Source: a virus
Lineage: Duplodnaviria; Caudoviricetes
Direction: 5' to 3' (one strand)
Virus record (IMG/VR): IMGVR_UViG_3300014613_000003
Location: 1-63,101 of that record
Length of the DNA: 63,101 nucleotides
In this document: positions 1 through 63,101 of the stretch, piece by piece
Position numbering within the stretch: position 1 is the stretch's first letter
Layout: each line of letters opens with the position of its first letter
Notes under the pieces: generated by a model
Databases searched by the model: none
Told to the model about the DNA's origin: nothing
The model's input: the letters and a program-made list of their open reading frames with translations, nothing else
Program-made: the position numbers and the translations under genes

Positions 1-123
1 ACGTGCTGGACACCGAGATTCGTGGCGCCAACGGCACGCTGATTCTGTTCAGCGGCCTGCAATCGCACACCGTCGACTCGATCAAGTCGTTCGAGGGCGT
101 CGACATCGTGTGGGTCGAGGAAG
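1..123. repeat. Terminal direct repeat (copy 1), assembly overlap of a circular or circularly permuted genome
   Basis: 1-123 is identical to 62979-63101 and falls in the middle of terL. Confidence 0.95.
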
Positions 124-1019
124 CCCACGGCGTCAGCAAGAAATCATGGGACGTACTAACACCCACGATCCGGAAGGCCGGTTCGGAAATATGGCTGACG
201 CTCAACCCCGACATGGACACGGACGAAACCTATGTCCGGTTCATATCCACCCCGAGCGATGACACGTGGGTATGCGAAATCAACTGGCGCGACAACCCTT
301 GGTTCCCCGAGGTGCTCAACCAGGAGCGCTTGAAGGCCAAGCGCACCATGTCCAAAGAGGACTACGAGCATATATGGGAAGGCAAGCCGCGCACCGTTGC
401 TGAGGGAGCCATCTACCGGCACGAAATCGTCGACCTGATCGGCGGTGGTCGCCTTACCACTGTTCCATACGACCCGAGCCTGCCCGTACATACCGTGTGG
501 GACTTGGGCTGGAACGACGCCATGACGATCGGCTTCGTCCAGCGCGGCCCGATGGACGTTCGCATCATCGACTACATCGAAGACAGCCATCACACCCTGG
601 ACTGGTACGTCGCGCAGATCGAGAAGCGCCCGTATCGCTGGGGTACCGACTTCCTGCCGCACGACGGCCGTACCCGCAACTACCAGACAGGCAAGAGCAC
701 CGAGGAGCAATTGCAGGCGATGGGCCGCAATCCCGTCGTCCAGAACGCAACCAGCGTCGAGGAAGGGCTCAAGGCGGCGCGCATGTTGTTCCCCCGCTGC
801 TACTTCGACAAGGCCAAGACGGAGCGCCTGGTCGAGTGCCTGAAACGCTACCGCCGCGCCATACACACGCAGACCGGCGAGCCGATGGGGCCGCTACACG
901 ACGAGTTCAGCCACGGCGCCGATATGTTCCGGTACATCGCCCAGGCGGTGCCGGTAATGCAGAACGAAACAGCCACCCACACCTACAACGAAGCCCCAGC
1001 GCCAGATTGGCGCACATGA
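3..1019 (+). CDS. terL: Terminase large subunit, 3' part (joins 62699-63101 across the overlap; about 432 aa in total)
   Basis: Walker B-like IVWVEEA, nuclease motifs WDLGWND and HGADMFRY; the frame is continuous with the Walker A part at the window end. Confidence 0.95.
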   Translation: MLDTEIRGANGTLILFSGLQSHTVDSIKSFEGVDIVWVEEAHGVSKKSWDVLTPTIRKAGSEIWLTLNPDMDTDETYVRFISTPSDDTWVCEINWRDNPWFPEVLNQERLKAKRTMSKEDYEHIWEGKPRTVAEGAIYRHEIVDLIGGGRLTTVPYDPSLPVHTVWDLGWNDAMTIGFVQRGPMDVRIIDYIEDSHHTLDWYVAQIEKRPYRWGTDFLPHDGRTRNYQTGKSTEEQLQAMGRNPVVQNATSVEEGLKAARMLFPRCYFDKAKTERLVECLKRYRRAIHTQTGEPMGPLHDEFSHGADMFRYIAQAVPVMQNETATHTYNEAPAPDWRT

Positions 1020-1027
1020 GGAACCCC

Positions 1028-3304
1028 ATGGACGTAACCGCCGACACCGAGCAGCAAGAGCAGGACCAGGCACCAGTCGACGAGCTGGCGCTGAGCCTGG
1101 AGGAATACACCGAGTTCATGGAGGAAATCGAGGAACAGCCGAAGTGGCGCGCCACGGCCGACAAAGAAATGGACTACGCCGACGGCAACCAGCTGGCGTC
1201 GGATCTGCTACAGCGTCAGCAGGCGCTTGGCATCCCCCCTGCGGTCGAGGATCTGGTCGGCCCGGCGCTGCTGTCGATCCAGGGCTATGAGGCCACCGTG
1301 CGCACTGACTTCCGCGTCACGGCAGCCGGTGGCGCGGGCAGCCAGGACGTAGCCGACGCCCTGAACTACAAGCTGAACGAAGCCGAGCGCGAGAGCAAGG
1401 CAGATGCGGCCTGTTCCGATGCCTTCCGCCCGCAGATCGCCATCGGCCTTGGCTGGGTCGAGGTGCGCCGCGAGTCGGACCCCTTCAAGTACCCGTTCCG
1501 TTGCAGCGCCGTACACCGCCGCGAAATCCATTGGGACTATGCCGCCCAGGAGCGCGACCTGTCCGATGCGCGCTACCTGCGTCGTCAACGCTGGATGACC
1601 GGCAAGCGCGCCGCCCTGGTATTCCCCGAGCACCGCGAGCTGATTATGGAGATTGGGACCAACGGTCCTGGCTGGTGGGCAGAACAGGCGATCGAGTCGC
1701 AGGACGGTGGTACTAGCACTGGCCTGGCGAACGCATGGGCAGAGGCGCGCGGCTGGACCATTCAGGAAAACCGCTGGTACAACCCGACCGCCAAGGAAAT
1801 CTGCATCAGCGAGGTGTGGTACCGCCGCTGGGTCGACGTGCCCGTACTGGAGACGCCCGACGGCCGTGTAGTGGAGTACGACGAGGACAACGAGGCGCAT
1901 AACGCTGCGATCGCCCTTGGCCAGACCACCGTCACCCGCGCCGTAGTGGCCAGGATGCGCCGCAGCTACTGGCTTGGCCCGCACCTGCTACACGATGGCC
2001 CGAGCCCGTATAGCCACACGCACTTCCCCTACGTGCCGTTTTGGGGTTTCCGCGAGGACAGCACCGGCGTGCCATATGGCTACGTGCGCGGGATGATCTA
2101 CCCGCAGGACAGCCTCAACAGCGGTATCAGCAAACTGCGCTGGGGCATGGCCGTCGTGCGCACTGAGCGTACCGAGGGCGCGGTGAAGATGACCGACGCG
2201 CAGTTCCGTCGGCAGATCGGGCGCGTGGATGCCGATATCGTGCTGGACGCTGGCCACATGGCCAAGCAGGGCGCGCGCTTCGAGGTACACCGTGACTTCC
2301 AGCTCAACGCCCAGCACTTCCAGCTGATCGAGGACAGCCGCCAGTCCATTCAGCGGGTGTCGGCGGTCACGTCCGGCTTCATGGGCAAGGAAGGCACCGC
2401 GCGCAGTGGCTTGCAGGAGCAGACGCAGGTCGAGCAGAGCAATCAAAGCCTGGCCCGCATCATGGACAACTTCCGCGCCGCGCGGGCGATGGTCGGCGAG
2501 CTGCTTATCTCCATGCTGATCGACGACATGGGCGACAAGGAACAGACCATCATCATCGAAGGCGATGCCGTGCGCGAGGACCGCACCGTCGTTATCAACA
2601 AGCCCGAGCGTGATCCGGTCACCGGCTACAGCTATCTCAGCAATGACCTGCTGCGCACTCGCCTGAAAGTCGCGCTCGAAGACGTGCCGAGCACGGCCAG
2701 CTATCGCGGTCAGCAGCTCAACGCCATGTCCGAGGCGGTCAAGTCGCTGCCACCGCAGTACCAGGCGGCTGTTCTGCCGTTCATGGTCAGCCTCATGGAC
2801 GTACCGTTCAAACGCGACGTGGTGGAGGCCATCCGCGCGGCCAGCGAGCAGGAGACGCCCGAGCAGATCGAGAAGCGCATTCAGGAAGAGGTCGAGAAGG
2901 CGCTTATCAAGTCCGGCGCCGACCTCAAGATGCGCGAGCTGGCGATGAAAGAGGGCAAGACCGACGCGGAAATCGCCAAGATCCGCGCCGATGCTGTTCA
3001 CGTCGGCGTCCAGGCGGCGTACAGCGCCATGCAAGGCGGTGCTCAGGTCGCCACCATGCCGCAGATTGCGCCGATCGCTGACGTCATCATGCAAGGCGCC
3101 GGCTATCAGCGCCCCAATCCGATGGGCGATGACCCGAATTTCCCCACACCCATAGCCGCTGGTGCGCCGGTGGATCCTGCCTCGGTGCCTGGCGTAGTCC
3201 AGAACACCAGCCCGGCATTCCCCCCGGTGCCGCAGGACGGCGCCTCACCCATGGCCGGCATTGAGACGCCAGCCGTTACCGACAACCTGGACGCCGCGCG
3301 GTAA
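1028..3304 (+). CDS. Portal protein (P22-like podovirus portal)
   Basis: Follows terL; GAGGA RBS before ATG 1028 (alternative start 1016); FPYVPFWG and PQDSLN-type motifs; long coiled C-terminus. Confidence 0.85.
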   Translation: MDVTADTEQQEQDQAPVDELALSLEEYTEFMEEIEEQPKWRATADKEMDYADGNQLASDLLQRQQALGIPPAVEDLVGPALLSIQGYEATVRTDFRVTAAGGAGSQDVADALNYKLNEAERESKADAACSDAFRPQIAIGLGWVEVRRESDPFKYPFRCSAVHRREIHWDYAAQERDLSDARYLRRQRWMTGKRAALVFPEHRELIMEIGTNGPGWWAEQAIESQDGGTSTGLANAWAEARGWTIQENRWYNPTAKEICISEVWYRRWVDVPVLETPDGRVVEYDEDNEAHNAAIALGQTTVTRAVVARMRRSYWLGPHLLHDGPSPYSHTHFPYVPFWGFREDSTGVPYGYVRGMIYPQDSLNSGISKLRWGMAVVRTERTEGAVKMTDAQFRRQIGRVDADIVLDAGHMAKQGARFEVHRDFQLNAQHFQLIEDSRQSIQRVSAVTSGFMGKEGTARSGLQEQTQVEQSNQSLARIMDNFRAARAMVGELLISMLIDDMGDKEQTIIIEGDAVREDRTVVINKPERDPVTGYSYLSNDLLRTRLKVALEDVPSTASYRGQQLNAMSEAVKSLPPQYQAAVLPFMVSLMDVPFKRDVVEAIRAASEQETPEQIEKRIQEEVEKALIKSGADLKMRELAMKEGKTDAEIAKIRADAVHVGVQAAYSAMQGGAQVATMPQIAPIADVIMQGAGYQRPNPMGDDPNFPTPIAAGAPVDPASVPGVVQNTSPAFPPVPQDGASPMAGIETPAVTDNLDAAR

Positions 3305-3480
3305 TGGCCGGCGTCCGTCGCTATGTACTGCGGTTTGCCGACGGCAAGAAGGCAACCGCACTCGACACCCACGATCGCGACCCCGAGGAACTGATGCGCG
3401 GGGTCACTGACATTTTCCATACCGGCTACGTCGAGAGCATCGAGCCGGTACTACCCAAGCAGGAGCAGCAACATGATTAA
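3304..3480 (+). CDS. Hypothetical protein, 58 aa (MAGVRRYVLRFADGKK...)
   Basis: ATG overlaps the portal stop (TAATG) and the ORF fills the gap to the next gene; below the ORF-track cut-off. Confidence 0.6.
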   Translation: MAGVRRYVLRFADGKKATALDTHDRDPEELMRGVTDIFHTGYVESIEPVLPKQEQQHD

Positions 3481-4231
3481 ACCAACCGTAGGCCGCGTGG
3501 TGTGGTTCTGGCCGTCCGCAAATTACGCCAGCCAGCGCGGCATGATGTGTAGCGACAGGGCGCAGCCGCTAGCCGCCCTTATCGCCTATGTACACGGTGA
3601 TCGCATGGTTAACCTGTCCGTGCTCGACCAGAAGGGGGAGGCGTTTGCCGTGTGTAGCGTTCCGCTACTGCAAGAGGGCGACGAGCTGAGCCCCTGCTCG
3701 TTCTACTGCGAGTGGATGCCTTACCAGAAAGGCCAGGCGGCGAAGACGGACGCCCTCACCGAGCTAGTGAGCAGCATTGCCGAGGCCAAGCAGCCATTGC
3801 CCGAGCAGGCACCAGCAGGTCCGGCGCTGACCATGGCTGATATCGACGCGGTGATCGTGGACGAGTCCTACCAGGTGCTGAACGGCTCGCTGGTGACAAC
3901 CTGCTGCTTGACGCTGCGCAACGGCACGAAGGTGGTAGGGATCAACTACGGGTCGGTATCGGCGAGCAACTACTGCCCCGAGAAAGGCCGCCAGTACGCC
4001 CGCGAGCACGCCATCGAGCAGGTATGGCCACTGGAGGGCTATCTGCTGCGCCAACGCCTGTATGAGCAGGACCAAGACGCCGAGCTGATGCTGATCGCCG
4101 AGCTGGACGCTGGCACCACTGCCGCCGAGGCGCTGGTCGACCATCTGCAAGCGATGGGCAGCCCTGTCCGCGCCACGATCCCGGTCAAGCGTGGCGATCG
4201 TGAGTACCAGATCACCGTATCACCCAAGTAG
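3473..4231 (+). CDS. Multi-domain protein with a central N4 Gp49/Sf6 gp66-like domain
   Basis: AGGAG RBS; TCCLTLRNGTKVVG...SNYCPEKGRQYAREHAIEQVWPLEGYLL matches the Phage_gp49_66 pattern. Confidence 0.7.
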   Translation: MIKPTVGRVVWFWPSANYASQRGMMCSDRAQPLAALIAYVHGDRMVNLSVLDQKGEAFAVCSVPLLQEGDELSPCSFYCEWMPYQKGQAAKTDALTELVSSIAEAKQPLPEQAPAGPALTMADIDAVIVDESYQVLNGSLVTTCCLTLRNGTKVVGINYGSVSASNYCPEKGRQYAREHAIEQVWPLEGYLLRQRLYEQDQDAELMLIAELDAGTTAAEALVDHLQAMGSPVRATIPVKRGDREYQITVSPK

Positions 4232-4323
4232 TCCAGCAGCTACAGTGTAAAATGACAGAGCCCGCAGGTGCGGCTAACACCGTGCGGGCTCCTAACCACA
4301 ACCATGTTCGGCAGGAACACGTT

Positions 4324-4959
4324 ATGGCTGACAGTAGTTTACTTGGCCGGCGAGCATGCCGGAAATGCGGCGCGCGGGAGCGTTACGCGAACGGGCAGTG
4401 CATACCTTGCGCCAAGGCATACGGCGCAACCTATCGGGCAGCCCACAGGGAGAGTGCTCGCGCAAGGGAAGCCAGATACCGCGAAGCAAACGCTGAAAAG
4501 AGACGGCTGGCGGCAGTCGACTACAGAGCTAGGAACGCTGAGAAGGTGCTTGCAAGTGACCGCCAGCGTCGGGCTGCAAACAAGGAGCAGCTTAGAGCCA
4601 GGGCGGCGGCCAGATACGCGAAGTTTCCAGATAGGGTGAAGGCCATAAACGCAGCGTGGGCCGCAGCCAACCCCGAGGCGGTGCGCGTCAATGACCAGAA
4701 TCGGAAGGCTCGAAAGCGAAACGCGGGCGGTACGCTGTCCGCTGACATAGTCCACAAGCTGCTTTCCCTACAGCGTGGGAAGTGCGCGTGCTGCAATCTG
4801 CCGCTGGGCGATGATTACCAGATTGACCACATCACCCCGCTAGCGAGGGGTGGCACAAACTCAGACGATAATGCGCAGCTGCTCCATGGCAAATGCAACC
4901 GGCGCAAGCACGCAAAGCATCCGGTGACCTTCATGCAAGAGCTAGGCTTTCTGATCTGA
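4324..4959 (+). CDS. HNH endonuclease (probably free-standing homing type)
   Basis: N-terminal CxxC..CxxC; C-terminal CACC...IDHITPLARGGTNSDDNAQLLHGKCNRRK; atypical codon usage. Confidence 0.9.
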   Translation: MADSSLLGRRACRKCGARERYANGQCIPCAKAYGATYRAAHRESARAREARYREANAEKRRLAAVDYRARNAEKVLASDRQRRAANKEQLRARAAARYAKFPDRVKAINAAWAAANPEAVRVNDQNRKARKRNAGGTLSADIVHKLLSLQRGKCACCNLPLGDDYQIDHITPLARGGTNSDDNAQLLHGKCNRRKHAKHPVTFMQELGFLI

Positions 4960-4990
4960 TCTAGTGCGATAACGCACTCCCGAAGCGCCC

Positions 4991-5025
4991 AGCCCGCCAC
5001 ATCTAACGTGAGCGGGCTTTTTTTT
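4991..5025 (+). terminator. Rho-independent terminator
   Basis: AGCCCGC...GCGGGCT stem followed by a T-tract. Confidence 0.85.
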
Positions 5026-5034
5026 GCTCAAGCC

Positions 5035-5062
5035 TTGCACCGCCTCCCAAGTCACATAGCGT
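5035..5062 (+). promoter_or_regulatory. Late-type promoter copy 1 (TTGCAC-N16-TAGCGT, AGTCACA in the spacer)
   Basis: Same motif and spacing at six late operon starts. Confidence 0.75.
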
Positions 5063-5074
5063 CCGGCTCGTCAT

Positions 5075-5090
5075 GGGACGATTTCGTCCC
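5075..5090. promoter_or_regulatory. GGGAC-N6-GTCCC palindrome (putative protein-binding site)
   Basis: Perfect copy directly downstream of the late promoter; recurs across the genome. Confidence 0.6.
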
Positions 5091-5143
5091 TTGATCTACC
5101 GCGAACCCTTGGGGCCACTCCGATATGTGGCGGGACGAGGCAA

Positions 5144-6130
5144 ATGACACACGAAGAGTTTTTACAGCAGCACGGCGGGGAAATGACCCCCGAACTGGCC
5201 GCCCAGCTCCTAGAGCTTGGCGATATGGGCGATACCGGCACCCAGCCGGATGAAGGCGGCGAGCCCAACGCAGCCCCAGTGACGGACGAAAGCACCCCCG
5301 GCGCTACGGATGACAACGCAGGCAAGCCTGGCGCCAACGACGAACCAGAAGATCCGGCGAACGCCGTAGTCCTGGCGAAGGATGGGAAACACACCATTCC
5401 GTTTGAGAAGTTGGTAGAGGCACGCGAGGCACGTAAGACCGCAGAGGCAGCGCTGGCCGCCGCAAACACTGAGCTGGAAAGCCTTCGGGCAGCAGCACAG
5501 GAGCGCGCGGACGCCGGTATCGCACCAACGACGGCCGACAAGAACCTCGCAATTGCCGAGCAGGCGGTGGAACAGGGATTCGATCCAGGCCTTTTCGGGG
5601 ACTTCTCCGAAGAAGCGATCGCCAAGGGTGTGCAAACGCTGGTGGATCAGCGCGTCGGGGCCGCAGTTGCCAAGGCGCTCGAACCCTACCAGGCCAAGCA
5701 GACAGAGGACGCCACCGAACAGCACTTCAAGGCCATTTTCGAGAAGCACCCCGACGCCGATTCGCTTGCCGAGAGCAAGGAACTGGCCGACTGGATCGCT
5801 TCGCAGCCGAGTTTCGCGCGGGCCGGCTATCAAGCCGTGCTTGAGCAGGGCACGGCAACGGAGGTGGTGGAACTGTTCGACACCTTCAAGTCATCCACTG
5901 GAAAGACTCAACCCGCAGCCGCAGTGCAGGACTTGAAAGCCCGCGCCAAGGCAGCGGTCGCCAGCGCTAAGCCTGCGGTGCCGGCCAGCCTCTCGGATAT
6001 CCCTGGAGGAACACCTGGCCCGGCATCGAAGTTCGAGGCGCTGGACCAAATGAACCCCGCAGCACGGGTAGAGGCGCTGGAGGCTATGAGCCAGGCCGAC
6101 CGTGAACGGTGGTTTGAAACCCAAATGTAG
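5144..6130 (+). CDS. Capsid scaffolding protein
   Basis: Acidic coiled coil, TIPFEKL motif, immediately upstream of the capsid gene. Confidence 0.75.
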   Translation: MTHEEFLQQHGGEMTPELAAQLLELGDMGDTGTQPDEGGEPNAAPVTDESTPGATDDNAGKPGANDEPEDPANAVVLAKDGKHTIPFEKLVEAREARKTAEAALAAANTELESLRAAAQERADAGIAPTTADKNLAIAEQAVEQGFDPGLFGDFSEEAIAKGVQTLVDQRVGAAVAKALEPYQAKQTEDATEQHFKAIFEKHPDADSLAESKELADWIASQPSFARAGYQAVLEQGTATEVVELFDTFKSSTGKTQPAAAVQDLKARAKAAVASAKPAVPASLSDIPGGTPGPASKFEALDQMNPAARVEALEAMSQADRERWFETQM

Positions 6131-6140
6131 CTTTTTTAGA

Positions 6141-6156
6141 GGGACTTAAACGTCCC
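6141..6156. promoter_or_regulatory. GGGAC-N6-GTCCC palindrome
   Basis: GGGACttaaacGTCCC in the scaffold-capsid intergenic region. Confidence 0.6.
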
Positions 6157-6191
6157 CCTAAGCACAGTCCCGATAATTGCTAGGAGTTCCC

Positions 6192-7481
6192 ATGAGCAAG
6201 ACCCACACGCCGTATGGCGACGCAAACGCGATGGTGAATCAGGCGGTAGGCCTGTTCACCGCGCACAGCCAACGTAACACCACGCTGAACCGCCTCACCG
6301 GCAAGATGCCCAAGGGCACCGCCGGCGCTGAGGCTACTCTGCGCAAGCAGTCGACCCAGCACATGCCCATCGTCAAGTGCATGGACCTTGGCAAAGGCAA
6401 GGGCGACGAGGTGACTTTCCACCTGCTGAACCCGGTCGGCGCTAAACCGATCATGGGCAGCAACTACGCCGAAGGGCGTGGCGTTGGCCTCAAGCTGTCC
6501 GAGGATCGTCTGCGCGTGAACCAGGCGCGTTTCCCGATCGACTTGGGCGACACCATGACCACCATCCGCAGCCCGGCCGACTTCCGTCGCTTGGGCCGCC
6601 CGGTTGCGCAGAAACTGGCGGACGCCTATGTCGATCAGTCGCTGCTGGTCCATATGGCCGGTGCGCGCGGCTTCCACGACAACATCGAGTGGACCATCCC
6701 GACCGTCGCTGATAGCAAGTTCGCGGAAATCATGGTCAACCGCGTGAAGGCGCCGACCAAGAACCGCCACTTCATCGCTGACGGCACCAACGGTATCAAG
6801 CCGTTCGCCACCAACGCCGGCGAGGTCGATCTGACCACCACTGATATGTTCAACATGGACGTGGTAGACGGCGTTCGCAGCTACATGGAGCAGATCGCCC
6901 TGCCGCCGCCTGCCGTCATCTTCGAGGGCGACCAGGCTGCCGAAGACGAGCCGCTGCGCGTGATGCTGGTATCCAGCGCGCAATACAGTTGGTTTGCCAA
7001 GGATCCGGCGTTCCGTCAGATGCAGGCGAACGCCCTGGCCCGCGCTGGCATGGCGAACAACCACCCGCTGTTCCGTGGCAACGTCGGTCTGTGGAACAAC
7101 ATCCTGATCGTGAAGATGCCGAAGCCGGTGCGCTTCTACGCCGGTGACACCATTCAGTATTGCGCCAGCTACACCAGCGAAACGGAAAGCTCGGTGGTGG
7201 TACCGGATTCGTTCGGCACCAACTTCGCCGTCGATCGCGCGATTCTGCTGGGCGGCCAGGCCGTTGCCGAAGCCTTCGCAGCCAGCGAGAAAGCATCCAT
7301 CCCGTTCTTCTGGAGCGAGAAGGAGCTGGACCACGGCGACAAGGTAGAACTGCTGCTGGGCATGATTCGCGGCGTCTCGAAGATCCGCTTCGAGGTGGAC
7401 CACGGCGACGGCAAGCAAATCACCGACTACGGCGTGACCATCATCGACACTGCCGTGCCGATCATTGGCGCTCGCCAGTAA
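6192..7481 (+). CDS. Major capsid protein (N4-gp56/DUF4043-like)
   Basis: AGGAG RBS; DLGKGKGDEVTF, HPLFRGNVGLWNNI and DYGVTIIDTA motifs; strongly biased codons. Confidence 0.9.
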   Translation: MSKTHTPYGDANAMVNQAVGLFTAHSQRNTTLNRLTGKMPKGTAGAEATLRKQSTQHMPIVKCMDLGKGKGDEVTFHLLNPVGAKPIMGSNYAEGRGVGLKLSEDRLRVNQARFPIDLGDTMTTIRSPADFRRLGRPVAQKLADAYVDQSLLVHMAGARGFHDNIEWTIPTVADSKFAEIMVNRVKAPTKNRHFIADGTNGIKPFATNAGEVDLTTTDMFNMDVVDGVRSYMEQIALPPPAVIFEGDQAAEDEPLRVMLVSSAQYSWFAKDPAFRQMQANALARAGMANNHPLFRGNVGLWNNILIVKMPKPVRFYAGDTIQYCASYTSETESSVVVPDSFGTNFAVDRAILLGGQAVAEAFAASEKASIPFFWSEKELDHGDKVELLLGMIRGVSKIRFEVDHGDGKQITDYGVTIIDTAVPIIGARQ

Positions 7482-7544
7482 CTGATGGGCTAGGCCGGTT
7501 CGCGCCGGCCTTACCCAGCACCCTTAATGCAATAGGAGCCCATC

Positions 7545-8027
7545 ATGGCCGAAGTAAAAATTAGCCAGTTCCGTGGTCGTCAGTTCGGCGGCGCAGCTGG
7601 TGCGTATGGCAACCTCACCGTCCTGGCGTTCGCGCTGGCCACTGCTGCCAATGGCGGCGCAATCGGTGCCAACTCTGCCGCCCCGCTGGCGATCGGCGAC
7701 GTGGTAGACCTTGGCCCACTTCCCGAAGGCATGCGCCTGGATGACAGCACCGTCGTGGTTTCCACTGCGATGACTGCCCTCGTCACCGGCTCGCTTGGTT
7801 TCGTCTATGAGGACGGCGTAGATGACGCCTCGGTGCCGCAGGATCCCGCCTACTTTGGCGCCGCCCTGGCGCTGAACGCGGCTGCCCGTCTGCGTAACGC
7901 ATCGAGCAAGGCGATCGTGACGCTGCCCAAGCCTGCCCGTCTGGTGCTGACGGTCGCGGGAGCGGCCAACGCCAAGGCAAGCAAGCTGGATATCGTCGTG
8001 GTCGGCGAACTCACCGGCGACAAGTAA
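7545..8027 (+). CDS. Head decoration/cement-like virion protein
   Basis: AGGAG RBS, Ala/Gly-rich beta-type sequence, between capsid gene and terminator. Confidence 0.65.
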   Translation: MAEVKISQFRGRQFGGAAGAYGNLTVLAFALATAANGGAIGANSAAPLAIGDVVDLGPLPEGMRLDDSTVVVSTAMTALVTGSLGFVYEDGVDDASVPQDPAYFGAALALNAAARLRNASSKAIVTLPKPARLVLTVAGAANAKASKLDIVVVGELTGDK

Positions 8028-8036
8028 AGCAACCGG

Positions 8037-8062
8037 AAAAGGGGCCGCGATGGCCCCTTTTT
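8037..8062 (+). terminator. Rho-independent terminator (possibly bidirectional)
   Basis: AAAAGGGGCC-gcgat-GGCCCCTTTTT. Confidence 0.85.
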
Positions 8063-8076
8063 CATAGGGGAATCAT

Positions 8077-8928
8077 ATGAAAGTCATCCTGATATCACAT
8101 ATTGCGATGCTCGCCCATGAGGCGAACCGCGCCTATTGCCTGTCGCTGGGCGATGACAGCGTGCCCGTATGGGACGAGACGACCGAGGACCACCGCAACA
8201 GCATGCTGGCTGGCGTCGAAATGCACGCGGCCAACCCTGACGCCACACCCGAGCAGTCGCATGAATCCTGGCTAGCGCAGAAGACCGCACAGGGCTGGGT
8301 CTACGGCGAGGTCAAAGACCTGGAGAAGAAGATTCATCCGTGTTTCCGCCCCTATGCCGAGCTGCCGCCCGAGCAGAAGGCCAAGGACTACATTTTCCGT
8401 GGCGTCGTTCACGCCATGCTGCGCCTGGCCGAGGAAACCGAGCAGGAAGCCACGTCCGGTAGTGTCGATCCTGCAGCGGTGGTTGCCCTGGTGCCCGCGC
8501 CAACGATCGGCCTCGGTGAAATCGCCGTGACCTACATCGGTCGCCGCCCGACCTTTACCGATTCGATCTACGGTACCGGCCTGACCTTCGCCCAGCAGCA
8601 GACGCGCGTGCTGCCGGACGCGATCGCGGCCAAGTTCCTGCGGCATCCGGACGTGTTCGCCAAAGGCACCGGCGAGGCGGCGCAGGACGTAGCGCCGGGC
8701 GACGGCACCAACGAGGCGCTGGCCAGCATGAACAAGGACAAGACCGAGCAGGACAAGCAGCTCAACCAGTTGCAGGATCTGCGCGACAGCATCCAGCACA
8801 TGAACACCAAGGCCGCCCTGGAGGAGTTCGCGCGCACCAACTACAAGCAGGAGCTGGACAAGCGTAAGAGCCTGGCCGAGCTGCGCACCGAGGTGATTGG
8901 CTTCATTGACCGCTTCGGAGCCGTGTAA
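8077..8928 (+). CDS. RyR-domain protein fused to a head-region domain
   Basis: HESWLAQKTAQGWVYGEVKDLEKKIHPCFRPYAELPPEQKAKD is the RyR repeat signature. Confidence 0.8.
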   Translation: MKVILISHIAMLAHEANRAYCLSLGDDSVPVWDETTEDHRNSMLAGVEMHAANPDATPEQSHESWLAQKTAQGWVYGEVKDLEKKIHPCFRPYAELPPEQKAKDYIFRGVVHAMLRLAEETEQEATSGSVDPAAVVALVPAPTIGLGEIAVTYIGRRPTFTDSIYGTGLTFAQQQTRVLPDAIAAKFLRHPDVFAKGTGEAAQDVAPGDGTNEALASMNKDKTEQDKQLNQLQDLRDSIQHMNTKAALEEFARTNYKQELDKRKSLAELRTEVIGFIDRFGAV

Positions 8929-9587
8929 TGACCCGCAACGACCTGGTGCGCGAGTTCCGCATCGCCACACAGGACCAGGTAGCGCCGTATCTGTGGGACA
9001 CCGCCGATATCGTGCGCTGGCTGGAGGAAGCGGAGCGCGAGGCGTGTGTGCGTCGGCGGTTGCTCCATGAGTCGGCGCTGCCCGACGTGTGCCAGATCGT
9101 TATAGCGCCAGGCGTTGCGGTCTACCCGCTCCACCCCAAGCTGTACGAGCTGGACCACATCGGCTTCAAGGAAGAAGGCGATACGCGCCGGCGGCCCATC
9201 GAGCAGGTTTCGACGGGATACCTGGACAACACGGTGCCCGAGTGGCGCGATCGCGCTGGCTGCCCTCGGTATGCGGTGCAAGGCGATACGACGCTACGCC
9301 TGGTGCCAACGCCCGATCAGGCCGGCACGCTGTTTCTGGAGGGCTACCGCTTGCCGCTGGAGGTGGCGGGCGCGACTACCTTCGAGATTCACCAGGCGCA
9401 CCACCGCAACCTGCTGGATTGGGCGCTGTTCCGCGCGTTCTCGGTACCGGATGCCGACACGCTGGACCTGAACCGATCCGAGGTCGCCGAGAAGGCTTTC
9501 GCTGAATACTTTGGCGATCGCCCCGACAGTGACCTTCGCCGCCTGACCCGCACCGACCTGGACCAGCACAACGTTGCATGGCCCTGA
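8928..9587 (+). CDS. Head-tail adaptor protein (podovirus)
   Basis: Position and size; YLWD..IVRWLEEAEREAC and HRNLLDWALFRAF motifs typical of podovirus adaptors. Confidence 0.7.
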   Translation: MTRNDLVREFRIATQDQVAPYLWDTADIVRWLEEAEREACVRRRLLHESALPDVCQIVIAPGVAVYPLHPKLYELDHIGFKEEGDTRRRPIEQVSTGYLDNTVPEWRDRAGCPRYAVQGDTTLRLVPTPDQAGTLFLEGYRLPLEVAGATTFEIHQAHHRNLLDWALFRAFSVPDADTLDLNRSEVAEKAFAEYFGDRPDSDLRRLTRTDLDQHNVAWP

Positions 9588-9624
9588 CGAACTGCCCGGC
9601 CGCATTGGCCGGGCGTTCTATCGC

Positions 9625-9652
9625 TTGATCTAGCCACACAGTCACATAGCGT
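9625..9652 (+). promoter_or_regulatory. Late-type promoter copy 2 (TTGATC-N16-TAGCGT)
   Basis: Conserved AGTCACATAGCGT, preceded by a hairpin at about 9593-9615. Confidence 0.75.
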
Positions 9653-9687
9653 CCGGCTCATCCCCTACCTACCGAGCCGGAGCGCCC

Positions 9688-11142
9688 ATGCTTGGCGATA
9701 TCACCCCTCAAACGATCCGGATTACGCCGAGCGCGGTGGCCTACCCTGGACGCGACAACATCGTCCGGCTGGCTATCGAGCGCACCGATTCGCGCGGCCT
9801 CAAGCCGGCCAACCTGGACGCCCTGACGCGCGCGGTGCTGGTCCTGCCTCAGCTGGATCCTGTGGTGTCGTTCGATTCAGTCACAGCGCCCGGCGCGCTC
9901 ACCTGGTCGGGCAATGTACTGACGGTCGACCTGTCCGACTACGCCATGCCGGCGTCTACACAGCCGTGCTACCTGATCGTGTATGACGCGGAGCACCCCG
10001 ACGGGCAAGTGCTGGTCGACGACGTAGATGCGGTGCTGGCGCTGACCTTCCGGAACATCGCAGCTACGGGCACACTGCCGCCGCCAGCGGTGGACGTGGT
10101 GCTCGATGCGCCAACAGACGGCACTAGCTACATGCGCAGGGATGGTGCGTGGGTACAGGCGGCCAGTGCTGGCGTTCAGTCGTTCAATGGGCGCGGTGGC
10201 GCGGTGCTGCTGCTGTCCTCGGACATAGCGGAGGCACTTGGCTTCACGCCGGCCACCGCTGCGCAGGGCGCCAAAGCCGACACTGCCGTACAGCCGGAGG
10301 CGCTAGCCGCCGTGGCCACCAGTGGCGCCTATGCGGATCTAGGCGGGAAACCGTTCATACCGACCGATGCGGGCGACGTGGGCGCTGCTACGGCCGCACA
10401 AGGCGCCAAGGCCGACACCGCAGTACAACCGCAGGCGCTGACCGATGGCCTGGCGGCGAAAGTCGACAAGGTTGTCGGCAAGCAGCTTAGCGACGAGAAC
10501 TACACCAGCGCGGAGAAGACGAAGCTCGCCGGGCTGGAGGCTGCGCACTACCGCGGCACGTATGTGAACTTTACCGCGCTGAACACGGCCGTTCCGAGCG
10601 GGGCAGCGGGCGACTACGCCGACGTGGACGCAGGCGCAGGTTCGCCTGTGCTGCGGTACATGTGGGACGCGAACGACAACGAGTGGGTGGCGCAGGCCGG
10701 CAGTGCTGATCCAATCACCGCCGCTCAGGTCAAGTCGCTGTACGAGTCCAACGCGGACACGAACGCGTTCACGGATACCGAGAAGACCAAGCTCGGCGGC
10801 ATCGCAGCGGGCGCGACAGCGAACGCCAGTACCGACACCCTGGTCGAGGGCGCGACGAACTTGTACCACACCGCTGCGCGCGTACGTGGCGTGGTGCTGA
10901 CCGGACTGAGCCTACTGACCAGCACAGCGGTAGCCGCTACAGACACCGTGCTAGTGGCGTTCGGTAAGTTACAGGCGCAGATCAACGCACTGACGATGAC
11001 CCTATCGAACAAGGTCGACGTGGTGGTCGGCAAGCAGCTGTCCACTGAGGACTACACCAGCGCAGAAAAGCAGCTGCTTGCCGACACCGCTGCGTCGCTT
11101 GGAGACATAGAAGCGGCGCTTATTGCGATCAACGGGGAATGA
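9688..11142 (+). CDS. Tail/head fibre-like protein with internal repeats
   Basis: DAPTDGTSYMRRDGAW, VQSFNGRGGAV, 2x ATAAQGAKADTAVQP, 2x KVD.VVGKQLS.E.YTSAEK. Confidence 0.75.
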   Translation: MLGDITPQTIRITPSAVAYPGRDNIVRLAIERTDSRGLKPANLDALTRAVLVLPQLDPVVSFDSVTAPGALTWSGNVLTVDLSDYAMPASTQPCYLIVYDAEHPDGQVLVDDVDAVLALTFRNIAATGTLPPPAVDVVLDAPTDGTSYMRRDGAWVQAASAGVQSFNGRGGAVLLLSSDIAEALGFTPATAAQGAKADTAVQPEALAAVATSGAYADLGGKPFIPTDAGDVGAATAAQGAKADTAVQPQALTDGLAAKVDKVVGKQLSDENYTSAEKTKLAGLEAAHYRGTYVNFTALNTAVPSGAAGDYADVDAGAGSPVLRYMWDANDNEWVAQAGSADPITAAQVKSLYESNADTNAFTDTEKTKLGGIAAGATANASTDTLVEGATNLYHTAARVRGVVLTGLSLLTSTAVAATDTVLVAFGKLQAQINALTMTLSNKVDVVVGKQLSTEDYTSAEKQLLADTAASLGDIEAALIAINGE

Positions 11143-11143
11143 C

Positions 11144-12886
11144 ATGACGATCGCTGATGAGCTTACACTGCTATCGAACACCAAGAGCGCCGTAGCCGCG
11201 GCGATAGAGGCCAAGGGTGTCACTGTGGGGGCGATACCGTTCTCCCAGTACCCCACGAAGATAGCTGAGATCACTGGCGGCGGAGGCGGTGGAGAACTCC
11301 AGCCACTGCCACCTGCGCTGGGGGCGATACTACCCACACTGGCACCCGTCTTGACGGCCAGCTCGGCCGCGCTGATAGACGACGATGGGGTGCTGCTGTA
11401 CAAGACTGCTACCACCGGGCCGGATAAGGTTCTGGGCGACTGGTACTCGACGCGCAAGCTACTGGCCGCCATGGTCGTATGGGACGAGAAGCAGGCCGTG
11501 TGGGAGAGCGAGCTGGTAACCATCACCGGGGCTGACATAAATACACAGCCGTCTGGGGAGTGGTCTAGCGGCCTGCTCGACGGCGACCAGATAACATGGA
11601 AAGACATAGTCGGGCTGATGCTAATACCGTCAAAGTCGGACGTGGCGGCCACGGTTACCCGCGTGCTAGGGCAGCACCTGATCGACAAATACGGGACGGG
11701 GGCCGATACGCAGCAGGCAATTGGGTATTGGATGGGCATGGCCGCCGCACAGGCTGGGGCGCCAAACCTCATAGCGCTCACGAACGACGCCTCGGTTTCT
11801 GGGGAGTACATCGCAACGCAGCTGACCAGTTCCAAACGCAGCATGGCGCTGGTCATCCGCAGGCTGGTTGCGGACTACCCGACGCTGGTATCCCTGATGC
11901 AGCAGCGCAGCGTTACGGTAAACGTCGTTGGGCCGAACCCAAAGACGCTTACGTTTCCGAGCATGGACCGATTGCAGAACGTACTTACGTCGGCTGGCGT
12001 AGAGGCCGACAGCAGCGTGCCAGGGTACATCGCAGGCAAGACCGGCGACGCAGGAGAGGTGGGCCACCAAGTCTTTGGTGCGGACATGCCGTCTGGGAAA
12101 AAGGTGTTCGGTGTAGTGCGCGCCAGCACTACTCGGGATAACCGTGCCCAGGACATTCGCAGGTTGCTAATGGCGGCTGAGAACCATTTCCCACACCTAC
12201 GATCGGCTGAGGTTGCAGCTGATCCGCACGCAGCAGCGGTAGGTCTGAGGATAAAGGCTAGCCTTCCGGCCACTGATAGCAGCCCCAACGCAAGGACGAT
12301 ATTCAACGCCGGTGTCACCAGCGAGGCGTCCGCGTACATGGACGGCACAGCGCTGCTGTTTAGCAGTGATTACTTGCGGGTAGACGGCGGCGCGCCGGTA
12401 TTGGGGGCGTCGGACTTTACGGTCGAGGTATTCCTGCGAGGCGCTGGGTTGACTCAGCCCACCACTACAGACCTGTTCGGGCAGTGGCGCACGGTTACTG
12501 GTGGGAGGAACTGGGCTATTCAGCTCAGCAGCACGGAGATCATCTTTTGGTACTCCATCGATGGATCAGACTCCTACTCGGTGCGTTTCCCCGTTAGCCG
12601 CACGTTCCTCCTCAACGGCGCCCCAACGCACATAGTCGTCATGCGGCAAGGCAACTCGCTGGTGCTGTTCGTAAACGGTCAGCCATCACCGGTGACGAAT
12701 ATAGGCACCACCTCCTTCTATAGTGCTGCAACCAGCAGCGTAATGGTCGGCGCTAGGATCAGTGCTGGCGGAGATGCGGAGAATTACTTTAACGGCCTAA
12801 TTGACGAGGCGATTCTGACCGTTGGCGTAGCACGATATCCGCTGACCGGGTTCAGGTCGCGATATCGCGCGAATCGCTGGGGGTAG
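11144..12886 (+). CDS. Tail-associated protein: PBP/DD-carboxypeptidase-like serine domain plus C-terminal LamG/concanavalin A-like domain
   Basis: STRK (SxxK), LMLIPSKSD (SxN position), IAGKTG (KTG); DFTVEVF...HIVVMRQGNSLVLFVNG...YFNGLIDE. Confidence 0.75.
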   Translation: MTIADELTLLSNTKSAVAAAIEAKGVTVGAIPFSQYPTKIAEITGGGGGGELQPLPPALGAILPTLAPVLTASSAALIDDDGVLLYKTATTGPDKVLGDWYSTRKLLAAMVVWDEKQAVWESELVTITGADINTQPSGEWSSGLLDGDQITWKDIVGLMLIPSKSDVAATVTRVLGQHLIDKYGTGADTQQAIGYWMGMAAAQAGAPNLIALTNDASVSGEYIATQLTSSKRSMALVIRRLVADYPTLVSLMQQRSVTVNVVGPNPKTLTFPSMDRLQNVLTSAGVEADSSVPGYIAGKTGDAGEVGHQVFGADMPSGKKVFGVVRASTTRDNRAQDIRRLLMAAENHFPHLRSAEVAADPHAAAVGLRIKASLPATDSSPNARTIFNAGVTSEASAYMDGTALLFSSDYLRVDGGAPVLGASDFTVEVFLRGAGLTQPTTTDLFGQWRTVTGGRNWAIQLSSTEIIFWYSIDGSDSYSVRFPVSRTFLLNGAPTHIVVMRQGNSLVLFVNGQPSPVTNIGTTSFYSAATSSVMVGARISAGGDAENYFNGLIDEAILTVGVARYPLTGFRSRYRANRWG

Positions 12887-13000
12887 CGAAAAAGTCCGTA
12901 TCGCGTGGCCGCCTGATTTAGGTCAATGAAAACTGACGCGCCAAATTGCGTACATCTATACTTGTGCAATCATAGCGCCACTACCTGCGGCATGCCCCCG

Positions 13001-13026
13001 GCCCGCTCACCAGCGGGCTTTCTTTT
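13001..13026 (+). terminator. Rho-independent terminator
   Basis: GCCCGCT-cacc-AGCGGGC followed by a T-rich tail. Confidence 0.8.
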
Positions 13027-13039
13027 GCCCGATCGAGGC

Positions 13040-13067
13040 TTGACCAGGCTTCGCAGTCACATAGCGT
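13040..13067 (+). promoter_or_regulatory. Late-type promoter copy 3 (TTGACC-N16-TAGCGT)
   Basis: Conserved motif upstream of the tail operon. Confidence 0.75.
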
Positions 13068-13099
13068 CCTCGGCATATTCACCACCGCAGGGCTGACGG

Positions 13100-14281
13100 A
13101 TGAAGACCATCCGCCGCGACAGCTGGCCGCTAGGCGCCAACAACGTAGCGAAACCCAACCGCCTGCCCGAAGGGGCTGTGCGCGATAGCGTGAACCTGGA
13201 TCCGAGCGCTGAGGGTCTGTTTTCGCTGCGTGCCGGCTTTGAGCGTGTGCTGGAGGGCGCCGATATCCGCCACGCTACGGCGATCGGCGACCGCATTGTC
13301 TTCGTCGACGGCCTGGCTGTGCGCGCCTACAACACCAGCACCGACGAAGTGGTCGAGCTGGGGGCGCTGCGCTCACTGGCTGGCATTGCCAGCGCCGTGC
13401 TTAACGGCCAGGTCTATCTGTGCTCGATGACTGACAGTCTGCGCACCGATGGTGTGACGCTGAGCCAGTGGGGCGTCACGGCGCCTGGATTCACCCTGGA
13501 GGTGATCGAGGGGAATCTACCGGCCGGCGTCTACAAGTTCGGCGTTACGGCGATCGGTGACAGTGGCGAGGAGTCCGGTACCGAGCCGGTCATCGTCACG
13601 CTGCCGGGCGGGTCGGGCGTGCGCCTGGTCACGGATGATGCGCGCCCGCTGCGCATGTACGCCTCGGTCGCCAATGGCTCGACCCTCTACTACCAATGCC
13701 TGCTGATCGGCTCGCAGGCGCTCACGCGCGTGACTGACGACGCCGAACGACTGACCACCGCAGGCCTGGTGCCTTTGCCGTGCTGCGACGAGCTGACGGC
13801 CTTCCATGGCGTCATTGTGGGGCGGGTCGGCAAGTACGTGTTCCACACCGCGCCCATGCACCCGCACCTGATGGATCCGGTTAGCGGGTTCTTCCAGTAC
13901 GGCGCCGAGCCTACGGTCTTGGCAGCCACTGACGGCGGCGTGTTCGTGGTCGCCGATCGCACCTACTTCCTTACAGGCCTGGAAACGGCGCCTCAGCAAC
14001 GCATGGTGCTGGACATGGGCGCGGTCGAGGGCTCGGCCGTCTCGCTGCCGGATGGTCGCGTGGCCTGGTTCACCCGCTACGGCCAAGCCATCGGCACCCC
14101 TGACGGGCAAGTCCTCCTACCGAACCGCAGCACCTACGCGCCCGACCTGGCGGCGCAGGGTGCGGCGGGCGTTCTCGATCATGCCGGTAGCCAGATGATC
14201 GTCACCAACATGCGCGGCGCCACGCACCCCAACAACCTCGCTACCGGCGACTTCGCCGACCTGGAGACAGGCAATGACTGA
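13100..14281 (+). CDS. Tail structural protein (nozzle/stabiliser-like)
   Basis: WPLGANN...LPEGAVRDSVNLD N-terminus resembles podovirus tail nozzle proteins; beta-rich. Confidence 0.6.
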   Translation: MKTIRRDSWPLGANNVAKPNRLPEGAVRDSVNLDPSAEGLFSLRAGFERVLEGADIRHATAIGDRIVFVDGLAVRAYNTSTDEVVELGALRSLAGIASAVLNGQVYLCSMTDSLRTDGVTLSQWGVTAPGFTLEVIEGNLPAGVYKFGVTAIGDSGEESGTEPVIVTLPGGSGVRLVTDDARPLRMYASVANGSTLYYQCLLIGSQALTRVTDDAERLTTAGLVPLPCCDELTAFHGVIVGRVGKYVFHTAPMHPHLMDPVSGFFQYGAEPTVLAATDGGVFVVADRTYFLTGLETAPQQRMVLDMGAVEGSAVSLPDGRVAWFTRYGQAIGTPDGQVLLPNRSTYAPDLAAQGAAGVLDHAGSQMIVTNMRGATHPNNLATGDFADLETGND

Positions 14282-14789
14282 TGAACTGCGCATCCGTGGC
14301 TTTCGCCATGAGCTGCAAATCGTGGACCTTGCGAGCGGCGAAATCGTCGATCGGGAGGTGGTTTACAACCGGATCCCGCAAGCCGGGCTCGACTTCCTGA
14401 TTCAGGCGCCGTTCGGCGACGTGCCGTCAATTGGCGCGCTCTACTGCGGCCTGTACACGAACAACTACCTGCCGACGGCCAACACCACCGCCGCCGATAT
14501 CCCGGCCGTGATGGGCGAGTTCGTCAACTACAGCGAGGCCACGCGCCCGCTATGGGATCGCGCCTACAACGCGGCCGGCATCATGGACAACGTGAACAGC
14601 AAAGCCGTGTTCACGCCGCAGGCGGACGCCTCGGTCTACGGCTCGTTCATCGTCTCCAACCAGACCAAGGGCGCCAACTCCGGCCTGCTGCTGTCGGTGG
14701 CGCGTTTCAACACCATCAAGCCGCTGTCGGCCGGGCAGGAGGCCCGTCTGCTGTGTGGCCTGACCTACATCCCAACCAGTGCAATCTGA
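14274..14789 (+). CDS. Virion structural protein
   Basis: Coupled ORF in the tail operon with good codon bias. Confidence 0.6.
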   Translation: MTDELRIRGFRHELQIVDLASGEIVDREVVYNRIPQAGLDFLIQAPFGDVPSIGALYCGLYTNNYLPTANTTAADIPAVMGEFVNYSEATRPLWDRAYNAAGIMDNVNSKAVFTPQADASVYGSFIVSNQTKGANSGLLLSVARFNTIKPLSAGQEARLLCGLTYIPTSAI

Positions 14790-14800
14790 CGTTTTTTAAA

Positions 14801-14816
14801 GGGACTGATTAGTCCC
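14801..14816. promoter_or_regulatory. GGGAC-N6-GTCCC palindrome
   Basis: GGGACtgattaGTCCC, intergenic. Confidence 0.6.
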
Positions 14817-14846
14817 ATAACGCACCGACCCTAAAGGAATCCTCAG

Positions 14847-15287
14847 ATGATTAAACCCAGTACCGGGGCGCGTGAAGGCATGGCCGTTACCGCCCCGCTT
14901 CGCACGCTGCTGAACAACGGTCTTGTCCGCATCTACGCCGGCGCTGTTCCGGTTTCCGCCGATGCGGCCCTCGGCGGCGCTGTGCTGCTGTGCGAGATCA
15001 GCGCCGGCGGTACCGGCACCGGCCTGACCTTCGAGCCGACAGCGCCAGGCGGCGTGCTCAGCAAGAACATTGCCGAGAACTGGACGGGCAACAACCTGGC
15101 CGACGGGACGCCAACCTTCTTCCGTCATGTCGTGGTCGGCGATGCGGGCGATGCCAGCACCACGGCTGTGCGGATCCAGGGCACCGTCGGCGGTCCTGGC
15201 GAGGACATGGTGATTACGGAGCTGCCGTTGGTCAGTGGTGCGCCGCAAACCTTCGACCTCTACAAGCTCGCCATTCCGGAGCAGTAA
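14847..15287 (+). CDS. Virion structural protein
   Basis: AAGGA RBS; IYAGAVP.SADAA and GTPTFFR motifs common in tail proteins. Confidence 0.65.
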   Translation: MIKPSTGAREGMAVTAPLRTLLNNGLVRIYAGAVPVSADAALGGAVLLCEISAGGTGTGLTFEPTAPGGVLSKNIAENWTGNNLADGTPTFFRHVVVGDAGDASTTAVRIQGTVGGPGEDMVITELPLVSGAPQTFDLYKLAIPEQ

Positions 15288-15290
15288 GCC

Positions 15291-17174
15291 ATGCCTAACC
15301 GCCTGCAAAAGGTGCCGATAACGGTCTACGTGCCGGCGGTTACGGCTATCCCGTCGCGTGCCGCCTATTGCGTGACGAGGCGCGTGCTAAGCGGCTACAA
15401 GCAATCCAGTGGCGGTTCGAGCTACGGCAGCTACAGCGTCGTCTACGTGCCGCCCAATCCGTTGACCATGAGCCAGGGCAGCTACCTGTCGCTGCCTAAT
15501 ATGAGCGGCTATGCCGGCGTCGGCAGCAGCCTCTACACCGGCAGCCCGCTAACGCCAACCTACCGCAACGTCCAGACCTGTTACCCGGCAGTCGCGGGGC
15601 GCGCCGCTAAGCCAGCACGCACGGACTACTACGCCAATGCCGGCTGGAATGCCGGGGCGCGCAGCGTCAAAGCGGTGCCGGACAATGCGCGGTTCAGCTG
15701 CGTGATGCCAAAGGCGCCAGTGGCGGTCATGGTCGGGCTCACGGATCGCACGTTTAACCACACCTACGGCTATATGTCGCACGCGATGGTGGTACGCCAG
15801 TCGGGCTACACCATCGTTGAGCGCGGCATCGCCAAGAAACCCGAAACCAGCATTCCGCCAGGTGCGACCATCCAGATTGACCGGATGGGCGGTGTGGTGC
15901 GCTACCGGATCAATGACAACCTGGTCTATACCTCGGAATCGCTGTCGACGGGCGACGTATATGCCGGCGCCCTGCTGTACAGCCTTAACGACTACGTGGA
16001 AGACGCGGCGATTGAATCGCTGGGTACCAGCATCCGGTTCTCTGCCAGGCTGCCGAAGATCCGCGCGCTGATATCAGACACCTCGCGTATGTACCTGGAC
16101 GCGGAACTGCCCATGTATCGCCTGTCGGCGGTGCTCAAGCGCCAGCGCGGGATTATCAGCTTTAGCGGTGCTCTGCCGGCTGTTGTCGGCCTGATAAGCG
16201 ATCGCCCGCTGGCCATGGTGAACGGCACGCTTCCAGCGCTACGTCTGACGGCTACGCTGGGGCGCCCTGAGCGCGTCCCGTCCCAAGTGTGGGGGCTCGT
16301 GCCGGCTATCACGCTGTCGGCTCAGCTGCGCAGCGGCAAGACCGGCCAGGTTGACGCGACCATGCCGGCGATCAAGGCGCTTATCAGTGATCGGCCGCTG
16401 ATGATGGTTAACGGCACGCTGCCCGTCCGGCTGTCACTCCAGGCGGTGCCGTCCTACATGCCGGCCGGCGAGATAGACGGATTCGATGGCCTGGTATCGG
16501 CCGACGACGCACAGCTGGAAACCGCGTTGCTGCTGCTGGCGATCGACTCGCTGGACGTGGCATCGAGCGCGGCTGAGCTGATCGTGGTGCTGGAGCTGAC
16601 CGCCCTAGACGAGCTGTCACTCGGCGATCAGGCGACGTTCGGGCAGATTGTCGAGCTGCTGGCGCGCGAGCAGATCATGGTCAACAGCTCGGCCTTTGCC
16701 GCACAGCGCCAGGCGTTGCAATACGCGGTGAACGCGGCAAGCGGTGCGCTGACGACCTACCAGGGCTTTGACTTTCAGGGCTACACCACCGGGCGTGATG
16801 CGACCTACGCCTGGAAGGCTGACGGCCTCTACCGGATTGGCGCCGGTACCGACAACGGCGCGCTGATAAGCGCCCTGCTGGACTTTGGCACCACCGACTA
16901 CGGCAACAGCCAGATCAAGCGCTCGGACATGGCCTATATCGGCGTGCGTACCGATGGGCAGTGCTTCCTGCGCGTCCAGGCCGATGCCGGCCCCGATCGC
17001 ATCTACCGCGTCCAGGGCGAAAGCAACGTCCGCCGGGCGCAGCTGGCCAAGGGTGTGGCTGGGCGCTACTGGTCGGTCAAGCTGGAGCTGACTGATGTTT
17101 CATTCGCCGAGGTCGACGCAATCGAACTCGCCATAGGTACAACCCAACGCCGAGGCTTTGGGGCCAGGAGCTGA
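15291..17174 (+). CDS. Tail structural protein
   Basis: 627-aa ORF in the tail operon; repeated LP...ISDRPL.MVNGTLP units. Confidence 0.6.
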   Translation: MPNRLQKVPITVYVPAVTAIPSRAAYCVTRRVLSGYKQSSGGSSYGSYSVVYVPPNPLTMSQGSYLSLPNMSGYAGVGSSLYTGSPLTPTYRNVQTCYPAVAGRAAKPARTDYYANAGWNAGARSVKAVPDNARFSCVMPKAPVAVMVGLTDRTFNHTYGYMSHAMVVRQSGYTIVERGIAKKPETSIPPGATIQIDRMGGVVRYRINDNLVYTSESLSTGDVYAGALLYSLNDYVEDAAIESLGTSIRFSARLPKIRALISDTSRMYLDAELPMYRLSAVLKRQRGIISFSGALPAVVGLISDRPLAMVNGTLPALRLTATLGRPERVPSQVWGLVPAITLSAQLRSGKTGQVDATMPAIKALISDRPLMMVNGTLPVRLSLQAVPSYMPAGEIDGFDGLVSADDAQLETALLLLAIDSLDVASSAAELIVVLELTALDELSLGDQATFGQIVELLAREQIMVNSSAFAAQRQALQYAVNAASGALTTYQGFDFQGYTTGRDATYAWKADGLYRIGAGTDNGALISALLDFGTTDYGNSQIKRSDMAYIGVRTDGQCFLRVQADAGPDRIYRVQGESNVRRAQLAKGVAGRYWSVKLELTDVSFAEVDAIELAIGTTQRRGFGARS

Positions 17175-17176
17175 AC

Positions 17177-18121
17177 ATGGCAACAATCGACGACAACATC
17201 ACCCAGCTGTTCGACTTCGCCAATGACGCGATGGTGTCGGCGCGCCAGACGGCCAGCCGGATCAACAGTCTTACGCCGGCGATCGGCTCGGCCACGCTGA
17301 ACTACACCGCCACCAAGCCGAACATGCCGCTACCGCAGTCGTTGGGCGATCTGCTGGCGCCGGACAACAGCGCGTCGACCATCCAGTTCCTGAACAGCGA
17401 GAGCGAGAAGTGGCTGGATAAGTTCTTTCCCGAGCTGCAAGCGTGCCTACGCAGCGCGCCCGAGGAATGGCTGTGCGGGATCATCACCGGGCAAAAGCCG
17501 TTCGGGCTCAGCAAGGAAGTGTTCGACGCCATCTGGCACGAGGGCCGCGACCGTGAGTACCGAGGGCGCAACAGTGCGGTGCGCCAGCTCAACGCCGAGT
17601 TCTCGTCCCGTGGGTTCAGCCTGCCGATCGGCGCCCACGTTGCCGCCATTACGCGCGCAGAGGAGGCCGCATCGGACGCCATCGGCCAGGTGAACCGCGA
17701 GCAGATGACCCGCGAGGCTGAGATTAAGCTGGATCTGCTGAAATTCGCCGAGAGCGAAGCGCTCAAGCTGAAAACCGGCGTGCTCAATGCTATGGCTGAC
17801 TTCTACCGGCAGTGGATCGAGCTACCGAACAAGGATCTGGAAGCCAGCAAGATCAAAACGCAGGCCTATGCGACGTTCCAGGGTGCGCTGTCGGATTACC
17901 ACCGGGTCAACCTGGGGTTCGAGGAGCTGCGCCTGCAAGCGGCGAGCCTGCGTCTGAACGGTAAGCTGGACGAGTCGCGCCTGAAAGTGGCGCTGGCCAC
18001 CGGCGACAACCGTAACAGCGCCGTCGCGCAAGCCACCAATGCCTTTGCCGAAGTGGCAGCCGCAGCAGCGGGCGCCGCGTCGACCCTCACCGCCGACGTT
18101 ACGACGGGCTCCGGCGCGTGA
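17177..18121 (+). CDS. Virion structural protein (helical, coiled coil)
   Basis: AGGAG RBS; tail operon context. Confidence 0.6.
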   Translation: MATIDDNITQLFDFANDAMVSARQTASRINSLTPAIGSATLNYTATKPNMPLPQSLGDLLAPDNSASTIQFLNSESEKWLDKFFPELQACLRSAPEEWLCGIITGQKPFGLSKEVFDAIWHEGRDREYRGRNSAVRQLNAEFSSRGFSLPIGAHVAAITRAEEAASDAIGQVNREQMTREAEIKLDLLKFAESEALKLKTGVLNAMADFYRQWIELPNKDLEASKIKTQAYATFQGALSDYHRVNLGFEELRLQAASLRLNGKLDESRLKVALATGDNRNSAVAQATNAFAEVAAAAAGAASTLTADVTTGSGA

Positions 18122-19833
18122 TAGTTCGCCGCACCAACTCGCCAGCCGGCGCCTACCTGCTCAAGCGGGCGGTTCAGCTGGCTGAGCGCATCAAGGTCAA
18201 GTACGGTCGCAAGACTGAGATTATCGACGGCTACCTGGTGGAGGGTAAGCGGTCCAAGGATCGGTTGACGGCCTCGGTGCTGGATCTGCCGGGCACGCTA
18301 TTGACGTTTGGCCCTGGCTCACCTGTCGATCCAGGGTTGTACGGGCGGTATGACGGGCCGCTGCGCGAGAGCTTTGACCCGCGCCTGGCTATCCCGCTCA
18401 GCGTCTCCGCCGAGAGCGTGGACGGCGTGCCGCCGGGCGTTGTGATCGGTTTAGGCAAGCCGATGGACAACCCCGTGCTAGTGGCAGAGGCGAGCGCCCA
18501 TGAAGCGGATGGCTGCCTGGTGGCGCCCGCGATACTGGCAAGCCAGCCGATTAACGCCAGCTGGACGGGCGTGTCGCCTGACACGACGCTTTGGCTGCTG
18601 TTCAAGGCGTTCGGCAGCGCCGCACTGCCCAGCGTAAGCATCGACGATGCGACTGTTCGCCAGCTGACGGGCGGTTATGACCTGGTAGCGCGTGACCTTT
18701 CGGGCCAGAGCCAGCTGCGCGGCTCACCATTTGTTGCGTGCTACCAGCTGGGCACCGCCCTTTACGTGGCGGTCCCCGTAGAAAGAATGGATGGCAGCTT
18801 GCCGATCGGGGCGTGCTGGGTATTTGCACTTACGCCAGGGATCGTCAACGGCGAATCCGTAATGGGAATAGCCTGGCACCGCCTGATCGAGCTGGCAGAT
18901 ATGGGCGCCGCTACCCTCACGCCAGCCGGGCTAGGCGGCAGTCTCGACCTGTTGGCGATCGCCGCGCGCAACCTGCCGGACATTGGCGTGGAGGTGACGG
19001 TGACGGGCCGCGCCCGCGTGGTGCGCTCTACGTCAGGCATGGCCGTCGATAACCATCTATGCACGGGGCGACTGTTTGCGCAGTTCCTGAACGGCGCCGC
19101 GCCGAGCGTGACGGCGACTGATTTGGATGTTCTAGGGGGCGCTGACAATCCATTGATCGGTGCAACCGGCGCTGACCCCGCCAAGTTCTACTGCATGGTC
19201 ACGGGCGACGTGCTGTTGCCGTATTCGGGCGGTCTGGTTGAGCACAGCGGCTTCATTGCGGGTGATCGCAAACCGATGGATGAGGGCGTGCTGTCGGCCA
19301 CCGTGGCCGTAGAGCGGTCAAAGATGGTCACGAAGGCCGCAGGCAAGACGACCACGCAATACAGCAACAGCCTGGGGTGGGGCGTGACGGATGCCCAAGT
19401 GGGCGGCGGCGTATGGTCCCGCATAGATGGCGCCATCGCGCGGGTGATCGGTTTTGCGTCGACCGTGCGCGGCGGCCAAGCGTACAGCTACATGATTCGA
19501 GACGGTTACTCCAACGTCGGCGCCGGCCTGGTGACGCCTGACGGCGTGGTGGAGGTGTATTCGCCGAACATCCCGACCGTTCAGCTACAGCTGAGCATCT
19601 ACCAGCGCGAAGTGACTGACGCTGACGGCAAGGTTCTATGCCCGTTCGGCGCTGTCGTGACAGCGGTTGACCTGTCTGACCAGACACCCAAGATCGCCCT
19701 CGCAAAGGGCAGCTTCACCGGCCTAGCCTTCGTTGTTGCGCCTGCATACGCCCGGCAGGGCACGTATTATCTGGGCAACCCACTTGCGGCACGCGCCTAT
19801 GGCGAGCTATTCGCACCCACTCAGGAAAATTGA
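18118..19833 (+). CDS. Putative tail protein
   Basis: 571-aa ORF coupled by GTGA overlap. Confidence 0.55.
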   Translation: MIVRRTNSPAGAYLLKRAVQLAERIKVKYGRKTEIIDGYLVEGKRSKDRLTASVLDLPGTLLTFGPGSPVDPGLYGRYDGPLRESFDPRLAIPLSVSAESVDGVPPGVVIGLGKPMDNPVLVAEASAHEADGCLVAPAILASQPINASWTGVSPDTTLWLLFKAFGSAALPSVSIDDATVRQLTGGYDLVARDLSGQSQLRGSPFVACYQLGTALYVAVPVERMDGSLPIGACWVFALTPGIVNGESVMGIAWHRLIELADMGAATLTPAGLGGSLDLLAIAARNLPDIGVEVTVTGRARVVRSTSGMAVDNHLCTGRLFAQFLNGAAPSVTATDLDVLGGADNPLIGATGADPAKFYCMVTGDVLLPYSGGLVEHSGFIAGDRKPMDEGVLSATVAVERSKMVTKAAGKTTTQYSNSLGWGVTDAQVGGGVWSRIDGAIARVIGFASTVRGGQAYSYMIRDGYSNVGAGLVTPDGVVEVYSPNIPTVQLQLSIYQREVTDADGKVLCPFGAVVTAVDLSDQTPKIALAKGSFTGLAFVVAPAYARQGTYYLGNPLAARAYGELFAPTQEN

Positions 19834-19834
19834 T

Positions 19835-21430
19835 ATGACGCTCTCGTTGCCGGCGATGCGCTACACACCCTACGCCGAAGGCACGGCTCCCATGTATTTC
19901 CGGGCATTTGGTTCAGACGCGGCCTACGGTGTTCCTCTATCGGGGGACCAGGCAAACAGGCTACACAAAACCATAGATGGGATTAGCTGGACCGTACTAA
20001 GTTCGACTTTGCCGCAGGTGGCGGGCGATTTTGGGTGGGTGTCGGGGGCGCTAGTGTGGAAAGCGACCGAAGCCCCGTTTACCCGGATCGTTGTAGCCCA
20101 CAACGAGGAAGACGCCGTGTTCAAAAACACACCAGTGTCTTTCAACCCTATCATCTATGGCCCGGATGTAATTGTGGGTTTCTCTGCAGCAGGTAGTAGC
20201 TCTGCGATAACGGTACGCGCCTACGTGTCCCGTGATCTGGGCGACACATGGACGATGGTGACGGTGGGCAGCGCCCGCGGGTCTACCTATGCGGGCGTGA
20301 CTGCCGACGGGCTGTTTTGGTACTTCGCGTCGGGCTCAAAAACCCTATGGTATTCGCCAGACTTGGTTGCTTGGTTGAGTGCCCCGACAACCAGCAGCGC
20401 GGTTAGTTTTGCCACCGGCGAATTGCTGGTAATCAACAACACTAACGAGCTGCTGGTTTACAAAGGCGGCGGAATGATATCTCTGCCACCACTGACCAAC
20501 TTCGTCGACGCTGTGTACCCTTGGCAGGGTGGTGTGTTGGCCTTTGGGTTGCTGGACGTGGGGGGAATGTCTGCCGCGAGGCTCACGGACATAGTTGAGC
20601 TTACGACAGCTGCGTTTCTCCCAGTAGACTACGCGCCGAACGAATACTTCTCGTACAACCCAAGCACCGGCTTGTTCCTTGGCCGGTACGGCTCGATGGT
20701 GTCCTTCACGCCGCCTTTCTGGACGCTCCTAAAACAAACGCAGACTATTGGCTACGCCCTGCCTGTAGAGCCGGTGCTGGAACGGCTGTTCTTCGACACG
20801 TTCGACGGCGCAGACAATACCGAACTAAGCGACCACGTATCAGATACTGGCCACCAGTGGGTGTTAAGCGAGCCCCCGTCGGGCGCTCCGTTCCCTTCAA
20901 TCATATACGTTGGAAGACTGTATCCCCAGTCTACGTACAGCGCAGCTAACCGCGCCGTCTACTCGGTGTCGGGTGCAGACTCGCCAACGGCTGACTTCGA
21001 GCTGTCCTACGGGTTGGGGGGAACGATTAACGGCGGGGCTGGAGTCCGGTTGACCGCTAGGCTTCAGCACACCAACGGCCAATACGTAGAGGTAGAAGGG
21101 TACTTCTACGAAGGCAACACTACGATGGTTGCGCGAATCAATGACGCCCAAGGGTCGCGTACGGTAGAGCTATTCACCTCGACTCAGACTTATTACGGTT
21201 CAGATGCAGCGATTCGCATACGCGCCTCGGCTGAGGGGTTCAAGGTGATGTACGCGTACAGCGACTCTAACGGGACAGCGGAGTACGAGGAGATAGCGTA
21301 CATCCCGAGTTCATACTCGATCGAAGCCGGGAGCTTCGCGTCTACGATCAAGTACGAGGGGTATGGCTTCGGTCCAGTCGGCGGTACGCTGTGTGAGTGG
21401 ATGGAGCTTTCAGCGGTAGTACCTGGTTAA
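19835..21430 (+). CDS. Putative receptor-binding/tail protein with Asp-box (BNR-like) motifs
   Basis: KTIDGISW, SRDLGDTW, SPDLVAW motifs; lower GC3 than its neighbours. Confidence 0.55.
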   Translation: MTLSLPAMRYTPYAEGTAPMYFRAFGSDAAYGVPLSGDQANRLHKTIDGISWTVLSSTLPQVAGDFGWVSGALVWKATEAPFTRIVVAHNEEDAVFKNTPVSFNPIIYGPDVIVGFSAAGSSSAITVRAYVSRDLGDTWTMVTVGSARGSTYAGVTADGLFWYFASGSKTLWYSPDLVAWLSAPTTSSAVSFATGELLVINNTNELLVYKGGGMISLPPLTNFVDAVYPWQGGVLAFGLLDVGGMSAARLTDIVELTTAAFLPVDYAPNEYFSYNPSTGLFLGRYGSMVSFTPPFWTLLKQTQTIGYALPVEPVLERLFFDTFDGADNTELSDHVSDTGHQWVLSEPPSGAPFPSIIYVGRLYPQSTYSAANRAVYSVSGADSPTADFELSYGLGGTINGGAGVRLTARLQHTNGQYVEVEGYFYEGNTTMVARINDAQGSRTVELFTSTQTYYGSDAAIRIRASAEGFKVMYAYSDSNGTAEYEEIAYIPSSYSIEAGSFASTIKYEGYGFGPVGGTLCEWMELSAVVPG

Positions 21431-21513
21431 GTCACCCGCTTAGTCAGCCCTTCCTTGCGGCGTAGGGTTCGAGCCGCCGCGTGCTTAGCTTCCCCCCGGC
21501 CGCATAACCCCCC

Positions 21514-21541
21514 TTGCCATTGGTAGGGAGTCACATAGCGT
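21514..21541 (+). promoter_or_regulatory. Late-type promoter copy 4 (TTGCCA-N16-TAGCGT)
   Basis: Conserved motif upstream of the ejection-protein operon. Confidence 0.75.
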
Positions 21542-21568
21542 CGGGCGCATCCTCAGTAGGAGCGCCCC

Positions 21569-22990
21569 ATGGCTACCAACCCCGACGAACTCGACCCGAA
21601 GAAGCGACCGCCTCAGCTGGGCATGACGCTTACGCCGACCCAGCAGCGCCAGCAGCGCGTCGACGCCGACATGCAGCGCGCATCCTCGCGCATTCAGGAA
21701 ACAAAGCGGGGCTTCAAAAAGGCCGCCGGCGCCGTAGGCAGCGCGATCGGCACCGCTGCGGGCGCAGTCTTTAACGCCGGCACGGTGGTGCCGCGCACTA
21801 TTGCGGACGTGGCGACGGGCAAGATCCCGCTCAACGTCAGCCATCTGCCCGACTACGACAACAAGGGCGTGGAGCAACGCAAGGCCGCCAATTGGGCGCA
21901 GAACAACCCGGCCGAGGCCGATGCCGCCCGCGTCGGTATGCGCGCGGTCGCCGATCGCGCCACGTCTGCCGCCATCGGACAGGTCCAGGCCGCACAGCCT
22001 GCCAGTGCGCCAGGCATGGGCGACACCAGCACGCCGGCCGTCAACCTGAACGCCCCAGCGCCGGCCGCCCCTGCTGCGCCTGCTGCTACAGCACCCGTTA
22101 CCAGCGATGCCGGCCCGCAGGGTCAGCCCGATGGCGGCTACCAGCGCACGTCGGTCGAGGGCGTGGTAGGTCGCGTCGGCGCCAATGGCGTGCCCGAGTT
22201 CAGCAATGCGCCGGGCGACGTATCGTCTTCATCCGATAATCAGATGACTGCCGGCCGCATGGGCAACGGTGTCGGGATGCTTTCCGTCGGTGCTGCCGGT
22301 GACAGCGCGCTGGCCATGGAGCGCTTTGGGCGCGCCAGCGAGATTCGCGCCGGTACCAACCAGCTGCGCCGCCAAGGCACCCTCGGCGATAACGGGAACT
22401 TCACCATCGTGAAGGACAGCGGGCGCACGCCGAACATCGGCGAGGTGGTCAATGAGCGCTTGGGCATGTCCCGTCAGCGCCTGGCGAACGAAACTGCCAA
22501 CAGCCAGGCCGATCGCAGTTTGCGTGAGCGCGACCTGGAGGCCCGAGCGGGCTTCAAGAACCGCGAGCTGGGCAACCAGGAGCGCGAGCTGAGCAATGCC
22601 GAGCAAACCGGCGCCCTGGAGCGCCAGCGCCTCGGCATGGAGCTGGAAACCGGGCAGCTGAGCTTGGAACAGCAGCGCCAGATTCAGCAGCTACGCGAGC
22701 AGCTGGCCGACCCGAACCTGGACCCGGCGACCCGCGAGCAGATCCAGCGCACCTACAACGCCCTGACCATTCCGGCCAAAGACCGCTACATGCTGCAAGA
22801 CACGGTGATGGGCGAAGCATTCGGTCAGCCAATCATGGGCAAGGCGGCGCTCGACGTTACTACCGGGCAGATGGTCGGGCAAAACCAGCAGCCGGCCGCA
22901 CAGCAACCCCCGCAGGCCGGCACCGTAAGGAATGGCTACCGATTCAAAGGCGGCGATCCGAAAGACCAAAAGAATTGGGAGCAGATTTGA
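21569..22990 (+). CDS. Internal virion (ejection) protein
   Basis: AGGAG RBS; Q/A-rich; C-terminal GYRFKGGDP...NW motif typical of ejection proteins. Confidence 0.7.
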   Translation: MATNPDELDPKKRPPQLGMTLTPTQQRQQRVDADMQRASSRIQETKRGFKKAAGAVGSAIGTAAGAVFNAGTVVPRTIADVATGKIPLNVSHLPDYDNKGVEQRKAANWAQNNPAEADAARVGMRAVADRATSAAIGQVQAAQPASAPGMGDTSTPAVNLNAPAPAAPAAPAATAPVTSDAGPQGQPDGGYQRTSVEGVVGRVGANGVPEFSNAPGDVSSSSDNQMTAGRMGNGVGMLSVGAAGDSALAMERFGRASEIRAGTNQLRRQGTLGDNGNFTIVKDSGRTPNIGEVVNERLGMSRQRLANETANSQADRSLRERDLEARAGFKNRELGNQERELSNAEQTGALERQRLGMELETGQLSLEQQRQIQQLREQLADPNLDPATREQIQRTYNALTIPAKDRYMLQDTVMGEAFGQPIMGKAALDVTTGQMVGQNQQPAAQQPPQAGTVRNGYRFKGGDPKDQKNWEQI

Positions 22991-25900
22991 ATGGCTGATC
23001 TAAAGCCGTGGGAAGAATACGCGCAGCAACAGCCAGGCTCGACGCCAGCGCTTAAACCCTGGGAGGAATACGGCGGCACCACTGCGCCCGAGGCCTCCGG
23101 GGTGATCGACACCTTGAAAGAGGGCACCAAGAGCGCCGGCCGCGCGATCGGTTCCGCCGTCAACACCTACACAGGTAATGCCGATGCTGTAGTCGAGAAG
23201 GCCGCCGCGCAGCAGGAAGCGCCGAAAGACGAGCGCCTGGCCAATTTCTACAGCGACGTAGAGAAGAACAGCGCGGACGACAGCGAAGATGCTGGCGTGC
23301 TCGATGCGGTCGGCAATGTCGGTAAGGCGATATGGGACAACCCGGCCGGCGCTGGCCTGGCCGTCGTGGAGCAGATCCCGAACTCGGTACCGACCCTGGC
23401 TGGTGGCTTCGCTGGCATGAAGGGCGGCGCGGCGCTGGGTACTGCCGTGGGCGGCCCGGTCGGCGCTGCTGTAGGCGGTATCGCCGGCGGCCTGGCCGGC
23501 ATGTTCCTCGGTAACACGGCGATCGAAACCGGCCACAAGGCTATGGCCGCCGCCGATGACGGCGAGTACACGCCCGAGGAAATGGACCAGGTGAAGCGCG
23601 AAGGCGCTATCAAGGGTGGCGTTATCACCGGCGTGGATGCGCTGACCCTTGGCGCTGGTGGCCGGCTCGCTGGCGCCATGCAACGCACCGTTTCGACGGC
23701 TATGGAATCGGCGACCCGTAAGGCGCTGATCGACCGCGGCGTCGACGTGGCGGACGAGGCGTCCGTTCTGGCGGCCCGTAATGATCCGGCTATCAGCGCG
23801 GCCGTGCGTGCGGCTCAAGAGAGCGCCGTGAAGGCTACCGACACCCTCAAGCGTCGCGCGGCTGAGGCCGGCACGCTTATGTCCATGGAAACCGTGGGCG
23901 AAGGCGTGGGCGAGTACCTGGGCGAGCTGGCGGCCACCGGCGAGGGTAATGTTACCGATGCTGTGCTGGAGTCGCTGCTGTCCGTTGGGCAGTCCGGCGC
24001 CGAAACCGTCTGGAACATGACCCGCAAGCGCGAGCGCCCTGGCATGTGGACCGAGGCCGCCGCGATCGCCGATCCAACCCTGGACCAGGCCGCACCGCTG
24101 GAGGATCCAGCCGTCGATACGTCGACCGTCCAGCCGCTACCGAGCGAGGGCAACCCAGCACCGGCGCCGGTACCGCGCCCCGACCCGAGCAACGGCCCGC
24201 TGTCGGCCGCAGCCGCTGCGATGCCTGCCGCGCCGATCGCTGGTCCGCTGGCTGACGCTGTGCCGGCTGCCGAGGCTGTTGCAGAGCAGCCCGCGGCAGA
24301 GGCAACCGTGAGCGCCGAGGGACCACTGGCCGATGCGCCACCCATGAACGACTACGCCGCCGAGCAACCGCAAGCGGCTGCTGAGGTGCCCGCCACTAGC
24401 GAACCTGTCGCTACGCCGTCGCAGCGCGCCATCCTGACCCGTCGTGGCGTACCGGTCGAGCAGATCGCCAGGCTTAGCCAGAAAGCGGCCGGCGACCTCA
24501 TTAAGCAGCAGAACAAGACCCAGCAGGCCGGCAAGCCCGAGCCGCAGCAGATGGGCCTACAGGAGCCCGCCGCCGTCGAATCAGAACTGCGCGAGCAGCT
24601 GGGCTACCTGGAGCGCCAGGCGAAGTCGGCCGGCGGCTGGACCGCGCCGCTTAGTCGTGAGCGTGCGCGCCTTCGCGCCGCCCTGGAGCAGTTCGGCGGC
24701 GAGCAGGCAGCCAAGCAACCCGCGGCCGATCCGATCCAAGGCCAGGACATTGACGGCGACTGGATGACCTTCGCCGAGCAGTCCGGTACCAAGCAGGTAC
24801 CGCGCGCCAACATGCCGCAGATCAAGGCCGAGCACCGCGGCGCGATGGTCAATTTCCTGAATGCCCGCGGCATTACGCACCAGGACGAATCGGTGCCAGC
24901 CGCCAGCCTCAAGCCGACGCAGGGCGAGTTCAGCCGCAAGAAGGTGGAGCAGGCCAAGGCCTACACCGGCGGCAACCGCAGCATATTGGTTTCATCCGAT
25001 AATCATGTGCTTGACGGTCATCACCAGTGGCTCGCAGCCCGTGAGGCCGGCGAGGACGTGAAGGTTATTCGCCTGGGCGCGCCGATCGAGGATCTGTTGA
25101 CCGCTGCCGCGGAGTTCCCTAGCTCGACTACCGCCGAGGGCGCGACCACTGCGCAGGCTCCGGAAAAGCCGGCAGCGGAGCAGGTAAAGGCTGCGCGCAA
25201 GCCCAAGCAGGAGGCTATGCCGACGCAAGCATTCAAGTCGACGGCAGGCGTGGGCGACATATTGGCGGTGAAAGAGCGCTACAGCGACGACAAGTTCGGT
25301 GTGTCTTGGTCGAGCACTGATATTGCGAGCGCCGGCTCGATGGAGGAAGCCGCGGCGATCGCCAAGGCCGTCGCCGAGTCGGGCGCCGACAATATCACCG
25401 ATATGCGTGCTGCTGCTGCCAAGTTCCGTAGCGCGGCGCCAGCTGATCAAATGGCCGTCAAAGACGCAGCCCCCGCCACGCCTGACGCAGCGCCAGTCAA
25501 ATGGTTCGCGTCCGAGAGCAAGGCCAATGACTTCATCGCCAAGAAGAAGCTCAGCGCCACGCACCAGGTGGTAAAGAACGGCAGCAAGTACGAGATTCAG
25601 CCGCTGGCAGAGCAGCAAGGGGACTTAATAGTCCAGCAGCCTCCGGTAGTTGAGCCTACCCCCGCAGCGGAACCCGTGGTTGAACAGGTCGAGGAGGCTG
25701 CCAAGGCGCCCGAGCCGTCAGTAGAGGCTGCCGAGCAAGACACCGACAGCCAGAAGCCGGCCGTGCCGAGCGATGCGGAGCTAGAGCTGGCGTCCCGGCA
25801 CAAGAAGATCGACAAGACCCTTGATCTGATGGATGACGCGCAGATCACGGATCTGTACGCCCGCGCCAACCTGGCGGGAGCCGCTACACCTGTTGAGCAA

Positions 25901-28900
25901 AAGCGCAAGATCCTGAGCCAAGAGCATCCCGACGACATTGAGCCACTGTTGAAGCCGAAAGCCGAGCCGGCCGCCAAGGCGCCCGAGCCTGAGACTGCGC
26001 CGGAGTCAACCAGCATTGCGGTGCGCAGCATTCGCGCGGGCAAGCAGCTGGCCCTTGCGCTGGAAGCTATCGGCTTTACCAAGATCGAAGGCACCAACGG
26101 CATGAAGCATGTAGTGGAGGGCGCCGGCCGCGCCGCCACCACCAGCGTTCGCCCCATCCGCACGGACGACCAGATCCAGTTCCAGGTCTCGTCAGTGACC
26201 ACCAGTATGCAAGACGGTCGCATGAAATCGGCAGCGCCGGGCATGACGGAAACCTTCGACAGCATGGACGAGGCGGTCGCCCTGGCCGCGCAGTGGCAGG
26301 AAGTAAACCGCAAGTGGGTACGTGACGCGGTAGCGCCGTCCGGTACAGCTCAAGCCGCCGATACTGGAGTCCCGATCGAGGACGCCCGCAAGAGCGACAA
26401 GCTACGCCAGGCGCGCAAGATGGGACTGGACGCATACAACGCAGGCGAGGAACGCACGCCGCCGGCATGGATGGGCGAGGGTGATATTGCTGATGCCTGG
26501 CTGGTCGGCTTTGGTGACGGCATCGCGGCGAATCTCCAGCGCAACATGGACGCCGCCAAGGAGCAGGAGAAGGTCGCCGCGCCTGACCTTGCGCAGCAGC
26601 TCGCCGGCATGAGCAACGCCGCCCTGTCGTCGCTGATAGACGATATCGCCGCCGAGGACGCACAGGTCGCCGACACGGCCAAGCCTGCGCCCAAGCGCAA
26701 GCGCAAGACCCAGCCGAAGGCCAAGGACGCCACGCCGAAGCCGCGTAGCACCACGTCGCCGGCCGAAAGCGCCGACGAAACCGACGCTGCCGACGTCGAG
26801 CGCACTGCCGGCGAGATTGCCAAGAGCTTCGGCTACAATGTCAGCAGTGCCGGCATGGAAGCGATCAAGGGGCTTACCGAGCTGTTTGGTGGATCCGGCA
26901 AGCTGTCCAGCGGTCTGACGTTTGACGAGGAAACCTACGCCAAGGCCAAGCCGCACTTCCAAGCCATGTTGCGTGACGCACAGGCAGCCGGGCACGACCT
27001 GGCGCAGTTCGTCCGGACGGTATTGCAGAGCTTCGGAACCGGCGTAAAGCCGTACATCATCCGCTACGCCAACGACCTTCGGGACGAGGTGGCGCAGCCG
27101 CAGGAGAACACCAATGGCACAGACAGCACTCAGCCCGCAGTGGATCGCGGAAATCCGGCAGGAGTACCAGGCGCTGCTGGCGGACGAGGAAACGATGCAC
27201 AATCGGGATCTGCACCGGCGGATTCTGACGGCGTGGCGTCTGGAGAGCCCGAAAATGTGGGCGAACCTGGCGCGGGCGGGACTGACGACGCCGCTGGCCT
27301 ACGTCCTGCAAAACCGGATGTGGACGGAAATGGACGAGCTGCTGGGGCAGGGCGTGCCGGTAACGGACGCGAAGGAACAGGCCGAGCGAAACCATCTGAT
27401 GATGGAGCCCGAGCAGACCGAAGCCCAAGCGTAACCCCGACCAAGGCGCCCGCCGAGGTCAGTCCAGGCAATCCCGGCCCTGGCAATTTCCATGTAGCTG
27501 ACCCGCTCAAGATCGTAGGTGGCGGCCAGGTCGCCCGCTTCGACAAGAACCGTGCGGCGATCGACCTGTACAACGACCTGCGCGCCGAAGGCCGTCCGGC
27601 CACCCGTGAAGAACAGGAAACACTCGCCGGCTATACCGGCTGGGGTTCGTTCGGTCAGGAGTTGTTCCAAGGCAGTTGGGCGCACCCGGCGCCTAAGAGC
27701 GGCTGGGAAGCGCGCGATAGCTGGTTGCGCGACAACCTGGGGCAAACCGAGTGGGAAGGCCTGCAACGCTCGATCACCAACGCCCACTACACCGACCCGC
27801 CGACCGTTATGGCGATGTGGGAAATGGTGAAGCGCATGGGCTTCGACGGCGGCCGTGTTCTGGAGCCGTCCATGGGTATCGGCAACTTCTTTGGCATGAT
27901 GCCGGCCGACCTCAAGGCGCGCAGTCAGCTTGCCGGCATCGAGCTTGATCCGGTCACGGGCGGCATGGCCAAGCTGCTGTACCCCGAGGCTAACGTCCAG
28001 GTGAAGGGCTACCAGGATTCCAAGACGCCCGACGGCTTCTATGACCTGGTGATAGGAAACTGGCCGTTCGAGGACACGGTGATCGCCGATCGCCGGTACC
28101 AGCGCCTGAACCCGTACCTACACGACTACTTTTTCCTGAAAGCGGTGGACCAGGCGCGCGCGGGCGGCCTGGTGGTCGGCATTACGTCCAAGGGCAGCAT
28201 GGACAAGAAGTCGATCGGGATCCGCGCCGAGCTGGCCAAGAAGGCCGAGCTAGTGGCGTCGTTCCGCTTGCCGTCTGGCGCCTTCAAGGAATACGCCGGT
28301 ACCAGCGTCGTGACGGATATCGTCATTCTGCGCAAGCGTCCCGAGCCGGTGCGCAACATCAGTGACGCCGGCTGGATTGAATCGGTCGACTACAAGACGC
28401 CGAGCGGCGAAACCGTCTCGATCAACGAGTATTACGTCAAGAACCCGCAGAACGTCATCGGCACTATCGACTTCGGCCACGGGACCACCTTCAAGCGGCC
28501 GGGCATGATCGTTCACCGCCCCGACAACATGGCCGAGCAGCTGGTACGCATCACTGCTATGGCGCCCGAGGGCGCTTTCCAGCCGGAGCGCCAAGCCAAA
28601 ACCGTCAGCTATGTGGCCAATCACACCGACGACCGCGAGAACTCGCTGATCCGTACCAAGGACGGCTTGTTCGTGGTGCGTGGCGAGTACCTGGCGCCGG
28701 CCGTCGACGTGCTGAGCTACAAGATCAAGAACGAAGCCACCAATGCCCAGCGTGAGGATCAGCTGGACCGCCTTATCACCCTGCGCAAGCAGTACGCCGC
28801 GCTGATCGACGCGCAGCGCACCGGCGACGCAAAGACCGAGCGTAAAGCGCTCAAGGCGAGCTACGACGCCTTTGTCGCCAAGCACGGCACGATCAACGGC

Positions 28901-31900
28901 AGTTACGGCCTCAAGTACCTACAGCGCATTGACGACCCGTTCTACGCCTCCCTGGCGGCGCTGGAGATTCAAGGCAAGGACGGCGCCCTGGTGCCCTCGG
29001 CGATCATGTCCAAGGCCACCACGCGCGGCGCGCTGAACATCCAGAGCCCGAGCATCACCGATGCCTACGTGCTGGCGCGCAACCAGTCGATCAACCCAAC
29101 CATTGAGCAGGTCGCTGAGCTGGCGAAGAAGCCGGCCGCCGAGGTGAAAGCCGAGCTACTGGCTAAGGGTGCTGTGTTCGAGCTGCCGAGCGGCGACGTG
29201 GTGCCGGCCGATATCTACCTGTCGGGCAACGTGCGCGAGAAGCTGCGCGATGCCAAGGCCGCCGTCGCCGAAGGCCTGGCGCAGCTGCAAAGCAACGTCG
29301 CCGCCCTGGAGAAGGTGGTGCCGGCCGACGTGCCGTACTACAAGATCGAGGCGCAAATGGGCGCGTCGTGGGTATCGACCGGCATCTATGCCGAGTACGT
29401 CGCCCATATGCTCAACCTGACCACGCCGGACGGCATCGACGTGAGCTATTCCAACGGTCGTTGGAAAATCAAGCTGCCCAAGGGGGCGAACAATCGCGCC
29501 GAGGCCAGCGCCGGGTTTGGTACCCGAGAGGTGCCATTCTCCCGCCTGGTCAACGCCGCGATCACCAACCAGACAATCAACATCACCCGCAAGGGCAGCG
29601 ACGGCAAGAGCTACAACGACCCCGAGGCGACGAAGGAGGTCAACGGCAAGATCAGCGAAATCCGCCAGCGCTTCGGCGAATGGCTGTGGTCCGACCCCGA
29701 GCGCCGCAGCGCCGTGGAGCGCGAGTACAACGACGCCCGCAACGCCTACGCCACGCCGAACTTTGACGGCTCCGTGCTGGGCTTCGAAGGCATGGCGCTG
29801 AGCCTGGGCAACGGCCCGTTCGACCTGCGCAAGCATCAGATGGATGCGATCTGGCGCGCCCTGGTCATGCGCCGCTCGCTCAACGCGCACGAAGTCGGTA
29901 CCGGCAAGACCTTCACCATGGGCGGCATCGCCGTGGAGTCGCGCCGCTACGGCATCGCCAAGAAGCCGCTGATTCTGGCGCACAACGCCAACAGCAAGTC
30001 GGTCGCCGCTGAAATCCAGATGATGTACCCGGCCGCCAAGGTGCTCTACATCGACAACCTGTCGCCCGATACCGTCGATATCAAGCTGCGCCAGATCGCC
30101 AACGACGATTGGGACGCGGTGGTACTGCCGCACTCGCTGATCGACCGTCTGGCGTTCAAGGAAGAAACCCTCATGGCGATCGCCTACGAGGAAATCCGCG
30201 AGCTGGAAATCGCCGCCGCTGAGGCTGCCGCCGAGGATGGCGTGGATCTGACCAAGGAAATGCTCGACGATGAAAAGGCGCTGGAGAAACTGCGCTCCGT
30301 CACTGCGAAAGACCTGGTGAAAACCCGCAACAAGATCATTAACACGATCAAAAAGCAGGCGCAGCAGGCCTCCCGAGAGGGCGCGACCGCGTTCGAGGAT
30401 CTAGGCATTGACATGGTGCTGGTGGACGAGGCGCACGAGTTCAAGAAGCCGCCGTTCTCCACGCAGATGAAGATGAAGGGTCTACAAACCCAATCGTCGA
30501 ACCGCTCGATCGCGCTGGCGTTCCTGACCAAGTACATACGCACCAACAATGCCGGCGGCAACGTCCACCTGTTCACCGGGACACCGATCACCAACACGCT
30601 GACCGAAGTGTTCCACCAGATGCGCTACATCATGCAAGAGGAAATGGAGGCGGCCGGCGTCGATCAGTGGGACGGCTGGTTCGGCTCGTTTGCCCGTGAA
30701 GTCACCGACGTTGAACTGAACGCCGCGGCTGAGTACGAGGCCGTCACGCGCCTGTCCGCCTTTATCAACGTGCCCGAGCTGCGCCGGATGATCGGGCAGT
30801 ACATGGACGTGGTATTCGCCGACGACATGCCGGAAATGAAGCCGCGCCGAACCGCCACCGGCAAACTGTTGAGCGATTCGGATCTGACCGAGGCCGAGCG
30901 CGCCGAGCTGCTGAACGGCCGCACCGAGCAGGCCAAGGACCGCCCGTACAAGAAGGTCATCGTTGATACCGCCGACCTGACCGACGAACAGAAGATCGAG
31001 TTCCAGAAGATCCAGGGCTACGCCCGTGCCTGGCGCAACATGAGCGGCAAAGAGCGCAAGCAGGCAATGAACGCCGGCGACCCTGAATCGCCGATCATCT
31101 ACGAAAACCTGGCAGGCAAAGCCAGCTTTGACGTGCGCCTGAACCGTGGCGCCGAGCTGGCCGGGCAGGAAGGGCGTGTGCCGGACACCGACGACAGCAA
31201 GTCGAGCCGCGTGATTCGCAACGTGCTGGAGATATACGGCTCGCACCCGCTCGCCACGCAGGTGATTTTCGCGCAGCAAGGCCTGTCGACCACCGCGACC
31301 AAGAGCGTTGGTCCTGTCGGCGACAAGCGTAAGGTGACGTACAAGACGTTCTCCACCATGCGCGATATGGTCGAGCGCCTGGTCCAGCAGGGCATCCCGC
31401 GCGAGCAGATCGCGATCGTCGACGGCAGCACCAGCAAGGACAAGCGTAAGGCGATCGCCGATGCCATGAACCGCGCGGAGATTCGTGTGGTCATTGGCAG
31501 TTCGCAGTCGCTTGGCGTGGGCGTGAACATGCAGCGCAACCTGCGCGCCATGCACCACATGGATGCCCCATGGATGCCGGGCGACCTGGAGCAGCGCAAT
31601 GGCCGCGGCCACCGCCAGGGCAACCAGTGGAACACGGTGCTCGAGTACCGCTACCTGACCGACCGCCTGGACGGGCGCCGCTGGCAGGTGCTGGCGATCA
31701 AGCAGCGCTTTATCACGGCGTTCCTCAAGGCCAATGACGCTGACCGCGTGATTGAAGGCGACGCCGCCGGCGAGGAAGAAAGCGACATCCTCGAAACCTT
31801 CGCCGAGGCGGCCGGGGATCCGCGCATTCTGGTGCGTGAAAAGCTGAACAAGAAGATCGACCAGCTGCAATCGCGCGAGCGTCTACACGGCCAGGCTGTG

Positions 31901-34900
31901 TCGGATGCCCGCCGGTCGCTGCGCATCACCCGCGAGCGCCGCGACGAGCAGCGCGCCAAGCTCAAGGCGCTGGACGATGCCGGCGTGGTCGAGGCCGTGG
32001 AGGCGCTGACCAAGGCCACCATGGGCGCTGGCTTCACCATGACCGTGGACGGCACCGAGTACGACACCCGTAAGGATGCCGAGGCCGCCATTGCTGCCTT
32101 TGCTGAGGAACACGTCCGCACCGGCGACAAGCGCCAGCACTCGGTCGGAAACTTCGGCGGCCACGCGCTGAGCCTGTCCTGGCCGCAGTGGGCCGATCAG
32201 CCGGTTATGACGGTGGATATCAACGGCACGCCGCTATCGAGCCGTAGCCTGCGGATGCAGAGCCTGGAAACCGCCCTGCGCGGCTATCCGGAGGAAATCC
32301 AGAAGCAACGCAATGAAGTGGTCGAGGCGGCGCGCACCCTTACCCGCCTGGAGCAGGTAGCGGCCGAGCCGTTCCACATGGCTGCCGACCTGGAGCGCGC
32401 CAAGAAGGACTACGAGCTGCTGGAGAAAGACCTGGAGCAAAACCCGGTACCGCCGCCGGCATGGCTGCGCAGTGGCGTGCCGGTCGATACCGAAGTGACC
32501 TGGAAGAACAAGACCTTTGTAGTCACTGGCCACCGCTGGAACAAAGACGGCTGGTTCGTGCTGGCGGCGGATGCCAAGGGCAACGTAGTGATTCCATACA
32601 CCGAGGCGCGGGACGCGCAAGGGATGGCCATCTACGAGGAGCGCGCTTTCGAGGCGCCGGAAGTGGTCACGAAGGACAACCCGGCAGGCCTGACCGAGGC
32701 CGACCGCGTACCGGAAGATTCAGGCGTCCGGCTCAGTCGTGCCGGTGGGCGTCCGTCCGGTGCTACCCGCGTCAGTTATCTCGACCGGCGGACAGTAGAA
32801 CAACTCGCCGTCGAAGCCGTGGGCGAAGCCACCGCGCGCGATCGGTTTGTCTTCACCAGCTACGCCGACCTTCCCGAGGATGTGAAAGCGGAAGCTACGC
32901 GCCAGGGCGCGGCGCCACGAACGGTACAGGGTCTTTACAGTCCCAAACATAACAAGACCTTCATTATTGACGATCGGTTTACCAGCGCAGACGAAGCGAA
33001 GGGCATCATGTTCCATGAGCATTATGTCCACTTCGGCCTGCGCGCCAAGTATGGGCTCCAGCTGGGGCCGCAACTGCGCCAGCTGCTGAACGGCGTCGGC
33101 GGTCTGGACGGTATACGCAAGCTGTCCCGCGAGCAGGGTATCAACCTGGCCGCCTACGAGCGTGGCATCCTGGGCAATCCGGAAATCGCCGCATCCAAGC
33201 AGCCGCTTATCCTGATGGAGGAATTGCTGGCGCACATTGGCGAAACCACCGGCTCGCTACGCCGCCTGCTGGAGGAGTTTGTGGGAATGCTGCGCGCCTG
33301 GGCACGCAAGGCGCGCTCTAACTGGTTCGCCGAGCTGGGCGTTACCGACATGGCCTACGTGCTGCGCGAGGCTCGAAATGCGGCCAAGCAGGCCGACCGG
33401 GCGCCCAAGGGCCAGCCGATGTTCAAGCTGGCCGGTGGCGTCGACCAGACCGGCACCGATGCGTTCCAGCGCTGGTTTGGCGACTCCAAGGTAGTCGACA
33501 AACAGGGCGAGCCGCGCGTGCTGTATCACGGCACCGCCAATGACTTCACCGTGTTCGAGAATCGGTCGGGCAACAGCACCGGGCACGCCACGTCGGACCT
33601 GGGCTACTTTATGACCACCGAACGCAGCAGCGCCGAGGGCTATGCCCGCAACGCCAGCGACGGCATGCCAGGGCTGTCGAAGGTCATGGAGCTGTATGCG
33701 TCGATCAAGAACCCCTACACCGCCACGCTGGCGGAAATGCAGGCGATCGAAAACCCGCTCCAGGCGCGTCGATTCCGCGCCAAGCTGGAGCAGGCTGGGC
33801 ACGACGGCATCCATATCCCGGCGCAAAAGGCCTGGGTCGCGTTCGCCAACTACCAGATCAAGTCGGCCACCGACAACGTGGGCACCTTCGACGACTTCGA
33901 TGCTGATATTCGGTTCAGCCTGGCCGGCGGCTTCCTGGGCCGCCGCGAGCCGTTCGAGCTGACCGCGCGCAACGCCAAGCGCAGCCTGAAAGGCCGCCTG
34001 GCTGACCTGAAACCGGCACTGCTGGGCGCGCTGCCGCTGACCTACATGCGCGACTTTGCTCCGCAGTCGATGACCGCGCTATCGGCCTACATGGACGAGA
34101 AACGCGCCATGGATGCCGATCGCAACGAAATGCACACCCGCTATGACGCGATCGCACAGCGCTGGCTGAAACTGCGCTGGACCGATCGCAAGGCTGAGCA
34201 GCGCCTGGCCGACCTCATGCACTCGGCAACCCTGGAAGGCGTAGACCCCAGCAAGCCGATCAAGGACAGCTACACGCCCGAGCAGAAGGCGACCTATAAC
34301 CGTCTGCGGATGCAGTACCAATCGCTGCCGGAAGGGCATCGCGCGATGTTTGGCGATGCGCGGGACGCCTACAAGCAACAGGTCACGACCCTGGAGGGTG
34401 TGATCGAGGAAAACATCCGCAAGTCGGCCGAGTACGCCAAGAAGCGCGCGCGCCGCGATCGGGATGCCGATATCGAGCGGGCCAAGGACGAGCTGACCGG
34501 CGACGAGCTGGACGAAGCCCTGGAGGCGGCCGACAAGCGCTACAACGGCCGCGTGGCGTCGGCTGAGCAGGGTGGCAGCGCGAAGATCCTGCTGCTGCGC
34601 CAGAAGTTCGAGAGCATGCGGGTCGACGAGCCTTACTTCCCGCTCAAGCGCTACGGCGAATACTTCGTTGCGCTGCGCGACGGTGACGAACTGGTGTCGT
34701 TCTCGATGTTCGAGAGCGCCGCCGACATGGAGGCCGCCGCCGCTGAGCTGCGCAAGACCTACCCGAGCCTGGACGTGAAGGTGGGCCGGCAGTCGAATAA
34801 GCAGGAGCTGGAGGGCGCGGTGGACCCGGCCTTTATCGCCGACTTGCAGGACGTGGTATCGCGGATGCCCAACAGCAAGGAACTGTCCGACCAGATTTAC

Positions 34901-36658
34901 CAGATGTACCTGGAAACCATGCCGGACTTCTCCATGCGCAAGGGCTTCATTCACCGGAAGAAGACGGCCGGCTTCGACCGTGACGCCATGCGTGCCTTTG
35001 CCAGCTCCATGTTCCATAGCTCGTACCAGATCGCCCGACTGAAACACTCGCTGGAAATGAACGAGCTGGTCGAGCAGGTCGAGGAACAGGCCAAGGCCGC
35101 TGCCGATCCGGTGGACGCTATGACCATTGCGAACGAGCTCAGAAAACGCCATGAGTGGGTGATGGCGCCCAAGGGCGGCAAGATCGCGCAGCACATTACA
35201 TCGGCCGCGTTCGTCTATCAGCTGGGCCTGACCCCGGCCGCTGCGCTGGTGAACACCTCGCAAACCTGGATGATGGGTATCCCGATCCTGGGCGCGCGCT
35301 TTGGCAGCGAGACGAAAGCCATGGCGGCGCTGGCCAAGGCGTCCAAGGACTTCGTACAGGGTCGCGGCCACATCGAGAAGACGCTGGAGGGCGACGAAGC
35401 GCTGGCCGCTGCCGAGTTCATCCGCATGGGCTTGTGGGACAAGACTCAATCACATGACTTGGCCGGCGTCGGCGACACCGGCGTGGAATACAACCCGCTG
35501 CGCCATAAGGTGATGGGCTATATCAGCTGGGCGTTCCACAACGCCGAGCGCTACAACCGAGAGGTTACGTCGCTGGCCGCTTACCGCATGGCGCGCGAGA
35601 GCGGCCTGGACCATGAGGCAGCGATCAAGGAATCGGTCGAACTGACCTACACAACCCACTTCGACTATTCGAGCGGCAACCGCGCCCGGTACCTGCAAAA
35701 CGACACGGCCAAGGTCTTGTTCGTGTTCCGCCAGCACTCGATCAACATGCTGGCGCGCCTGGTGATTGATATCCGCGGCGCCATGAAGGGCGAGACACCG
35801 GAGGTCAAGAAGGCCGCCAAGCGTCGTCTGGCGGGCATGTTCTCGATGTTCGCGCTGTTCGCCGGCGCCATGGGCATTCCCGGTATGACGGCCATTCTGG
35901 CGCTGCTGGACCTGTTCGATGACGAAGACGACCCGTGGAGCGCCGAGGACAAGATCAAGCGCAACCTGGTGGAAGCGCTGGGGCCGGACGTGGCCAAGGT
36001 GGTCTTGCACGGTGCCCCCGGTACCGCGCTGGATCTGTCGCTGACCGAGCGTATCGGCATGGGCAGCCTGTGGTTCTGGTCGCCTGGCCGCGAGCTGGAA
36101 GGCAAGGACTCGTATCTGTACTGGATGGAGCAGGTACTGGGCGCTGCGCCGGCGATGGTCAGCAATGCCTTTACCGGCATGAGCATGATCGGCGAGGGCC
36201 ACGTCTGGCGCGGTATCGAGGCGATGATGCCCAAGGCGATCAAGGATGTGATGCGTTCGGGCCGCTACGCGCAGGAAGGCGTACAGACCATGAACGGCGC
36301 GTCCCTGGTCGACGACGTGAGTACCTGGAACCTGATTTCTCAGGCGATGGGCTTCACGCCGGCGCACATTGCCGAGCGCTACGACACCAACAGCGCCTTG
36401 AAGACCGCCGAACAGCACGTCCTGAACGAGCGCCGCAGCATCCTCAACCGTTACGCCATGGCCATGCGTCAGGGCGACAACGAGACGCGCGGCGCGCTGC
36501 TGGAGCGGATCCGCTCGTTCAACGGCCGGTACCCGCAGTACCCCATCACCGGCAAGACCATATCGGCATCGCTCAAGGCCCGCGCGCGCCGTGAGGCTGA
36601 GGCCGAGGGCGGTCTGACGATCAACCGTCGTTTGGAGTTCCTGCGCGACCAGCTGTGA
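22991..36658 (+). CDS. Giant DarB-like polyvalent internal virion protein (ParB-N-like, N6-adenine MTase, SNF2 helicase, zincin-like, ART-like, PLxRFG domains)
   Basis: VLDGHHQW (~25010); NAHYTDP, LEPSMGIGNF, IGNWPF (~27780-28070); AHEVGTGKT (~29885), DEAH (~30425), QRNGRGHRQGN; FHEHYVH (~33010); WFGDSKVVD...LYHGT (~33470); YFPLKRYG (~34635). Confidence 0.9.
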   Translation: MADLKPWEEYAQQQPGSTPALKPWEEYGGTTAPEASGVIDTLKEGTKSAGRAIGSAVNTYTGNADAVVEKAAAQQEAPKDERLANFYSDVEKNSADDSEDAGVLDAVGNVGKAIWDNPAGAGLAVVEQIPNSVPTLAGGFAGMKGGAALGTAVGGPVGAAVGGIAGGLAGMFLGNTAIETGHKAMAAADDGEYTPEEMDQVKREGAIKGGVITGVDALTLGAGGRLAGAMQRTVSTAMESATRKALIDRGVDVADEASVLAARNDPAISAAVRAAQESAVKATDTLKRRAAEAGTLMSMETVGEGVGEYLGELAATGEGNVTDAVLESLLSVGQSGAETVWNMTRKRERPGMWTEAAAIADPTLDQAAPLEDPAVDTSTVQPLPSEGNPAPAPVPRPDPSNGPLSAAAAAMPAAPIAGPLADAVPAAEAVAEQPAAEATVSAEGPLADAPPMNDYAAEQPQAAAEVPATSEPVATPSQRAILTRRGVPVEQIARLSQKAAGDLIKQQNKTQQAGKPEPQQMGLQEPAAVESELREQLGYLERQAKSAGGWTAPLSRERARLRAALEQFGGEQAAKQPAADPIQGQDIDGDWMTFAEQSGTKQVPRANMPQIKAEHRGAMVNFLNARGITHQDESVPAASLKPTQGEFSRKKVEQAKAYTGGNRSILVSSDNHVLDGHHQWLAAREAGEDVKVIRLGAPIEDLLTAAAEFPSSTTAEGATTAQAPEKPAAEQVKAARKPKQEAMPTQAFKSTAGVGDILAVKERYSDDKFGVSWSSTDIASAGSMEEAAAIAKAVAESGADNITDMRAAAAKFRSAAPADQMAVKDAAPATPDAAPVKWFASESKANDFIAKKKLSATHQVVKNGSKYEIQPLAEQQGDLIVQQPPVVEPTPAAEPVVEQVEEAAKAPEPSVEAAEQDTDSQKPAVPSDAELELASRHKKIDKTLDLMDDAQITDLYARANLAGAATPVEQKRKILSQEHPDDIEPLLKPKAEPAAKAPEPETAPESTSIAVRSIRAGKQLALALEAIGFTKIEGTNGMKHVVEGAGRAATTSVRPIRTDDQIQFQVSSVTTSMQDGRMKSAAPGMTETFDSMDEAVALAAQWQEVNRKWVRDAVAPSGTAQAADTGVPIEDARKSDKLRQARKMGLDAYNAGEERTPPAWMGEGDIADAWLVGFGDGIAANLQRNMDAAKEQEKVAAPDLAQQLAGMSNAALSSLIDDIAAEDAQVADTAKPAPKRKRKTQPKAKDATPKPRSTTSPAESADETDAADVERTAGEIAKSFGYNVSSAGMEAIKGLTELFGGSGKLSSGLTFDEETYAKAKPHFQAMLRDAQAAGHDLAQFVRTVLQSFGTGVKPYIIRYANDLRDEVAQPQENTNGTDSTQPAVDRGNPAGVPGAAGGRGNDAQSGSAPADSDGVASGEPENVGEPGAGGTDDAAGLRPAKPDVDGNGRAAGAGRAGNGREGTGRAKPSDDGARADRSPSVTPTKAPAEVSPGNPGPGNFHVADPLKIVGGGQVARFDKNRAAIDLYNDLRAEGRPATREEQETLAGYTGWGSFGQELFQGSWAHPAPKSGWEARDSWLRDNLGQTEWEGLQRSITNAHYTDPPTVMAMWEMVKRMGFDGGRVLEPSMGIGNFFGMMPADLKARSQLAGIELDPVTGGMAKLLYPEANVQVKGYQDSKTPDGFYDLVIGNWPFEDTVIADRRYQRLNPYLHDYFFLKAVDQARAGGLVVGITSKGSMDKKSIGIRAELAKKAELVASFRLPSGAFKEYAGTSVVTDIVILRKRPEPVRNISDAGWIESVDYKTPSGETVSINEYYVKNPQNVIGTIDFGHGTTFKRPGMIVHRPDNMAEQLVRITAMAPEGAFQPERQAKTVSYVANHTDDRENSLIRTKDGLFVVRGEYLAPAVDVLSYKIKNEATNAQREDQLDRLITLRKQYAALIDAQRTGDAKTERKALKASYDAFVAKHGTINGSYGLKYLQRIDDPFYASLAALEIQGKDGALVPSAIMSKATTRGALNIQSPSITDAYVLARNQSINPTIEQVAELAKKPAAEVKAELLAKGAVFELPSGDVVPADIYLSGNVREKLRDAKAAVAEGLAQLQSNVAALEKVVPADVPYYKIEAQMGASWVSTGIYAEYVAHMLNLTTPDGIDVSYSNGRWKIKLPKGANNRAEASAGFGTREVPFSRLVNAAITNQTINITRKGSDGKSYNDPEATKEVNGKISEIRQRFGEWLWSDPERRSAVEREYNDARNAYATPNFDGSVLGFEGMALSLGNGPFDLRKHQMDAIWRALVMRRSLNAHEVGTGKTFTMGGIAVESRRYGIAKKPLILAHNANSKSVAAEIQMMYPAAKVLYIDNLSPDTVDIKLRQIANDDWDAVVLPHSLIDRLAFKEETLMAIAYEEIRELEIAAAEAAAEDGVDLTKEMLDDEKALEKLRSVTAKDLVKTRNKIINTIKKQAQQASREGATAFEDLGIDMVLVDEAHEFKKPPFSTQMKMKGLQTQSSNRSIALAFLTKYIRTNNAGGNVHLFTGTPITNTLTEVFHQMRYIMQEEMEAAGVDQWDGWFGSFAREVTDVELNAAAEYEAVTRLSAFINVPELRRMIGQYMDVVFADDMPEMKPRRTATGKLLSDSDLTEAERAELLNGRTEQAKDRPYKKVIVDTADLTDEQKIEFQKIQGYARAWRNMSGKERKQAMNAGDPESPIIYENLAGKASFDVRLNRGAELAGQEGRVPDTDDSKSSRVIRNVLEIYGSHPLATQVIFAQQGLSTTATKSVGPVGDKRKVTYKTFSTMRDMVERLVQQGIPREQIAIVDGSTSKDKRKAIADAMNRAEIRVVIGSSQSLGVGVNMQRNLRAMHHMDAPWMPGDLEQRNGRGHRQGNQWNTVLEYRYLTDRLDGRRWQVLAIKQRFITAFLKANDADRVIEGDAAGEEESDILETFAEAAGDPRILVREKLNKKIDQLQSRERLHGQAVSDARRSLRITRERRDEQRAKLKALDDAGVVEAVEALTKATMGAGFTMTVDGTEYDTRKDAEAAIAAFAEEHVRTGDKRQHSVGNFGGHALSLSWPQWADQPVMTVDINGTPLSSRSLRMQSLETALRGYPEEIQKQRNEVVEAARTLTRLEQVAAEPFHMAADLERAKKDYELLEKDLEQNPVPPPAWLRSGVPVDTEVTWKNKTFVVTGHRWNKDGWFVLAADAKGNVVIPYTEARDAQGMAIYEERAFEAPEVVTKDNPAGLTEADRVPEDSGVRLSRAGGRPSGATRVSYLDRRTVEQLAVEAVGEATARDRFVFTSYADLPEDVKAEATRQGAAPRTVQGLYSPKHNKTFIIDDRFTSADEAKGIMFHEHYVHFGLRAKYGLQLGPQLRQLLNGVGGLDGIRKLSREQGINLAAYERGILGNPEIAASKQPLILMEELLAHIGETTGSLRRLLEEFVGMLRAWARKARSNWFAELGVTDMAYVLREARNAAKQADRAPKGQPMFKLAGGVDQTGTDAFQRWFGDSKVVDKQGEPRVLYHGTANDFTVFENRSGNSTGHATSDLGYFMTTERSSAEGYARNASDGMPGLSKVMELYASIKNPYTATLAEMQAIENPLQARRFRAKLEQAGHDGIHIPAQKAWVAFANYQIKSATDNVGTFDDFDADIRFSLAGGFLGRREPFELTARNAKRSLKGRLADLKPALLGALPLTYMRDFAPQSMTALSAYMDEKRAMDADRNEMHTRYDAIAQRWLKLRWTDRKAEQRLADLMHSATLEGVDPSKPIKDSYTPEQKATYNRLRMQYQSLPEGHRAMFGDARDAYKQQVTTLEGVIEENIRKSAEYAKKRARRDRDADIERAKDELTGDELDEALEAADKRYNGRVASAEQGGSAKILLLRQKFESMRVDEPYFPLKRYGEYFVALRDGDELVSFSMFESAADMEAAAAELRKTYPSLDVKVGRQSNKQELEGAVDPAFIADLQDVVSRMPNSKELSDQIYQMYLETMPDFSMRKGFIHRKKTAGFDRDAMRAFASSMFHSSYQIARLKHSLEMNELVEQVEEQAKAAADPVDAMTIANELRKRHEWVMAPKGGKIAQHITSAAFVYQLGLTPAAALVNTSQTWMMGIPILGARFGSETKAMAALAKASKDFVQGRGHIEKTLEGDEALAAAEFIRMGLWDKTQSHDLAGVGDTGVEYNPLRHKVMGYISWAFHNAERYNREVTSLAAYRMARESGLDHEAAIKESVELTYTTHFDYSSGNRARYLQNDTAKVLFVFRQHSINMLARLVIDIRGAMKGETPEVKKAAKRRLAGMFSMFALFAGAMGIPGMTAILALLDLFDDEDDPWSAEDKIKRNLVEALGPDVAKVVLHGAPGTALDLSLTERIGMGSLWFWSPGRELEGKDSYLYWMEQVLGAAPAMVSNAFTGMSMIGEGHVWRGIEAMMPKAIKDVMRSGRYAQEGVQTMNGASLVDDVSTWNLISQAMGFTPAHIAERYDTNSALKTAEQHVLNERRSILNRYAMAMRQGDNETRGALLERIRSFNGRYPQYPITGKTISASLKARARREAEAEGGLTINRRLEFLRDQL
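27114..27434 (+). CDS. Nested (overprinted) 106-aa helical protein in the +1 frame of the giant gene
   Basis: AGGAG 7 nt before the ATG; high GC3 in this frame while the host frame turns low-complexity with A/T-ending codons. Confidence 0.75.
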   Translation: MAQTALSPQWIAEIRQEYQALLADEETMHNRDLHRRILTAWRLESPKMWANLARAGLTTPLAYVLQNRMWTEMDELLGQGVPVTDAKEQAERNHLMMEPEQTEAQA

Positions 36659-36679
36659 TGACCAGGTAAGCAACGCATG

Positions 36680-36704
36680 GGCGTCCTTCGGGGCGCCTTT
36701 TTTT
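36680..36704 (+). terminator. Rho-independent terminator
   Basis: GGCGTCC-TTCG-GGGCGCC followed by T7. Confidence 0.9.
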
Positions 36705-36720
36705 CGTCTGTGGTGTGAAT

Positions 36721-36749
36721 TTGATAAGCATACGGCTAGCGGCTAGTAT
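36721..36749 (+). promoter_or_regulatory. Sigma70-like promoter of the par operon
   Basis: TTGATA-N17-TAGTAT. Confidence 0.6.
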
Positions 36750-36797
36750 TCGCATGGTCAGCACCCCTATATCAACCCACTATCACACGGCAATCAT

Positions 36798-37490
36798 ATG
36801 ATTATAGTTGTAGGAAATTCTAAGGGCGGCGTCGGCAAATCGACCATCGCCGTAAACCTGGCTACCGCGCTGGCGCTCGCCGAGCATGACGTGCTGCTGG
36901 TCAATGGCGACCGTCAGGACACGGCGCAAGTGGCGCTCTACAACCGGGACAGTGACGGCGTAATGCCGCGCGTCGAGGTGGTCCAGCTGGCCGAGGGCAA
37001 AGAGCTGGAGGCCAAGCTGCCGGGCATGGTGCCTGGCTATGACCACGTGATTATCGACGCGGGCGGGCGCGACTCGACGGCGCTGCGGGCGGCGCTGCTG
37101 CTGTGCGACCTGGTGCTGGTGCCCTATGCGCCAGGTTCGCCGGAAGTGTGGGCGCTGGACGATATCGACGCCCTGGTGCGCGAGGCGCGTAACAATCGGC
37201 CCGCGAATAGACCGCTGCGCGCGCTGTCCTTTTTAAACATGGCCGAGTCGACCCTGTGGCGGTCGGCCGACAACATGGCCGCCGTCAAGGCCGCCGGGCA
37301 GATGACGGCGATCGAGCCGCTGATGACCGAGCGCAAGCTGGGCAAGAAAACCGTACTGGAGCCGCTGATGGTGGTGCGCCGCAAGGCCTTCGGGAATGCG
37401 ATAGGGTCAGGCGTCTGTGTCGAGGAACTACGCCCGCGCAACCCCAAGGCCTGCAAAGAATTGGAAGTGCTGATTAGCACATTGGGATAG
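36798..37490 (+). CDS. parA: ParA-family partition ATPase (short, type Ib)
   Basis: KGGVGKSTIAVNLA deviant Walker A; VIIDAGGRDS. Confidence 0.92.
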   Translation: MIIVVGNSKGGVGKSTIAVNLATALALAEHDVLLVNGDRQDTAQVALYNRDSDGVMPRVEVVQLAEGKELEAKLPGMVPGYDHVIIDAGGRDSTALRAALLLCDLVLVPYAPGSPEVWALDDIDALVREARNNRPANRPLRALSFLNMAESTLWRSADNMAAVKAAGQMTAIEPLMTERKLGKKTVLEPLMVVRRKAFGNAIGSGVCVEELRPRNPKACKELEVLISTLG

Positions 37491-37535
37491 GATGCCCATC
37501 GTTCAGCAATCACATGACTATCGACTGGTAACAAT

Positions 37536-37814
37536 ATGACTATCAAAGAGCGCCCTAAACCTACCGTCGGCGCCAATCTGCCCTCCAGCAAGCGGCCTAG
37601 CGACTTCGTTAACGGCGCGCCGGACAGCGGCAAGGTCAATCGCAAGGGCTCCGGCCGTGGCGTGACCGTCGGCAAGAAAGAACAGATCCCGGTCATCATG
37701 GCGCCAGATCTGTTAAGCCGCCTGGATGAAGTGGCTGGCAAGCTGAGCATGTCGCGCTCGGCGGTCATCACCCTGGCAGTGAATCAGTTCCTCAAGAGTG
37801 AGATAGCGCAATGA
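37536..37814 (+). CDS. Ribbon-helix-helix partition partner (ParG-like)
   Basis: Follows parA; flexible N-terminus, then KEQIPVIMAPDLLSRLDEVAGKLSMSRSAVITLAV. Confidence 0.8.
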   Translation: MTIKERPKPTVGANLPSSKRPSDFVNGAPDSGKVNRKGSGRGVTVGKKEQIPVIMAPDLLSRLDEVAGKLSMSRSAVITLAVNQFLKSEIAQ

Positions 37815-38141
37815 CCAGTCCCTACGAAATTAGCTACGAAACGCTGGCGGCCGCGCGGGCCGGGGCTGGCCAGCTGAGTTCGCAGGAGCTTATGGCGGCA
37901 GCCGTAGCAGGCGCCATTGGGGGGGGTGCTGGAGGGTCAGCATGCGTCGATAGAGGAAGAAGTCGGCGACCTTCGCCCGCTGCGGGAGGCCACCGAGGCG
38001 CTGCTGGCGCACAACTCCCGCATCGAGAGCCGCAGGCGCAACCAGCTGCAAGCCGAGTTCGAGCGCCAGGCCACGCCCGAGCGGGTGCTGGCGCTGCTGG
38101 ACGCACTTTGTTACCCACAACAGGACGTTACCGATGATTGA
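37811..38141 (+). pseudogene. Gene frameshifted at a G8 tract (C-terminus Ead/Ea22-like)
   Basis: G8 at 37919-37926; G7 would fuse MTSPYEISY... to VLEGQHASIEEE...ATPERVLALLD. Confidence 0.55.
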
Positions 38142-38541
38142 TACCAGATCCCCGTTCTACCGCCACCGTGAGCTGCTGCTGACGGGCACCTACGGCGTGG
38201 CTGAAAGCCTGCAACAGTTCGTGCTGTCACTGTACAACGGCGCCCGGACGCAGTTCGCAGCGAACAAGCTGGTCAACTACGACGACGAGCATTTTACGAT
38301 CTTCGCCGATTTTGCCGCGTACTACCGCAAACACGCCGAGAACGACGAGGCATTTATGGCGGTGTGCCGGGAAATGTGGGCGCAGCGTGAGCGCTGGGGG
38401 CAGGAGCACCTGGCCCGCGTTGAGCTTCACATGGGTATTGACCCGAAGCATTACGACGAAGGCGAAAGCGAATGGCACGCCCAGCGGCGCTGGCTCGACT
38501 CGGAAACCGAGCGGATGCGGGAAAAGGGCTGGATCGACTGA
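38134..38541 (+). CDS. Hypothetical protein
   Basis: Coupled 135-aa ORF with good codon bias, ending at a terminator. Confidence 0.7.
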   Translation: MIDTRSPFYRHRELLLTGTYGVAESLQQFVLSLYNGARTQFAANKLVNYDDEHFTIFADFAAYYRKHAENDEAFMAVCREMWAQRERWGQEHLARVELHMGIDPKHYDEGESEWHAQRRWLDSETERMREKGWID

Positions 38542-38556
38542 CTCGCTCGCAGAAAC

Positions 38557-38592
38557 AAAAACGGGGCGCCCTGGTCAGGAGCGCCCCGTTTT
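38557..38592. terminator. Bidirectional terminator
   Basis: AAAACGGGGCGC...GCGCCCCGTTTT. Confidence 0.85.
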
Positions 38593-38676
38593 GTTGTGTG
38601 CAATCTGTGGGTCTGGCGTGTGGCGGTGTGTGCGCGGACTTCGCATAATCTGTTTGCCGTGCTGGCCAGTGGCCAT

Positions 38677-38704
38677 CCTTCGCATAACCCCCCTTATGTT
38701 AAAT
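38677..38704 (+). other. dif: dif-like XerC/XerD recombination site
   Basis: CCTTCGCATAA-cccccc-TTATGTTAAAT: canonical XerD arm, XerC-like arm, 6-bp spacer. Confidence 0.85.
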
Positions 38705-38925
38705 GCAAACGGCCGCACTGATCCCTGGTGGACGCGACAGTCACCGGAAACGAAAAAAGGGGGAAGTCCCGAATATAGCCGGACTTCCCCCTTCGTTCAA
38801 GCCCGCCTATCAGCCGTGGCAAAAGCCCGCCATGCCCGTAGCGAACCACCACACCTCTTGCGCGGCCATGAACCCAAGCCCCAACAGGAACCCGGCGCAT
38901 AGCAGCGTCGTCGCGTTGAGTTCCT

Positions 38926-39231
38926 TCATAGCCGCATCCTCTGCTCCAGCCGGTAGCCCTCAAGCAGCGCGGCGATCGCCTCAAAGGGCGACAGCGCAGC
39001 GTGAACGTAGAAGTAGAGCACTTCCTCGTTCGCCTGTATGCGCTCCAGGCGGTACGTGCAACCAACCGTCACAGCGGTTTCCGGTGGTTCGCGGTTCCAG
39101 GCGCCGAGCGCCGGCAGCGGCGCCAGCACATGCGTGTGCAGCATGGGCGTGGGCGCCTTGACGTGCTGCCGGCGCCCATCGGCCGGGCCGCCGACGAATA
39201 GGTACTCGCCGGGTTGGGGTTGGTTTCGCAT
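38926..39231 (-). CDS. Hypothetical protein (YLFVGGPADG motif)
   Basis: Coupled ORF of the leftward operon with GGAGG RBS. Confidence 0.65.
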   Translation of the reverse strand: MRNQPQPGEYLFVGGPADGRRQHVKAPTPMLHTHVLAPLPALGAWNREPPETAVTVGCTYRLERIQANEEVLYFYVHAALSPFEAIAALLEGYRLEQRMRL

Positions 39232-39596
39232 CAGCGGGCACCTCCCATCCGCACGTCACCCGACAGCGAGTTGACGCTGCCGCTGACCGCGCCACAGGTC
39301 ACATCACCGCTCATGGTCTTGACCGAGCCGTCCACGTTGCCGCAATGCACATCGCCGCTCATGGTCTGGACGGTTCCGCACGCGCCGGAGACTTCCACGT
39401 TGCCGCTGCCCGACTCCAGGCGCTCGACGTTGCCCGTCACGGCGATGTAGATGGGGCCGACCAGGCTGCCCGGCTCCTCAACGCCGTCGACCAGTACCTT
39501 GTCGCCATTAATGATGACCGAGCGTCCTACCAGGTCGCGGCCGTCGATGTTCACGCTACCGCGCGTCTCGAAGTAGATCCCGAAGCGCTTCTTCAT
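39231..39596 (-). CDS. Small beta-repeat protein (DUF4097-like TMSGDV repeats)
   Basis: Repeated V.T.SGDV motifs. Confidence 0.7.
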   Translation of the reverse strand: MKKRFGIYFETRGSVNIDGRDLVGRSVIINGDKVLVDGVEEPGSLVGPIYIAVTGNVERLESGSGNVEVSGACGTVQTMSGDVHCGNVDGSVKTMSGDVTCGAVSGSVNSLSGDVRMGGAR

Positions 39597-40279
39597 CGCT
39601 CCAGCTCCTGCATGGCCTTCGCCTCGGCCAGCGCCTTTTCCTCGTCGGCCAGCCGCTGCGGCCGAACCCATGCGCAGACCGGGCCGTCATCGGTGTCGTG
39701 AATGGAGAAGATGAACCAGCCGCCGCACTCGCCGGGCGGTGTGCTGGGTTTCCAGTCACGGCTCGCAGCTACGCCGGTGGCCATGTAGTGCTCCACCATG
39801 TCGACCGGGGCGTCGTCATTGAAGTAGGTTTCGGTCAGTTGCAGCCCGCGTTCATGGAACCAGCGGTACGGAATCCCGCCGTCGCCATTGCTGGGGCAGG
39901 CCGGATGGGACCAGAAGCCGTTCTCGTCGCGCAGCACCACCATGGGCCGGATGGCGGTGCCGTTGCGGCATTCGTGCTCGATCGCGGCGAGGATCAGCGC
40001 GCCGGCCTTGGCCAGGTCGTTCAGCCTGTCGTGGCTGGGCTTGAAGAACTCCGGAGCCCACGGCCACATGGTCGTGGAGCTGCCAGCACGGCCGGCAAGC
40101 GAGGCGTAGCAGGCTGCCGCCTGGTTGAGCTCGTCCGCGTCGTACTGGTCGTCATGCTCGGGCGTGTAGCCCTTGACCTGGATCTGCTCGCAGCGCTCGG
40201 CCGCCACGGCGGCGATGGCTACCTGGGCGAAATAGGACAGTTCGTTAGTGGGGGTTTCGGTAGGGGTGTTGGTCTGCAT
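39593..40279 (-). CDS. Conserved phage protein (two fused domains)
   Basis: ERCEQIQVKGYTPEHDD...WPW...AGALILAAIE plus RDENGFWSHP...HDTDDGPVCAW. Confidence 0.7.
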   Translation of the reverse strand: MQTNTPTETPTNELSYFAQVAIAAVAAERCEQIQVKGYTPEHDDQYDADELNQAAACYASLAGRAGSSTTMWPWAPEFFKPSHDRLNDLAKAGALILAAIEHECRNGTAIRPMVVLRDENGFWSHPACPSNGDGGIPYRWFHERGLQLTETYFNDDAPVDMVEHYMATGVAASRDWKPSTPPGECGGWFIFSIHDTDDGPVCAWVRPQRLADEEKALAEAKAMQELER

Positions 40280-40304
40280 GGTTGATGCCTCTTGTGTGCG
40301 CGCC

Positions 40305-40643
40305 TCAGATCGTGCGCGGTTGCCAATCAGGCCGCCCGCGTGGCGGCTCCTTGGGTTCTTCTGGTTTGGGTGGGGCGGGTGGAGGGGTAGCCTTGCGATC
40401 GCTGCATATGCGCCGGTAGAAGCCCCCGCCATGCGGATCTTCCCAGCCTTCGGGAAGGTGGAATCGCAGTGCGTGGCCAAGGCTGCACGGGTTGTAGTCG
40501 TCCGGCGGGTCGCCGCGCTTCGTCCAGGGCTTGAAGCGCTGGCAGTCGTGGCAATACTCGGCTGGCTCGCCCCTCTCCCGCTCAACGCGCCGATTCAGCA
40601 GCTCGTCCATAAGCTGCTGGTCGGTGTAGTGCTCCAGGCTCAT
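40305..40643 (-). CDS. Cys-rich hypothetical protein
   Basis: Coupled ORF with CxxC. Confidence 0.6.
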   Translation of the reverse strand: MSLEHYTDQQLMDELLNRRVERERGEPAEYCHDCQRFKPWTKRGDPPDDYNPCSLGHALRFHLPEGWEDPHGGGFYRRICSDRKATPPPAPPKPEEPKEPPRGRPDWQPRTI

Positions 40644-41128
40644 GCCCGCGCCTTGGGTGGCTTGGTTACGGCATCTTCCCAGCTCATTGCCGGGTTATCC
40701 CGTAGACGCCTGTTCGCTGTCCGGTAGCCGACAATGCCAAAGTGGTTGCACAGCGCGTAAACCGTACCTCGCACGCCGCGCACCTCCCCGACCTTGCCTC
40801 TTGGCTTGGCCAGGGCGCTCCGGTCTGCTGTGATGGCCTCGCTCCAGCTGAGCGTCGGATCGCGTTGCCGTCTCTGTAGGGCTGTTGAATAAGTAGCCGC
40901 CTTAAAGTACCGGCACAGCAACTTTGCCGGCCCCTTCATGCCGCCGGCCGACACTTCCAGGTTGCGCTTGTGAGGGGTGGTAATAGCCGCTTCCCAGCTA
41001 AGGCTGGGGTCGCGCCACTTCCGGGTTTTCGCCGTGTTCCAGCTGACAATGCCGAAGTGCTTGCACAGCTCCGGCCCGGTACCCGACACGCCGCGCACTG
41101 TAAGTTTTTCCTTTCGTGATCGCCGCAT
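40640..41128 (-). CDS. Basic protein of three tandem HTH-like repeats
   Basis: 3x V.G..G...LC.(H/Y)F.....TA..R..RD.P.(L/M)SW..A(I/V)T; GGAGG RBS. Confidence 0.7.
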   Translation of the reverse strand: MRRSRKEKLTVRGVSGTGPELCKHFGIVSWNTAKTRKWRDPSLSWEAAITTPHKRNLEVSAGGMKGPAKLLCRYFKAATYSTALQRRQRDPTLSWSEAITADRSALAKPRGKVGEVRGVRGTVYALCNHFGIVGYRTANRRLRDNPAMSWEDAVTKPPKARA

Positions 41129-41140
41129 GGCGCCCTCCAG

Positions 41141-41662
41141 TTAGAACAGGCTGAGCGTTTGCCCGCGCTGCGTGTCTACGGCGGGCGGTGGTGGCAGCGG
41201 GCGCGCTTTGCGTGCGGGCGCCGGCGGGGTTTCGGTACCGACGCGCAGTTCCTGCGGGATAGGCAGCGGATTGAGCGCAGCGGCCAGCGCCGGCCCGTTG
41301 TCGTAGGGCTGCCAGGCGTCGATCAGATCCCAGCGCTCGGCGAAGTAGGACGGCCGCTCGATGTAGTGGCCGCCAGTGGTGAACCGGACCCGTATCAGGC
41401 CGGTACCGACCGGGCGCTGCTCGATCGGCGTCCAGGGTTGCGCGTCTACAGGTATCGGTTTTGGTACCGCTGGCGCTGGCTCGTCCATTGCCAGGAACAT
41501 GCGCTGCGCTTCGTTGCCGATCGCCACCACCTTGCCGGCGACGATCAGGCTGCCGTACAGGTTGCGCTCGCAGGCCTTGCAAACCTGGTACTCGAACACG
41601 ATGCCGACCTTCGAGCGCGTCACGCTGGCGTCCTTCATGGATCCGCCGCACTTACACTCCAT
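41141..41662 (-). CDS. Zn-ribbon hypothetical protein
   Basis: MECKCGG...CKAC; ends in TLSLF. Confidence 0.6.
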   Translation of the reverse strand: MECKCGGSMKDASVTRSKVGIVFEYQVCKACERNLYGSLIVAGKVVAIGNEAQRMFLAMDEPAPAVPKPIPVDAQPWTPIEQRPVGTGLIRVRFTTGGHYIERPSYFAERWDLIDAWQPYDNGPALAAALNPLPIPQELRVGTETPPAPARKARPLPPPPAVDTQRGQTLSLF

Positions 41663-42356
41663 GGGCCTGCTCCACGCGCTTGAACTCGACGACCCAGACC
41701 CAAGGGTTGGCGTTGTAGCTGTCGACGCCATAGAGCGATGACCAGAGGATGCTGAGCAGTTCGGTAGCGGAGTAGCAGTTGCCGTCCGGGTCGAGGTCGT
41801 GCTCACAGGCCCGTACGCCCTCGGCTTCCGCCTGTTCCTCGGTGGTGCCCTGTAGGCGCTCGACACGCACGTCGGTGATTTCGAGCAGGATGCGTGAGGC
41901 CCAGCGTGGCATATGGATCGACGGGCGCCAGCGCCCCTCGGCGCCTGAAAGCAGATCTTCGGACCAGACAGCGAAGTGATATTGCTTCACACGCTCATCG
42001 TCGTAATTGAACGCGCCGTCCTCGTCGTGGAAGCTGGGTTCTGCCATAAGGTCGCGGATATCGTCATCGGCGCGATAGGCGATACCAGGAGCGCCTGCCA
42101 GGTTGACGTCGCCCCAGGTTTCGCGCACCCACAGCCGGTCGCCCGGCTGGCCGAACGGGCAGAAATAGGTAATGCCGAAGGCGACAGGCCGCTCGCGGTT
42201 CACCTTCTGCCATTGGGCCTTACTCATGGTTTCGCCCAGTCGGTCGGGATCAAGCCCGGCAGGTAGTGCGCGCCGCGTGACTGTCTTGCGGCCTTCCAGG
42301 ATGGCGCAGACCATCGCGCCGTTGAACAGAATCGGACGTTCCTTTTTCTCGGACAT
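41652..42356 (-). CDS. ASCH/PUA-like phage protein
   Basis: ERPILFNGAMVCAILEGRKTVTRR, GDRLWVRET, WRPSIHMPRWASRILLEITDVRVERL. Confidence 0.8.
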   Translation of the reverse strand: MSEKKERPILFNGAMVCAILEGRKTVTRRALPAGLDPDRLGETMSKAQWQKVNRERPVAFGITYFCPFGQPGDRLWVRETWGDVNLAGAPGIAYRADDDIRDLMAEPSFHDEDGAFNYDDERVKQYHFAVWSEDLLSGAEGRWRPSIHMPRWASRILLEITDVRVERLQGTTEEQAEAEGVRACEHDLDPDGNCYSATELLSILWSSLYGVDSYNANPWVWVVEFKRVEQAHGV

Positions 42357-42408
42357 AGCAGTCTCCATGCCCGCCGGGCGCGCCGGCGGGTTCTATGGTT
42401 GCGGATGG

Positions 42409-42624
42409 CTAGGGGCGGGCTTTGGTGGTGCCTTTCCAGAATGGTCGGCCCACTTCCTCGCCTTCGCCGGCGGGGCGGTACCGATCGCAGATGACCGCAA
42501 CGTCTACGCCGTCGCGGCGGTGGACCTTCATCGTGTGGAACGGCAGCTTGCTGCAATCGGCCAGGCGATCAGCGCAGCCAGCGCACCGGCCGCCCTTGGG
42601 GTAGTAGTTCGCGGCCTTAGTCAC
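42409..42624 (-). CDS. Small Cys-rich hypothetical protein
   Basis: YYPKGGRCAGC...DCSKLPF; GTG start. Confidence 0.55.
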   Translation of the reverse strand: MTKAANYYPKGGRCAGCADRLADCSKLPFHTMKVHRRDGVDVAVICDRYRPAGEGEEVGRPFWKGTTKARP

Positions 42625-43174
42625 AACTGCCGCCCTCGCTATCGATGCCCTCGGGGGCGGCTTGCCGGAACAGGCCAGGTCGAACGATCGTGATGCCCAG
42701 CGCTTCAGCCCGCCGGCGCGCCTTGTTTCCGCTGCCGGGCGTGAAGTCGGGTATCTCGTCGCCAGCCGACGATTGCTGGCGCAGTCGTGCGACCTCGGCT
42801 CGCAGCAGTCGAGCTTGCCGGGGCGCATCATGGTCAGCCGGCGCAGTCGGCACCACGCCGCGCAGCAGCTCGGAAACGGCCGTCTCGGCGTTGATCCGGC
42901 TCGGGTGTGGCTCAGCGATCAGCAAGCGCTCGCACGCCCAGCGCGGGACCGGCAGGCAGCCGTGCGGCAATGCGATGGTTTCGAGCCGGGTTTCGATAAG
43001 CCGCACCGCGCGATCGACCGCTACCGGCACCACTTCGCCGCGGATCCGCTCGGCCGCACGATCAATGGCGGCCTGGATGAACTGGGGCGGCGGGCCTTCC
43101 GGCGGCGTCATGCCGGTGATGGCGGCAAGCATGCCTCTCAGGGCGTCCGTTGCGACGGCTTGAACCTTGTCCAT
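42617..43174 (-). CDS. Hypothetical protein
   Basis: AGGAGG RBS; EIPDFTPGSGNKARRRA motif. Confidence 0.65.
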   Translation of the reverse strand: MDKVQAVATDALRGMLAAITGMTPPEGPPPQFIQAAIDRAAERIRGEVVPVAVDRAVRLIETRLETIALPHGCLPVPRWACERLLIAEPHPSRINAETAVSELLRGVVPTAPADHDAPRQARLLRAEVARLRQQSSAGDEIPDFTPGSGNKARRRAEALGITIVRPGLFRQAAPEGIDSEGGSCD

Positions 43175-43581
43175 TAAGCAACCTCCTTTGCGTTCTCGGC
43201 CTCGTACTCGGTATTGAACACGTCGACCAGCTTGTGCGGGTTGAGCGCTACGGCAGCCATGGCGATCGACTGACGCCAAGCCGGGTGTGCGGCGCGGGTG
43301 GATATGCTGCGCATCACTGAGCGCAGCTTGCCGGGGTTGGGGTAGAGCCGGCGGGCCAGGTTGAGCGCCAGCACGACGGTCAGCTCGTCCAGCGGCTGCG
43401 AGCCGCTGCGCCACCACAAATGCTCTTTGCCCGGCGGGGCGGTTTCGCGGATGGCTTGGCCGTCGGCCTCCAGGGCGCGCAGATCCGCGCGCACCTGGTT
43501 GACGGTCAGGCCGGTGGCCTTCACCAGCAGCGAGACGGTCATGCCGTCAGGGTGGGTCAGGTGACGCCAGATAGGGGTCAT
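43174..43581 (-). CDS. Winged-HTH protein
   Basis: GMTVSLLVKATGLTVNQVRADLRALEADG. Confidence 0.65.
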   Translation of the reverse strand: MTPIWRHLTHPDGMTVSLLVKATGLTVNQVRADLRALEADGQAIRETAPPGKEHLWWRSGSQPLDELTVVLALNLARRLYPNPGKLRSVMRSISTRAAHPAWRQSIAMAAVALNPHKLVDVFNTEYEAENAKEVA

Positions 43582-44372
43582 CGCTGTTTTGCCTCCAGGG
43601 TCATGCAATCTTCAAATTCTTCGGGGCTGCGGAAGTGGAGCGCCCCGGTTTTCGCGTCACGGTAGGCGACAACCTGGACGCCCTCGTAGACGCCCAAGCC
43701 ATCAGCGGTACCCAGCAGGACGAAGCGGCCACCGTCGCAGTTGTCGGCATAGACCGACACGGCGCGCACCGGCTGAGTGGGTACGTTGAGGCCCGCTTGC
43801 AGCTGTTCGATCTGCTCGTTCAGCGTGTCGACCTGCTGGAGCGCGGCGAAGGCCATATGCTGCGCATCGGCCGACCATGCGGCCTCTTGCTCGGCGACGG
43901 CACGCCAGTGCTCGACCTCCGGCAGGATGGAAAGCACGACGCTGGAGCTGGGTTCGCGCTGCTCGGCCTCGGCGATCATGTCCAGACTTCGAGCGAAGCG
44001 CTCTGCGCCCTGCTCGCTGAGCATGGGGTAGAGCGTGCCGTCGAGCGGGTCGCGCACCGCATACAGGCGCACGGGGCGCTGTAGGGTGGCCATGTTTTCA
44101 GGCGCTACGGCGTCGATACGCTGGAGCATCTGCGGCTCCATGCCGCGCCCGTGGTACCGGCGTATCTCGCGCAGGGTGCCGTGCAGATCCTTGATGGTGC
44201 GGGTGCTGCGCTCTTGGCCGCGACGCACTTCGGCATAGTCGGCCATTACTTCGGCGAGCAGCTGCGCCATGGAGGCGATCAGCGGGGTGTCGCAGGCGTC
44301 ACTGGCCAGGACTTTCCCGGCACGCTCGATCAGGTCAGCGGCCCGCCGTGCGGTGTCATCGGCGCGTCTCAT
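43578..44372 (-). CDS. Hypothetical protein
   Basis: GGAGG RBS; C-terminal VVAYRDAKTGALHFRSPEEF. Confidence 0.65.
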   Translation of the reverse strand: MRRADDTARRAADLIERAGKVLASDACDTPLIASMAQLLAEVMADYAEVRRGQERSTRTIKDLHGTLREIRRYHGRGMEPQMLQRIDAVAPENMATLQRPVRLYAVRDPLDGTLYPMLSEQGAERFARSLDMIAEAEQREPSSSVVLSILPEVEHWRAVAEQEAAWSADAQHMAFAALQQVDTLNEQIEQLQAGLNVPTQPVRAVSVYADNCDGGRFVLLGTADGLGVYEGVQVVAYRDAKTGALHFRSPEEFEDCMTLEAKQR

Positions 44373-44572
44373 ACGCTGGCCACCTCCGCATCTTCATAGG
44401 TGCGTTCGCCGGTGGCGCCCTGGTCGCTGTCGATGGCGATGGTTTTCAGGGTGCGCGCATGGCGGCGCAGTTGATCGGCGGTGTAGCGCCCGGCCGGCAG
44501 GCCGGTTATCTCAATAAGCGCCGTTCCGTCAGCGTCTTGGGTGTGTCGGGCTATCAGCGGGTCGTGGCGCAT
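44369..44572 (-). CDS. Hypothetical protein
   Basis: AAGGA RBS, coupled to the next gene. Confidence 0.6.
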   Translation of the reverse strand: MRHDPLIARHTQDADGTALIEITGLPAGRYTADQLRRHARTLKTIAIDSDQGATGERTYEDAEVASV

Positions 44573-44722
44573 TGTTCTTTTCCTTCTTTGGCACGTTATG
44601 ACGGAAACACGCGCAGCCCTCGGCGGGCACTGGCTTGCGCGTGGTGCGGCAAATTTCGGGGCGGTCCATGGGGTGTCTCGGTTGAATGCCCAGCCGGCGA
44701 GCGGCTGGGCGGTGGTGCGGGT

Positions 44723-44965
44723 TTATTGCGGGTTGATCTGCGCTTTCAGTGCGGCGATCGTCAGTCGCAACTCGGCATGACCTTCAAGGTAGCTTTCAAC
44801 GGCCTGAATCATCACCGTGTTCATGCTGCTGTGGCTTGCCTTGGCCACCGCCTGTATCTGGTCGCGCATCCCGTCGGGCAGGCGCACGACGAACTTGTCC
44901 ATGTCGCGCGACGAGGTACTTAAAAGTCCCTTGGTTGAGCGCAGGGGCTTTTTCTTGGTAGTCAC
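44723..44965 (-). CDS. Arc/AmrZ-like RHH DNA-binding protein
   Basis: SSRDMDKFVVRLPDGMRDQIQAVAKASHSSMN closely resembles the AmrZ/Arc DNA-binding domain. Confidence 0.85.
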   Translation of the reverse strand: MTTKKKPLRSTKGLLSTSSRDMDKFVVRLPDGMRDQIQAVAKASHSSMNTVMIQAVESYLEGHAELRLTIAALKAQINPQ

Positions 44966-45930
44966 TTGGCTGCCTCCTTCTGCTGTTCCTCGGGTGCCTT
45001 CTCTGCCGGCTCCTGGTACCCGAACAGATCGCACAGCGCCTGGATGACTGCCACCAGCTGCAATACCTGAGTGCCGGCTGAATGCTTCCAGAGGTCTTCC
45101 ATGGTGTCGAAGTCCGGCGTCTCGCCATCAGCCTCCGATTCGTTATGGATGAACTCAATGCGGCGCAGGTGGAAGTCCTTGGTCAGCAGAAACGACACGG
45201 CGTTGGCGTGGACAAGCTCCAGGCGCGGAACTTCCATGCCGGCGCTGAGCGCTTCAATCAGGCCTTGGTGGGCGCTGTCCAGGTTGTCCAGGTCAAAGGT
45301 CGCCTTGGCGCCCTTCTCACCGGTCAGCACTACCGAGTCACCGACCTTGAAGCCTTCAAAGGCCTCTTTGTTGCAAATCTCGCCTTCGCAATCGGCGCCG
45401 TAATAGCTCTTTAGCCGCGTGGTCAGACCGCCCTTAACGTTGCTGACCCATATCGTGCTGGTTTCCAGCGCGCCGCAAGCCTCTACCAACAGGCCGACCA
45501 GGCGCCCCGCCACGTTCTTGTTGGTCGACGGAACGATCAGCGAACGGCTTTCAATGTGGTAGTAGGCGTTCAGCTCGGAGCGCTCGGGGAGCGTGTTCTT
45601 GATGGTGTTCAAGAACAGCTCTTCCTTGATGGTGCCGGCCTCGTCGTCGGTCAGCTGGCGTCCTAGCTCGGTTTCTTTAGCGTTCAGCGCCTCCAGCTGC
45701 GCCATACGCAGCGCCTTGATCGAGACAGGTTTCACGTCAGAGCGCAGGCGGAAAGCGAAACCGCCGGGAAACTCGGCCACCAGGCGGTCATCCAGGCAGG
45801 GCACGAAGCCGGACGCGCTGGCTTGCGTCTCCAGCACCGGCACAAACGGCTTTTCGGCCAGGTGGTCGGCGAGCGCTGCGGCAGCTGGGAGGGTGGCCTT
45901 GTAAACGATGGCGTTGCGAATCAGTTGCAT
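44962..45930 (-). CDS. rdgC: Recombination-associated protein RdgC (phage type)
   Basis: IRNAIVYK...SGFVP...FLLTKDFHLRRIEF; size and context. Confidence 0.8.
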   Translation of the reverse strand: MQLIRNAIVYKATLPAAAALADHLAEKPFVPVLETQASASGFVPCLDDRLVAEFPGGFAFRLRSDVKPVSIKALRMAQLEALNAKETELGRQLTDDEAGTIKEELFLNTIKNTLPERSELNAYYHIESRSLIVPSTNKNVAGRLVGLLVEACGALETSTIWVSNVKGGLTTRLKSYYGADCEGEICNKEAFEGFKVGDSVVLTGEKGAKATFDLDNLDSAHQGLIEALSAGMEVPRLELVHANAVSFLLTKDFHLRRIEFIHNESEADGETPDFDTMEDLWKHSAGTQVLQLVAVIQALCDLFGYQEPAEKAPEEQQKEAAK

Positions 45931-45955
45931 AGGGGTATGTCCTTGTTGTGCTGGG

Positions 45956-46345
45956 TTATTTGCGCCGGCGCGCCTTGGCGGCTTTCTTCGCGGCTAGTTG
46001 GGTGGCGGGAATCAACACGTACAGCGCGTAGTGTTGGTCAATCACACCGGGGGTTGCCTTGACCAGATCGTCGGTCTGGCGGTGCGCGGCGGCGATCGCG
46101 GCGTCATAGGGAAGACGGTCGCGTCCGCCGAGTGTCAGATTCATTTCCAGCCGTTCGGCTGGGCGTTGGCCGGCAGCATTCAGCGGGCCGTTGGTGATGA
46201 CCGTCGAGACGATCCGCCAGCGCTGCGTAGCCTGGGTAAAAGTGCGCGGCCCGACCAGCTGGGGCGTCATGCCGTACAGACGGCCGGGGGCGCTGTGTTC
46301 AACGTGCCGATACTCGGCGATCTTCAAAGCCTGGAAATTCTTCAT
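45956..46345 (-). CDS. Hypothetical protein
   Basis: Fills the gap between ssb and rdgC. Confidence 0.55.
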   Translation of the reverse strand: MKNFQALKIAEYRHVEHSAPGRLYGMTPQLVGPRTFTQATQRWRIVSTVITNGPLNAAGQRPAERLEMNLTLGGRDRLPYDAAIAAAHRQTDDLVKATPGVIDQHYALYVLIPATQLAAKKAAKARRRK

Positions 46346-46366
46346 AGGGGTTGTGCTGGCGGCGTA

Positions 46367-46876
46367 TCAGGTCAGAAGGCAGCGAGCCCCGCGATAGGGG
46401 TCCGCGAACGGTATGTCGTCGTCGAAGTAGTCTGGCGGCGGCTGCTGGGTCGGCTGGGTGCGCGCTGCGTTATCTTGCGGCCCTGACTGGCGCTGTGGCC
46501 GTGACTGCTGGCGCGGGGCGCCGTCGTCATTGCCGCGACCGCCAAGCAACTGCATGGTGCCGCCCATATCGACGACAACCTCAGTGGTGTAACGCTTAAC
46601 GCCATCCTTCTCCCATTCGCGGGTTTGCAGGCGGCCCTCGATGTAGCACTGCGAGCCCTTGCGCAGATACTCGCCAGCGACCTCGGCGACCTTGCCGAAC
46701 AGCACGACACGGTGCCACTCGGTGCGCTCTTGCAGCTGGCCGGTCTGCTTGTCCTTCCAGCTGTCGGTGGTGGCCAGGGTGATGGTGGTCACCGCATTGC
46801 CGTTGGGCATGTAGCGGACTTCGGGATCTGATCCGCAATTGCCGATCAGGATTACTTTATTGACGCCTCGCGCCAT
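46367..46876 (-). CDS. ssb: Single-stranded DNA-binding protein
   Basis: [22 protein letters not shown]...TEWHRVV...DDDIPF. Confidence 0.97.
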
Positions 46877-46923
46877 GGCTGCGTACCTCAGTTGAAGCCC
46901 CGGCGAACCGGGGCGGTGGATGG

Positions 46924-47994
46924 TTAAGCGGCTTTCAGAATCTCCATGGCATTGTCCCAGCCTTCCCAATTGTCGACACCCGCGGCGAGCAAGGCGTCGA
47001 GGATGGACTTGGCCTCCATCAGCTCGTTGTACTCGCGGACGGTGATGCTGATTTCCGGCTCGGGCTCCAGCGCGGCGGCTTGCGGCACGATCTGGATAGG
47101 CTGAGGGGTAGCGGCAGGGGCGACCGGCTCGGGGTCGGCTACGGGCTCAGCAGGCGCTACCGCGACCGGCTCAGGCTCCGTGACCGGCTCCAGCGCAGCG
47201 ACGCGGGCACGCTCCATTTCGGCCTGCTGGCGCTGCATTTCGGCTTGCTGGCGTTGCATTTCAGCCTGCTGGCGCTCCATGGCGGCCCGCTGCTCGTCCA
47301 TTTGCCGTTGCATTTCGTCCTGCTGGCGCTGCATTTCTTCGCGCTGGCGGCGCGCCTCGGCCTGCTGGGCTTCCATCTGGCGGCGCATTTCCGCCTGCTC
47401 GGCCTCCAGTTTCTTACGCGCTGTCTCGGCAGCCTCGAACGCCAGACGCTCAGTCAGCATCCGCGCCAGCTCGTCCAGGGCGTTGTCGCGGGCGGCGATC
47501 GCTTCCTTGGTCAGGTCGTAGAAGTCGTGCGAGGCGTCAATCTCGCCGACGCGATCGAGCATGTCGCTGATTTCGGTGCTGGACTTGCCGCGCACGCTGG
47601 CGGGCATGGCAATGATGGCGTCGACCTTGGCTTGCAGGCGGGCGATGCGCGCCTGGCGCTCGCGCTCGATACGGTCATCCACCTCTTTCTTGGCTGCCTT
47701 CATCGGATCTTCCAGGGCGACCAGTTCGGTGGTGATGCGCTTGGCTTCGGCGTCGATGATGCGGCCGGCTTGCAGGTAGGGCTCTTTCTCGCGCTTGCGA
47801 GCGGTTTCCAGGCTGGTGCGTAGCGTGGTCAGCTCTTTGATGCCTCCCTTCACGAAGGCGTAGCCCTCGTCAGTGTTGGCATCCGGCACGGCTGCATACT
47901 TCTCTTTCAGCAGCGCCAGCGCGGCGTCTGTGGCGCTGTACTCGGCAACATTGACGGTGCCGTTTTCGATATCTACCAGGTTCAAAGTGGTCAT
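46924..47994 (-). CDS. Coiled-coil recombination-module protein with EMQRQQA heptad repeats
   Basis: Between the annealase and ssb; 21-bp tandem repeats at about 47215-47390; C-terminal [10 protein letters not shown]. Confidence 0.7.
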
Positions 47995-47999
47995 AGGGG

Positions 48000-48770
48000 T
48001 TATGCCTCTGCGGTGGTGGTGATGGGGTTCAGGACGGCCCGGCGGGCGTCCGCTGCTTCGTTGATGCGGGTTTCGATGTTGTCGGGGTTGACCTTCACGA
48101 CAAGCGCCTTGGCGCGCGCGCTCTGTACGACCTGCTTGGTAATCAGCGTCAGTGCGCGCTCGTTGGGGCAGGCTTCAATGGCGCTGATCTGGCCCTTGAG
48201 CCAATCGCTATATTCCTTCTTGGCCTCGGTTAGCACCTGGTCAGCGCCCGATTCGCCCGCTTCCTCCAGCGCCTTTTTCAGGTTCAGCCCTTCCAGGTAG
48301 GTTTCATCCTCGAACATGCCGAGGTACACGTCGGCGCAGAAGCCGAGCATCGACAGGCATTTTTTAATGGCGTCGCTCAGGCTCTTTTTCGGGGCGTCGA
48401 AGTCGGTATAAGGGCCGTACTGCGACTTGCGCACATAGGGCGTGTGGCCGTAGTGCGTGATCTGGTTGCGCTTGCCGCCATGGACGTACCAGAGCTTGAT
48501 TTGCATCGTGTGCATCTGCTCGTAGTCCAGAACGGTAGCGCCGTCCTTGGCCATGATCGGTGCGCCGCGATCGAAGCGATCGACCAGCACCTCGTAGCCC
48601 CAGCCCTTACCAAGTGGGCCGAACTGCTCGGTGGCGCGCTGGACCATGTACAGGGTGTTGATCGACGTGACCGGGCGGCCGTCGAGCTGGGCTGTTTTGG
48701 TGAAATCCTTATCGGTTTCTTTCACCTGCTCCCATATAGCCATCTTGGGATTTGGGGTTTGGCGTGACAT
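48000..48770 (-). CDS. Sak/Rad52-like single-strand annealing protein
   Basis: ATEQFGPLGKGWG and DAPKKSLSDAIKKCLSMLGFCADVYLG. Confidence 0.75.
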   Translation of the reverse strand: MSRQTPNPKMAIWEQVKETDKDFTKTAQLDGRPVTSINTLYMVQRATEQFGPLGKGWGYEVLVDRFDRGAPIMAKDGATVLDYEQMHTMQIKLWYVHGGKRNQITHYGHTPYVRKSQYGPYTDFDAPKKSLSDAIKKCLSMLGFCADVYLGMFEDETYLEGLNLKKALEEAGESGADQVLTEAKKEYSDWLKGQISAIEACPNERALTLITKQVVQSARAKALVVKVNPDNIETRINEAADARRAVLNPITTTAEA

Positions 48771-48905
48771 AAGAAACTCCTACGCGCTGCCGGAAACAGC
48801 GCGTTGATCGGTGAGGGTGTAGGGGGGTGGTTCAGCGCAAGAGGTAGATCCAGAAGCCGCAATGGGCGGCAGTCATCAGAATCACGACGGCCCAAGTGAT
48901 GCGCT

Positions 48906-49034
48906 TCACGACAGCCCCCCGCTGAGACGATCGACCAGGCCGTAGATGGCGACCAGGCCGAGAAAGAACAGCACGCCGACGGCGCACTCAATCCAGAAAT
49001 CGCGGCGACGTTGCCGCTGGGCGCTACTGGCCAT
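48906..49034 (-). CDS. Small membrane protein, 42 aa
   Basis: GAGGTG RBS; RRR followed by a hydrophobic helix. Confidence 0.5.
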   Translation of the reverse strand: MASSAQRQRRRDFWIECAVGVLFFLGLVAIYGLVDRLSGGLS

Positions 49035-49206
49035 GCTTCACCTCGACATACCAGCGCCCGCGCTTGATCGTCAGCAGCGAATACATCGGCACGGCGATCA
49101 GCGGTGTGTCAGGCGACAGCCCGAGCGCTTCGGGAAGGGTTTGCCCTGGATGAACCAGGACGGTGATGGTTGGGGTTGCTGGCGCCTTCCTGGCTGCGGC
49201 GTTCAT
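49024..49206 (-). CDS. Hypothetical protein
   Basis: Coupled small ORF. Confidence 0.5.
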   Translation of the reverse strand: MNAAARKAPATPTITVLVHPGQTLPEALGLSPDTPLIAVPMYSLLTIKRGRWYVEVKHGQ

Positions 49207-49664
49207 CGCAAGGCAGCCTCATAGCGGACGATCAGTTCGCGGCGGCGGTAATCAAAGGCGTTCATGCGCAGCGCATGAAGGGTGTCGGCGTCCTGGTGGC
49301 TCATGTTGCCGAACAGGCGGGCGCCGATGATGATGCCGTCCAGCAGGCGATCGCGGTTTATCAGGGCGTCCACGCTTTCGGCGTCACGGATGCCATGAAG
49401 GGTGAAGCGGATCCGCGACAAGCCGGGCTCGTCGGGCTGCTCCAGGCTGCGGCGGCGCGCTTCGTGGCCAATGCGGTTGGCTACGCGGATCGCATTGGCC
49501 CGCAGCAGGCTCTCGCGCAGGCTGCGCTCCAGCGGATTGCTCGAAGCGGTGGCCGGATTCAGGTACTTCTCGGCGCGGCCATAGTTCGGGCCGCGATCGC
49601 GGTTGCGCGCGGTGTAGGGCGCGGCCGTGTCCAGGTTCTGCGGGGGTGTTTGCATGGTGGTCAT
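49203..49664 (-). CDS. Hypothetical protein
   Basis: AGGAG RBS, 153 aa. Confidence 0.65.
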   Translation of the reverse strand: MTTMQTPPQNLDTAAPYTARNRDRGPNYGRAEKYLNPATASSNPLERSLRESLLRANAIRVANRIGHEARRRSLEQPDEPGLSRIRFTLHGIRDAESVDALINRDRLLDGIIIGARLFGNMSHQDADTLHALRMNAFDYRRRELIVRYEAALR

Positions 49665-49767
49665 AGGGGTGACTCCTGCGGGTGTGAGTGCTGCTGTGGA
49701 TGCGCTGGGCGCATCGGAAAGCCAACTGCCTGATTACCAGCGGGCTTTCCGATGGGCACGAAGCGGA

Positions 49768-49811
49768 GGGACGAAGCGGTCCCCCCGGAGCCTGCTGGAC
49801 TATTAAGTCCC
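49768..49811. promoter_or_regulatory. Tandem GGGAC-N6-GTCCC sites
   Basis: GGGACgaagcgGTCCC (49768-49783) and TGGACtattaaGTCCC (49796-49811). Confidence 0.6.
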
Positions 49812-50027
49812 TTTTTTGCCAATGGTTACGTCCGCGGCGCCGACGTATACGCGGCCTGGGTGGGGGGCTACTGGCACCTGGCCAATCAGTTCCTCGCGCT
49901 GGACGTGCATCTCAACCGGCGCATCGAAACCGAGCTTGACCTGGTTGCCGCTGATCGCGCAGACCGTGACCCAAATGTCTTCGCCGATCAGGATGCGCTC
50001 GCCGACGCGGCGGGTAAGGATAAGCAT
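49803..50027 (-). CDS. csrA: CsrA/RsmA-family RNA-binding protein
   Basis: MLILTRRVGERILIGEDI.VTV..I.GNQVKLGFDAP....V.REE. Confidence 0.93.
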   Translation of the reverse strand: MLILTRRVGERILIGEDIWVTVCAISGNQVKLGFDAPVEMHVQREELIGQVPVAPHPGRVYVGAADVTIGKKGT

Positions 50028-50343
50028 GTCGTGGAAACTCCGTTTTGCATTAAGTGGGGCAGACGAGCGGTATATTCCGCCCTGTTCTCCAGGTAGCGCG
50101 CTGTGCGGTGTGGTACCTGGGCAACAGGCTGAGAAGGGCTTTCACCCTCCCCAGCATTCGTATGGTGTTCTTCGCTGAGCCTGGACCCTTCCACGGACGC
50201 CCCCTCTATTGGGAATCTTGGTGGTGGTCGCTTTCCAGCGCGTCTCGATTGCCTAAGTCGAGCCGGCAGGTACTAGAGCCTGCATAGAGCGGTTTTGGTT
50301 CTCGCCGCCGGCGTGGCCGGTGGTCCGCTACGAGGATCTGAAC

Positions 50344-50356
50344 TTGTTAAAGAGCG
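50344..50356 (-). promoter_or_regulatory. boxA antitermination element
   Basis: CGCTCTTTAACAA on the minus strand, just downstream of the leftward promoter. Confidence 0.8.
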
Positions 50357-50393
50357 CGCCCTGAAAAGTGGGACTTTTGAGGGACTGCTGCGT

Positions 50394-50421
50394 ACTTTAC
50401 CCGATGGATAACAACCGTCAA
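50394..50421 (-). promoter_or_regulatory. Leftward early promoter (PL-like)
   Basis: TTGACG-N16-TAAAGT on the minus strand. Confidence 0.65.
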
Positions 50422-50567
50422 GCGCTTTTCTGGCTTTTTGCTATGTGAGCAGCCTCACAAGCGAGCGCTCTGCCGTCTCTAGGCACGGTGTACCCGAATA
50501 TCAGATGTTTACCGGCGGGATAATTTCGTGCTTAATTGACAAGCAACACACGAAAAGAGGGCTTTGG

Positions 50568-50825
50568 ATGAAGTTGGAAACGTATGTCGCCGGCCTACCG
50601 AGGGGCGGAAAAGCACTGCTTGCGCGGGAGTTAGGCATTGCGCGCAGCGGCCTGTCACGCCTGCTGAGCGGCGATCGTGCCATAACTCCATTCAGGGCTA
50701 TTGCCATTGAACGAGCCACCAAAGGCGAGGTAACCCGCAAGGATCTGCGCCCGAACGACTGGTTCGATCTTTGGCCTGAACTCGCCACACAGAACGGAAA
50801 TGAAAAGGAATCAATCGCTGCGTAG
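50568..50825 (+). CDS. Cro/YdaS-like HTH regulator
   Basis: LARELGIARSGLSRLLSG...AIERATKGEVTRKDLRP.DW..WPEL. Confidence 0.88.
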   Translation: MKLETYVAGLPRGGKALLARELGIARSGLSRLLSGDRAITPFRAIAIERATKGEVTRKDLRPNDWFDLWPELATQNGNEKESIAA

Positions 50826-50885
50826 TAGGACTGCCCGTCCTGTAGCTGCATAAACCACACAGTTACATATACGGAAGTAAAAACC

Positions 50886-51104
50886 ATGACTTACACAAGC
50901 CGAGAGCATTTACATAATCGAGAGGTGAAAGTCCGCCTAGATGCGGAGTATCACGAACGCCTAAAAAAGATTGCAGCCAAGTCGAAGACCGCTAAGCAAC
51001 CCGCCGCCTTTGCGCGGATGTACCTAGAAACCTTGCTTGAAATTGCCGAAAAAGAAGGGATTGGAGCCGTCGACGAGTTCTTTGAACAGCGGCTGCGCGC
51101 CTAA
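50886..51104 (+). CDS. Small RHH-like regulator (CII position)
   Basis: EVKVRLDAEYHERLKKIA...QPAAFARM. Confidence 0.7.
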   Translation: MTYTSREHLHNREVKVRLDAEYHERLKKIAAKSKTAKQPAAFARMYLETLLEIAEKEGIGAVDEFFEQRLRA

Positions 51105-51162
51105 TTAGTCCCGTACTCCCTGCGTCGGAAAAGGACTCCGACGCGGGAAAAGGGCGTTTTAA

Positions 51163-51178
51163 GGGACTCATTCGTCCC
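51163..51178. promoter_or_regulatory. GGGAC-N6-GTCCC palindrome
   Basis: GGGACtcattcGTCCC upstream of the rep leader. Confidence 0.6.
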
Positions 51179-51257
51179 GTACAATCGCCAGACACGAAAA
51201 AGCCGGGTTTCCGGCCCGGCTTGATCGTTCACATCAGCACCGCTGACGACAACCCCT

Positions 51258-51365
51258 ATGAAGTCGACAGCAAACCTAAACACCCTCTACACGAACGCTA
51301 AGGTCAAGGGGAATATTAGCATGACCACCGCAGCAGACCAAACCCCGATAAGGGGTACGCGATGA
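51258..51365 (+). CDS. Possible leader peptide (35 aa, or 14 aa from ATG 51321) coupled to rep
   Basis: Its stop overlaps the rep ATG (ATGA). Confidence 0.35.
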   Translation: MKSTANLNTLYTNAKVKGNISMTTAADQTPIRGTR

Positions 51366-52396
51366 GCTGGCTACATACAAAAAGACCCATCGTCATAAAT
51401 GCGGATCTGGCAACGCACGTTGGCCTGAACGAGGCCATCATCCTGCAACAGCTGAACTACTGGATTGACGCCACCGACTCAGGCGTCGACCACGACGGAA
51501 TGCGCTGGATCTATAACACCCAAGATCGCTGGCGCGAGCAGTTCCCGTTCTGGTCCCTGGACACGGTGAAGCGCGGGTTCGCCTCGCTGAAAAAGCAGGG
51601 ATTAATCCATATCCAGCAGCTCGCCAAGCAGAAGCACGACCGCACCAACTACTACGCGATCGACCACGCCAAATTGGATGAAATGGAGGCTCAAAGCCGC
51701 GCCATTGCTCATAAGTGCAAAATGCCCTCATCGAGCGATGCAGAATCCGCCGATCCATCAGGGCAAGAACCGCCAGTCCATGAGGGCAACATGCCCCCAT
51801 CCAACGGGGCAACATGCCCTGATGTTACAGAGATAACAACAGAGACTACGGCAGAGACTACGGCAGATACTCTTTCCGGCCAGGGTGCTGACGCACCCGA
51901 GCCGGCGCTGGAAGGCGAGTACCTGGGGGCCGAGGAAAATCCAGGCCAGCCCGAGCAGCAGTCCGAGCCGAAAACGGCCCTGGAGCGCTACCGGGAACAT
52001 GCCAGCGGGCCGAAGGACGAAGACTGCAAAACCTTCAAGGCCTGGGCGAACTACGCGATCGCTTACGAGAAGGTCTACAGCGTGTGGCCGCTGTGGAACC
52101 GCACCACTGCTGGGCAGATGGGGCACTTCATTGACAAGGTGGGCGCCGAATCCGCGCCGAAGCTGGCCGCCCACTACCTGAAACTCAAGGACCGCGCCTA
52201 CCTGCAATCGTCCCACGACGTAGCGCTCATGCTGCGTGACGCGCAGGCGATCAATACCTCGTACCACAACGGCCGCGCCATGAACGGCACCATTGCCCGC
52301 CAGATGGAGGCGCAGGAGGCCAACCTCAGCGCCGCCGCGCAGATCCGCGAGCAGCAAGCCGGTCAGGAGGTAAAGCCCAATGCTTTCCTCCGCTGA
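51362..52396 (+). CDS. Replication initiator (lambda O-like organisation)
   Basis: LA..VGLNEAIILQQLNYW...WIYNT...W.EQFPFWS wHTH, internal iterons. Confidence 0.85.
   Translation: MSWLHTKRPIVINADLATHVGLNEAIILQQLNYWIDATDSGVDHDGMRWIYNTQDRWREQFPFWSLDTVKRGFASLKKQGLIHIQQLAKQKHDRTNYYAIDHAKLDEMEAQSRAIAHKCKMPSSSDAESADPSGQEPPVHEGNMPPSNGATCPDVTEITTETTAETTADTLSGQGADAPEPALEGEYLGAEENPGQPEQQSEPKTALERYREHASGPKDEDCKTFKAWANYAIAYEKVYSVWPLWNRTTAGQMGHFIDKVGAESAPKLAAHYLKLKDRAYLQSSHDVALMLRDAQAINTSYHNGRAMNGTIARQMEAQEANLSAAAQIREQQAGQEVKPNAFLR
51710..51824 (+). repeat. Five 23-bp iteron-like repeats (probable origin)
   Basis: Units start at 51710, 51733, 51756, 51779 and 51802, e.g. CATGAGGGCAACATGCCCCCATC; followed by 12-bp CAGAGACTACGG repeats. 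Confidence 0.75.
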
Positions 52397-53180
52397 GCAG
52401 GATGAACTCGCCGTCGCCATCATCGCCACGGCCGACGCACTCGGCCAAACCATGACCGCCGCAGCGGCCAAGATGATCGCTAGCGACCTGGCCCCCTACG
52501 ATATCGACACGATCGCCGATGCGCTCCGCGCGTGCCGCCTGGAGCTGCGCGGCAAGCTGGTGCCGGCGGAAATCATCAGCCGTGTGGTCAAGGCTGACGG
52601 GCGCCCTACCAGCGACGAGGCTTGGCCGCTGGCACTTCGCGCCATGGACGAGGCCGATAGCGTGATGCTGACGCCCGAGATACGGCAAGCGCTGGCTGAC
52701 GCTCGCCCGGTGCTGATAACCGGCGACCAGATCGCCGGGCGCAAGACATTCCAGGCTGCGTATGACCGCTACCTGAACGACGCGCGCCGCGCTGAACGTC
52801 CGGCCGAATGGGGGCTGTCGATAGGCTTCGACCCGCAGCTGCGCCTGCGCGAGATTGAGGACGCGACCCGCAAGGGCTTGCTGTCGATAGAGAGTGCCAA
52901 TCAGCACCTGAAAGTCCTGGCGCACGTACCCATGACTACCGACGGTCAAGCGATCGCCGGGCTGCTAACCGGGAAAGTCGCCAAGCCGTCGCCCGACGTT
53001 CATCAGCGCCTGGAGCAGCTGCGCACCGACATGCTGGCCGACCGCAAAGCGAAGCGGCAGAAAGAGCAGGAGAAGCGCGCGGCGGACGCGGAGGCCGAGC
53101 GCGCGGACCTGGAGAAGCGCAGAGCGGAGCACCAGGCCGCGATCAAGCAACTTGAACGGGAGGCCCGCCGCCATGGTTGA
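52380..53180 (+). CDS. Replication accessory protein (helicase-loader/P position)
   Basis: Directly after rep; DGRP..DEAW motif. Confidence 0.65.
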   Translation: MLSSAEQDELAVAIIATADALGQTMTAAAAKMIASDLAPYDIDTIADALRACRLELRGKLVPAEIISRVVKADGRPTSDEAWPLALRAMDEADSVMLTPEIRQALADARPVLITGDQIAGRKTFQAAYDRYLNDARRAERPAEWGLSIGFDPQLRLREIEDATRKGLLSIESANQHLKVLAHVPMTTDGQAIAGLLTGKVAKPSPDVHQRLEQLRTDMLADRKAKRQKEQEKRAADAEAERADLEKRRAEHQAAIKQLEREARRHG

Positions 53181-53718
53181 ACCAGTAAGCATCGGAACAA
53201 AGCCGGCTGCCAAGAAGAAATCCAAGCCGCTGCCGATCCATTTCACTGTTCGAGAAATGATCGACCCTGTGACCCGTCAGCTGGTCGGCGCCCTGGTGCC
53301 GGCCGAGGAGGCCGACAAGTCGATGATGCGCGATCGCGGTTTTCGTCGGAATACCCGCGTCCGCGCGGTCCTGACCCAGCCGCGCAACCCGAAGTTCAAC
53401 AACCTGGTACACGGCATGGGCAAGCTGCTGGCCAACAGCATCGACGGCTTCCAGGGCAAGCTGGCGCACCAGGCGATCAAGGATCTACAGCTCGAATCGG
53501 AGGTGTATTGCGACTGCGAGCAGTTCGATATCCCCGGCCTGGGGCGGTTCCGGCGCACCACGCCGCAAAGTCTGTCGTTCGACACCATGGACGAGCTGAC
53601 CTTTCAGGATTTCTGGCGCCAATTGTGTGAGTACCTGATCGCAACCTACTGGCCGAAGCTGACCGAGGAACAGATTACGGAAATGGCTGAAATCGAAGCT
53701 GTACGGCACGTCGCCTAA
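53173..53718 (+). CDS. NinB/DUF1367-like protein
   Basis: PRNPKFNNLVH...PQSLSFDTMDELTF. Confidence 0.65.
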   Translation: MVEPVSIGTKPAAKKKSKPLPIHFTVREMIDPVTRQLVGALVPAEEADKSMMRDRGFRRNTRVRAVLTQPRNPKFNNLVHGMGKLLANSIDGFQGKLAHQAIKDLQLESEVYCDCEQFDIPGLGRFRRTTPQSLSFDTMDELTFQDFWRQLCEYLIATYWPKLTEEQITEMAEIEAVRHVA

Positions 53719-53738
53719 CCAACAGAAGGAACTGAATC

Positions 53739-54044
53739 ATGGCTCTAGTTAAATCACAAAAGCTGCGCGACTCCGCAAAAGGCGAAAGCTGTACGCTGCG
53801 CCTGCCTGGCTGCGGCTTCGAGGATGGCACGGTGGTGCTGTGTCATCTACCCTGTGGTCAGAAAGGAGTGGGACTTAAAAGTCCTGACAACATGGCAATC
53901 TATGCCTGTCACAGCTGCCACACGACCATTGACGGGGCAAGGCGCTGGGAAGTCGCGGCGCAGGACTATCTGCGCGCCCTGGCCGAGACGCAGCTGGCGT
54001 TCATACGCAAAGGTCTGATGACGATCAAGGGGATGAAAGCGTGA
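53739..54044 (+). CDS. YbcO/DUF1364-like nuclease-domain protein
   Basis: KLRDSAKGESCTLRLPGC...TVVLCH...YACHSCH. Confidence 0.8.
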   Translation: MALVKSQKLRDSAKGESCTLRLPGCGFEDGTVVLCHLPCGQKGVGLKSPDNMAIYACHSCHTTIDGARRWEVAAQDYLRALAETQLAFIRKGLMTIKGMKA

Positions 54045-54199
54045 AGATCAAATGCCCGCGCAACCATGAGCACAGCACGTCGCCGTTCAGCAGTTACCAG
54101 GACGTGTGGTGCCATGAGTGCCGGGCGTTTTTCCCCTGGCCCAAAGACGACGACCAGCAGCCGCTGGTATCGACCAATCGCGACAAGAGGCGCAAGTGA
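54041..54199 (+). CDS. Small Zn-ribbon protein, 52 aa
   Basis: GTGA coupling on both sides; CP..H and CHEC. Confidence 0.5.
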   Translation: MKIKCPRNHEHSTSPFSSYQDVWCHECRAFFPWPKDDDQQPLVSTNRDKRRK

Positions 54200-54402
54200 G
54201 CGGGTTTCTAGTGCGTAATAAAAATGGGACTGAAAAGGCCCAAATCGCCGTAGAGGGCGGACCAGGCGAACCGATTGTGGTGCTGGGCAGCATAGACGAG
54301 GCGTTCGACCTGATCGAGCGTCTGCGCAGCACACACGCCGGCCCGCCGGTGCGCTGCCCTGGTTGCATGGGCGGGTGCGACTGCCTGCCGGTGCGGGCTT
54401 GA
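54196..54402 (+). CDS. Hypothetical protein
   Basis: Coupled ORF with C-terminal CPGC..CDC. Confidence 0.45.
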   Translation: MSGFLVRNKNGTEKAQIAVEGGPGEPIVVLGSIDEAFDLIERLRSTHAGPPVRCPGCMGGCDCLPVRA

Positions 54403-54456
54403 TCTGTGGCTACTGGTACGAAACCGGGCGGCTCGTCTGTCACCGCCCGAGCAGCT

Positions 54457-54729
54457 GTGAATGCGCAGCCTCAAGCCAGCAACCACGCGGCGCAACAGTT
54501 GGCCAACTCGATTTATTCGCAACGCAACCGCCTGGGGCGCGCTTGGCGCCAGTGGGCAGAAAACGAACTGATCAAACAAAGTAGCGACCTGCATACGGAA
54601 GTAATGGCGCGCACCGAGCTGAACAAGCTCATGGGAGTGCCGCGTGACAAACATAACCCTGCCCTGGCCGCCCGCCGCGCTGAGCCCGAACGCCCGAGGC
54701 CATTGGAGCAAGCGCCACAAAGCCGCTAA
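54457..54729 (+). CDS. Hypothetical protein
   Basis: Fills the gap before rusA; start uncertain and overlaps rusA. Confidence 0.35.
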   Translation: MNAQPQASNHAAQQLANSIYSQRNRLGRAWRQWAENELIKQSSDLHTEVMARTELNKLMGVPRDKHNPALAARRAEPERPRPLEQAPQSR

Positions 54730-54988
54730 GGCGTACCGCGCTAACTGCTATCTGCTGTGCAAGGCCGCGCGCCTTGCCGTGCCAGACGGCCCGCTCAGTC
54801 TCGTTATCGAGTTCGCGCCGCCTGATCGGCGAAGCCGCGACGACGACAACCTCATTGCCAGTTTCAAGTCCGGCCGCGACGGCATCGCCGAAGCGCTCGG
54901 TATCGACGACGCGCGATTCCATACGAAGCACTCATTCAGCGCCCCGATCAAGGGTGGTGCCGTGTGCGTGCGTATTGAGCCGCGCTAG
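54644..54988 (+). CDS. rusA: RusA-like Holliday junction resolvase
   Basis: LPWPP..LSPN...PPDRRSRDDDNL...K...DG......IDD. Confidence 0.85.
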   Translation: MTNITLPWPPAALSPNARGHWSKRHKAAKAYRANCYLLCKAARLAVPDGPLSLVIEFAPPDRRSRDDDNLIASFKSGRDGIAEALGIDDARFHTKHSFSAPIKGGAVCVRIEPR

Positions 54989-55002
54989 CGGCAGGGGCGG
55001 CT

Positions 55003-55206
55003 ATGACAGAGCAAACGGTATGCGCGAGCACGACACGCATCACGCTGGGCGAGGAGACGCTGACGGCGATCGAGTGGGCAGCGCGGCGCGGCTTGAAGTG
55101 GCAGACGGTGCGTATGCGCCGGTACCGCGGCGAAGGCTGGACCGAGGCGCTAAGCCCTGGCCTGCGGAAAACCCGCTGGATGAACGGGCTCAGCATGGGG
55201 CGCTGA
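55003..55206 (+). CDS. Small HTH-like DNA-binding protein in the Q position
   Basis: ITLGEETLTAIEWAARRGLKWQTVRMRRYRG.GW..AL resembles HNH-associated DNA-binding domains. Confidence 0.6.
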   Translation: MTEQTVCASTTRITLGEETLTAIEWAARRGLKWQTVRMRRYRGEGWTEALSPGLRKTRWMNGLSMGR

Positions 55207-55221
55207 TTTCATTGGGCAGGC

Positions 55222-55249
55222 TTGCCAGGGCGGGCAAGTCACATAGGTT
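55222..55249 (+). promoter_or_regulatory. Late-type promoter copy 5 (TTGCCA-N16-TAGGTT), lysis operon
   Basis: AGTCACATAG conserved at the same spacing. Confidence 0.75.
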
Positions 55250-55313
55250 GGCGCTGCCAGCTGCCGGAACGGGTAGGGATGGCGCCCCCATTCACCGACA
55301 GGACACCGCCGCG

Positions 55314-55592
55314 ATGGCAGAACCCATCCCCCTCACGCTGGCAGCAGGCGACAAGGTTATGAATTACACAAGCTATGCGGGCGCCGTCGTCAGTGTGACT
55401 ACGGGTGTGACCCTGACGGAATGGGGCATTATCGTCGGTATCCTTACCGCCACGCTGACCTTCGTCGCCAATATGGTCTACCAGGCGCGCAAGGATCGCC
55501 GCGAGCAACAGCGCCACGAACTGCTGATGCAAAACATCAAGCGGCAGGCCATGGGCGAAGCCTTCGACGCCCTGGATGGTGGCGGCAAATGA
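55314..55592 (+). CDS. Holin (HP1-like)
   Basis: Hydrophobic segments LTEWGIIVGILTATLTFVANMVY followed by a basic tail; precedes the endolysin. Confidence 0.8.
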   Translation: MAEPIPLTLAAGDKVMNYTSYAGAVVSVTTGVTLTEWGIIVGILTATLTFVANMVYQARKDRREQQRHELLMQNIKRQAMGEAFDALDGGGK

Positions 55593-56122
55593 AGCGCACG
55601 CGGCAGGCGGTGGCCGTGCTGACACTGAGCCTGGCCGGCTTCACGGCCTGGGTAGGCTCCGAAGGCTTCACGCCGGCGCCGGTGATCCCGACCAGGGGTG
55701 ACGTACCGACTATCGGCCACGGGTCCACGCGCTACGAAGACGGCACGCCGGTGCGGATGGACGACCCGCCGATTACCCGCGAGCGCGCCGCCCAGCTGGC
55801 CCGCAACCTCCATAGCGAGGAAGAACGCCGCTTCCGTGCGTCCCTGCCGGGCGTTGATCTGTTCCAAGAAGAATACGACCTGTACCTGGATTTCACCGGG
55901 CAGTACGGCATCGGCAATTGGCGCGCGTCGTCCATGCGCCGCAACCTGCTGGTCGGCGATTACGTGGCCGCCTGTGGCTCGCTGCTGCAATGGCGCAAGG
56001 CGGGCGGCTATGACTGCTCCACGCTGGTGAACGGCAAGCCCAATCGGCGCTGCTGGGGCGTGTGGGAGCGCCAGGTTAAGCGCCATGCGCAGTGCATGGC
56101 TGTTCAGGAGGGTGCGCAATGA
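55589..56122 (+). CDS. SAR endolysin, GH24 lysozyme
   Basis: N-terminal SAR helix, EG...GDVPTIGHGST catalytic motif. Confidence 0.9.
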   Translation: MKRTRQAVAVLTLSLAGFTAWVGSEGFTPAPVIPTRGDVPTIGHGSTRYEDGTPVRMDDPPITRERAAQLARNLHSEEERRFRASLPGVDLFQEEYDLYLDFTGQYGIGNWRASSMRRNLLVGDYVAACGSLLQWRKAGGYDCSTLVNGKPNRRCWGVWERQVKRHAQCMAVQEGAQ

Positions 56123-56241
56123 TCCTGGCGGCGATGATCGTCACGCTGGCTGACTACCTGCTGTGCGGCCTGTCCGCCGAGGCGCAGGCGATCCGTTTCC
56201 GCGCCCAGCTGGCCTATCTGCGGAGGCCGTCCCGGTGGTGA
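56119..56241 (+). CDS. Small 40-aa hydrophobic protein in the lysis cassette
   Basis: AGGAGG RBS; ATGA and GTGA coupling on both sides. Confidence 0.5.
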   Translation: MILAAMIVTLADYLLCGLSAEAQAIRFRAQLAYLRRPSRW

Positions 56242-56612
56242 TCGACAAGCTGCGCCTGCTGGCCTATGCGGTGCTGACCGTCGCCGGCCTGGCCGTCGGC
56301 TGGAACGTGCGCGGCTGGAAGGAAGGCTATGACGCCAGCGCTCGCCTGGAGGCCAAGCAGGAGGCCGAAGACCTGGCGCGCAGCCTGATTGCCGGCATCA
56401 GCCGCGAGACGCTGGAGGCGATCGGCCAGATCCGCATCGAGCACAAGACCATCCACACGAAGGCCGTCCATGAAATCGAGTCGAATACTGTGTATCGCGA
56501 TTGCCGCATCCCTGCTACAGGCATGCAGCTCGCCAACGAGGCGCGAACCAGTGCCAATCGACGAAGGGCTGTTACAGCCGTGCCCGCCGATACCGCTGAT
56601 TCCCGTCGCTGA
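56238..56612 (+). CDS. i-spanin (Rz-like)
   Basis: N-terminal TM helix, coiled coil, Cys near the C-terminus. Confidence 0.8.
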   Translation: MIDKLRLLAYAVLTVAGLAVGWNVRGWKEGYDASARLEAKQEAEDLARSLIAGISRETLEAIGQIRIEHKTIHTKAVHEIESNTVYRDCRIPATGMQLANEARTSANRRRAVTAVPADTADSRR

Positions 56613-56730
56613 GGATGGCACCGCGCCGCTGGGTGCGCTGCTACTGGAGGACGTAGACCTGGCCGGACTGTACGCCGAGTGCGCCACGGGCAAGGACGGG
56701 CTGATCGAGGCCATCCGATCGCGTCAATAG
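56470..56730 (+). CDS. o-spanin lipoprotein (Rz1-like), overlapping
   Basis: MKSSRILCIAIAASLLQAC lipobox; Pro-rich. Confidence 0.8.
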   Translation: MKSSRILCIAIAASLLQACSSPTRREPVPIDEGLLQPCPPIPLIPVAEDGTAPLGALLLEDVDLAGLYAECATGKDGLIEAIRSRQ

Positions 56731-56732
56731 TG

Positions 56733-56763
56733 TTGACGATAGTCATTCGACAATCATATGATT
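56733..56763 (+). promoter_or_regulatory. Sigma70 promoter with the AATCATATGATT palindrome over its -10
   Basis: TTGACG-N18-TATGAT; palindrome 56752-56763 also present at 36792-36803. Confidence 0.7.
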
Positions 56764-56838
56764 CCCATCGGTAGCGCAACGCTACCAACCCACTGAAGAA
56801 GCCGGGCAACCGCCACGGCATGCGCAGAGGTATCCCGC

Positions 56839-57363
56839 ATGACCCATCACGTCCGTACCGTCGCCGCGCCGAACTACACCGTCACCCCGATGGACGAGTT
56901 CGTCAGCCTCGAAGTCCACAACGATCTGATCATTGCCCGCGCCCTGGAAATACTGCGCGAGCGCCTGCATAAGCCGGGCGCCGCGCTGGAAAGCCCGCAA
57001 GCGGTGCGTGATTACCTGCGCCTGAGCCTGGCTGCCGAGAAAAGCGAGCGGTTCGGTTGCCTGTTTCTCGACTCCCGGCACCGGGTTATCGCCCTGGATC
57101 TGATGTTTCAGGGGTCGATCGACGGTGCCAGCGTCTACCCGCGCGAAGTGGTCAAGGCCGCACTGGCCCACAATGCAGCGGCGGTGGCGCTGGTGCATAA
57201 CCACCCGTCCGGCGACGTGGATCCGAGTCGGGCTGACCGCACCCTGACAAGCAAGCTGAAGGAGGCGCTGGCGCTGATCGACGTGCGCGTGCTCGACCAT
57301 TTCATTGTGGGCGGTGCCGGGAATGCGGACGTGCTCAGTTTTGCCGAGCGGGGGTACCTCTAA
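56839..57363 (+). CDS. radC: RadC/JAB-domain protein
   Basis: E.FGCLFLD...[10 protein letters not shown]...[14 protein letters not shown]...LDHFIVG. Confidence 0.93.
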
Positions 57364-57365
57364 CC

Positions 57366-57680
57366 ATGCACACCCTTATTCCACTATGTGAGGCCTGTAC
57401 TTTGGCTATCAAACGATCCTTTTACCTGGCCGACGCGCCGGCTGAGTTCCTGGGCGAACTCAGCAGCAAGCGAATCAACCAGGTGGTCGAGCGCTATTCC
57501 ACTCTCGTTAAGAGCGAGCGCGTCGACGAGTTGCTTACGACTGCCGAGTGGTCCGAGCTGTTCAAGCTGCCTGACCCGATCGACCCCGCCGCACTGCCCG
57601 AACGCCTGTCATGCGTACAGCGCCTGGCCGTGCTGGAAGTGCTCGAATCCATCCATCGCCGCAAAGGAAAGCCCCAATGA
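57366..57680 (+). CDS. Putative RHH-like regulator
   Basis: KRSFYL...LSSKRINQVVERY...TTAEW pattern. Confidence 0.5.
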   Translation: MHTLIPLCEACTLAIKRSFYLADAPAEFLGELSSKRINQVVERYSTLVKSERVDELLTTAEWSELFKLPDPIDPAALPERLSCVQRLAVLEVLESIHRRKGKPQ

Positions 57681-58066
57681 CCGACCAGGAAACAAAAGAA
57701 GCGCTACGGGTGCGCGATCGCATGCTGGCTCAGTTCGCCGAGCGCAAGGCGCTGGCCGTCGAGCTGATGCGCGAAGTGGGCACGCTGCGCGGGCAGAACT
57801 ACGTGCTGGTCCACGTCGAGTCCACGGCCGCCCTGGAGCGCCGCCCGTCCGGCAAATACGGCTACGCCCCGACCCGTGGCGACCTGGTGGGTACCCTGCA
57901 CCTGGACCACGGGCGCGCATCGTCGAATGCGGACGTGTGGAATACCGCTAACCCCGATCGCCCGGTACGCATCATCACCCGCCGCGAGCTGCTGGAGGAA
58001 ATCGTGGCCGAGTGCGACGAGATACTTGCGATGCTCGGTAAGACCCTGGAGGTTTCCCATGCGTGA
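57677..58066 (+). CDS. Hypothetical protein
   Basis: AAGGA RBS, coupled. Confidence 0.65.
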   Translation: MTDQETKEALRVRDRMLAQFAERKALAVELMREVGTLRGQNYVLVHVESTAALERRPSGKYGYAPTRGDLVGTLHLDHGRASSNADVWNTANPDRPVRIITRRELLEEIVAECDEILAMLGKTLEVSHA

Positions 58067-58886
58067 CACACCGAAGATGCCGGCAGAGTGTGAATGGCCT
58101 ACTTGCGAGTGCGCGCTTGACCCTGATAAATGCAAGGTGCAATCGGTAGAGCCAGCCCCGGCGCAGGATGAGCGGGAGGCGCCGACTGTGGTCGCAACCG
58201 CGATTCTCGGCGGGCTTTTTCATGGCGGCTCTGGACCGGAGCTTGGGGAAATAGATATTGAAGTCTGCACGTCAGCGCTTGAGAAGATTCAGTGCGAGAC
58301 GGTGAATAGCTCCGATGACGCTTTCTTGCCGCTGATGACCGTCGCCCAGCACGAACGCATCGTCGCCGCACTCACACGCCCCGCGCAGACCGAGCAGCAG
58401 CCGGATGGCGAAGCTGTCGAGATCGTCGCTAGCGCCATTGACGGCCCGTGCCGCGAGGTTGAGTCGATAGATGATATGGCGCAGATCATCTGCGGACAGC
58501 TGGCAGAGGCGGGCTTTTTGCGGGTTAGAAAATCGGAAGCCGCCAACTTTGCGGCGCCGATAGCTGGCGTGCTGTGCCGCTTCGGCCTAAGTCGTGATGA
58601 TGCCGAGGCGCTCGGAGCAGAGCTTGCGATCGCCTTGATCCCACACCTTGCCCAGTGGGACGAAGACCATCACGCCGCCCCAATCGCGCAGACCGCCCCG
58701 CAGCCGGAGCAGAGCGGGCTGCCTGATCCTCGCCAGTGGACCGATCAGCAGGTGCTTGACTTCCTCGGCGTAGCGTTGCGCAACGTGGATGTGGTCGGGA
58801 CCGTACACCTCAACGAGATCCGGCAGGGCTTCGAGCTGGTCATGGGTCGCCCCTCTCTGCCCGATCAAGGGGGTGCCCGTGAGTAG
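58059..58886 (+). CDS. Mosaic hypothetical protein
   Basis: VEPAPAQDER, PLMTVAQHERIV and AAPIAQTAPQPEQSGL linker modules typical of Pseudomonas phage mosaic genes. Confidence 0.65.
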   Translation: MRDTPKMPAECEWPTCECALDPDKCKVQSVEPAPAQDEREAPTVVATAILGGLFHGGSGPELGEIDIEVCTSALEKIQCETVNSSDDAFLPLMTVAQHERIVAALTRPAQTEQQPDGEAVEIVASAIDGPCREVESIDDMAQIICGQLAEAGFLRVRKSEAANFAAPIAGVLCRFGLSRDDAEALGAELAIALIPHLAQWDEDHHAAPIAQTAPQPEQSGLPDPRQWTDQQVLDFLGVALRNVDVVGTVHLNEIRQGFELVMGRPSLPDQGGARE

Positions 58887-59283
58887 CAAAGCACTCAGTG
58901 CGATCATCCGCCACGAACTGGCAGCGCAGGAGGTCGCCGCCCTGACCCGTCGCATAGGCGTGAAGCTGGGGCACTGCCCGATCAGCAGGACGCCTGCCGA
59001 CAACGAGTGGATGCTCGACGAAAAGGGCCGTCTCAAAACGCACCTTTGGCAAGCGTTCAACCATCGGGAACCGAGCGATTGCGGTTACGGGGAGGTGGGC
59101 CTTGGCGAAGACGGCATCGCCGACGCCTTGAGCCGTGGCAGTGAGTTTGCTTGCCGCCACTGCAAGCGCGCCTATCAGCTCATCCTGCGCCGGAAAAAGG
59201 CCAGGCAGGAGCTGGGTAATGCACGGCGGGCAATCCGCACTATCGGGCGCTTCGCCCTGGCTGCCCAAGGAGGCGCCCAATGA
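58879..59283 (+). CDS. Hypothetical protein
   Basis: Coupled ORF, CRHC, basic C-terminus. Confidence 0.6.
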   Translation: MSSKALSAIIRHELAAQEVAALTRRIGVKLGHCPISRTPADNEWMLDEKGRLKTHLWQAFNHREPSDCGYGEVGLGEDGIADALSRGSEFACRHCKRAYQLILRRKKARQELGNARRAIRTIGRFALAAQGGAQ

Positions 59284-59594
59284 TCCGCTTCATCGTTCAA
59301 CGCCACGAGCAGGACCATAACAGCGGCCTGGAGCGCCGCGACTTCGTGACCCTCGACGCTAGCGTGCCGGAGCTGGAGCAGCTGCTGCGCAAAGGCGGTC
59401 GCGGCGAAATGGGCTTCGAGCACTACCAGCTGCTCGGGGTTGAGCTGCTGGAGCCGGCGCCCGAGGCGCTGCCTTACTGGGAGCCATGCAATCCCGGCTG
59501 CGATCCAGAGTTCAACGGGGAGCGCAGCCGGAACTGTGCAACCCTTTGCCATAACGCACGCAACGCCCTCTCCACCCAACGAGGTGAGGCATGA
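59280..59594 (+). CDS. Hypothetical protein
   Basis: AGGAGG RBS, coupled. Confidence 0.6.
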   Translation: MIRFIVQRHEQDHNSGLERRDFVTLDASVPELEQLLRKGGRGEMGFEHYQLLGVELLEPAPEALPYWEPCNPGCDPEFNGERSRNCATLCHNARNALSTQRGEA

Positions 59595-59800
59595 GCGAAG
59601 TTGCAGAAATGTACCGTGGCATGAAAGACCACCGGAAGCTCCTGCGCGCGCGTTTTGGCGTGAAGTGCCCCGAATGCGTCCGACTGCTGCCAAAGGCCAA
59701 TGCAACGATTCTCCTGCCGCAGCAGCGGTGCCGAATCCATGGGTTTCGGGACGCTCGGCCGGAGCTTACGCAGGAGGACTACGACAGCCTCGCAGAGTAG
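59591..59800 (+). CDS. Small Zn-binding hypothetical protein
   Basis: GAGG RBS; CPEC...CRIH. Confidence 0.6.
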   Translation: MSEVAEMYRGMKDHRKLLRARFGVKCPECVRLLPKANATILLPQQRCRIHGFRDARPELTQEDYDSLAE

Positions 59801-59809
59801 ATAAAACGC

Positions 59810-59838
59810 TTGACGACTGTTCCGAACAGGAACATTAT
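59810..59838 (+). promoter_or_regulatory. Sigma70 promoter with inverted-repeat operator TGTTCC-N5-GGAACA
   Basis: TTGACG-N17-CATTAT; inverted repeat at 59818-59834. Confidence 0.7.
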
Positions 59839-59893
59839 TCAAGTCCCCAGGGGAGCGCACGCAGCGCGCCCCGACTCCCGAAAGGATGACCCG

Positions 59894-60526
59894 ATGAAAG
59901 CCTTCAACCACGCCACCATCCACGCCGAATACCACGCGCTGTACGCCGACGACTTGTTCGTCCGGCTGGCCGCTTGGGACGCCGAGCAAGAGCGTCAGAT
60001 GCGCGAATGCATGAGCGACCGCGATAACTACGACCTGGACGGCGTTCGCGCCGTGGTGGTGACCTGGCGCGAAGTGTGCCCAAACGGCAATGCCCATCGC
60101 GTAGCGCAGGCGGTGCTCGCTGAGCGCCTGGCCGAGGACGCCAGCGCTCGGACGCATCATGTACTTGCCGGCCGTAGCTTCGTCATCGCCATAGAGTTCG
60201 AGGACACCGACGAAGGCACTCGCGAGGCAAACAGTTTCATGGAAAGGCACCCAAGCGTCGGCGTGCTGGAGGTTGTCGACGGTCGCGTGATCCTGGCGTG
60301 GAAGGAGGACAAGGGCGAGCCCGTCGGCCCAATCCGCCGGATGCTGTGCTCATGCTGCGGCGCCGTGACACCGGGGCGGCAGTGGCGCAACCGGGACACA
60401 GGCTACGGACTGTGCGTGGCGTGCATCGACTACTGCGCTAAGCGCACCGAGCCGGGCGAGTTCGCGCGCACCTACGGGCACCGCGGCGTCCATTACGACG
60501 TATTGCCACAAGGAAGCGCCGAGTGA
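59894..60526 (+). CDS. Hypothetical protein, candidate anti-defence (Acr-like context)
   Basis: AAGGA RBS; first gene behind the operator-containing promoter; C-terminal CSCCG...CVAC. Confidence 0.65.
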   Translation: MKAFNHATIHAEYHALYADDLFVRLAAWDAEQERQMRECMSDRDNYDLDGVRAVVVTWREVCPNGNAHRVAQAVLAERLAEDASARTHHVLAGRSFVIAIEFEDTDEGTREANSFMERHPSVGVLEVVDGRVILAWKEDKGEPVGPIRRMLCSCCGAVTPGRQWRNRDTGYGLCVACIDYCAKRTEPGEFARTYGHRGVHYDVLPQGSAE

Positions 60527-60804
60527 CCATTACCCGCTACACCCCGCCGACGCCCGCCCAGCTCGCACAGCTGAAAAAGGCGCTCGGCCGCAACAGCAAC
60601 CAGATGGCCGAACTCGCCGGCCTGGCCAACGGTGGCCACTGGCGCAAGTACACGGGCGGCGCCGACCCGCGCACCCTCACAAAGCAGATGCACTTCTACA
60701 TGGCCGCCCAGCTGGTGCTCAGCCCGAGCGCGCTGGAGAGCATCACTGCGTGTATGCGGGAGCAGGGCGCCTACGTAGAGACGGACAAGGGGACTACCGC
60801 GTGA
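60523..60804 (+). CDS. XRE-type HTH repressor, Aca-like
   Basis: PTPAQLAQLKKALGRNSNQMAELAGLANGGHWRKYTGG. Confidence 0.75.
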   Translation: MTITRYTPPTPAQLAQLKKALGRNSNQMAELAGLANGGHWRKYTGGADPRTLTKQMHFYMAAQLVLSPSALESITACMREQGAYVETDKGTTA

Positions 60805-61211
60805 AAAACCTGATCGAATGGGAATCCAACCGTCGCCTGGACGACGATCTACACCGGCACTTCGAGGAGTTCGGCCGCTGGGAGTGGGCCGAGACTGCAA
60901 TGGAGTGGCACCGCGTCCATAACCTGATGTTCCAGGCGCCGTTAGAGCTTGAATCGCCGTCTATGTACCTGGCGTCGGCAGCTGTCGCACAAGGGCATTA
61001 CGGAGCAGTGGCAGGCATTGCGGCAGCGCTAGGCGTAGATGCCAGCATCCTTGCGATCGCGGTTGCCGGCTGGTACGAGAATCAAGACAGCCCGCCGGCA
61101 GCGATTGGATTCGAGGGGCTGCGGGATAAGTGCGAGGCAATACGCCGGAAGCGGCTACAGGAAGCCACAGCAGTCGAGCTCGCCACCAACCAGGAAGGAA
61201 AGAGCCAATGA
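60801..61211 (+). CDS. Hypothetical protein
   Basis: GTGA-coupled ORF. Confidence 0.6.
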   Translation: MKNLIEWESNRRLDDDLHRHFEEFGRWEWAETAMEWHRVHNLMFQAPLELESPSMYLASAAVAQGHYGAVAGIAAALGVDASILAIAVAGWYENQDSPPAAIGFEGLRDKCEAIRRKRLQEATAVELATNQEGKSQ

Positions 61212-61465
61212 AGCACATGAACCTACGCCAGCGGCAAGCCGTCGCAGCCAAGCAGGTAATGGCCTGGAACGCCAAGCACCCGATCGGCGTCACCGTCAGC
61301 TATGAGGAAATCCAAGGGGAGGGCGAAACACACCGCGGCGCCACCATCACCGATGCGCAGGTACTGAGCGGCCACACGGCTGTTATCTGGATCGAGGGTA
61401 AGAGCGGCTGCGTATGCCTGGACCATTGCACTGTAGTGCCGGACGATCAGGAGGGCGCACTGTGA
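61208..61465 (+). CDS. Hypothetical protein
   Basis: WNAKHPIG..V.Y...LSGHTAVIWIEG.SGCV.L. Confidence 0.65.
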   Translation: MKHMNLRQRQAVAAKQVMAWNAKHPIGVTVSYEEIQGEGETHRGATITDAQVLSGHTAVIWIEGKSGCVCLDHCTVVPDDQEGAL

Positions 61466-61902
61466 GCGCTCGCGACGAGCTAGCCGAGCGCATCATGCTG
61501 GCGATGCTGCCGCAGGTGTACGACTACGAGGAAGGGCGCAGCGACACCCAGGAAGCCCGGTTCCGCAATGTGGCGCGAGACGCCTACATGATGGCCGACG
61601 CGATGGAGTACGTGCGGCAGGAGGAGCAGGAGGCAGAAGTACCCGAGGTAACCGCGCCGACCCTGCCGGCCGCAACGCCCGTAGGGCCAGAGGACGACGT
61701 TGGGGCGCTGGAGCTGCCCGCCAGGGTAGCGAACCAGCTGCGGAGTTATGGTGTCACCACGGTTGCGCAACTGATCGAGCGAAGCGCGGTTGATCTGCTC
61801 AAGCTGCCTAACCTGGGCAGCAGATCCCTGCGAGTCATCGAGAGCAAGCTACGGCATAGAGGTATGAGCCTGGCCGCCAGGTACGAGCCTGGTAGGTTCT
61901 GA
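61462..61902 (+). CDS. Protein with an RNA polymerase alpha C-terminal domain
   Basis: LELPARVANQLRSYGVTTVAQL....DLLKLPNLGSRSLRVI...L...GMSL matches the alpha-CTD pattern. Confidence 0.85.
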   Translation: MSARDELAERIMLAMLPQVYDYEEGRSDTQEARFRNVARDAYMMADAMEYVRQEEQEAEVPEVTAPTLPAATPVGPEDDVGALELPARVANQLRSYGVTTVAQLIERSAVDLLKLPNLGSRSLRVIESKLRHRGMSLAARYEPGRF

Positions 61903-61920
61903 CGCAGCCACCAGTAACCA

Positions 61921-61945
61921 AGCCCGCCGATGTGCGGGCTTTTTT
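61921..61945 (+). terminator. Rho-independent terminator
   Basis: AGCCCGC-cgatgt-GCGGGCT followed by a T-tract. Confidence 0.85.
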
Positions 61946-61975
61946 GTGGGTGCGCACTGGTGCGCAAGGTACTCA

Positions 61976-62003
61976 TTGCGCACCGTCCGGAGTCACATAG
62001 CGT
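61976..62003 (+). promoter_or_regulatory. Late-type promoter copy 6 (TTGCGC-N16-TAGCGT), packaging operon
   Basis: Conserved motif upstream of terS. Confidence 0.75.
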
Positions 62004-62033
62004 TCCGGTCATCGATTCGCAGTAGAGGCACCG

Positions 62034-62702
62034 ATGACCACCACCACCCCCAATAAGCCAGGCAGTACAGCTACGCCCGATTGGGACCGTATCGAGCTGG
62101 ACTATCGGGCTGGAATCAAGAGCCTGCGCCAGATGGCGGGCGAGCATGAGATTTCCGAGGGTGCGATCCGTAAGCGTGCAAAGCGCGACGACTGGACCCG
62201 TGACCTGTCCGAGCGCATCCAGGCAAAGGCCGAACAGCTGGTACGCACTGAGGCGGTACGCAGCGAGGTACGCACGGAAAAGAGCATTTCCGAACGCCAG
62301 GTTGTAGACGCCAATGCGCAGGGCATGGCCGACGTACTGCTAGGCCACCGCCGCGACATTCAGCGCAGCAAAAGCATCGTCATGCGCCTGCTGGACGAGC
62401 TGGAGCAGCAGACCGGCCTGGAGAACGCCGCGCTACTCGACGAGCTGGGCGAGCTGCTGCGATCGGAGGACGACAAAGGCCAGGACAAGCTCAACGACCT
62501 ATACCGCAAAATCATCAGCCTGCCCGAGCGTGCCAGGACCATGAAGACACTGGCCGACTCGCTGCGTGTCACCGTCGATATGCAACGCCAGGCGTTCGGC
62601 ATGGATGCCAAAGGCGCCACACCGGAAAGCGGATCCGGTACCGCACGTATTGGCATCGAGTTCGTCACAGCTCCCCAGCGGCCAGAGGATGACGACGAAT
62701 GA
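62034..62702 (+). CDS. terS: Terminase small subunit
   Basis: PDWDRIELDYRAGIKSLRQMAGEHEISEGAIRKRAKRDDW HTH; directly upstream of terL. Confidence 0.88.
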   Translation: MTTTTPNKPGSTATPDWDRIELDYRAGIKSLRQMAGEHEISEGAIRKRAKRDDWTRDLSERIQAKAEQLVRTEAVRSEVRTEKSISERQVVDANAQGMADVLLGHRRDIQRSKSIVMRLLDELEQQTGLENAALLDELGELLRSEDDKGQDKLNDLYRKIISLPERARTMKTLADSLRVTVDMQRQAFGMDAKGATPESGSGTARIGIEFVTAPQRPEDDDE

Positions 62703-63101
62703 GCCTGTCCGCGCGCCACGCATACGGAGACGCCCCGTTCGCCAAGCTGCAACTACCTGAGAAGCTGGCACCGCTATTCCAGGCGCGCCGCTACAAGGTA
62801 ATGCACGGCGGTCGCGGTGGTGGTAAGTCCTGGTCCGTTGCTGGCGTGCTGCTGGCGATGGGCGCCGACCGGCCGCTGCGCATCCTCTGTGCGCGTGAAA
62901 TCCAGAAGTCCATGAAGGACTCGGTTCATCGCCTGCTCAAGGACCAGATCGTCAAGCTGGGCCTTGAATCGTTCTACAACGTGCTGGACACCGAGATTCG
63001 TGGCGCCAACGGCACGCTGATTCTGTTCAGCGGCCTGCAATCGCACACCGTCGACTCGATCAAGTCGTTCGAGGGCGTCGACATCGTGTGGGTCGAGGAA
63101 G
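62699..63101 (+). CDS. terL: Terminase large subunit, 5' part
   Basis: ATGA overlap with terS; RYKVMHGGRGGGKS Walker A; continues at the window start. Confidence 0.95.
   Translation, partial: MSLSARHAYGDAPFAKLQLPEKLAPLFQARRYKVMHGGRGGGKSWSVAGVLLAMGADRPLRILCAREIQKSMKDSVHRLLKDQIVKLGLESFYNVLDTEIRGANGTLILFSGLQSHTVDSIKSFEGVDIVWVEE
62979..63101. repeat. Terminal direct repeat (copy 2)
   Basis: Identical to 1-123. Confidence 0.95.

What the first reader, a model, noticed from the sequence alone, without database searches (positions are those of the whole stretch)
27102..27434. Hidden gene overprinted inside the giant DarB-like gene, directly before the methyltransferase domain
Seen: an AGGAG Shine-Dalgarno at 27102-27106 and ATG at 27114 open a 106-codon +1 frame with typical G/C-ending codons and a globular helical sequence (MAQTALSPQWIAEIRQEYQALL...MWTEMDELLGQGVPVTDAKEQAERNHLMMEPE). 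Over exactly this interval the giant frame stays open but becomes a G/A/R/P/D low-complexity linker with A/T-ending codons, the signature of a shadow frame. The C-terminal helix pair recalls, by eye only, small DUF1896/TnpV-like proteins that precede MTase-helicase genes in conjugative elements. Inference: a dedicated partner (chaperone, inhibitor or loader) of the MTase-helicase module, kept as a nested gene when the module fused to the ejection protein. Standard annotation would miss it.
Basis: partly seen in the sequence, partly recalled or inferred. Interest (0 to 1): 0.85.

Follow-up and report, generated by a model that had tools for sequence, protein, structure and literature searches.

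The report
Hidden gene inside giant phage gene
A small, well-conserved protein gene sits in a second reading frame inside the giant antirestriction gene of many phages, is missed by standard annotation, and appears tied to restriction-type enzymes.

Summary
ORF 27114-27434 (+1 frame, 106 aa, AGGAG at 27102-27106) lies inside the 4555-aa DarB-like gene 22991-36658. Only here does codon-position GC switch frames.

The same +1 ORF, just upstream of the LPD36-methyltransferase-helicase module, is present in:
- 12/12, 10/10 and 79/80 viral loci;
- 9/10 bacterial-genome loci;
- cultured phages USP_18/25, PEp14, Itty13 and Atu_ph08. Bcep22 has a positional analogue.

It is unannotated in the five phage stretches whose feature tables I read.

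Evidence for dual coding:
- In 22 independent pairs, dN/dS is 0.32 in the small frame and 1.68 in the giant frame.
- A Shine-Dalgarno signal precedes the ATG (p=9e-25).
- The giant frame is kept open against expectation.

Both frames are therefore selected. The small gene is probably the older frame, and the giant protein's linker is overprinted on it.

Free-standing copies exist. Three sit directly behind Type I or Type III restriction-enzyme genes.

No fold or family match was found, and the DUF1896/TnpV resemblance was not confirmed. Function, probably a factor working with restriction-type motor enzymes, is inferred only.

The parts
22991..36658 (+). Giant polyvalent DarB-like virion-protein gene (4555 aa), frame 0
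   Evidence: ORF list and translation. PHROG 10089 'DarB-like antirestriction', E=0. Pfam LPD39, ART-PolyVal, Helicase_C and ResIII.
26873..27100 (+). Helical domain of the giant protein just before the linker ('LTELFGG...KPYIIRYANDLRDEV')
   Evidence: Motif position; translation. The domain in this position differs between loci; at least three types are seen.
27045..27047 (+). TAA that closes the +1 frame 23 codons upstream of the nested start
27102..27106 (+). Shine-Dalgarno AGGAG, 7 nt before the nested ATG
   Evidence: Sequence. Across 91 unique nested starts the anti-SD duplex energy has a median of -6.4, against -2.8 for 1820 other ATGs in the same giant ORFs (Mann-Whitney p=8.7e-25).
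27114..27434 (+). Nested gene in the +1 frame: a 106-aa, five-helix protein with pI about 5
   Evidence: GC by codon position. Homologues. dN/dS. AF2 model with pLDDT 82.6. pI.
27113..27484 (+). Giant-frame reading of the same DNA: a 124-residue G/A/P/D-rich low-complexity linker (residues 1375-1498)
   Evidence: Kept free of stops although synonymous resampling of the small gene leaves it open in only 0.0-13.4% of trials. Apparent dN/dS has a median of 1.68.
27485..29770 (+). Start of the conserved module ('NFHVADP...', the position of LPD36 as described by Iyer et al.), the MTase core (VLEPSMGIGNF, GNWPF) and the region up to the helicase
   Evidence: Motif positions. Alignments A6 and A8 have 71% and 64% mean column identity. 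The small-ORF stop lies -30 to +51 nt from this motif in the 18 of 21 loci where the N[FY]H pattern was found. The LPD36 name comes from passages of PMC5512222; it was not matched by a model here.
29678..32152 (+). SF2 helicase part of the MTase-helicase dyad
   Evidence: PHROG 62 matches residues 2230-3054. ResIII, SNF2-rel_dom and Helicase_C. GTGKT at residue 2303 and DEAHEFK at 2479.

Best explanation
This is a genuine, separately translated protein gene nested in the +1 frame of the giant DarB-like polyvalent virion-protein gene.

How it is made and how it arose:
- Ribosomes start at its own Shine-Dalgarno and ATG inside the giant mRNA and make a protein of about 12 kDa with five helices and a mildly acidic charge.
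- Ribosomes already in frame 0 read the same 320 nt as a disordered Gly/Ala/Pro/Asp linker. This linker joins the variable N-terminal modules to the LPD36-methyltransferase-SF2-helicase antirestriction module.
- The small gene is the older reading. The linker arose when an upstream gene was fused to the MTase-helicase gene by reading through the small gene in another frame. Since then both readings have been maintained.

Likely function:
- The small gene travels with the MTase-helicase module.
- When bacteria capture it alone, it is found directly behind Type I (hsdR) or Type III (res) restriction-enzyme genes.
- Its most likely role is therefore an accessory or regulatory factor acting on ATP-driven restriction-modification-type motor enzymes. 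The targets could be the phage's own MTase-helicase, the host's restriction enzymes, or both, as part of antirestriction.

Shown: dual coding, selection in both frames, start signals, distribution and gene-sized mobility.
Inferred: translation itself, the order of origin, and the function.

My odds: about 0.9 that it is a real expressed gene, and about 0.4 that the function is restriction- or antirestriction-related as stated.
For: (1) Composition. The codon-position GC pattern moves from frame 0 to frame +1 exactly over 27114-27431 and nowhere else in the gene.

(2) Conservation of the arrangement:
- Window plus 11 loci: 12 of 12 have the small frame bounded by stops and the giant frame open for thousands of codons.
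- A distant subfamily: 10 of 10.
- Viral loci fetched through the MTase alone: 79 of 80 carry it, always +1 and always just upstream. The one miss has only 335 nt of upstream DNA.
- Bacterial-genome loci: 9 of 10.
- Metagenome loci: 20 of 26 are enclosed by the other frame.
- In total 137 of 138 loci have a hit. These give 101 unique proteins with an ATG, of which 91 are strictly nested.

(3) Selection:
- In 22 independent pairs the small-frame dN/dS has a median of 0.32 and is below 1 in 22 of 22.
- The giant-frame median is 1.68 and is below 1 in 1 of 22.
- The small frame is lower in 22 of 22 pairs (Wilcoxon p=4.8e-7).
- Differences per small-frame codon position are 0.17/0.13/0.27.

(4) The giant frame is kept open:
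- Synonymous resampling of the small gene leaves it open in 0.000-0.134 of 5000 trials per locus, in the 9 loci computed.
- T never ends a codon that precedes an AA-, AG- or GA-initial codon: 0 of 24 to 0 of 49 per locus.

(5) Start signals. A Met aligns in all 11 sequences. The SD is enriched: median -6.4 against -2.8, and 81% against 28% at -4 or below, p=8.7e-25.

(6) A protein family exists. 221 cluster representatives have E<=1e-3 and 117 have E<=1e-10. The top 150 are 44-329 aa long, mostly about 100-135 aa. AF2 gives a confident five-helix model, pLDDT 82.6 and pTM 0.74.

(7) Gene-sized mobility. The free-standing copy L122 aligns closely with phage L009 from about the ATG to the end of the conserved core, with unrelated flanks and its own SD. 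By eye, mismatches there are a few per 100 columns; no identity figure was computed. In L107 and L122 the giant frame is broken while the small ORF is intact.

(8) A near-identical relative in run X2:
- At the 85% threshold it matches only from 27112 onward, 2 nt before the ATG.
- Its 19 differences in the MTase part are all synonymous in frame 0.
- Of its 8 differences in the overlap, 5 change the linker residue and 4 are silent in the small frame.

(9) Link to restriction enzymes:
- L122 follows a Type III restriction enzyme gene (PADLOC REase_III, E=9.5e-124).
- L118 follows a Type I R subunit gene (REase_I 4.9e-23; TIGR00348 4.1e-38; T1R_D3-like).
- L107 follows the C-terminal part of a homologue of that HsdR (BLASTP 2e-31).
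- Sources.
- Upstream domains of the giant gene vary between loci, while the downstream MTase module is constant.
Against: - There is no direct evidence of translation. No proteomic or ribosome-profiling data were available.
- The RNA-labelled runs held only short, diverged pieces.
- No known fold or family gives a clue:
  - Foldseek PDB and BFVD gave nothing at E<=0.001.
  - The best VIA Z is 5.6, below the noise level for helical proteins.
  - Pfam, PHROGs, NCBIfam, PADLOC and PDB sequences gave nothing.
- The restriction-enzyme link rests on three loci from short metagenome or MAG contigs, which could be chimeric. The other free-standing copies (L121, L130, L139) have unrelated neighbours.
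- Binding to the MTase-helicase could not be tested.
- Several forms have the small domain in frame with the upstream helical domain: PBC5, L118, P0022, P0055, P0099 and P0157. This leaves room for a frameshift-made fusion product.
- The nested +1 ORF of Bcep22 is not demonstrably homologous (hmmsearch E 0.03; hhalign probability 1.6%).
Confidence: 0.75

Rival explanations
1. Same gene, different job. The small protein is a stand-alone antirestriction inhibitor of host Type I/III restriction motors (in the manner of Ocr, ArdA or Ral). It is not a subunit or helper of the phage's own MTase-helicase. Its nesting next to that module would reflect only shared timing and shared selection.
For: Captured copies sit immediately downstream of hsdR (L107, L118) and res (L122). 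The protein is mildly acidic, pI 4.97, with a conserved acidic 'LMLEPE' tail. P1 DarB is reported to act against Type I restriction, according to passages of PMC5512222.
Against: A host keeping an inhibitor co-oriented behind its own restriction gene is odd. The gene lies inside a late virion gene, so it would have to be co-packaged to act early. No similarity to any known antirestriction family was found in Pfam or PHROGs. Only three loci support the link.
Confidence: 0.3
2. The small domain is not made on its own. It is appended to the N-terminal part of the giant protein by a programmed +1 ribosomal frameshift. This would give a truncated isoform ending at 27434, as in the fused forms seen in some records.
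For: In-frame 'upstream helical domain + small domain' ORFs exist: PBC5 gp22, L118, and P0022, P0055, P0099 and P0157. The BFVD top hit is a chunk of a long viral protein (E 0.28, TMq 0.58).
Against: - The +1 frame is closed 0-103 codons (median 15) before the ATG, and within 0-2 codons in several loci, for example L098, L011, L027 and L106. That leaves no room for a conserved shift site.
- A Met and an SD are conserved at the start.
- The sequence upstream of the Met in the +1 frame is not conserved.
- Free-standing copies start at that Met with their own SD.
- In PBC5 the homologous 'AAEVE..DVADI' stretch is split between two frames about 15 codons before the Met. That looks like a single-base indel.
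- Protein databases are biased towards such broken forms, because the intact nested ORF is not called on long contigs.
Confidence: 0.07
3. The small protein is a morphogenetic helper for the giant protein itself. It would be a folding or packaging chaperone made in cis just as the MTase domain emerges, with no role in restriction. The restriction-gene neighbours of captured copies would be coincidence in defence and mobile-element islands.
For: Strict synteny with the giant gene. The DarB-like protein is virion-associated in JC1, according to passages of PMC9144972. Captured copies lie among transposon genes: Tn3-like tnpA and a resolvase in L107, and tniB with a transposase gene carrying integrase-core and Mu-transposase C-terminal domains in L133.
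Against: Free-standing copies persist intact without any giant gene nearby. Three of the five free copies with at least 1 kb of upstream sequence follow restriction-enzyme genes, which is hard to ascribe to chance.
Confidence: 0.15
4. It is not a functional gene. It would be an open shadow frame, or a relic whose apparent conservation comes from constraints on the giant frame or on the nucleic acid.
For: Long alternative-frame ORFs are common in this GC-rich DNA. No expression data exist.
Against: - Purifying selection falls on the small frame and not the giant frame, in 22 of 22 pairs.
- The coding GC pattern is in the small frame.
- There is a deep, diverse protein family with a confident fold.
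- Start signals are conserved.
- Intact copies exist outside any giant gene.
- No Rfam, promoter-like or terminator-like element is present.
Confidence: 0.03

Closest known systems
Embedded phage genes such as Rz1 inside Rz (spanins)
   Same: A complete small gene with its own start lies in the +1 frame inside a larger gene. Both products are needed and both frames are conserved. The JC1 paper describes embedded Rz1 in the same phage group (passages of PMC9144972).
   Different: Here the host gene is a 4555-aa virion polyprotein. The overlapped part of the large gene is only a disordered linker. The small frame appears to be the older one, so the overprinted novelty is the linker and not the small protein. 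The family is unrelated to spanins.
P1 Dar antirestriction system (DarB with small accessory proteins Ulx and DdrA)
   Same: An MTase-helicase virion protein is accompanied by small accessory genes. P1 has ulx directly downstream of darB. That such accessories are needed for DarB incorporation is my recollection, not a call.
   Different: There is no sequence similarity to Ulx or DdrA (hhalign probability 0.1% and 0.0%). The P1 region 1-30000 has no match to the family HMM (best E 1.7). P1 DarB lacks the N-terminal modules and the linker, and nothing is nested.
Polyvalent proteins with the LPD36-MTase-SF2 helicase dyad (Iyer et al. 2017, PMC5512222)
   Same: The giant gene is a member: PHROG 10089, LPD39, ART-PolyVal and helicase domains. 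The nested gene ends where the module that the paper calls LPD36-MTase begins.
   Different: The paper's text has 0 occurrences of 'overlapping' and of 'frameshift', and its 1 occurrence of 'reading frame' concerns neighbouring small ORFs. It does not describe a second frame in the linker.
   Same: They are small helical proteins. Weak hints remain: PDB 2apl at Z 5.3, rmsd 3.1, 67 aligned residues (that 2apl belongs to DUF1896 is recalled only), and an Atlas cluster with 11% TnpV at score 0.83.
   Different: Neither HMM matches the window in six frames at E<=1. Neither appears among the families hit by any of 14 members at E<=5. The structural and Atlas scores are within noise.
Small modulators of Type I restriction such as lambda Ral and Rac Lar (recalled, not tested)
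   Same: They are small phage proteins that change the behaviour of ATP-dependent restriction-modification enzymes. This would fit the position behind hsdR and res and beside an MTase.
   Different: No sequence of these was at hand, so no comparison was made. This is an analogy of role only.

Membership tests
Functional overlapping (dual-coding) gene pair | Both frames stay open across diverged relatives | tested here: met
   12/12, 10/10 and 79/80 viral loci, and 9/10 bacterial-genome loci. 91 unique strictly nested copies. Giant-frame openness is unexpected under synonymous resampling, at 0.000-0.134 in 9 loci.
Functional overlapping (dual-coding) gene pair | Purifying selection on the nested frame | tested here: met
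   dN/dS has a median of 0.32 and is below 1 in 22/22 independent pairs. The giant frame has a median of 1.68.
Functional overlapping (dual-coding) gene pair | Own translation start signals | tested here: met
   AGGAG lies 7 nt before the ATG. A Met aligns in all 11 sequences. SD energy is enriched in 91 starts against 1820 control ATGs, p=8.7e-25.
Functional overlapping (dual-coding) gene pair | The product is detected | not testable with these tools
   No proteomics or ribosome profiling was at hand. The RNA-labelled runs gave only short diverged contigs.
DarB-like polyvalent virion protein (the giant gene) | MTase plus SF2 helicase dyad in one very large multidomain protein of a phage | tested here: met
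   PHROG 10089 E=0, and PHROG 11801 and 62. LPD39, ART-PolyVal, Helicase_C and ResIII. The window is a complete virus record with terminal repeats.
DUF1896 (PF08989) | Match to the family HMM | tested here: not met
   No six-frame match in the window at E<=1, while the control genomes ring. Not among the families hit by 14 members at E<=5.
DUF1896 (PF08989) | Shared fold with a solved member | tested here: inconclusive
   2apl_A gives Z 5.3, rmsd 3.1 and 67 aligned residues, and Foldseek probability 0.41. This is within noise for helical proteins. That 2apl is a DUF1896 member is recalled, not checked.
TnpV (PF14198) | Match to the family HMM | tested here: not met
   No six-frame match at E<=1. 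No hit among 14 members. The only trace is an Atlas cluster at score 0.83 in which 11% of members carry TnpV.
P1 Ulx / DdrA accessory proteins | Sequence or profile similarity | tested here: not met
   hhalign probability 0.14% for Ulx and 0.03% for DdrA.
Programmed ribosomal frameshift product | An open +1 frame upstream of the domain with a conserved shift site | tested here: not met
   A stop lies 0-103 codons (median 15) before the Met, and 0-2 codons before it in several loci. The upstream +1 translation is not conserved. No formal search for a slippery site was run.
The small-protein family itself (unnamed; core W..xP.M...L...LA.V.Q.RMW...AGMP.TDAREQAE..LMLEPE) | Profile match and position just upstream of LPD36-MTase in frame +1 | tested here: met
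   P0001 seeds the profile. There are 221 representatives at E<=1e-3. Position is shown. PEp14, Itty13 and Atu_ph08 match at E 6.5e-8, 1.6e-7 and 5.1e-9, and PEp14 has hhalign probability 89%. Bcep22 does not match convincingly.

The most novel reading that the evidence does not exclude
The nested gene encodes a new class of small factor that acts directly on the SF2 motor subunits of restriction-modification-type enzymes. In the phage it would be co-made, and perhaps co-packaged, with the DarB-like MTase-helicase to defeat Type I or III restriction. Bacteria and their mobile elements would have repeatedly captured the gene alone and wired it behind hsdR or res to tune their own enzymes. The giant antirestriction protein's hinge would have been created by reading through this older gene. 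The result would be an obligatory dual-coding segment, conserved across a wide group of roughly 60-kb phages of Proteobacteria.
Probability: 0.25. Interest if true: 0.85.

Novelty: new variant of a known kind. Interest (0 to 1): 0.72.

Why it matters
- It adds an unannotated, widely conserved gene to a well-studied group of phages: relatives of Bcep22, PEp14, Itty13, Atu_ph08 and USP_18/25, and more than 90 distinct uncultured loci.
- It shows that the 'linker' of a giant injected antirestriction protein is dual-coding DNA.
- It gives a clear natural example in which the overprinted novelty is a disordered linker made by gene fusion, and not a new small protein.
- It flags a protein family with no known fold relative that keeps company with Type I and III restriction enzymes and with the DarB-type MTase-helicase. 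That makes it a candidate new player in restriction and antirestriction, and it can be tested in laboratory phage-host pairs.
- Practically, proteomic searches and engineering of these giant genes (deletions, tags, codon changes in the linker) will hit a second gene unknowingly.

Tried and rejected
- Complex prediction of the small protein with the LPD36-MTase region (alignments A8 and A2) was unavailable, so nothing was folded.
I went on with smaller alignments.
I obtained handles first.

Searches for a known fold or family, all without a usable result:
- Foldseek against PDB and BFVD gave nothing at E<=0.001.
- The VIA wide search gave a best Z of 5.6.
- The PDB sequence profile search gave 0 hits at E<=10.
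- Pfam gave only DUF2924, at E 0.18 for P0001 and at best 0.033 in 4 of 14 members.
- PHROGs, NCBIfam and PADLOC gave none.
- The Atlas gave scores below 0.9.
- tblastn against plasmids gave no match.

RNA evidence:
- The RNA-labelled runs X19 and X20 held only short contigs at 85-95% likeness, from relatives.
- They do not show transcription of this phage.

Alternative mechanisms considered and rejected:
- Re-initiation, in which the small ORF serves as a leader for a separate MTase-helicase protein. There is no ATG, GTG or TTG in frame 0 between the small stop and the NFH motif (read).
- An antisense gene. Minus-strand ORFs overlap the site, but the one sharing third positions is open only from 27299. 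The variability order of codon positions (3>1>2) fits the sense small frame.

Other GC3 dips in the giant gene:
- 24041-24490 is an Ala/Pro-rich stretch with no long +1 ORF.
- 32591-33040 has a 163-aa ORF only in the +2 frame, where GC3 is 0.46-0.52.
- I did not treat either as a nested gene.

Checks that found nothing relevant:
- No promoter-like, terminator-like or Rfam element lies in 26500-27700.
- A search for longer in-frame forms found one 280-aa protein among 8000 scored candidates. This is weak evidence either way.
- The family is rare in Pseudomonadaceae genomes, 3 of 401, and one of those copies is decayed.
- The resampling script stopped with an error at the tenth locus, so only 9 of 11 loci have that figure.

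Literature:
- Searches for a nested or overlapping gene in DarB-like or polyvalent genes found nothing relevant.
- This covers only the held library.
Full report
**What is at the site**

The window is a complete 63,101-bp virus record with terminal repeats. Its largest gene, 22991..36658, encodes 4555 aa. It is a DarB-like polyvalent virion protein: PHROG 10089 at E=0, plus Pfam LPD39, ART-PolyVal, Helicase_C and ResIII.

- AGGAG at 27102-27106, ATG at 27114 and TAA at 27432-27434.
- A 106-codon ORF in the +1 frame, with the translation as quoted.
- The +1 frame is closed by TAA at 27045, 23 codons before the ATG.

Over 27114-27431, GC at codon positions 1/2/3 is 0.82/0.70/0.42 in the giant frame and 0.70/0.42/0.82 in the +1 frame. 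The whole giant gene has 0.66/0.46/0.81. In a sliding scan, giant-frame GC3 falls below 0.62 only in windows 27041-27640.

The giant-frame product here is a 124-residue Gly/Ala/Pro/Asp-rich stretch. Alternative-frame ORFs as such are common in this DNA: one search lists 70 of 60 aa or more in 16 kb. The frame switch in composition is what matters, not the open frame.

**Is the arrangement conserved?**

tblastn of the 106-aa product against 50,697 phage records hit two Pseudomonas phages, vB_PaeM_USP_25 and _18, at 54% identity. In USP_25 the match is again a +1 ORF inside one annotated giant CDS, and only the giant CDS is annotated.

Counts from the wider searches:
- Ten IMG/VR loci found with the small protein, plus the window and USP_25, all show the same picture (12 of 12). 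The small frame is bounded by stops (103-156 codons stop to stop). The frame one base behind it is open for 1561 to more than 4500 codons.
- Ten more loci from a distant subfamily, with GC 0.49-0.67, are the same (10 of 10). Small-frame GC3 is 0.77-0.92 and giant-frame GC3 is 0.33-0.50.
- The question can be reversed. Of 80 viral loci fetched only through the MTase region (48-95% identical), 79 carry the small domain. It is always +1 and always just upstream. The single miss has only 335 nt of upstream DNA before the contig end. Some of these contigs are the same as earlier loci.
- Where the N[FY]H motif that opens the conserved module was found (18 of 21 loci), the small stop lies -30 to +51 nt from it.
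- Pooling everything, 137 of 138 loci have a hit. After removing identical proteins there are 101 with an ATG near the profile start. Three without one were dropped.
- Of those 101, 91 are strictly nested and 7 are free-standing. The other 3 sit on a short contig or in short enclosing frames.

**Is it selected as a protein?**

- In three close pairs, small-frame dN/dS is 0.27-0.30 and giant-frame dN/dS is 1.4-2.6.
- In 22 independent pairs (each sequence used once, 70-97% nucleotide identity) the medians are 0.32 and 1.68.
- The small frame is below 1 in 22 of 22 pairs, the giant frame in 1 of 22, and the small frame is the lower in 22 of 22 (Wilcoxon p=4.8e-7).
- Differences per small-frame codon position are 0.17/0.13/0.27.

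A near-identical relative in one public run (X2) gives the same message at short range:
- Its 19 differences in the MTase part are all synonymous in frame 0.
- Of its 8 differences in the overlap, 5 change the linker residue and 4 are silent in the small frame.
- At the 85% threshold its contig matches only from 27112 onward, two bases before the ATG.

**Is the giant frame really read through?**

I resampled synonymous codons of the small gene using each locus's own codon usage. The giant frame stayed open in only 0.000-0.134 of 5000 trials per locus. This covers 9 loci, because the script failed at the tenth.

No codon ending in T ever precedes a codon starting AA, AG or GA: 0 of 24 to 0 of 49 per locus. 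The upstream and downstream parts of the giant gene are also in the same frame in every nested locus. Both readings are therefore maintained. The small frame is selected for its amino-acid sequence, and the giant frame for being open.

**How is it expressed?**

- A Met aligns in all 11 sequences.
- Over 91 unique nested starts, the duplex energy with the anti-SD has a median of -6.4 kcal/mol. For 1820 other ATGs in the same giant ORFs it is -2.8. It is -4 or below in 81% against 28% (p=8.7e-25). The automatic choice of start was sometimes off, so this is conservative.
- The +1 frame is closed 0-103 codons (median 15) before the Met, and the sequence there is not conserved. This argues for internal initiation and against a frameshift.
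- No promoter-like, terminator-like or Rfam element lies nearby.

Internal initiation on the giant mRNA is thus inferred, not shown.

**The protein**

- A profile search of 1.84 billion representatives found 221 at E<=1e-3 and 117 at E<=1e-10. The top 150 are 44-329 aa long, mostly 100-135 aa.
- The core reads W..xP.M...L...LA.V.Q.RMW...AGMP.TDAREQAE..LMLEPE, followed by an acidic tail.
- AF2 with 14 sequences gives five helices, pLDDT 82.6 and pTM 0.74. The pI is 4.97.
- Nothing known matches. Foldseek PDB and BFVD gave no hit at E<=0.001. The best VIA Z is 5.6, within noise for helical proteins.
- The PDB sequence search gave 0 hits. Pfam gave only DUF2924, at E 0.033-0.18 and far below its cut-off. 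PHROGs, NCBIfam and PADLOC gave none.
- P1 Ulx and DdrA are unrelated, and P1 has no copy.

**Cultured phages**

Among 119 phage records with a related MTase, I opened four that are 37-42% identical.
- PEp14, Itty13 and Atu_ph08 carry a shorter homologue in the same +1 position. hmmsearch E-values are 6.5e-8, 1.6e-7 and 5.1e-9, and PEp14 has hhalign probability 89%.
- All three show the same GC3 switch and have GAGG or GGAG before the ATG.
- Bcep22 has a 107-aa +1 ORF with AAGGAGG and the same GC3 switch, but homology is not demonstrable (E 0.03; probability 1.6%).
- Sources.

None of these records annotates the ORF. In the JC1 paper the DarB-like protein is virion-associated by mass spectrometry and embedded Rz1 is discussed, but no gene inside the DarB-like gene is mentioned (passages). 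The polyvalent-protein paper does not mention a second frame (passages). Neither does the paper on the USP phages (passages). Four library searches found nothing on this.

**Free-standing and fused copies**

In bacterial genomes, 9 of 10 loci are nested, presumably in prophages. In metagenome contigs, 20 of 26 are enclosed by the other frame.

Seven copies are free-standing: L107, L118, L121, L122, L130, L133 and L139.
- L122 aligns closely with phage L009 from about the ATG to the end of the core. Its flanks are unrelated and it has its own AAGGAGG. The closeness is judged by eye, and no identity figure was computed.
- In L107 and L122 the giant frame is broken while the small ORF is intact. 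The gene therefore moves and persists as a unit.

Of the five free copies with at least 1 kb of upstream sequence, three lie directly downstream, on the same strand, of restriction-enzyme motor genes:
- L122 lies after a Type III enzyme gene (PADLOC REase_III, E=9.5e-124).
- L118 lies after a Type I R subunit gene (REase_I 4.9e-23; TIGR00348 4.1e-38).
- L107 lies after the C-terminal part of a homologue of that subunit (BLASTP 2e-31).
- Sources.

These are short contigs, so caution is needed.

Separately, several ORFs have the small domain in frame with the helical domain that precedes the linker: PBC5 gp22, L118, P0022, P0055, P0099 and P0157. In PBC5 the frame change looks like a single-base indel about 15 codons before the Met. 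Some of these may be assembly errors, but L118 and P0157 are complete ORFs.

**Reading**

The small frame has the genome's codon pattern and the protein-level constraint. The giant frame has neither. The domain upstream of the linker differs between loci (at least three types), while the downstream MTase module is constant.

The most economical history runs as follows. A small gene stood before the MTase-helicase gene. An upstream gene was then fused to the MTase-helicase gene by reading through the small gene in the -1 register. That made the linker and locked the two readings together.

Function is not shown. The strict company of the MTase-SF2 helicase dyad, and the capture behind hsdR and res, make a role with restriction-type motor enzymes the best guess, at about 0.4. 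That role could be as helper or regulator of the phage's own module, as an inhibitor of host enzymes, or both. The planned complex prediction could not be run.

**Verdict**

The nested gene is real, widespread and unannotated, with odds of about 0.9. Nested genes are a known kind of arrangement in phages. This one is a new variant: it sits in a giant injected protein, it is the older frame under a fusion linker, and it belongs to an uncharacterised family with a restriction-enzyme association.

Noticed in passing
L152 (Sinorhizobium phage PBC5, NC_003324) about 5000-5440 of the locus: The record splits the DarB-like gene into two CDSs. The N-terminal ORF runs in the small protein's frame and ends at its stop. 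The frame changes about 15 codons before the small Met: the homologous 'AAEVE..DVADI' stretch is split between two frames. This is either a single-base error in an old sequence or a real fused form.
   Followed up: partly
L150 (Pseudomonas phage Itty13, MW460249): The two CDSs annotated over this stretch lie on the strand opposite to the DarB-like reading frame that tblastn matches (39.6% identity over 98% of the query). The giant gene seems to be annotated on the wrong strand.
   Followed up: no
window 27112 onward, run X2: A 49-kb contig of another metagenome matches the window at 95-99% only from 27112 onward, 2 nt before the nested ATG. Upstream it runs on unlike the window. This looks like a mosaic boundary at the start of the small gene.
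   Followed up: partly
L147 (G095:C2, rc coordinates 8051-8400); also P0051, P0066 and P0136: A decayed copy in a Pseudomonadaceae genome has the small ORF frameshifted after '...YQKGG' and the MTase module truncated. Of three protein-cluster representatives of this subfamily, P0051 breaks at the same point and P0066 and P0136 break earlier. This suggests a lineage of broken copies.
   Followed up: partly
window 24041-24490 and 32591-33040: Two further places have giant-frame GC3 no higher than that of another frame. The first is an Ala/Pro-rich low-complexity stretch. The second has only a +2 ORF with low GC3. Neither looks like a nested gene.
   Followed up: partly
L132 2240-3278: In a 41% GC metagenome contig the polyvalent gene is split. 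A 747-aa N-terminal ORF is followed by an ORF of about 160 aa that looked ferritin-like to my eye (not checked). A third ORF starts about 35 codons before the nested gene and stops right after the start of the MTase-module motif.
   Followed up: no
window 33497-34504 (giant residues 3503-3838): The giant protein carries an ADP-ribosyltransferase domain (ART-PolyVal, E 1.3e-20) followed by LPD39 (E 6.4e-46). I did not study these further.
   Followed up: no
P0157, L118, P0022, P0055: There are recurrent in-frame fusions of the 'SGIDPE...' helical domain with the small domain. P0157 also begins with a partial duplicate of the small protein's N-terminus. It carries a C-terminal extension ('...LQDAPQNLKDRWREA...') shared with free-standing L107 and with P0023.
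   Followed up: partly

Follow-up and report, generated by a model that had tools for sequence, protein, structure and literature searches.

A partition gene pair and a dif-like Xer site in the integrase slot of a tailed phage that may persist as a plasmid

The 63,101-bp viral genome analysed here (the window; a complete record with a 123-bp terminal repeat and a CheckV completeness of 100) carries a small partition gene pair and a dif-like site downstream of its giant virion-protein gene (Table 1), and this par and Xer module occupies the slot in which the relatives of the phage carry an integrase. We posit that the element persists as a plasmid prophage and that host XerCD resolves its dimers at the 28-bp site, a reading that we regard as an even call. 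The gene set is that of a phage-plasmid, combining portal, capsid, terminase, holin, endolysin and spanin genes with a replication initiator, helicase-loader-like genes and ParA. The region is covered without a joint by a 63,008-nt contig from the metagenome of run X1, the likely source. Full-length copies were found only in contigs of that metagenome, and runs X3 and X7 contributed just short matches of low similarity. The nearest bacterial prophage relative resides in Azotobacter bryophylli (72%), and judging from the relatives the likely host belongs to the Pseudomonadaceae.

Table 1. Features of the module and its surroundings (window positions)
Feature	Position	Strand	Basis or remark
Giant virion-protein gene	22991-36658	+	Upstream neighbour of the par module
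Terminator-like hairpin, end of the giant virion-protein gene	36679-36698	+	Sequence
Candidate sigma-70-like promoter TTGATA-17-TAGTAT, 5' of parA	36721-36749	+	Motif match
parA, small ParF-like Walker partition ATPase without N-terminal HTH, 230 aa	36798-37490	+	Pfam, PHROG, homologues
ATGAYTATM repeats, candidate operator/centromere boxes, intergenic	37506-37544	+	Motif count
Ribbon-helix-helix (RHH) protein with disordered N-tail, presumed centromere-binding partner (ParG-like architecture), 92 aa	37536-37814	+	Model, weak HMM matches
Small ORF, 74 aa, no Pfam family	37917-38141	+	GC3 0.79
DUF7673-like protein, 135 aa, final gene of the plus-strand operon	38134-38541	+	Pfam DUF7673 E 0.002, below cut-off
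G+C-rich hairpin with A/T runs on either side, terminator-like in both directions	38558-38592	.	Hairpin search
Extra XerC-type arm ACTTCGCATAA	38638-38648	+	Sequence
Predicted 28-bp Xer recombination site (XerC arm 38677-38687, centre CCCCCC 38688-38693, XerD arm 38694-38704)	38677-38704	+	Sequence; arms equal host-family dif
Hairpin closing the convergent minus-strand operon, 18-nt arms, 89% complementary	38752-38798	-	Hairpin search

The partition pair

The pair consists of a small ParA and an RHH protein and is of the type Ib-like kind. ParA matches AAA_31 (3.2e-15), MipZ, CbiA and ParA in Pfam and the ParA-like partition protein family phrog_164 in PHROG (7.1e-33). The deviant Walker A motif KGGVGKST spans residues 9-16, and K9, G10, G11, G13, K14, T16, D38 and D87 are invariant across 40 homologues. 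The top homologues, from a collection of 5.8 billion proteins, are about 213 aa long and 48-52% identical, and some of them are named ParF or plasmid partition protein. No close relatives of ParA were found in IMG/VR, and the likeness of the module DNA to PLSDB plasmids is limited to the first ~380 nt of parA (65-68%).

The RHH partner is recognised mainly by its predicted fold, its sequence giving only weak matches (RHH_1, E 0.11; CopG, E 0.1). The AlphaFold model reaches a pLDDT of 80-89 at residues 50-90, with helices at 57-70 and 74-91 behind the disordered tail. All top Foldseek matches in the PDB are RHH proteins (CopG, ORF56, Arc, MazE), with TM-scores by target of about 0.8 but a best E-value of 0.078; at rank 26 stands ParG (PDB 1p94). 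Full-length homologues occur in 137 PLSDB plasmids, including pNECK1, where the homologue sits between ParA and RepA, and no close relatives of the family were found in IMG/VR. Homologues also lie on metagenome contigs of 64,220, 53,767, 49,340 (run X2), 13,534 and 11,710 nt. The original prediction of a type Ib par pair at this place is thus borne out, for ParA by Pfam and PHROG and for its partner by fold.

Modelling of a ParA dimer with the RHH protein gave weak support for a complex, with a score of 0.42 as compared with 0.02 for the best of three controls. Of 157 solved complexes, 116 attain the mark used for this score, as do 2 of 215 mismatched pairs, and the range up to 0.60 holds only 18 of those 157 complexes together with both passing mismatches. 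At least 64% of the contacts agreed between runs, with a partner pLDDT of at least 59.

The motif ATGAYTATM occurs five times in the window as compared with 0.34 expected. Three copies lie in the par region, two of which overlap start codons, among them the copy at 36798-36806, which overlaps that of parA. No clear centromere-like repeat array was found in the par region. Three promoter-like sites were found in this region, where shuffled sequences gave 0.6 on average. Further downstream, the 74-aa ORF has an alternative call in an overlapping frame of 108 aa (37811-38137), and the Atlas neighbours of the last plus-strand gene are hypothetical or DUF7673 proteins.

A dif-like site with a foreign centre

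The predicted Xer site sits where transcription converges: the plus-strand genes end at 38541, and those of the minus strand start at 38926. It reads CCTTCGCATAA-CCCCCC-TTATGTTAAAT, with palindromic inner arm bases (CATAA / TTATG). The pattern TTCGCATAA-N6-TTATGTTAAAT has this single match in the window even with up to three mismatches and none in 100 shuffles. The dif site of Azotobacter bryophylli is TTCGCATAA-TGTATA-TTATGTTAAAT; the arms of the phage site equal its arms at 20/20 compared positions, whereas the centres (CCCCCC vs TGTATA) share 0/6. Within the Pseudomonadaceae, 133 of 201 genomes carry the same pattern with at most one mismatch, mostly as one copy with the centre TGTATA, TCTATA or TATATA; CCCCCC is found in none of those listed. 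The 20/20 agreement of the arms extends to the single-copy site of most of these 133 genomes. Like the dif of this family, the phage site has its place at convergent transcription. It differs in all six central positions, in the lack of KOPS polarity (just six GGGNAGGG motifs on both strands, forming no pattern towards the site) and in not lying opposite the presumed origin, which is near 51 kb.

Since its arms are identical at the compared positions to those of dif in the host family, the phage site should, from sequence, be bound by the host enzymes. Strand exchange by tyrosine recombinases requires matching centres, so none would be expected with chromosomal dif. Separate replicons are known to keep different dif centres, as for example dif1 and dif2 of Vibrio cholerae. 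To our knowledge there is no tested precedent for an all-C Xer centre, which may recombine poorly.

The original prediction had already placed a dif-like site with a C6 centre at the convergence of transcription and called that centre non-chromosomal, and both statements hold, as does its finding of a second XerC-like arm upstream, to which the model proposed below gives no definite role. It had also suggested a search for prophage copies at chromosomal dif; no site centred on CCCCCC turned up in the genomes of 185,579 species (one each) or in the JGI metagenome contigs. The integrase, recombinase or protelomerase that it had failed to recognise is likewise missing from our HMM searches, in which all tested classes came back empty. 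A six-frame search of the window at E<=1 gave zero matches to PF00589, PF00239, PF16684 and PF00665, revealing no tyrosine or serine recombinase, protelomerase or rve transposase, and no integrase PHROG was present among the 70 ORFs scanned. XafT/DUF3653 (PF12375) had no match in the window at E<=10, and an HMM search of the window found no FtsK-gamma domain. No CI-type repressor was recognised in the genome, only small Cro/HTH-like, Arc-like and RHH-like proteins.

The 200 bp on the XerC side of the site contain a gene end, a terminator and the extra XerC arm. In the cer/psi subclass of Xer sites, PepA together with ArgR or ArcA binds an accessory stretch of some 200 bp on that side. Exact copies of TTCGCATAA occur in the window at 38640 and 38679 only. 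The 10-mer CTTCGCATAA is present twice, 39 bp apart, and from base composition a second same-strand copy within 100 bp is expected by chance at ~7e-5. The extra arm is followed by TCTGTT and then by 11 bases that match the XerD arm at 3/11. An upstream arm as a general design of such sites was rejected, as an XerC-arm-like 9-mer (<=1 mismatch, within 120 nt, same strand) lies upstream in just 5 of 112 IMG/VR sites and downstream in 5. A 22-nt likeness between 36734-36755 (left of parA, containing TTCGCAT) and 38664-38685 was considered as a scar of the module borders and rejected as well; it is 73% identical, no better than other chance two-copy families.

The integrase slot of relatives

Pseudomonas phage 8P, whose genome is colinear and whose major capsid protein is 71% identical, carries lysis genes after its giant virion gene and then, where transcription converges, a tyrosine integrase. 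In the three closest relatives (L115, L116 and L119), all classed as proviruses, a 413-aa P4-type integrase directly follows the giant gene, the C-terminus of the giant protein being 79-80% identical to that of the phage. A further relative, L120, carries holin, lysozyme and integrase. No dif-like site and no ParA or RHH match was found in the flanks of 19 relatives. Integrase and par-plus-Xer site thus appear as interchangeable cassettes at one genome position, a clean natural switch in the mode of lysogeny.

A 49,340-nt contig from a marine sediment metagenome (run X2) matches the phage at 34000-36805, at 37612-37814 (the RHH C-terminus) and at 38679-38800, and has 749 other letters in place of the parA region. 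Its third match starts at the first base of TTCGCATAA. Judging from this match, the mosaic relative from another habitat keeps the putative site.

IMG/VR was scanned for sites with the same arms, and every contig of 24 kb or more among the 80 length-listed loci, 21 in all, was surveyed. PF00589 is absent from 20 of these 21, and 19 have a non-chromosomal centre. An AAA_31 ParA is encoded by seven, equal to 7 of the 14 contigs that are at least 90% complete. This suggests that the integrase-less design with the same arms is common and little noticed, in which case calls of 'temperate' that are based on an integrase would miss such phages. Literature searches found no description of a tailed phage-plasmid that depends on host Xer. 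Closest come the Tyroviruses, which have Xer-like recombinases of their own (PMC9703825).

Proposed mode of maintenance

We propose that the temperate phage would be kept as a low-copy circular plasmid rather than integrated, with copies partitioned, by homology, by the ParF-like ATPase and its RHH partner. Homologous recombination of sister copies would produce dimers. Host XerC and XerD would bind the two arms, and crossover between directly repeated copies would resolve the dimers. The CCCCCC centre would prevent strand exchange with chromosomal dif, so that the phage stays off the chromosome and the site remains private. The phage encodes no known Xer activator. Activation might come from septal FtsK, as on large plasmids at 28-bp sites that are free of accessory sequences; otherwise some accessory arrangement at the XerC end might provide it, and the extra XerC arm could belong to this arrangement.

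According to a study of plasmid Xer sites (PMC11724359), such sites consist of two 11-bp arms and a non-conserved centre of 6-8 bp, and those of 28 bp that lack accessory sequences recombine with FtsK. In Enterobacteriaceae, most plasmids in the 30-100 kb range have a resolvase of their own and no Xer site (PMC11724359), and a 63-kb Xer-dependent replicon is therefore off-trend. If host XerCD is indeed borrowed, the host range of the lysogen would be tied to the Xer arms of the host, and six central bases could decide between plasmid life and fusion with the chromosome.

We also considered, as a long shot, that the upstream arm is a minimal accessory element, with XerC bound 39 bp from the core making recombination dimer-selective and FtsK-independent, in a tailed-phage lineage that swapped its integrase for a plasmid lifestyle based on host Xer. 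If true, this would be a kind of Xer control that is not known from dif, from cer/psi or from IMEX sites.

Alternative explanations

The module might instead be a hitch-hiking plasmid fragment in which the Xer site is a passenger, with ParA perhaps active in pseudolysogeny or a carrier state, or the phage might be effectively lytic. The block mosaicism would fit, the X2 relative having parA swapped and the flanks kept, as would a ParA that is at most 48-52% identical to anything in the 5.8 billion proteins, the absence of the module from the IMG/VR relatives and the lack of a clear CI repressor. We nevertheless consider this explanation unlikely. The arms have stayed intact at 20/20 compared positions, in an untranscribed gap flanked by two terminators. 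The X2 mosaic, from a different habitat, retains the stretch that begins at the site, and other viral contigs that are unrelated to the phage show this combination again. Moreover, since the integrase of the relatives is missing, a temperate descendant would need a substitute.

An IMEX-like life cycle, in which host XerCD integrates the phage at chromosomal dif through the 28-bp site or the upstream half-site and ParA serves the replicative phase only, appears quite improbable to us. It would account for host-type arms, for the missing integrase and for the position of the module in the integrase/attP slot of the relatives. The half-site centre TCTGTT shares its first three bases with TCTATA, a frequent centre in Pseudomonadaceae, and the extra arm with its degenerate XerD side recalls attP of TLC-phi, which is described as being without a good XerD arm (PMC9226527). 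Against this, the full site has 0/6 central positions in common with the chromosomal centres and the half-site fits the XerD arm at only 3/11, while neither XafT/DUF3653 nor FtsK-gamma is encoded for FtsK-independent exchange. An integrated copy or hybrid site is absent from the genome and JGI metagenome collections, an absence that is not proof, and homologues of the RHH gene are on contigs of 49-64 kb (phage size) and on none of chromosome size. A dedicated partition pair would be unexpected in an integrating element, and the IMEX phages described in PMC12715192 are non-tailed.

Cointegration, with the private centre matching the Xer site of another resident plasmid or chromid so that the phage fuses and separates, is extremely improbable: some host-family genomes have, on other contigs, additional sites with these arms and unusual centres, and centres vary among related viral elements, but CCCCCC is the centre of no site in the 185,579 species genomes, the JGI contigs or the listed sites of the family.

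Comparison with known systems

Maintenance as a plasmid prophage with host-dependent dimer resolution, the reading that we favour, would combine elements known from several systems. ParF/ParG of plasmid TP228 is a type Ib partition system with a small, dimeric RHH partner. It has the same order as the pair described here, a small Walker ParA followed by a small RHH protein with a flexible N-tail; it differs in that no sequence likeness to ParG is detectable and no parH-like repeat array was identified in the phage.

Several plasmid Xer sites covered by PMC11724359, namely the cer site of ColE1, the psi site of pSC101 and, on large plasmids such as R27, the 28-bp sites, share with the predicted site the two 11-bp arms, the non-chromosomal centre, the lack of a recombinase encoded by the replicon itself and the presumed role in dimer resolution. 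The length of the phage site is that of the FtsK-dependent class of plasmid sites as given there (PMC11724359). It differs from the plasmid Xer sites in being carried by a 63-kb tailed phage, in its all-C centre and in the second XerC arm 39 bp upstream.

KS14, a P2-like phage of Burkholderia, was shown to be a plasmid prophage by plasmid preparation (PMC3091744). Both are tailed phages without an integrase, temperate in the case of KS14 and presumably so here, in which a homologous small ParA (gp40, 42% identity) is followed by a protein (gp41) with the same build of disordered tail and RHH. KS14 differs in having a Gin-like serine recombinase, an unrelated virion type and no dif-like site at up to five mismatches to the phage arms.

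The IMEX phages (CTX-phi, VGJ-phi, TLC-phi and the dif-type double jelly-roll phages) likewise lack an integrase and carry a dif-like site for host XerCD; as described in PMC9226527 and PMC12715192, however, they integrate at dif, have partly matching centres, in many cases encode XafT, are non-tailed and have no partition genes. The phage described here has a foreign centre and a par pair, and XafT is absent.

Phage-plasmids are usually thought to carry their own dimer resolvase. Cre/lox of P1 is the textbook case of dimer resolution in a phage-plasmid, and N15 sidesteps the problem by being linear. With P1, the phage shares a tailed phage-plasmid design in which single-site dimer resolution, here predicted, is located beside plasmid-maintenance functions; P1, however, brings its own recombinase, whereas this phage would borrow that of its host.

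Partition genes and an Xer site in place of an integrase

The phage is best explained as a plasmid prophage, in which the integrase cassette of the lineage would have given way to a partition gene pair of plasmid type and a target site for XerCD of the host. Relatives were fetched with the last 400 residues of the giant virion protein, yielding 10 IMG/VR, 5 JGI metagenome and 4 species-genome loci with 2 to 8,000 bases of DNA 3' of the giant gene (at least 1.2 kb in 16 of the 19). None of these 19 downstream flanks contained a dif-like site at up to three or four arm mismatches, nor a tblastn match to ParA, the ribbon-helix-helix (RHH) protein or the neighbouring ORFs. Downstream ORFs were scanned with Pfam in six of the 19 loci, and Pseudomonas phage 8P was assessed by its own annotation. 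In three relatives with 79-80% identity, whose records are classed as proviruses, a 413-aa P4-type tyrosine integrase comes immediately behind the giant gene and is located at the record end. In another locus the giant gene is followed by holin, lysozyme and integrase, an order identical to that of 8P. One further locus has lysis genes before its flank ends, and two carry other cargo. According to these scans, five of the seven relatives so examined have an integrase in the slot that parA, the RHH gene, a couple of small ORFs and the Xer site occupy in the window (see table).

The original prediction had also stated that no tyrosine or serine recombinase or protelomerase is recognisable. This was upheld by HMM searches of all six frames of the window at E<=1, which returned no tyrosine or serine recombinase, protelomerase or rve transposase.

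A mosaic relative was found in run X2, a marine sediment metagenome, as a contig of 49,340 nt. It matches 34000-36805 with 116 differences. In place of 36806-37611, which takes in parA and the beginning of the RHH gene, it has 749 other letters; similarity returns over 37612-37814 and in short pieces of the DUF7673-like gene. The match resumes at 38679, the first base of TTCGCATAA, and runs to 38800 with nine differences and two gaps.

Coordinates of features in the window
Feature	Position	Strand	Remark
Direct terminal repeat	1-123, 62979-63101		123 bp
Giant virion-protein gene	22991-36658	+	4,555 aa
Stretch left of parA	36734-36755		22 nt
parA	36798-37490
RHH partner gene	37536-37814		92 aa
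DUF7673-like gene	38134-38541
Extra XerC arm	38638-38648
Counterpart of 36734-36755	38664-38685		runs into XerC arm
XerC arm	38677-38687
Centre	38688-38693		CCCCCC
XerD arm	38694-38704
Arc-like protein	44723-45034	-
RdgC	44962-45930	-	no FtsK-gamma tail
Protein with gp5.9-like C-terminus	46924-47994	-	356 aa
CsrA/RsmA homologue	49803-50027	-
RadC	56839-57363	+
Protein with RNA polymerase alpha C-terminal domain	61414-61902	+	162 aa

The partition pair

A parA gene and an RHH partner had been predicted, and both lie where they had been placed. The parA product matches Pfam AAA_31, MipZ, CbiA and ParA as well as phrog_164, and contains a KGGVGKST motif. Among 5.8 billion proteins its relatives are no closer than 48-52% identity and have about 213 aa; some of them are named plasmid partition protein or ParF. 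The partner has a weak RHH signal in its sequence (RHH_1, E 0.11; CopG, E 0.1) and has eight homologues at 56-72% identity, in which the C-terminal half is invariant. In its structural model the tail is disordered and the strand-helix-helix part is confident. Structural comparison places RHH proteins throughout the top of the ranking, namely CopG, ORF56, Arc and MazE, and ParG comes 26th; TM by target is about 0.8, and the lowest E-value is only 0.078.

Prediction of a complex between a ParA dimer and the RHH protein scored 0.42, compared with 0.02 for the best of three controls, and weakly supports their association; contact agreement between runs was 64% or more, and the partner had a pLDDT of at least 59. 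Among solved complexes, 116 of 157 pass the mark applied to such predictions, as do 2 of 215 mismatched pairs; in the range up to 0.60, only 18 of the 157 solved complexes pass it, together with both of those mismatches. Full-length homologues of the RHH protein, annotated RHH or CopG, are held by 137 PLSDB plasmids at 34-43% identity. On pNECK1, a P. aeruginosa plasmid, the homologue has an AAA ATPase on one side and RepA on the other, and the plasmid's own recombinase genes are nearby. Repeat and motif searches of the par region identified no centromere; ATGAYTATM is enriched there, yet two of its three copies in the region are start codons.

Genome organization and probable host

The window is an entire IMG/VR virus record of 63,101 bp, for which CheckV completeness was 100. 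A PHROG scan of 70 ORFs recovered portal, major head, head closure, terminase, holin, endolysin and spanin, together with an O/DnaD-like replication initiator, SSB, exonucleases, NinB and RusA. According to the same scan, the large terminase gene spans both record ends. Because this gene crosses them, the ends mark where the assembly of a circular or permuted genome was cut, and are not physical ends at 1 and 63101.

The giant gene contains ResIII/Helicase_C, ART-PolyVal (ADP-ribosyltransferase) and LPD39 domains. Its product, a polyvalent virion protein, is kept in relatives, the counterpart in 8P being a 5,145-aa 'structural protein'. Phage 8P, whose host is P. stutzeri, is the nearest named phage, with a major capsid protein 71% identical and a genome colinear with the window. 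Among prophages of named genomes, that of Azotobacter bryophylli is the nearest (72% identity over the C-terminus of the giant protein). From these two relatives, the host is most likely a member of Pseudomonadaceae.

Among the other genes, the CsrA/RsmA homologue (Pfam CsrA, 1.2e-20) adjoins the early regulatory region, and the RNA polymerase alpha domain was recognized by PF03118 (3.5e-11). The last ~40 residues of the 356-aa protein match the T7 gp5.9 RecBCD inhibitor (PF25708, 8e-12), and this protein is also matched by PHROGs 6234 and 4790.

The Xer site and the dif of the host family

The dif-like site at the convergence of transcription and the second XerC-like arm, 39 bp upstream, were both found where the original prediction had placed them. 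The window has no second copy of the 28-bp site, and 100 shuffles gave no match. It lies in an untranscribed gap, with flanking hairpins that close two convergent operons. The Azotobacter bryophylli genome contains a single site, TTCGCATAA-TGTATA-TTATGTTAAAT. Within its family, 133 of 201 genomes have the dif pattern at up to one mismatch, mostly in one copy and with TGTATA, TCTATA or TATATA as centre; CCCCCC is the centre of none of the family sites listed. By this comparison the phage arms equal those of the host family at 20 of 20 compared positions, whereas the phage centre and TGTATA have zero positions in common. Five Pseudomonadaceae genomes hold two to five sites with dif arms, the extra ones having odd centres and lying on other contigs, probably on plasmids or other mobile elements.

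We posit that host XerCD would bind and recombine this site in the lysogen, resolving dimers of the plasmid prophage, and that the foreign centre CCCCCC may block crossover with chromosomal dif. No XafT, an Xer activator, is encoded in the window, and no FtsK_gamma domain was found anywhere in the genome.

The exact XerC 9-mer occurs in the window only within the 28-bp site and in the extra arm; the chance of a second 10-mer copy so near is about 7e-5 from base composition. The extra arm has no role if the phage is a plasmid prophage. It is followed by TCTGTT and then by bases that match a XerD arm at 3 of 11 positions, and the viral Xer sites examined in IMG/VR do not generally have extra arms. 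Since the first three bases of TCTGTT equal those of the common TCTATA centre, there is a slim chance that the arm represents a TLC-phi-like or VGJ-phi-like integration site, or serves in accessory XerC binding. Separately, the 22 nt at 36734-36755, to the left of parA, include TTCGCAT, overlap a promoter-like -10 box and are 73% identical to 38664-38685. This similarity, which does not stand out from chance repeats found alongside it, may be a scar of the module border.

Recurrence of the arms in IMG/VR

When IMG/VR was scanned for these arms around an unrestricted centre, at least 112 loci matched. Among the 112 matches listed, the centre was TGTATA in 35, TCTATA in 16 and TATATA in 5; 39 further centres are distributed over the remaining 56 sites, and CCCCCC is not among them. 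Three loci with alike flanks differ in their centres (TGCCCA, CGTGCA and CGCACA). They form one of three groups, of three, five and four loci, that combine alike flanks and common arms with differing 6-bp centres, and CACACA, CCTACA and CATACA likewise differ between viral contigs with alike flanks. It looks as if Xer centres diversify between related elements. We also surveyed 21 contigs of at least 24 kb (viral contigs of any type, and all of that size among 80 listed loci with a length). PF00589 was missing from 20 of them, the exception being a provirus with a chromosomal centre. An AAA_31 ParA was present in 7 of the 21, all of them among the 14 contigs with a completeness of at least 90%.

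Comparison with known systems

[quoted passage not shown] In the main texts of the literature searched, no description was found of a tailed phage-plasmid relying on host XerCD at a dif-like site. The clean cassette swap that we posit, and the recurrence in IMG/VR, raise the interest of this case. The IMEX phages treated in one account are non-tailed (PMC12715192), and Tyroviruses are described as encoding Xer-like recombinases of their own (PMC9703825). Burkholderia phage KS14, which plasmid preparation showed to be a plasmid prophage and which has no integrase (PMC3091744), encodes a ParA (gp40) that is 42% identical to that of the window. Directly after it, gp41 has an N-terminal motif and an RHH end in common with the window RHH protein (35% identity over 43 residues, E 1e-4, in pairwise comparison).

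Xer sites are described as two 11-bp arms around a 6-8 bp centre of non-conserved sequence; in small plasmids the site is accompanied on its XerC side by some 200 bp of accessory DNA, it is only sites of 28 bp that recombine with FtsK, and enterobacterial plasmids of 30-100 kb are mostly without Xer sites (PMC11724359). The phage departs in size from this enterobacterial trend, whereas its site fits the class of FtsK-type 28-bp plasmid sites and may be activated by that route.

Follow-up and report, generated by a model that had tools for sequence, protein, structure and literature searches.

A putative self-repressed accessory operon of a temperate phage, with an Aca1/AcrIF24-like HTH protein, an operator within the promoter and a conserved leader hairpin

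Guilt by association with Aca-type repressors is the chief way in which anti-CRISPR and other anti-defence genes are found. [quoted passage not shown] AcrIF24, a 228-residue Acr-Aca fusion whose head and wing domains bind the Csy complex, comes from a Pseudomonas aeruginosa prophage; it is encoded by the second gene of its own operon, and its promoter (TTGCAT-N17-TATAGT) is described in PMC9638941 as having a 17-nt inverted repeat that fills the spacer. PMC13551039 describes the operons of Aca1, Aca2, Aca10 and Aca12 as combining an operator in the promoter with a hairpin right after the start site; the hairpin ends approximately 20 nt ahead of the start codon, and that of Aca1 has lower and upper stems of 3 bp each, with unpaired bases between them.

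A locus of comparable layout was found in the window, that is, the whole 63,101-base stretch of DNA analyzed, which is the complete genome (63.1 kb) of a temperate phage. The operon is flanked by lysis genes and the small terminase gene terS (at 62034) and has its own promoter and its own terminator inside the phage late region, with the gene order leader hairpin, C, D, E, F, G, and terminator:

59810..59838, plus strand: sigma-70-type promoter, TTGACG / 17-nt spacer / CATTAT, from a consensus scan (9 of 12 matches)
59818..59834, no strand assigned: 17-nt palindrome TGTTCC-GAACA-GGAACA in the promoter spacer, putative operator
59850..59872, plus strand: 5' leader hairpin GGGG-A-GCGC/ACGCA/GCGC-G-CCCC in the MFE fold, ending 21 nt before the start codon of C
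59894..60526, plus strand: gene C, 210 aa, from an ATG with AAGGA upstream
59894-60142, plus strand: N module of C, helical (residues 1-83)
60155-60328, plus strand: M module of C, alpha/beta (residues 88-145)
60329-60502, plus strand: Z module of C, a 4-Cys zinc ribbon, CxCC...CxxC (residues 146-203)
60523..60804, plus strand: gene D, 93-aa HTH protein, putative autorepressor with an Aca1/AcrIF24/Aca10-like fold
60801..61211, plus strand: gene E, 136 aa, GTGA overlap of its start with the D stop; unmatched in family and PDB searches
61208..61465, plus strand: gene F, 85 aa, phrog_9165, with a weaker match to phrog_5527 'transcriptional regulator'
61462..61902, plus strand: gene G, 146 aa, its C-terminal half homologous to the C-terminal domain of RNA polymerase alpha (alpha-CTD)
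61920..61941, plus strand: terminator-like hairpin with a T run, 8 pairs, 6 of them G-C; presumed operon end, ahead of terS

D is translationally coupled to C, its start overlapping the stop of C by 4 nt (GTGA), and E, F, and G are three further coupled genes. A first-pass annotation made from the sequence had proposed an autoregulated Aca-type layout, with an operator in the promoter, a cargo gene and then a coupled HTH gene, and the sequence analysis confirmed this layout. The annotation had not mentioned the leader hairpin, genes E, F, and G as a coupled set, or the terminator. Taken together, the locus is probably a temperate-phage accessory ('moron') operon that is self-contained and under its own repression.

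The promoter proposed in that annotation was recovered with its −35 element (TTGACG) at 59810-59815 and its −10 element (CATTAT) at 59833-59838. The consensus match by itself was not significant (3 sites in 55000-63101 versus 1.9 ± 1.3 in shuffles); 40 related promoters and the JBD30 acrIF1 promoter could be aligned to this promoter column by column. The perfect inverted repeat TGTTCC-N5-GGAACA across the spacer, likewise noted earlier, was the only match in the 63,101-base record at up to 1 mismatch (expected, 0.09; at least one match in 8 of 100 shuffles), and a second palindrome, CTGTTC-C-GAACAG, overlaps it. An inverted repeat inside its own core promoter is a trait of the Aca1 family, and we infer that this one is the binding site for a dimer of D. 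Across the 41 aligned promoters the palindrome stays in place, and 4 of its 6 positions have changed on both sides. In this alignment, 82.3% of cells were paired, compared with 33 to 44% when the partners were slid, and the covariation score was 0.275 versus at most 0.107 in the slid controls, counts that are inflated by relatedness and that refer to a structure taken from the window row. Identical half-sites were present at five sites, namely, in the window, in related loci L001 and L002 (which are identical there), and twice in locus L227, where the operator precedes two operons; the central 5 nt of these five sites take four forms (GAACA, GCATA, TATGC, and GTATC).

The operator class also tracked the six residues that precede the invariant WRKYTGG of the HTH. 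LSDGRQ went with a TAGGCC..GGCCTA operator in 10 of 10 distinct rows and LANGGH with TGTTCC..GGAACA in 2 of 2 (the window row being scored by the script as the overlapping CTGTTC-C-GAACAG), and VASNSQ went with TAGC..GCTA operator types in 22 of 26, the other 4 being rows with no called palindrome. One subgroup of the D family has TAGGCCCAATGGGCCTA at the position of TAGGCACAATGTGCCTA in JBD30, with 15 of 17 bases identical when counted by hand; the operator sequence of the window itself differs from that of JBD30 aca1, and PDB sequence searches recognized no known acr gene in its operon.

The leader hairpin was conserved in the same alignment. In the 41 leaders, 86.5% of hairpin cells were paired and compensatory changes occurred in 5 of the 8 pairs, and RNAalifold, unprompted, predicted a 3+3-bp version of it. 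By itself the hairpin was unexceptional for G+C-rich sequence (z, −1.59; 13 of 200 shuffles folded equally well), and an Rfam scan of 55000-63101 assigned the leader to no family, its two subthreshold matches falling elsewhere. Its placement, after the predicted start site and 21 nt before the ATG, is that of the Aca1 type, and the D-family leader, in which unpaired bases separate a lower stem of 3 bp from a covarying upper stem of 3 bp, has the build that PMC13551039 describes for the Aca1 leader. Binding of this RNA by D is predicted.

These features suggest how the operon may be controlled. A strong sigma-70 promoter, its 17-nt spacer filled by the palindrome, would start transcription; a dimer of D would then bind the palindrome, occlude RNA polymerase and shut the promoter. 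Because D would shut its own promoter, the operon would fire on repressor-free DNA and then settle at a low set level. The leader hairpin, of the kind that Aca1 and Aca2 bind in their own leaders, may add translational control. Dimer formation, DNA and RNA binding, and repression by D are predictions. The regulatory reading of the operon is well supported by the sequence comparisons, which show the operator, the hairpin, how both co-vary with the protein, and that relatives exchange cargo.

D resembles several Aca proteins, in each case weakly. The first-pass annotation had noted a coupled HTH with a WRKYTGG region that resembled, by eye, HTHs of the Aca1/AcrIF24 type; the motif was confirmed (WRKY-G was invariant among 46 aligned homologues), and profile and structural matches in the PDB agreed with the resemblance, all of them weak. 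When the profile of the 46 homologues was searched against the PDB, the top match was Aca3 of Neisseria (E = 0.026; E = 0.24 with the single sequence), which was the best match at the sequence level, covered helix 1 to the recognition helix, and was below any family threshold; AcrIF24 was among the next few (E = 0.16 to 0.29). The AcrIF24 alignment spanned the whole HTH domain end to end (PPT...FRKYTAG versus PPT...WRKYTGG). AcrIF24 is, like D, encoded second in its operon, whereas D is an HTH domain alone, aligning solely to AcrIF24 residues 154-228 and having neither head nor wing. Aca1 chains were absent from PDB sequence searches with D at E values of up to 10; in direct comparisons with JBD30 Aca1, hhalign with the 46-sequence profile gave an E value of 7e-4 (probability, 26%; 29 columns) and BLASTP an E value of 0.001 over 28 residues. 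These sequence matches would indicate remote homology of D and Aca1 at best.

The AF2 model of D (pLDDT, 90.5) gave a similar picture. Foldseek placed AcrIF24 (probability, 0.95), Aca10 (0.97), and Aca1 (0.75) in the top ranks, with no match at an E value of 0.001 or better. In VIA-align, where Z scores of 5 to 7.5 are common for small helical domains, the top structural match was Aca10 of Pseudomonas citronellolis (Z, 7.5; rmsd, 2.0; 57 of 57 residues), followed by AcrIF24 (Z, 6.3 to 6.6) and Aca1 (Z, 5.0 to 5.3; 25% identity over 65 residues), with HigA/MqsA antitoxins and C-proteins close behind (Z, 4 to 5.7). Like Aca1, D is a small all-helical HTH protein; it is longer (93 versus 79 residues), with an extra C-terminal helix in the predicted model. 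Aca10, of approximately 65 aa according to Table 1 of PMC9410906, is 19% identical to D in the structural match and had no match to it at the sequence level, and the solved Aca2, Aca10, Aca7, and Aca11 proteins likewise showed no sequence match at E values of up to 10. A Pfam scan of D returned no model at E values of up to 0.1, whereas Aca3 has Pfam HTH_XRE/HTH_3 domains in that table. The Pfam HTH domain types listed there for the Aca2-Aca10 reference families were not found in D, a comparison that for Aca4, Aca5, Aca6, and Aca9 was made with the domain types rather than with sequences. Comparison by profile thus upheld the suggested likeness to Aca proteins as weak matches to Aca3, AcrIF24, and Aca1 and assigned D to no described family. 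Our verdict is that D appears to be a member of a new Aca1/AcrIF24-like regulator family that drives an accessory cassette.

The HTH family was found in 274 viral contigs and, among proteobacteria, in the representative genomes of 104 species; genome contigs returned nothing when searched with the single D protein, and the loci were found with the profile. A metagenome search yielded one related locus. A partial, unannotated look-alike of the HTH gene was present in 268 of 5,426 Escherichia coli genomes; the one examined lay in a decayed prophage and was uninformative. Among 160 related loci, 56 had no promoter match to the search pattern, part of these being cut at contig ends. The first gene was a 51- to 72-aa (approximately 57-aa) tail-anchored membrane protein in about 95 of the 160. 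Directly after the HTH gene, 21 of 80 viral loci had an Acyl_transf_3 gene, and hexapeptide acetyltransferases (3 loci) and a family-25 glycosyltransferase (1 locus) were also found among the 80; the LPS acyltransferases behind the HTH are lysogenic-conversion cargo. The pair also occurs in Serratia phage BZS1 and Burkholderia phage phiE131, where OafA-type and SGNH genes adjoin it close to the attachment site or the genes for tail fibres. Since the HTH is usually partnered by a small membrane protein with a tail anchor and by enzymes that modify LPS rather than by acr-like genes, the family is not specifically associated with anti-CRISPR. Cargo is exchanged between relatives: in L001, three other genes occupy the place of C behind the same promoter. 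The closest relatives lack E, F, and G, with terS almost directly after D, so these three genes are dispensable. No published description of the HTH and cargo module was found among the matches listed in a full-text literature search.

The annotation had also taken C for two or three fused modules ending in a zinc finger, and this was confirmed as N, M, and Z, with homologues carrying these modules separately or in other combinations. The AF2 model of C had pLDDT values of >90 for residues ~90 to 205. A PDB profile search gave nothing usable, VIA-align in wide mode gave no Z score of at least 5 (its rows covered the N-terminal helices only, and M and Z barely), and a BFVD fold search returned solely a 130-aa relative of C itself. 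A Fur-family fold, suggested by the best Foldseek PDB rows (E = 0.05; TM, 0.12), was not trusted, and an Ogr/Delta or Com zinc-finger identity for the Z module was rejected, with no Pfam match to C at E values of up to 0.1. In the Protein Atlas, the clusters nearest to the Z module were unnamed viral hypothetical proteins without a family. The 59 other viral loci with a Z module, none with an HTH of the D type, had ParB-like nucleases or methylases, integrases, recombination genes and one anti-restriction PHROG as neighbors, which gave no functional lead. In Pseudomonas phage USP_18, an M+Z protein is encoded by the last gene, with neither a promoter of the window type nor the HTH.

The alpha-CTD homology of G was supported by Pfam PF03118 (E = 2.8e-11), NCBIfam rpoA models, and alpha-CTD chains in the PDB (E = 7e-10 to 2e-9). 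Scans of C, D, E, and F against Pfam, PHROGs, PADLOC, and NCBIfam returned unnamed PHROGs only, except for the phrog_5527 annotation of F; PDB sequence searches with E and F gave nothing usable; and PADLOC matched no protein of the operon apart from weak matches of G in the alpha-CTD region. No resemblance of the cargo to known anti-defence or defence proteins was found in Pfam, PHROGs, PADLOC, NCBIfam, or the PDB, and no known Acr was recognized in the window cargo by PDB sequence searches or in the related cargo (mostly unannotated) by Pfam or PHROG annotation. The earlier suggestion that 59894-60526, and perhaps 60801-61465, encode anti-CRISPR or other anti-defence proteins therefore found no backing in family, PDB, or fold matches.

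We suppose that the targets of C, E, F, and G are the host or competing elements. Counter-defence is a possible, if somewhat unlikely, role for this cargo, and a true acr-aca operon, which forms part of that share and in which C, and perhaps E or F, would bind a host Cas effector while D as an Aca would switch off a strong early promoter, is improbable. The architecture and the HTH relations do match those of proven acr-aca operons, cargo is swapped behind a conserved promoter and HTH, the proteins are small and uncharacterized, and the L227 operator of the window type is also found ahead of an operon with a RadC-like gene. RadC genes are often located in anti-restriction regions of mobile elements. 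However, PDB sequence searches with C, E, and F found nothing similar among solved proteins, which include Acr structures; the usual cargo of the 160 family loci is of another kind; and the Z module never accompanies a D-type HTH elsewhere. That usual cargo would instead fit an exclusion or lysogenic-conversion cassette expressed in the lysogen, with D holding a steady low level and the cargo protecting the lysogen against other phages or altering its surface or physiology, and so would the OafA-type and SGNH neighbors in BZS1 and phiE131 and the promoter and terminator within the late region, as for morons. In the lineage of the window, however, the membrane protein has been lost and enzymes that modify the surface are missing. 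C, E, F, and G have the look of cytoplasmic proteins (they include a zinc ribbon and an alpha-CTD-like domain, with no hydrophobic stretch noted), and PADLOC models were unmatched except weakly by G; we consider exclusion or conversion rather unlikely for this cargo.

Two further readings concern D. Antitoxins, among them MqsA (Z, 5.7) and HigA2 (Z, 5.4), also match D in fold, some small membrane proteins are toxic, and the order of toxin and then HTH is that of HigBA, as noted in PMC9410906, as would suit a toxin-antitoxin-like pair with D as a HigA/MqsA-type antitoxin-repressor and the upstream gene as the toxin. Yet the upstream gene is freely exchanged among relatives rather than forming a fixed pair, and, of 78 distinct gaps between it and the HTH gene, 77 contain a hairpin, which would keep the two products from being made at a constant ratio; no toxin family in Pfam, PADLOC, or NCBIfam matches C, and D is followed by three more genes of the operon, all of which leaves this pair a very slight chance. 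Control of the phage's own transcription, with D, F, and G redirecting host RNA polymerase, for example, to packaging or structural genes, is highly improbable as well: G does contain a true alpha-CTD homologue, F weakly matches a 'transcriptional regulator' PHROG, and the operon ends just before terS, with packaging and structural genes beginning 130 nt downstream, but the closest relatives do without E, F, and G, and the sole operator for D in the genome is in its own promoter.

The self-repressed accessory operon remains our preferred reading, and the HTH family behind it is widespread, with no placement in any described Aca family by the searches made here. If D proves to be an autorepressor, hundreds of cassettes can be sought through their operator and hairpin, an Aca-like neighbor alone would be no evidence for anti-CRISPR, and several subjects become open to test, namely, the tail-anchored protein, the phage alpha-CTD, and modules N, M, and Z. 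More speculatively, and in a version that we regard as doubtful, the WRKYTGG HTHs would form a new large branch of the Aca1/AcrIF24 lineage, the chassis of promoter, operator, and hairpin would be a general socket for phage accessory genes, and the lineage of the window would carry counter-defence or host-takeover cargo. Were this true, most phages would use the chassis for a tail-anchored membrane protein and surface-modifying enzymes, and that of the window would drive a modular zinc-ribbon protein and a free-standing alpha-CTD, a possible decoy for host regulators; the Aca paradigm would reach well past anti-CRISPR, and the socket would guide to many effectors. The design of operator and hairpin is common to the D family and the Aca operons, yet the D family mostly controls small membrane proteins and LPS acyltransferases.

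The window (63,101 bases, with direct terminal repeats, complete by estimate and representing the entire virus record) has a gene layout of the integrase type. A run of small genes, most of them without assigned function, extends from the lysis genes to the small terminase gene terS, and the last part of this run is an operon of five genes, C to G, with a 4-nt overlap of every start with the preceding stop.

Features of the region between the lysis genes and terS
about 55.4-56.6 kb, lysis genes
56839-57363, gene for a RadC-like JAB protein (Pfam RadC, 1e-42)
59810-59838, promoter TTGACG-17-CATTAT (promoter scan, 9/12 consensus matches)
59818-59834, palindrome TGTTCC-GAACA-GGAACA, within the promoter spacer
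59894-60526, gene C, 210 aa
60523-60804, gene D, 93 aa, helix-turn-helix (HTH) protein
60801-61211, gene E, 136 aa
61208-61465, gene F, 85 aa
61462-61902, gene G, 146 aa
61920-61941, terminator-like hairpin (same regional scan as the promoter)
62034, start of terS (PHROG 1206, E = 5e-68)

Elsewhere in the genome, one open reading frame of 4555 aa occupies 22991-36658 on the + strand. In 56733-57363, a second promoter-like site, TTGACG-18-TATGAT (10/12), and then a hairpin, GGTAGCGCAACGCTACC, stand ahead of the RadC-like gene, and this site is without the TGTTCC operator. The 69-aa gene directly upstream of the operon promoter (59591-59800) encodes a CxxC...C motif, and its match to the Mu Com zinc ribbon falls below the threshold (E = 0.027); conservation of this gene in the related loci L001 and L002 is 91%, whereas the cargo 3' of the promoter is not conserved.

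No Pfam, PADLOC or NCBIfam model matched D, and among PHROGs only the unnamed phrog_20491 did. Relatives in a large protein collection (90 of 94 candidates at E ≤0.001) were, where named, mostly "XRE family transcriptional regulator," and W40, R41, K42, Y43 and G45 were invariant in an alignment of 46 sequences. Against all PDB chains, the 46-sequence profile ranked Aca3 top (E = 0.026), an unnamed HTH second (0.034) and three AcrIF24 entries next (0.16 to 0.29, with a domain-long AcrIF24 alignment); the single sequence matched Aca3 at E = 0.24. JBD30 Aca1, with the sequence taken from the phage record, was aligned by hhalign at E = 7e-4 (probability 26%) and by BLASTP at E = 0.001 over 28 residues. 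The AF2 model of D was confident (pLDDT 90.5) and contained five helices; Foldseek gave no match to it at E ≤0.001, with top probabilities for Aca10 (0.97), AcrIF24 (0.95) and Aca1 (0.75). Upon re-scoring with VIA-align, Z was 7.5 for Aca10 (rmsd 2.0, 57/57 residues), 6.3 to 6.6 for AcrIF24, 5.7 for MqsA, 5.5 for Aca2 and 5.0 to 5.3 for Aca1 (25% identity). Each of these matches is weak; taken together, they make the small HTH repressors of the Aca1/AcrIF24/Aca10 group the nearest neighbors of D, which is a member of no described family, with Aca4, 5, 6, 8, 9, 12 and 13 outside the direct comparison. The reference proteins Aca1 to Aca10 in Table 1 of PMC9410906 have 60 to 125 aa and a Pfam HTH type each, whereas D carries none.

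Because neither promoter-like nor terminator-like sites exceed the count expected by chance in the region, consensus matches alone carry little weight. The palindrome is the single such site in the whole 63,101-base genome; with one mismatch or fewer allowed, its expected count is 0.09, and at least one match arose in 8 of 100 shuffles. The stretch 59845-59900 has a leader hairpin as its minimum-energy fold, which is ordinary for the base composition (z -1.59).

Promoters and leaders were compared across the best 80 of 274 related viral loci, the best 80 of 104 loci in species genomes and one locus from a metagenome scan. The 40 distinct promoter-leader stretches, the window's own included, agreed column for column with one another and with the JBD30 acrIF1 promoter, added as a 41st row. 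All share, in this order, a -35 hexamer, 1 or 2 bases, the palindrome (about 17 nt), a -10 hexamer, a gap of about 10 nt and a hairpin, and after the hairpin come a CCCGAAAGGA-type ribosome site and the start codon. Besides the window type, TGTTCC-N5-GGAACA, subgroup palindromes were TAGCACC-AAA-GGGGCTA, TAGGCCCA-A-TGGGCCTA, TGTACC-TTAAG-GGTACA and AGACCC-AAA-GGGTCT. When pairs were counted for the structure drawn from the window row (itself one row of the alignment), 82.3% of cells were paired, compared to 33 to 44% with partners slid by 1 to 3 columns, and the covariation score was 0.275, compared to at most 0.107 when slid; 0 of 500 shuffles attained either value. Changes on both sides were found at 4 of 6 palindrome positions and 5 of 8 hairpin pairs, and kinship among the rows inflates all of these figures. 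RNAalifold, independently of the window-drawn structure, predicted a hairpin in which two unpaired bases interrupt a stem of 3 + 3 pairs closed by a 5-nt loop, with compensatory change in 4 of 6 pairs.

Distinct promoter-protein pairs were sorted by the six residues preceding the invariant W; the rows are related, and the test is not an independent one.

Operator types by residue class of the HTH protein
LSDGRQ: TAGGCC..GGCCTA in 10/10
VAGGQQ: TAGC(C/A)C..G(T/G)GCTA types in 11/11
VASNSQ: TAGC..GCTA types in 22/26, no palindrome ≥5 called in 4
LAQGAQ: without a clean palindrome in 9/10
LANGGH (window and L001): TGTTCC..GGAACA in 2/2; for the window row, the scripted call reported the overlapping CTGTTC-C-GAACAG

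Such tracking of operator type by residue class is what a cognate protein-site pair predicts. More telling are the closest relatives, L001 and L002 (HTH 79% identical to D; identical to each other at the site) and the metagenome locus L227 (81%; two sites), in which the half-sites are unchanged and the central bases are GCATA, TATGC and GTATC, versus GAACA in the window. The closest relatives are without E, F and G and have a small open reading frame and a terminator between the HTH gene and terS. In L227, TGTTCC-N5-GGAACA occurs twice (1444-1460 and 2612-2628), with a hairpin leader at each; one copy lies ahead of a 159-aa gene without known function and a RadC-like gene, and the other lies ahead of a zinc-ribbon gene and the HTH gene. 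Both cassettes are apparently controlled by a single regulator. Of the first-pass annotation, the regulatory half, an Aca-like repressor with an operator-bearing promoter, holds on the comparative evidence for the HTH, the spacer operator and an Aca-style leader hairpin. D, a putative repressor distantly of the Aca1/AcrIF24 type, would bind the spacer operator and repress the promoter.

The cargo protein C is a mosaic of modules N (residues 1-83), M (88-145) and Z (146-203, a zinc ribbon). N recurs with other tails attached; M and Z together form free-standing proteins of 119 to 130 aa, one of which is the product of the last gene in Pseudomonas phages USP_18 and 8P; M is also found on its own, and Z is found alone or fused with many partners. 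At E ≤0.001, 719 clusters matched C; among the 150 listed, the majority aligned to Z only. M and Z were modeled with confidence (pLDDT >90), the helical N module less so; sequence and fold searches with C gave no usable match, M and Z being thinly covered in the structural search. None of 59 other viral loci with a Z-module gene had an HTH gene with the WRKYTGG recognition region next to it, and the neighbors there were mixed. The first cargo protein of L001 (3036-3377) has an N part common to protein P0102, where it is fused to M and Z, and a C-terminal "CPEDDDYAGLPNEDG..." tail common to P0092, where the tail replaces Z after N and M. E had no match in Pfam, PHROGs or PDB, and F matched phrog_9165. 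In its C-terminal half, G is clearly homologous to the RNA polymerase alpha C-terminal domain (Pfam PF03118, 2.8e-11; alpha-CTD chains in the PDB, E = 7e-10 to 2e-9), and the 60 residues before this half match the last part of phrog_2201; on its own in a phage, an alpha-CTD could serve as a decoy or as a binder of UP elements. Control of phage transcription and a toxin-antitoxin role are both improbable for C, E, F and G in our estimation.

In a scripted survey of 160 loci of the HTH family, the first gene behind the promoter encoded a 51- to 72-aa protein, coiled in its N-terminal half and with a membrane helix at the C terminus, in 95; 56 were without a promoter-pattern match, some cut by contig ends, and 9 were classed as other. 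By inspection, three of these nine were the same membrane protein type slightly below the hydrophobicity cut, two were truncated calls and one was a mis-call; the last three are L001 and L002, whose cargo is different, and L216, which has a soluble protein of 86 aa. The small membrane proteins are "hypothetical" in all sources, now and then "FtsB," and match only unnamed PHROGs; a G+C-rich hairpin separates their gene from the HTH gene in 77 of 78 distinct cases. Genes downstream of the HTH are highly diverse (100 proteins in 65 clusters). Among the best 80 of 274 viral loci, an Acyl_transf_3 enzyme (Pfam) lies immediately 3' of the HTH in 21, hexapeptide acetyltransferases were found in 3 and a family-25 glycosyltransferase was found in 1; some of the remaining loci run into packaging genes, like the window. 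Annotated phages carry the pair in an accessory region adjoining OafA-type or SGNH, integrase, lysis or tail-fiber genes. From this survey, the HTH family taken together therefore seems to regulate a cassette for lysogenic conversion or exclusion rather than to be specifically an anti-CRISPR companion. On the claim that the cargo is anti-CRISPR or otherwise anti-defense, the evidence points both ways: cargo swapping while promoter and regulator stay the same is the pattern of anti-defense islands, but the same socket mostly holds a membrane protein and surface-modifying enzymes. We regard counter-defense by C, E, F and G as a tentative possibility, with its anti-CRISPR part unlikely, and exclusion or lysogenic conversion, to which the family's usual cargo points, as only slightly less probable for these four proteins; a share of the probability falls to none of the readings named here.

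The widespread arrangement in L003-L080 and L148-L224 (e.g., L034, 3698-5319) constitutes a prophage module, undescribed so far, in Gamma- and Betaproteobacteria, in the order operator-bearing promoter, hairpin leader, 51- to 72-aa tail-anchored protein, G+C-rich hairpin, WRKYTGG HTH and variable cargo, often an Acyl_transf_3 LPS acyltransferase. One small-protein cluster spans at least 1000 contigs, and named members belong to Salmonella, Citrobacter and further enterics. Of 5426 complete Escherichia coli genomes, 268 carry an unannotated stretch that matches part of an enterobacterial WRKYTGG HTH gene at about 68% identity; the one case inspected (L086, NZ_CP033401.1, 1473313-1473533) lies in a decayed prophage beside IS1 and a McrBC-type system.

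The layout can be compared with that of proven Aca systems. The acrIF23-acrIF24 promoter, as given in PMC9638941, is TTGCAT-N17-TATAGT, with a 17-nt repeat, TAGCTCGATTCGAGCTA, "almost perfectly between" the hexamers; AcrIF24 binds this repeat and acts as a repressor. JBD30 has the same layout, TTGCGA-AT-TAGGCACAATGTGCCTA-ATCTA, and its stretch differs from the TAGGCCCAATGGGCCTA of one subgroup at two symmetric positions. PMC13551039 places the operator inside the promoter in Aca1, Aca2, Aca10 and Aca12 operons and describes an RNA hairpin of about 20 nt that directly follows the start site and leaves about 20 nt up to the start codon; its lower stem of 3 bp is conserved, unpaired bases come next, and its upper stem of 3 bp covaries. 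The same paper reports that Aca1 binds this hairpin and that neighboring operons and non-acr cargo are often under Aca control. By analogy, with D as the putative binding protein, the window locus matches the AcrIF24, JBD30 and PMC13551039 descriptions on every point.
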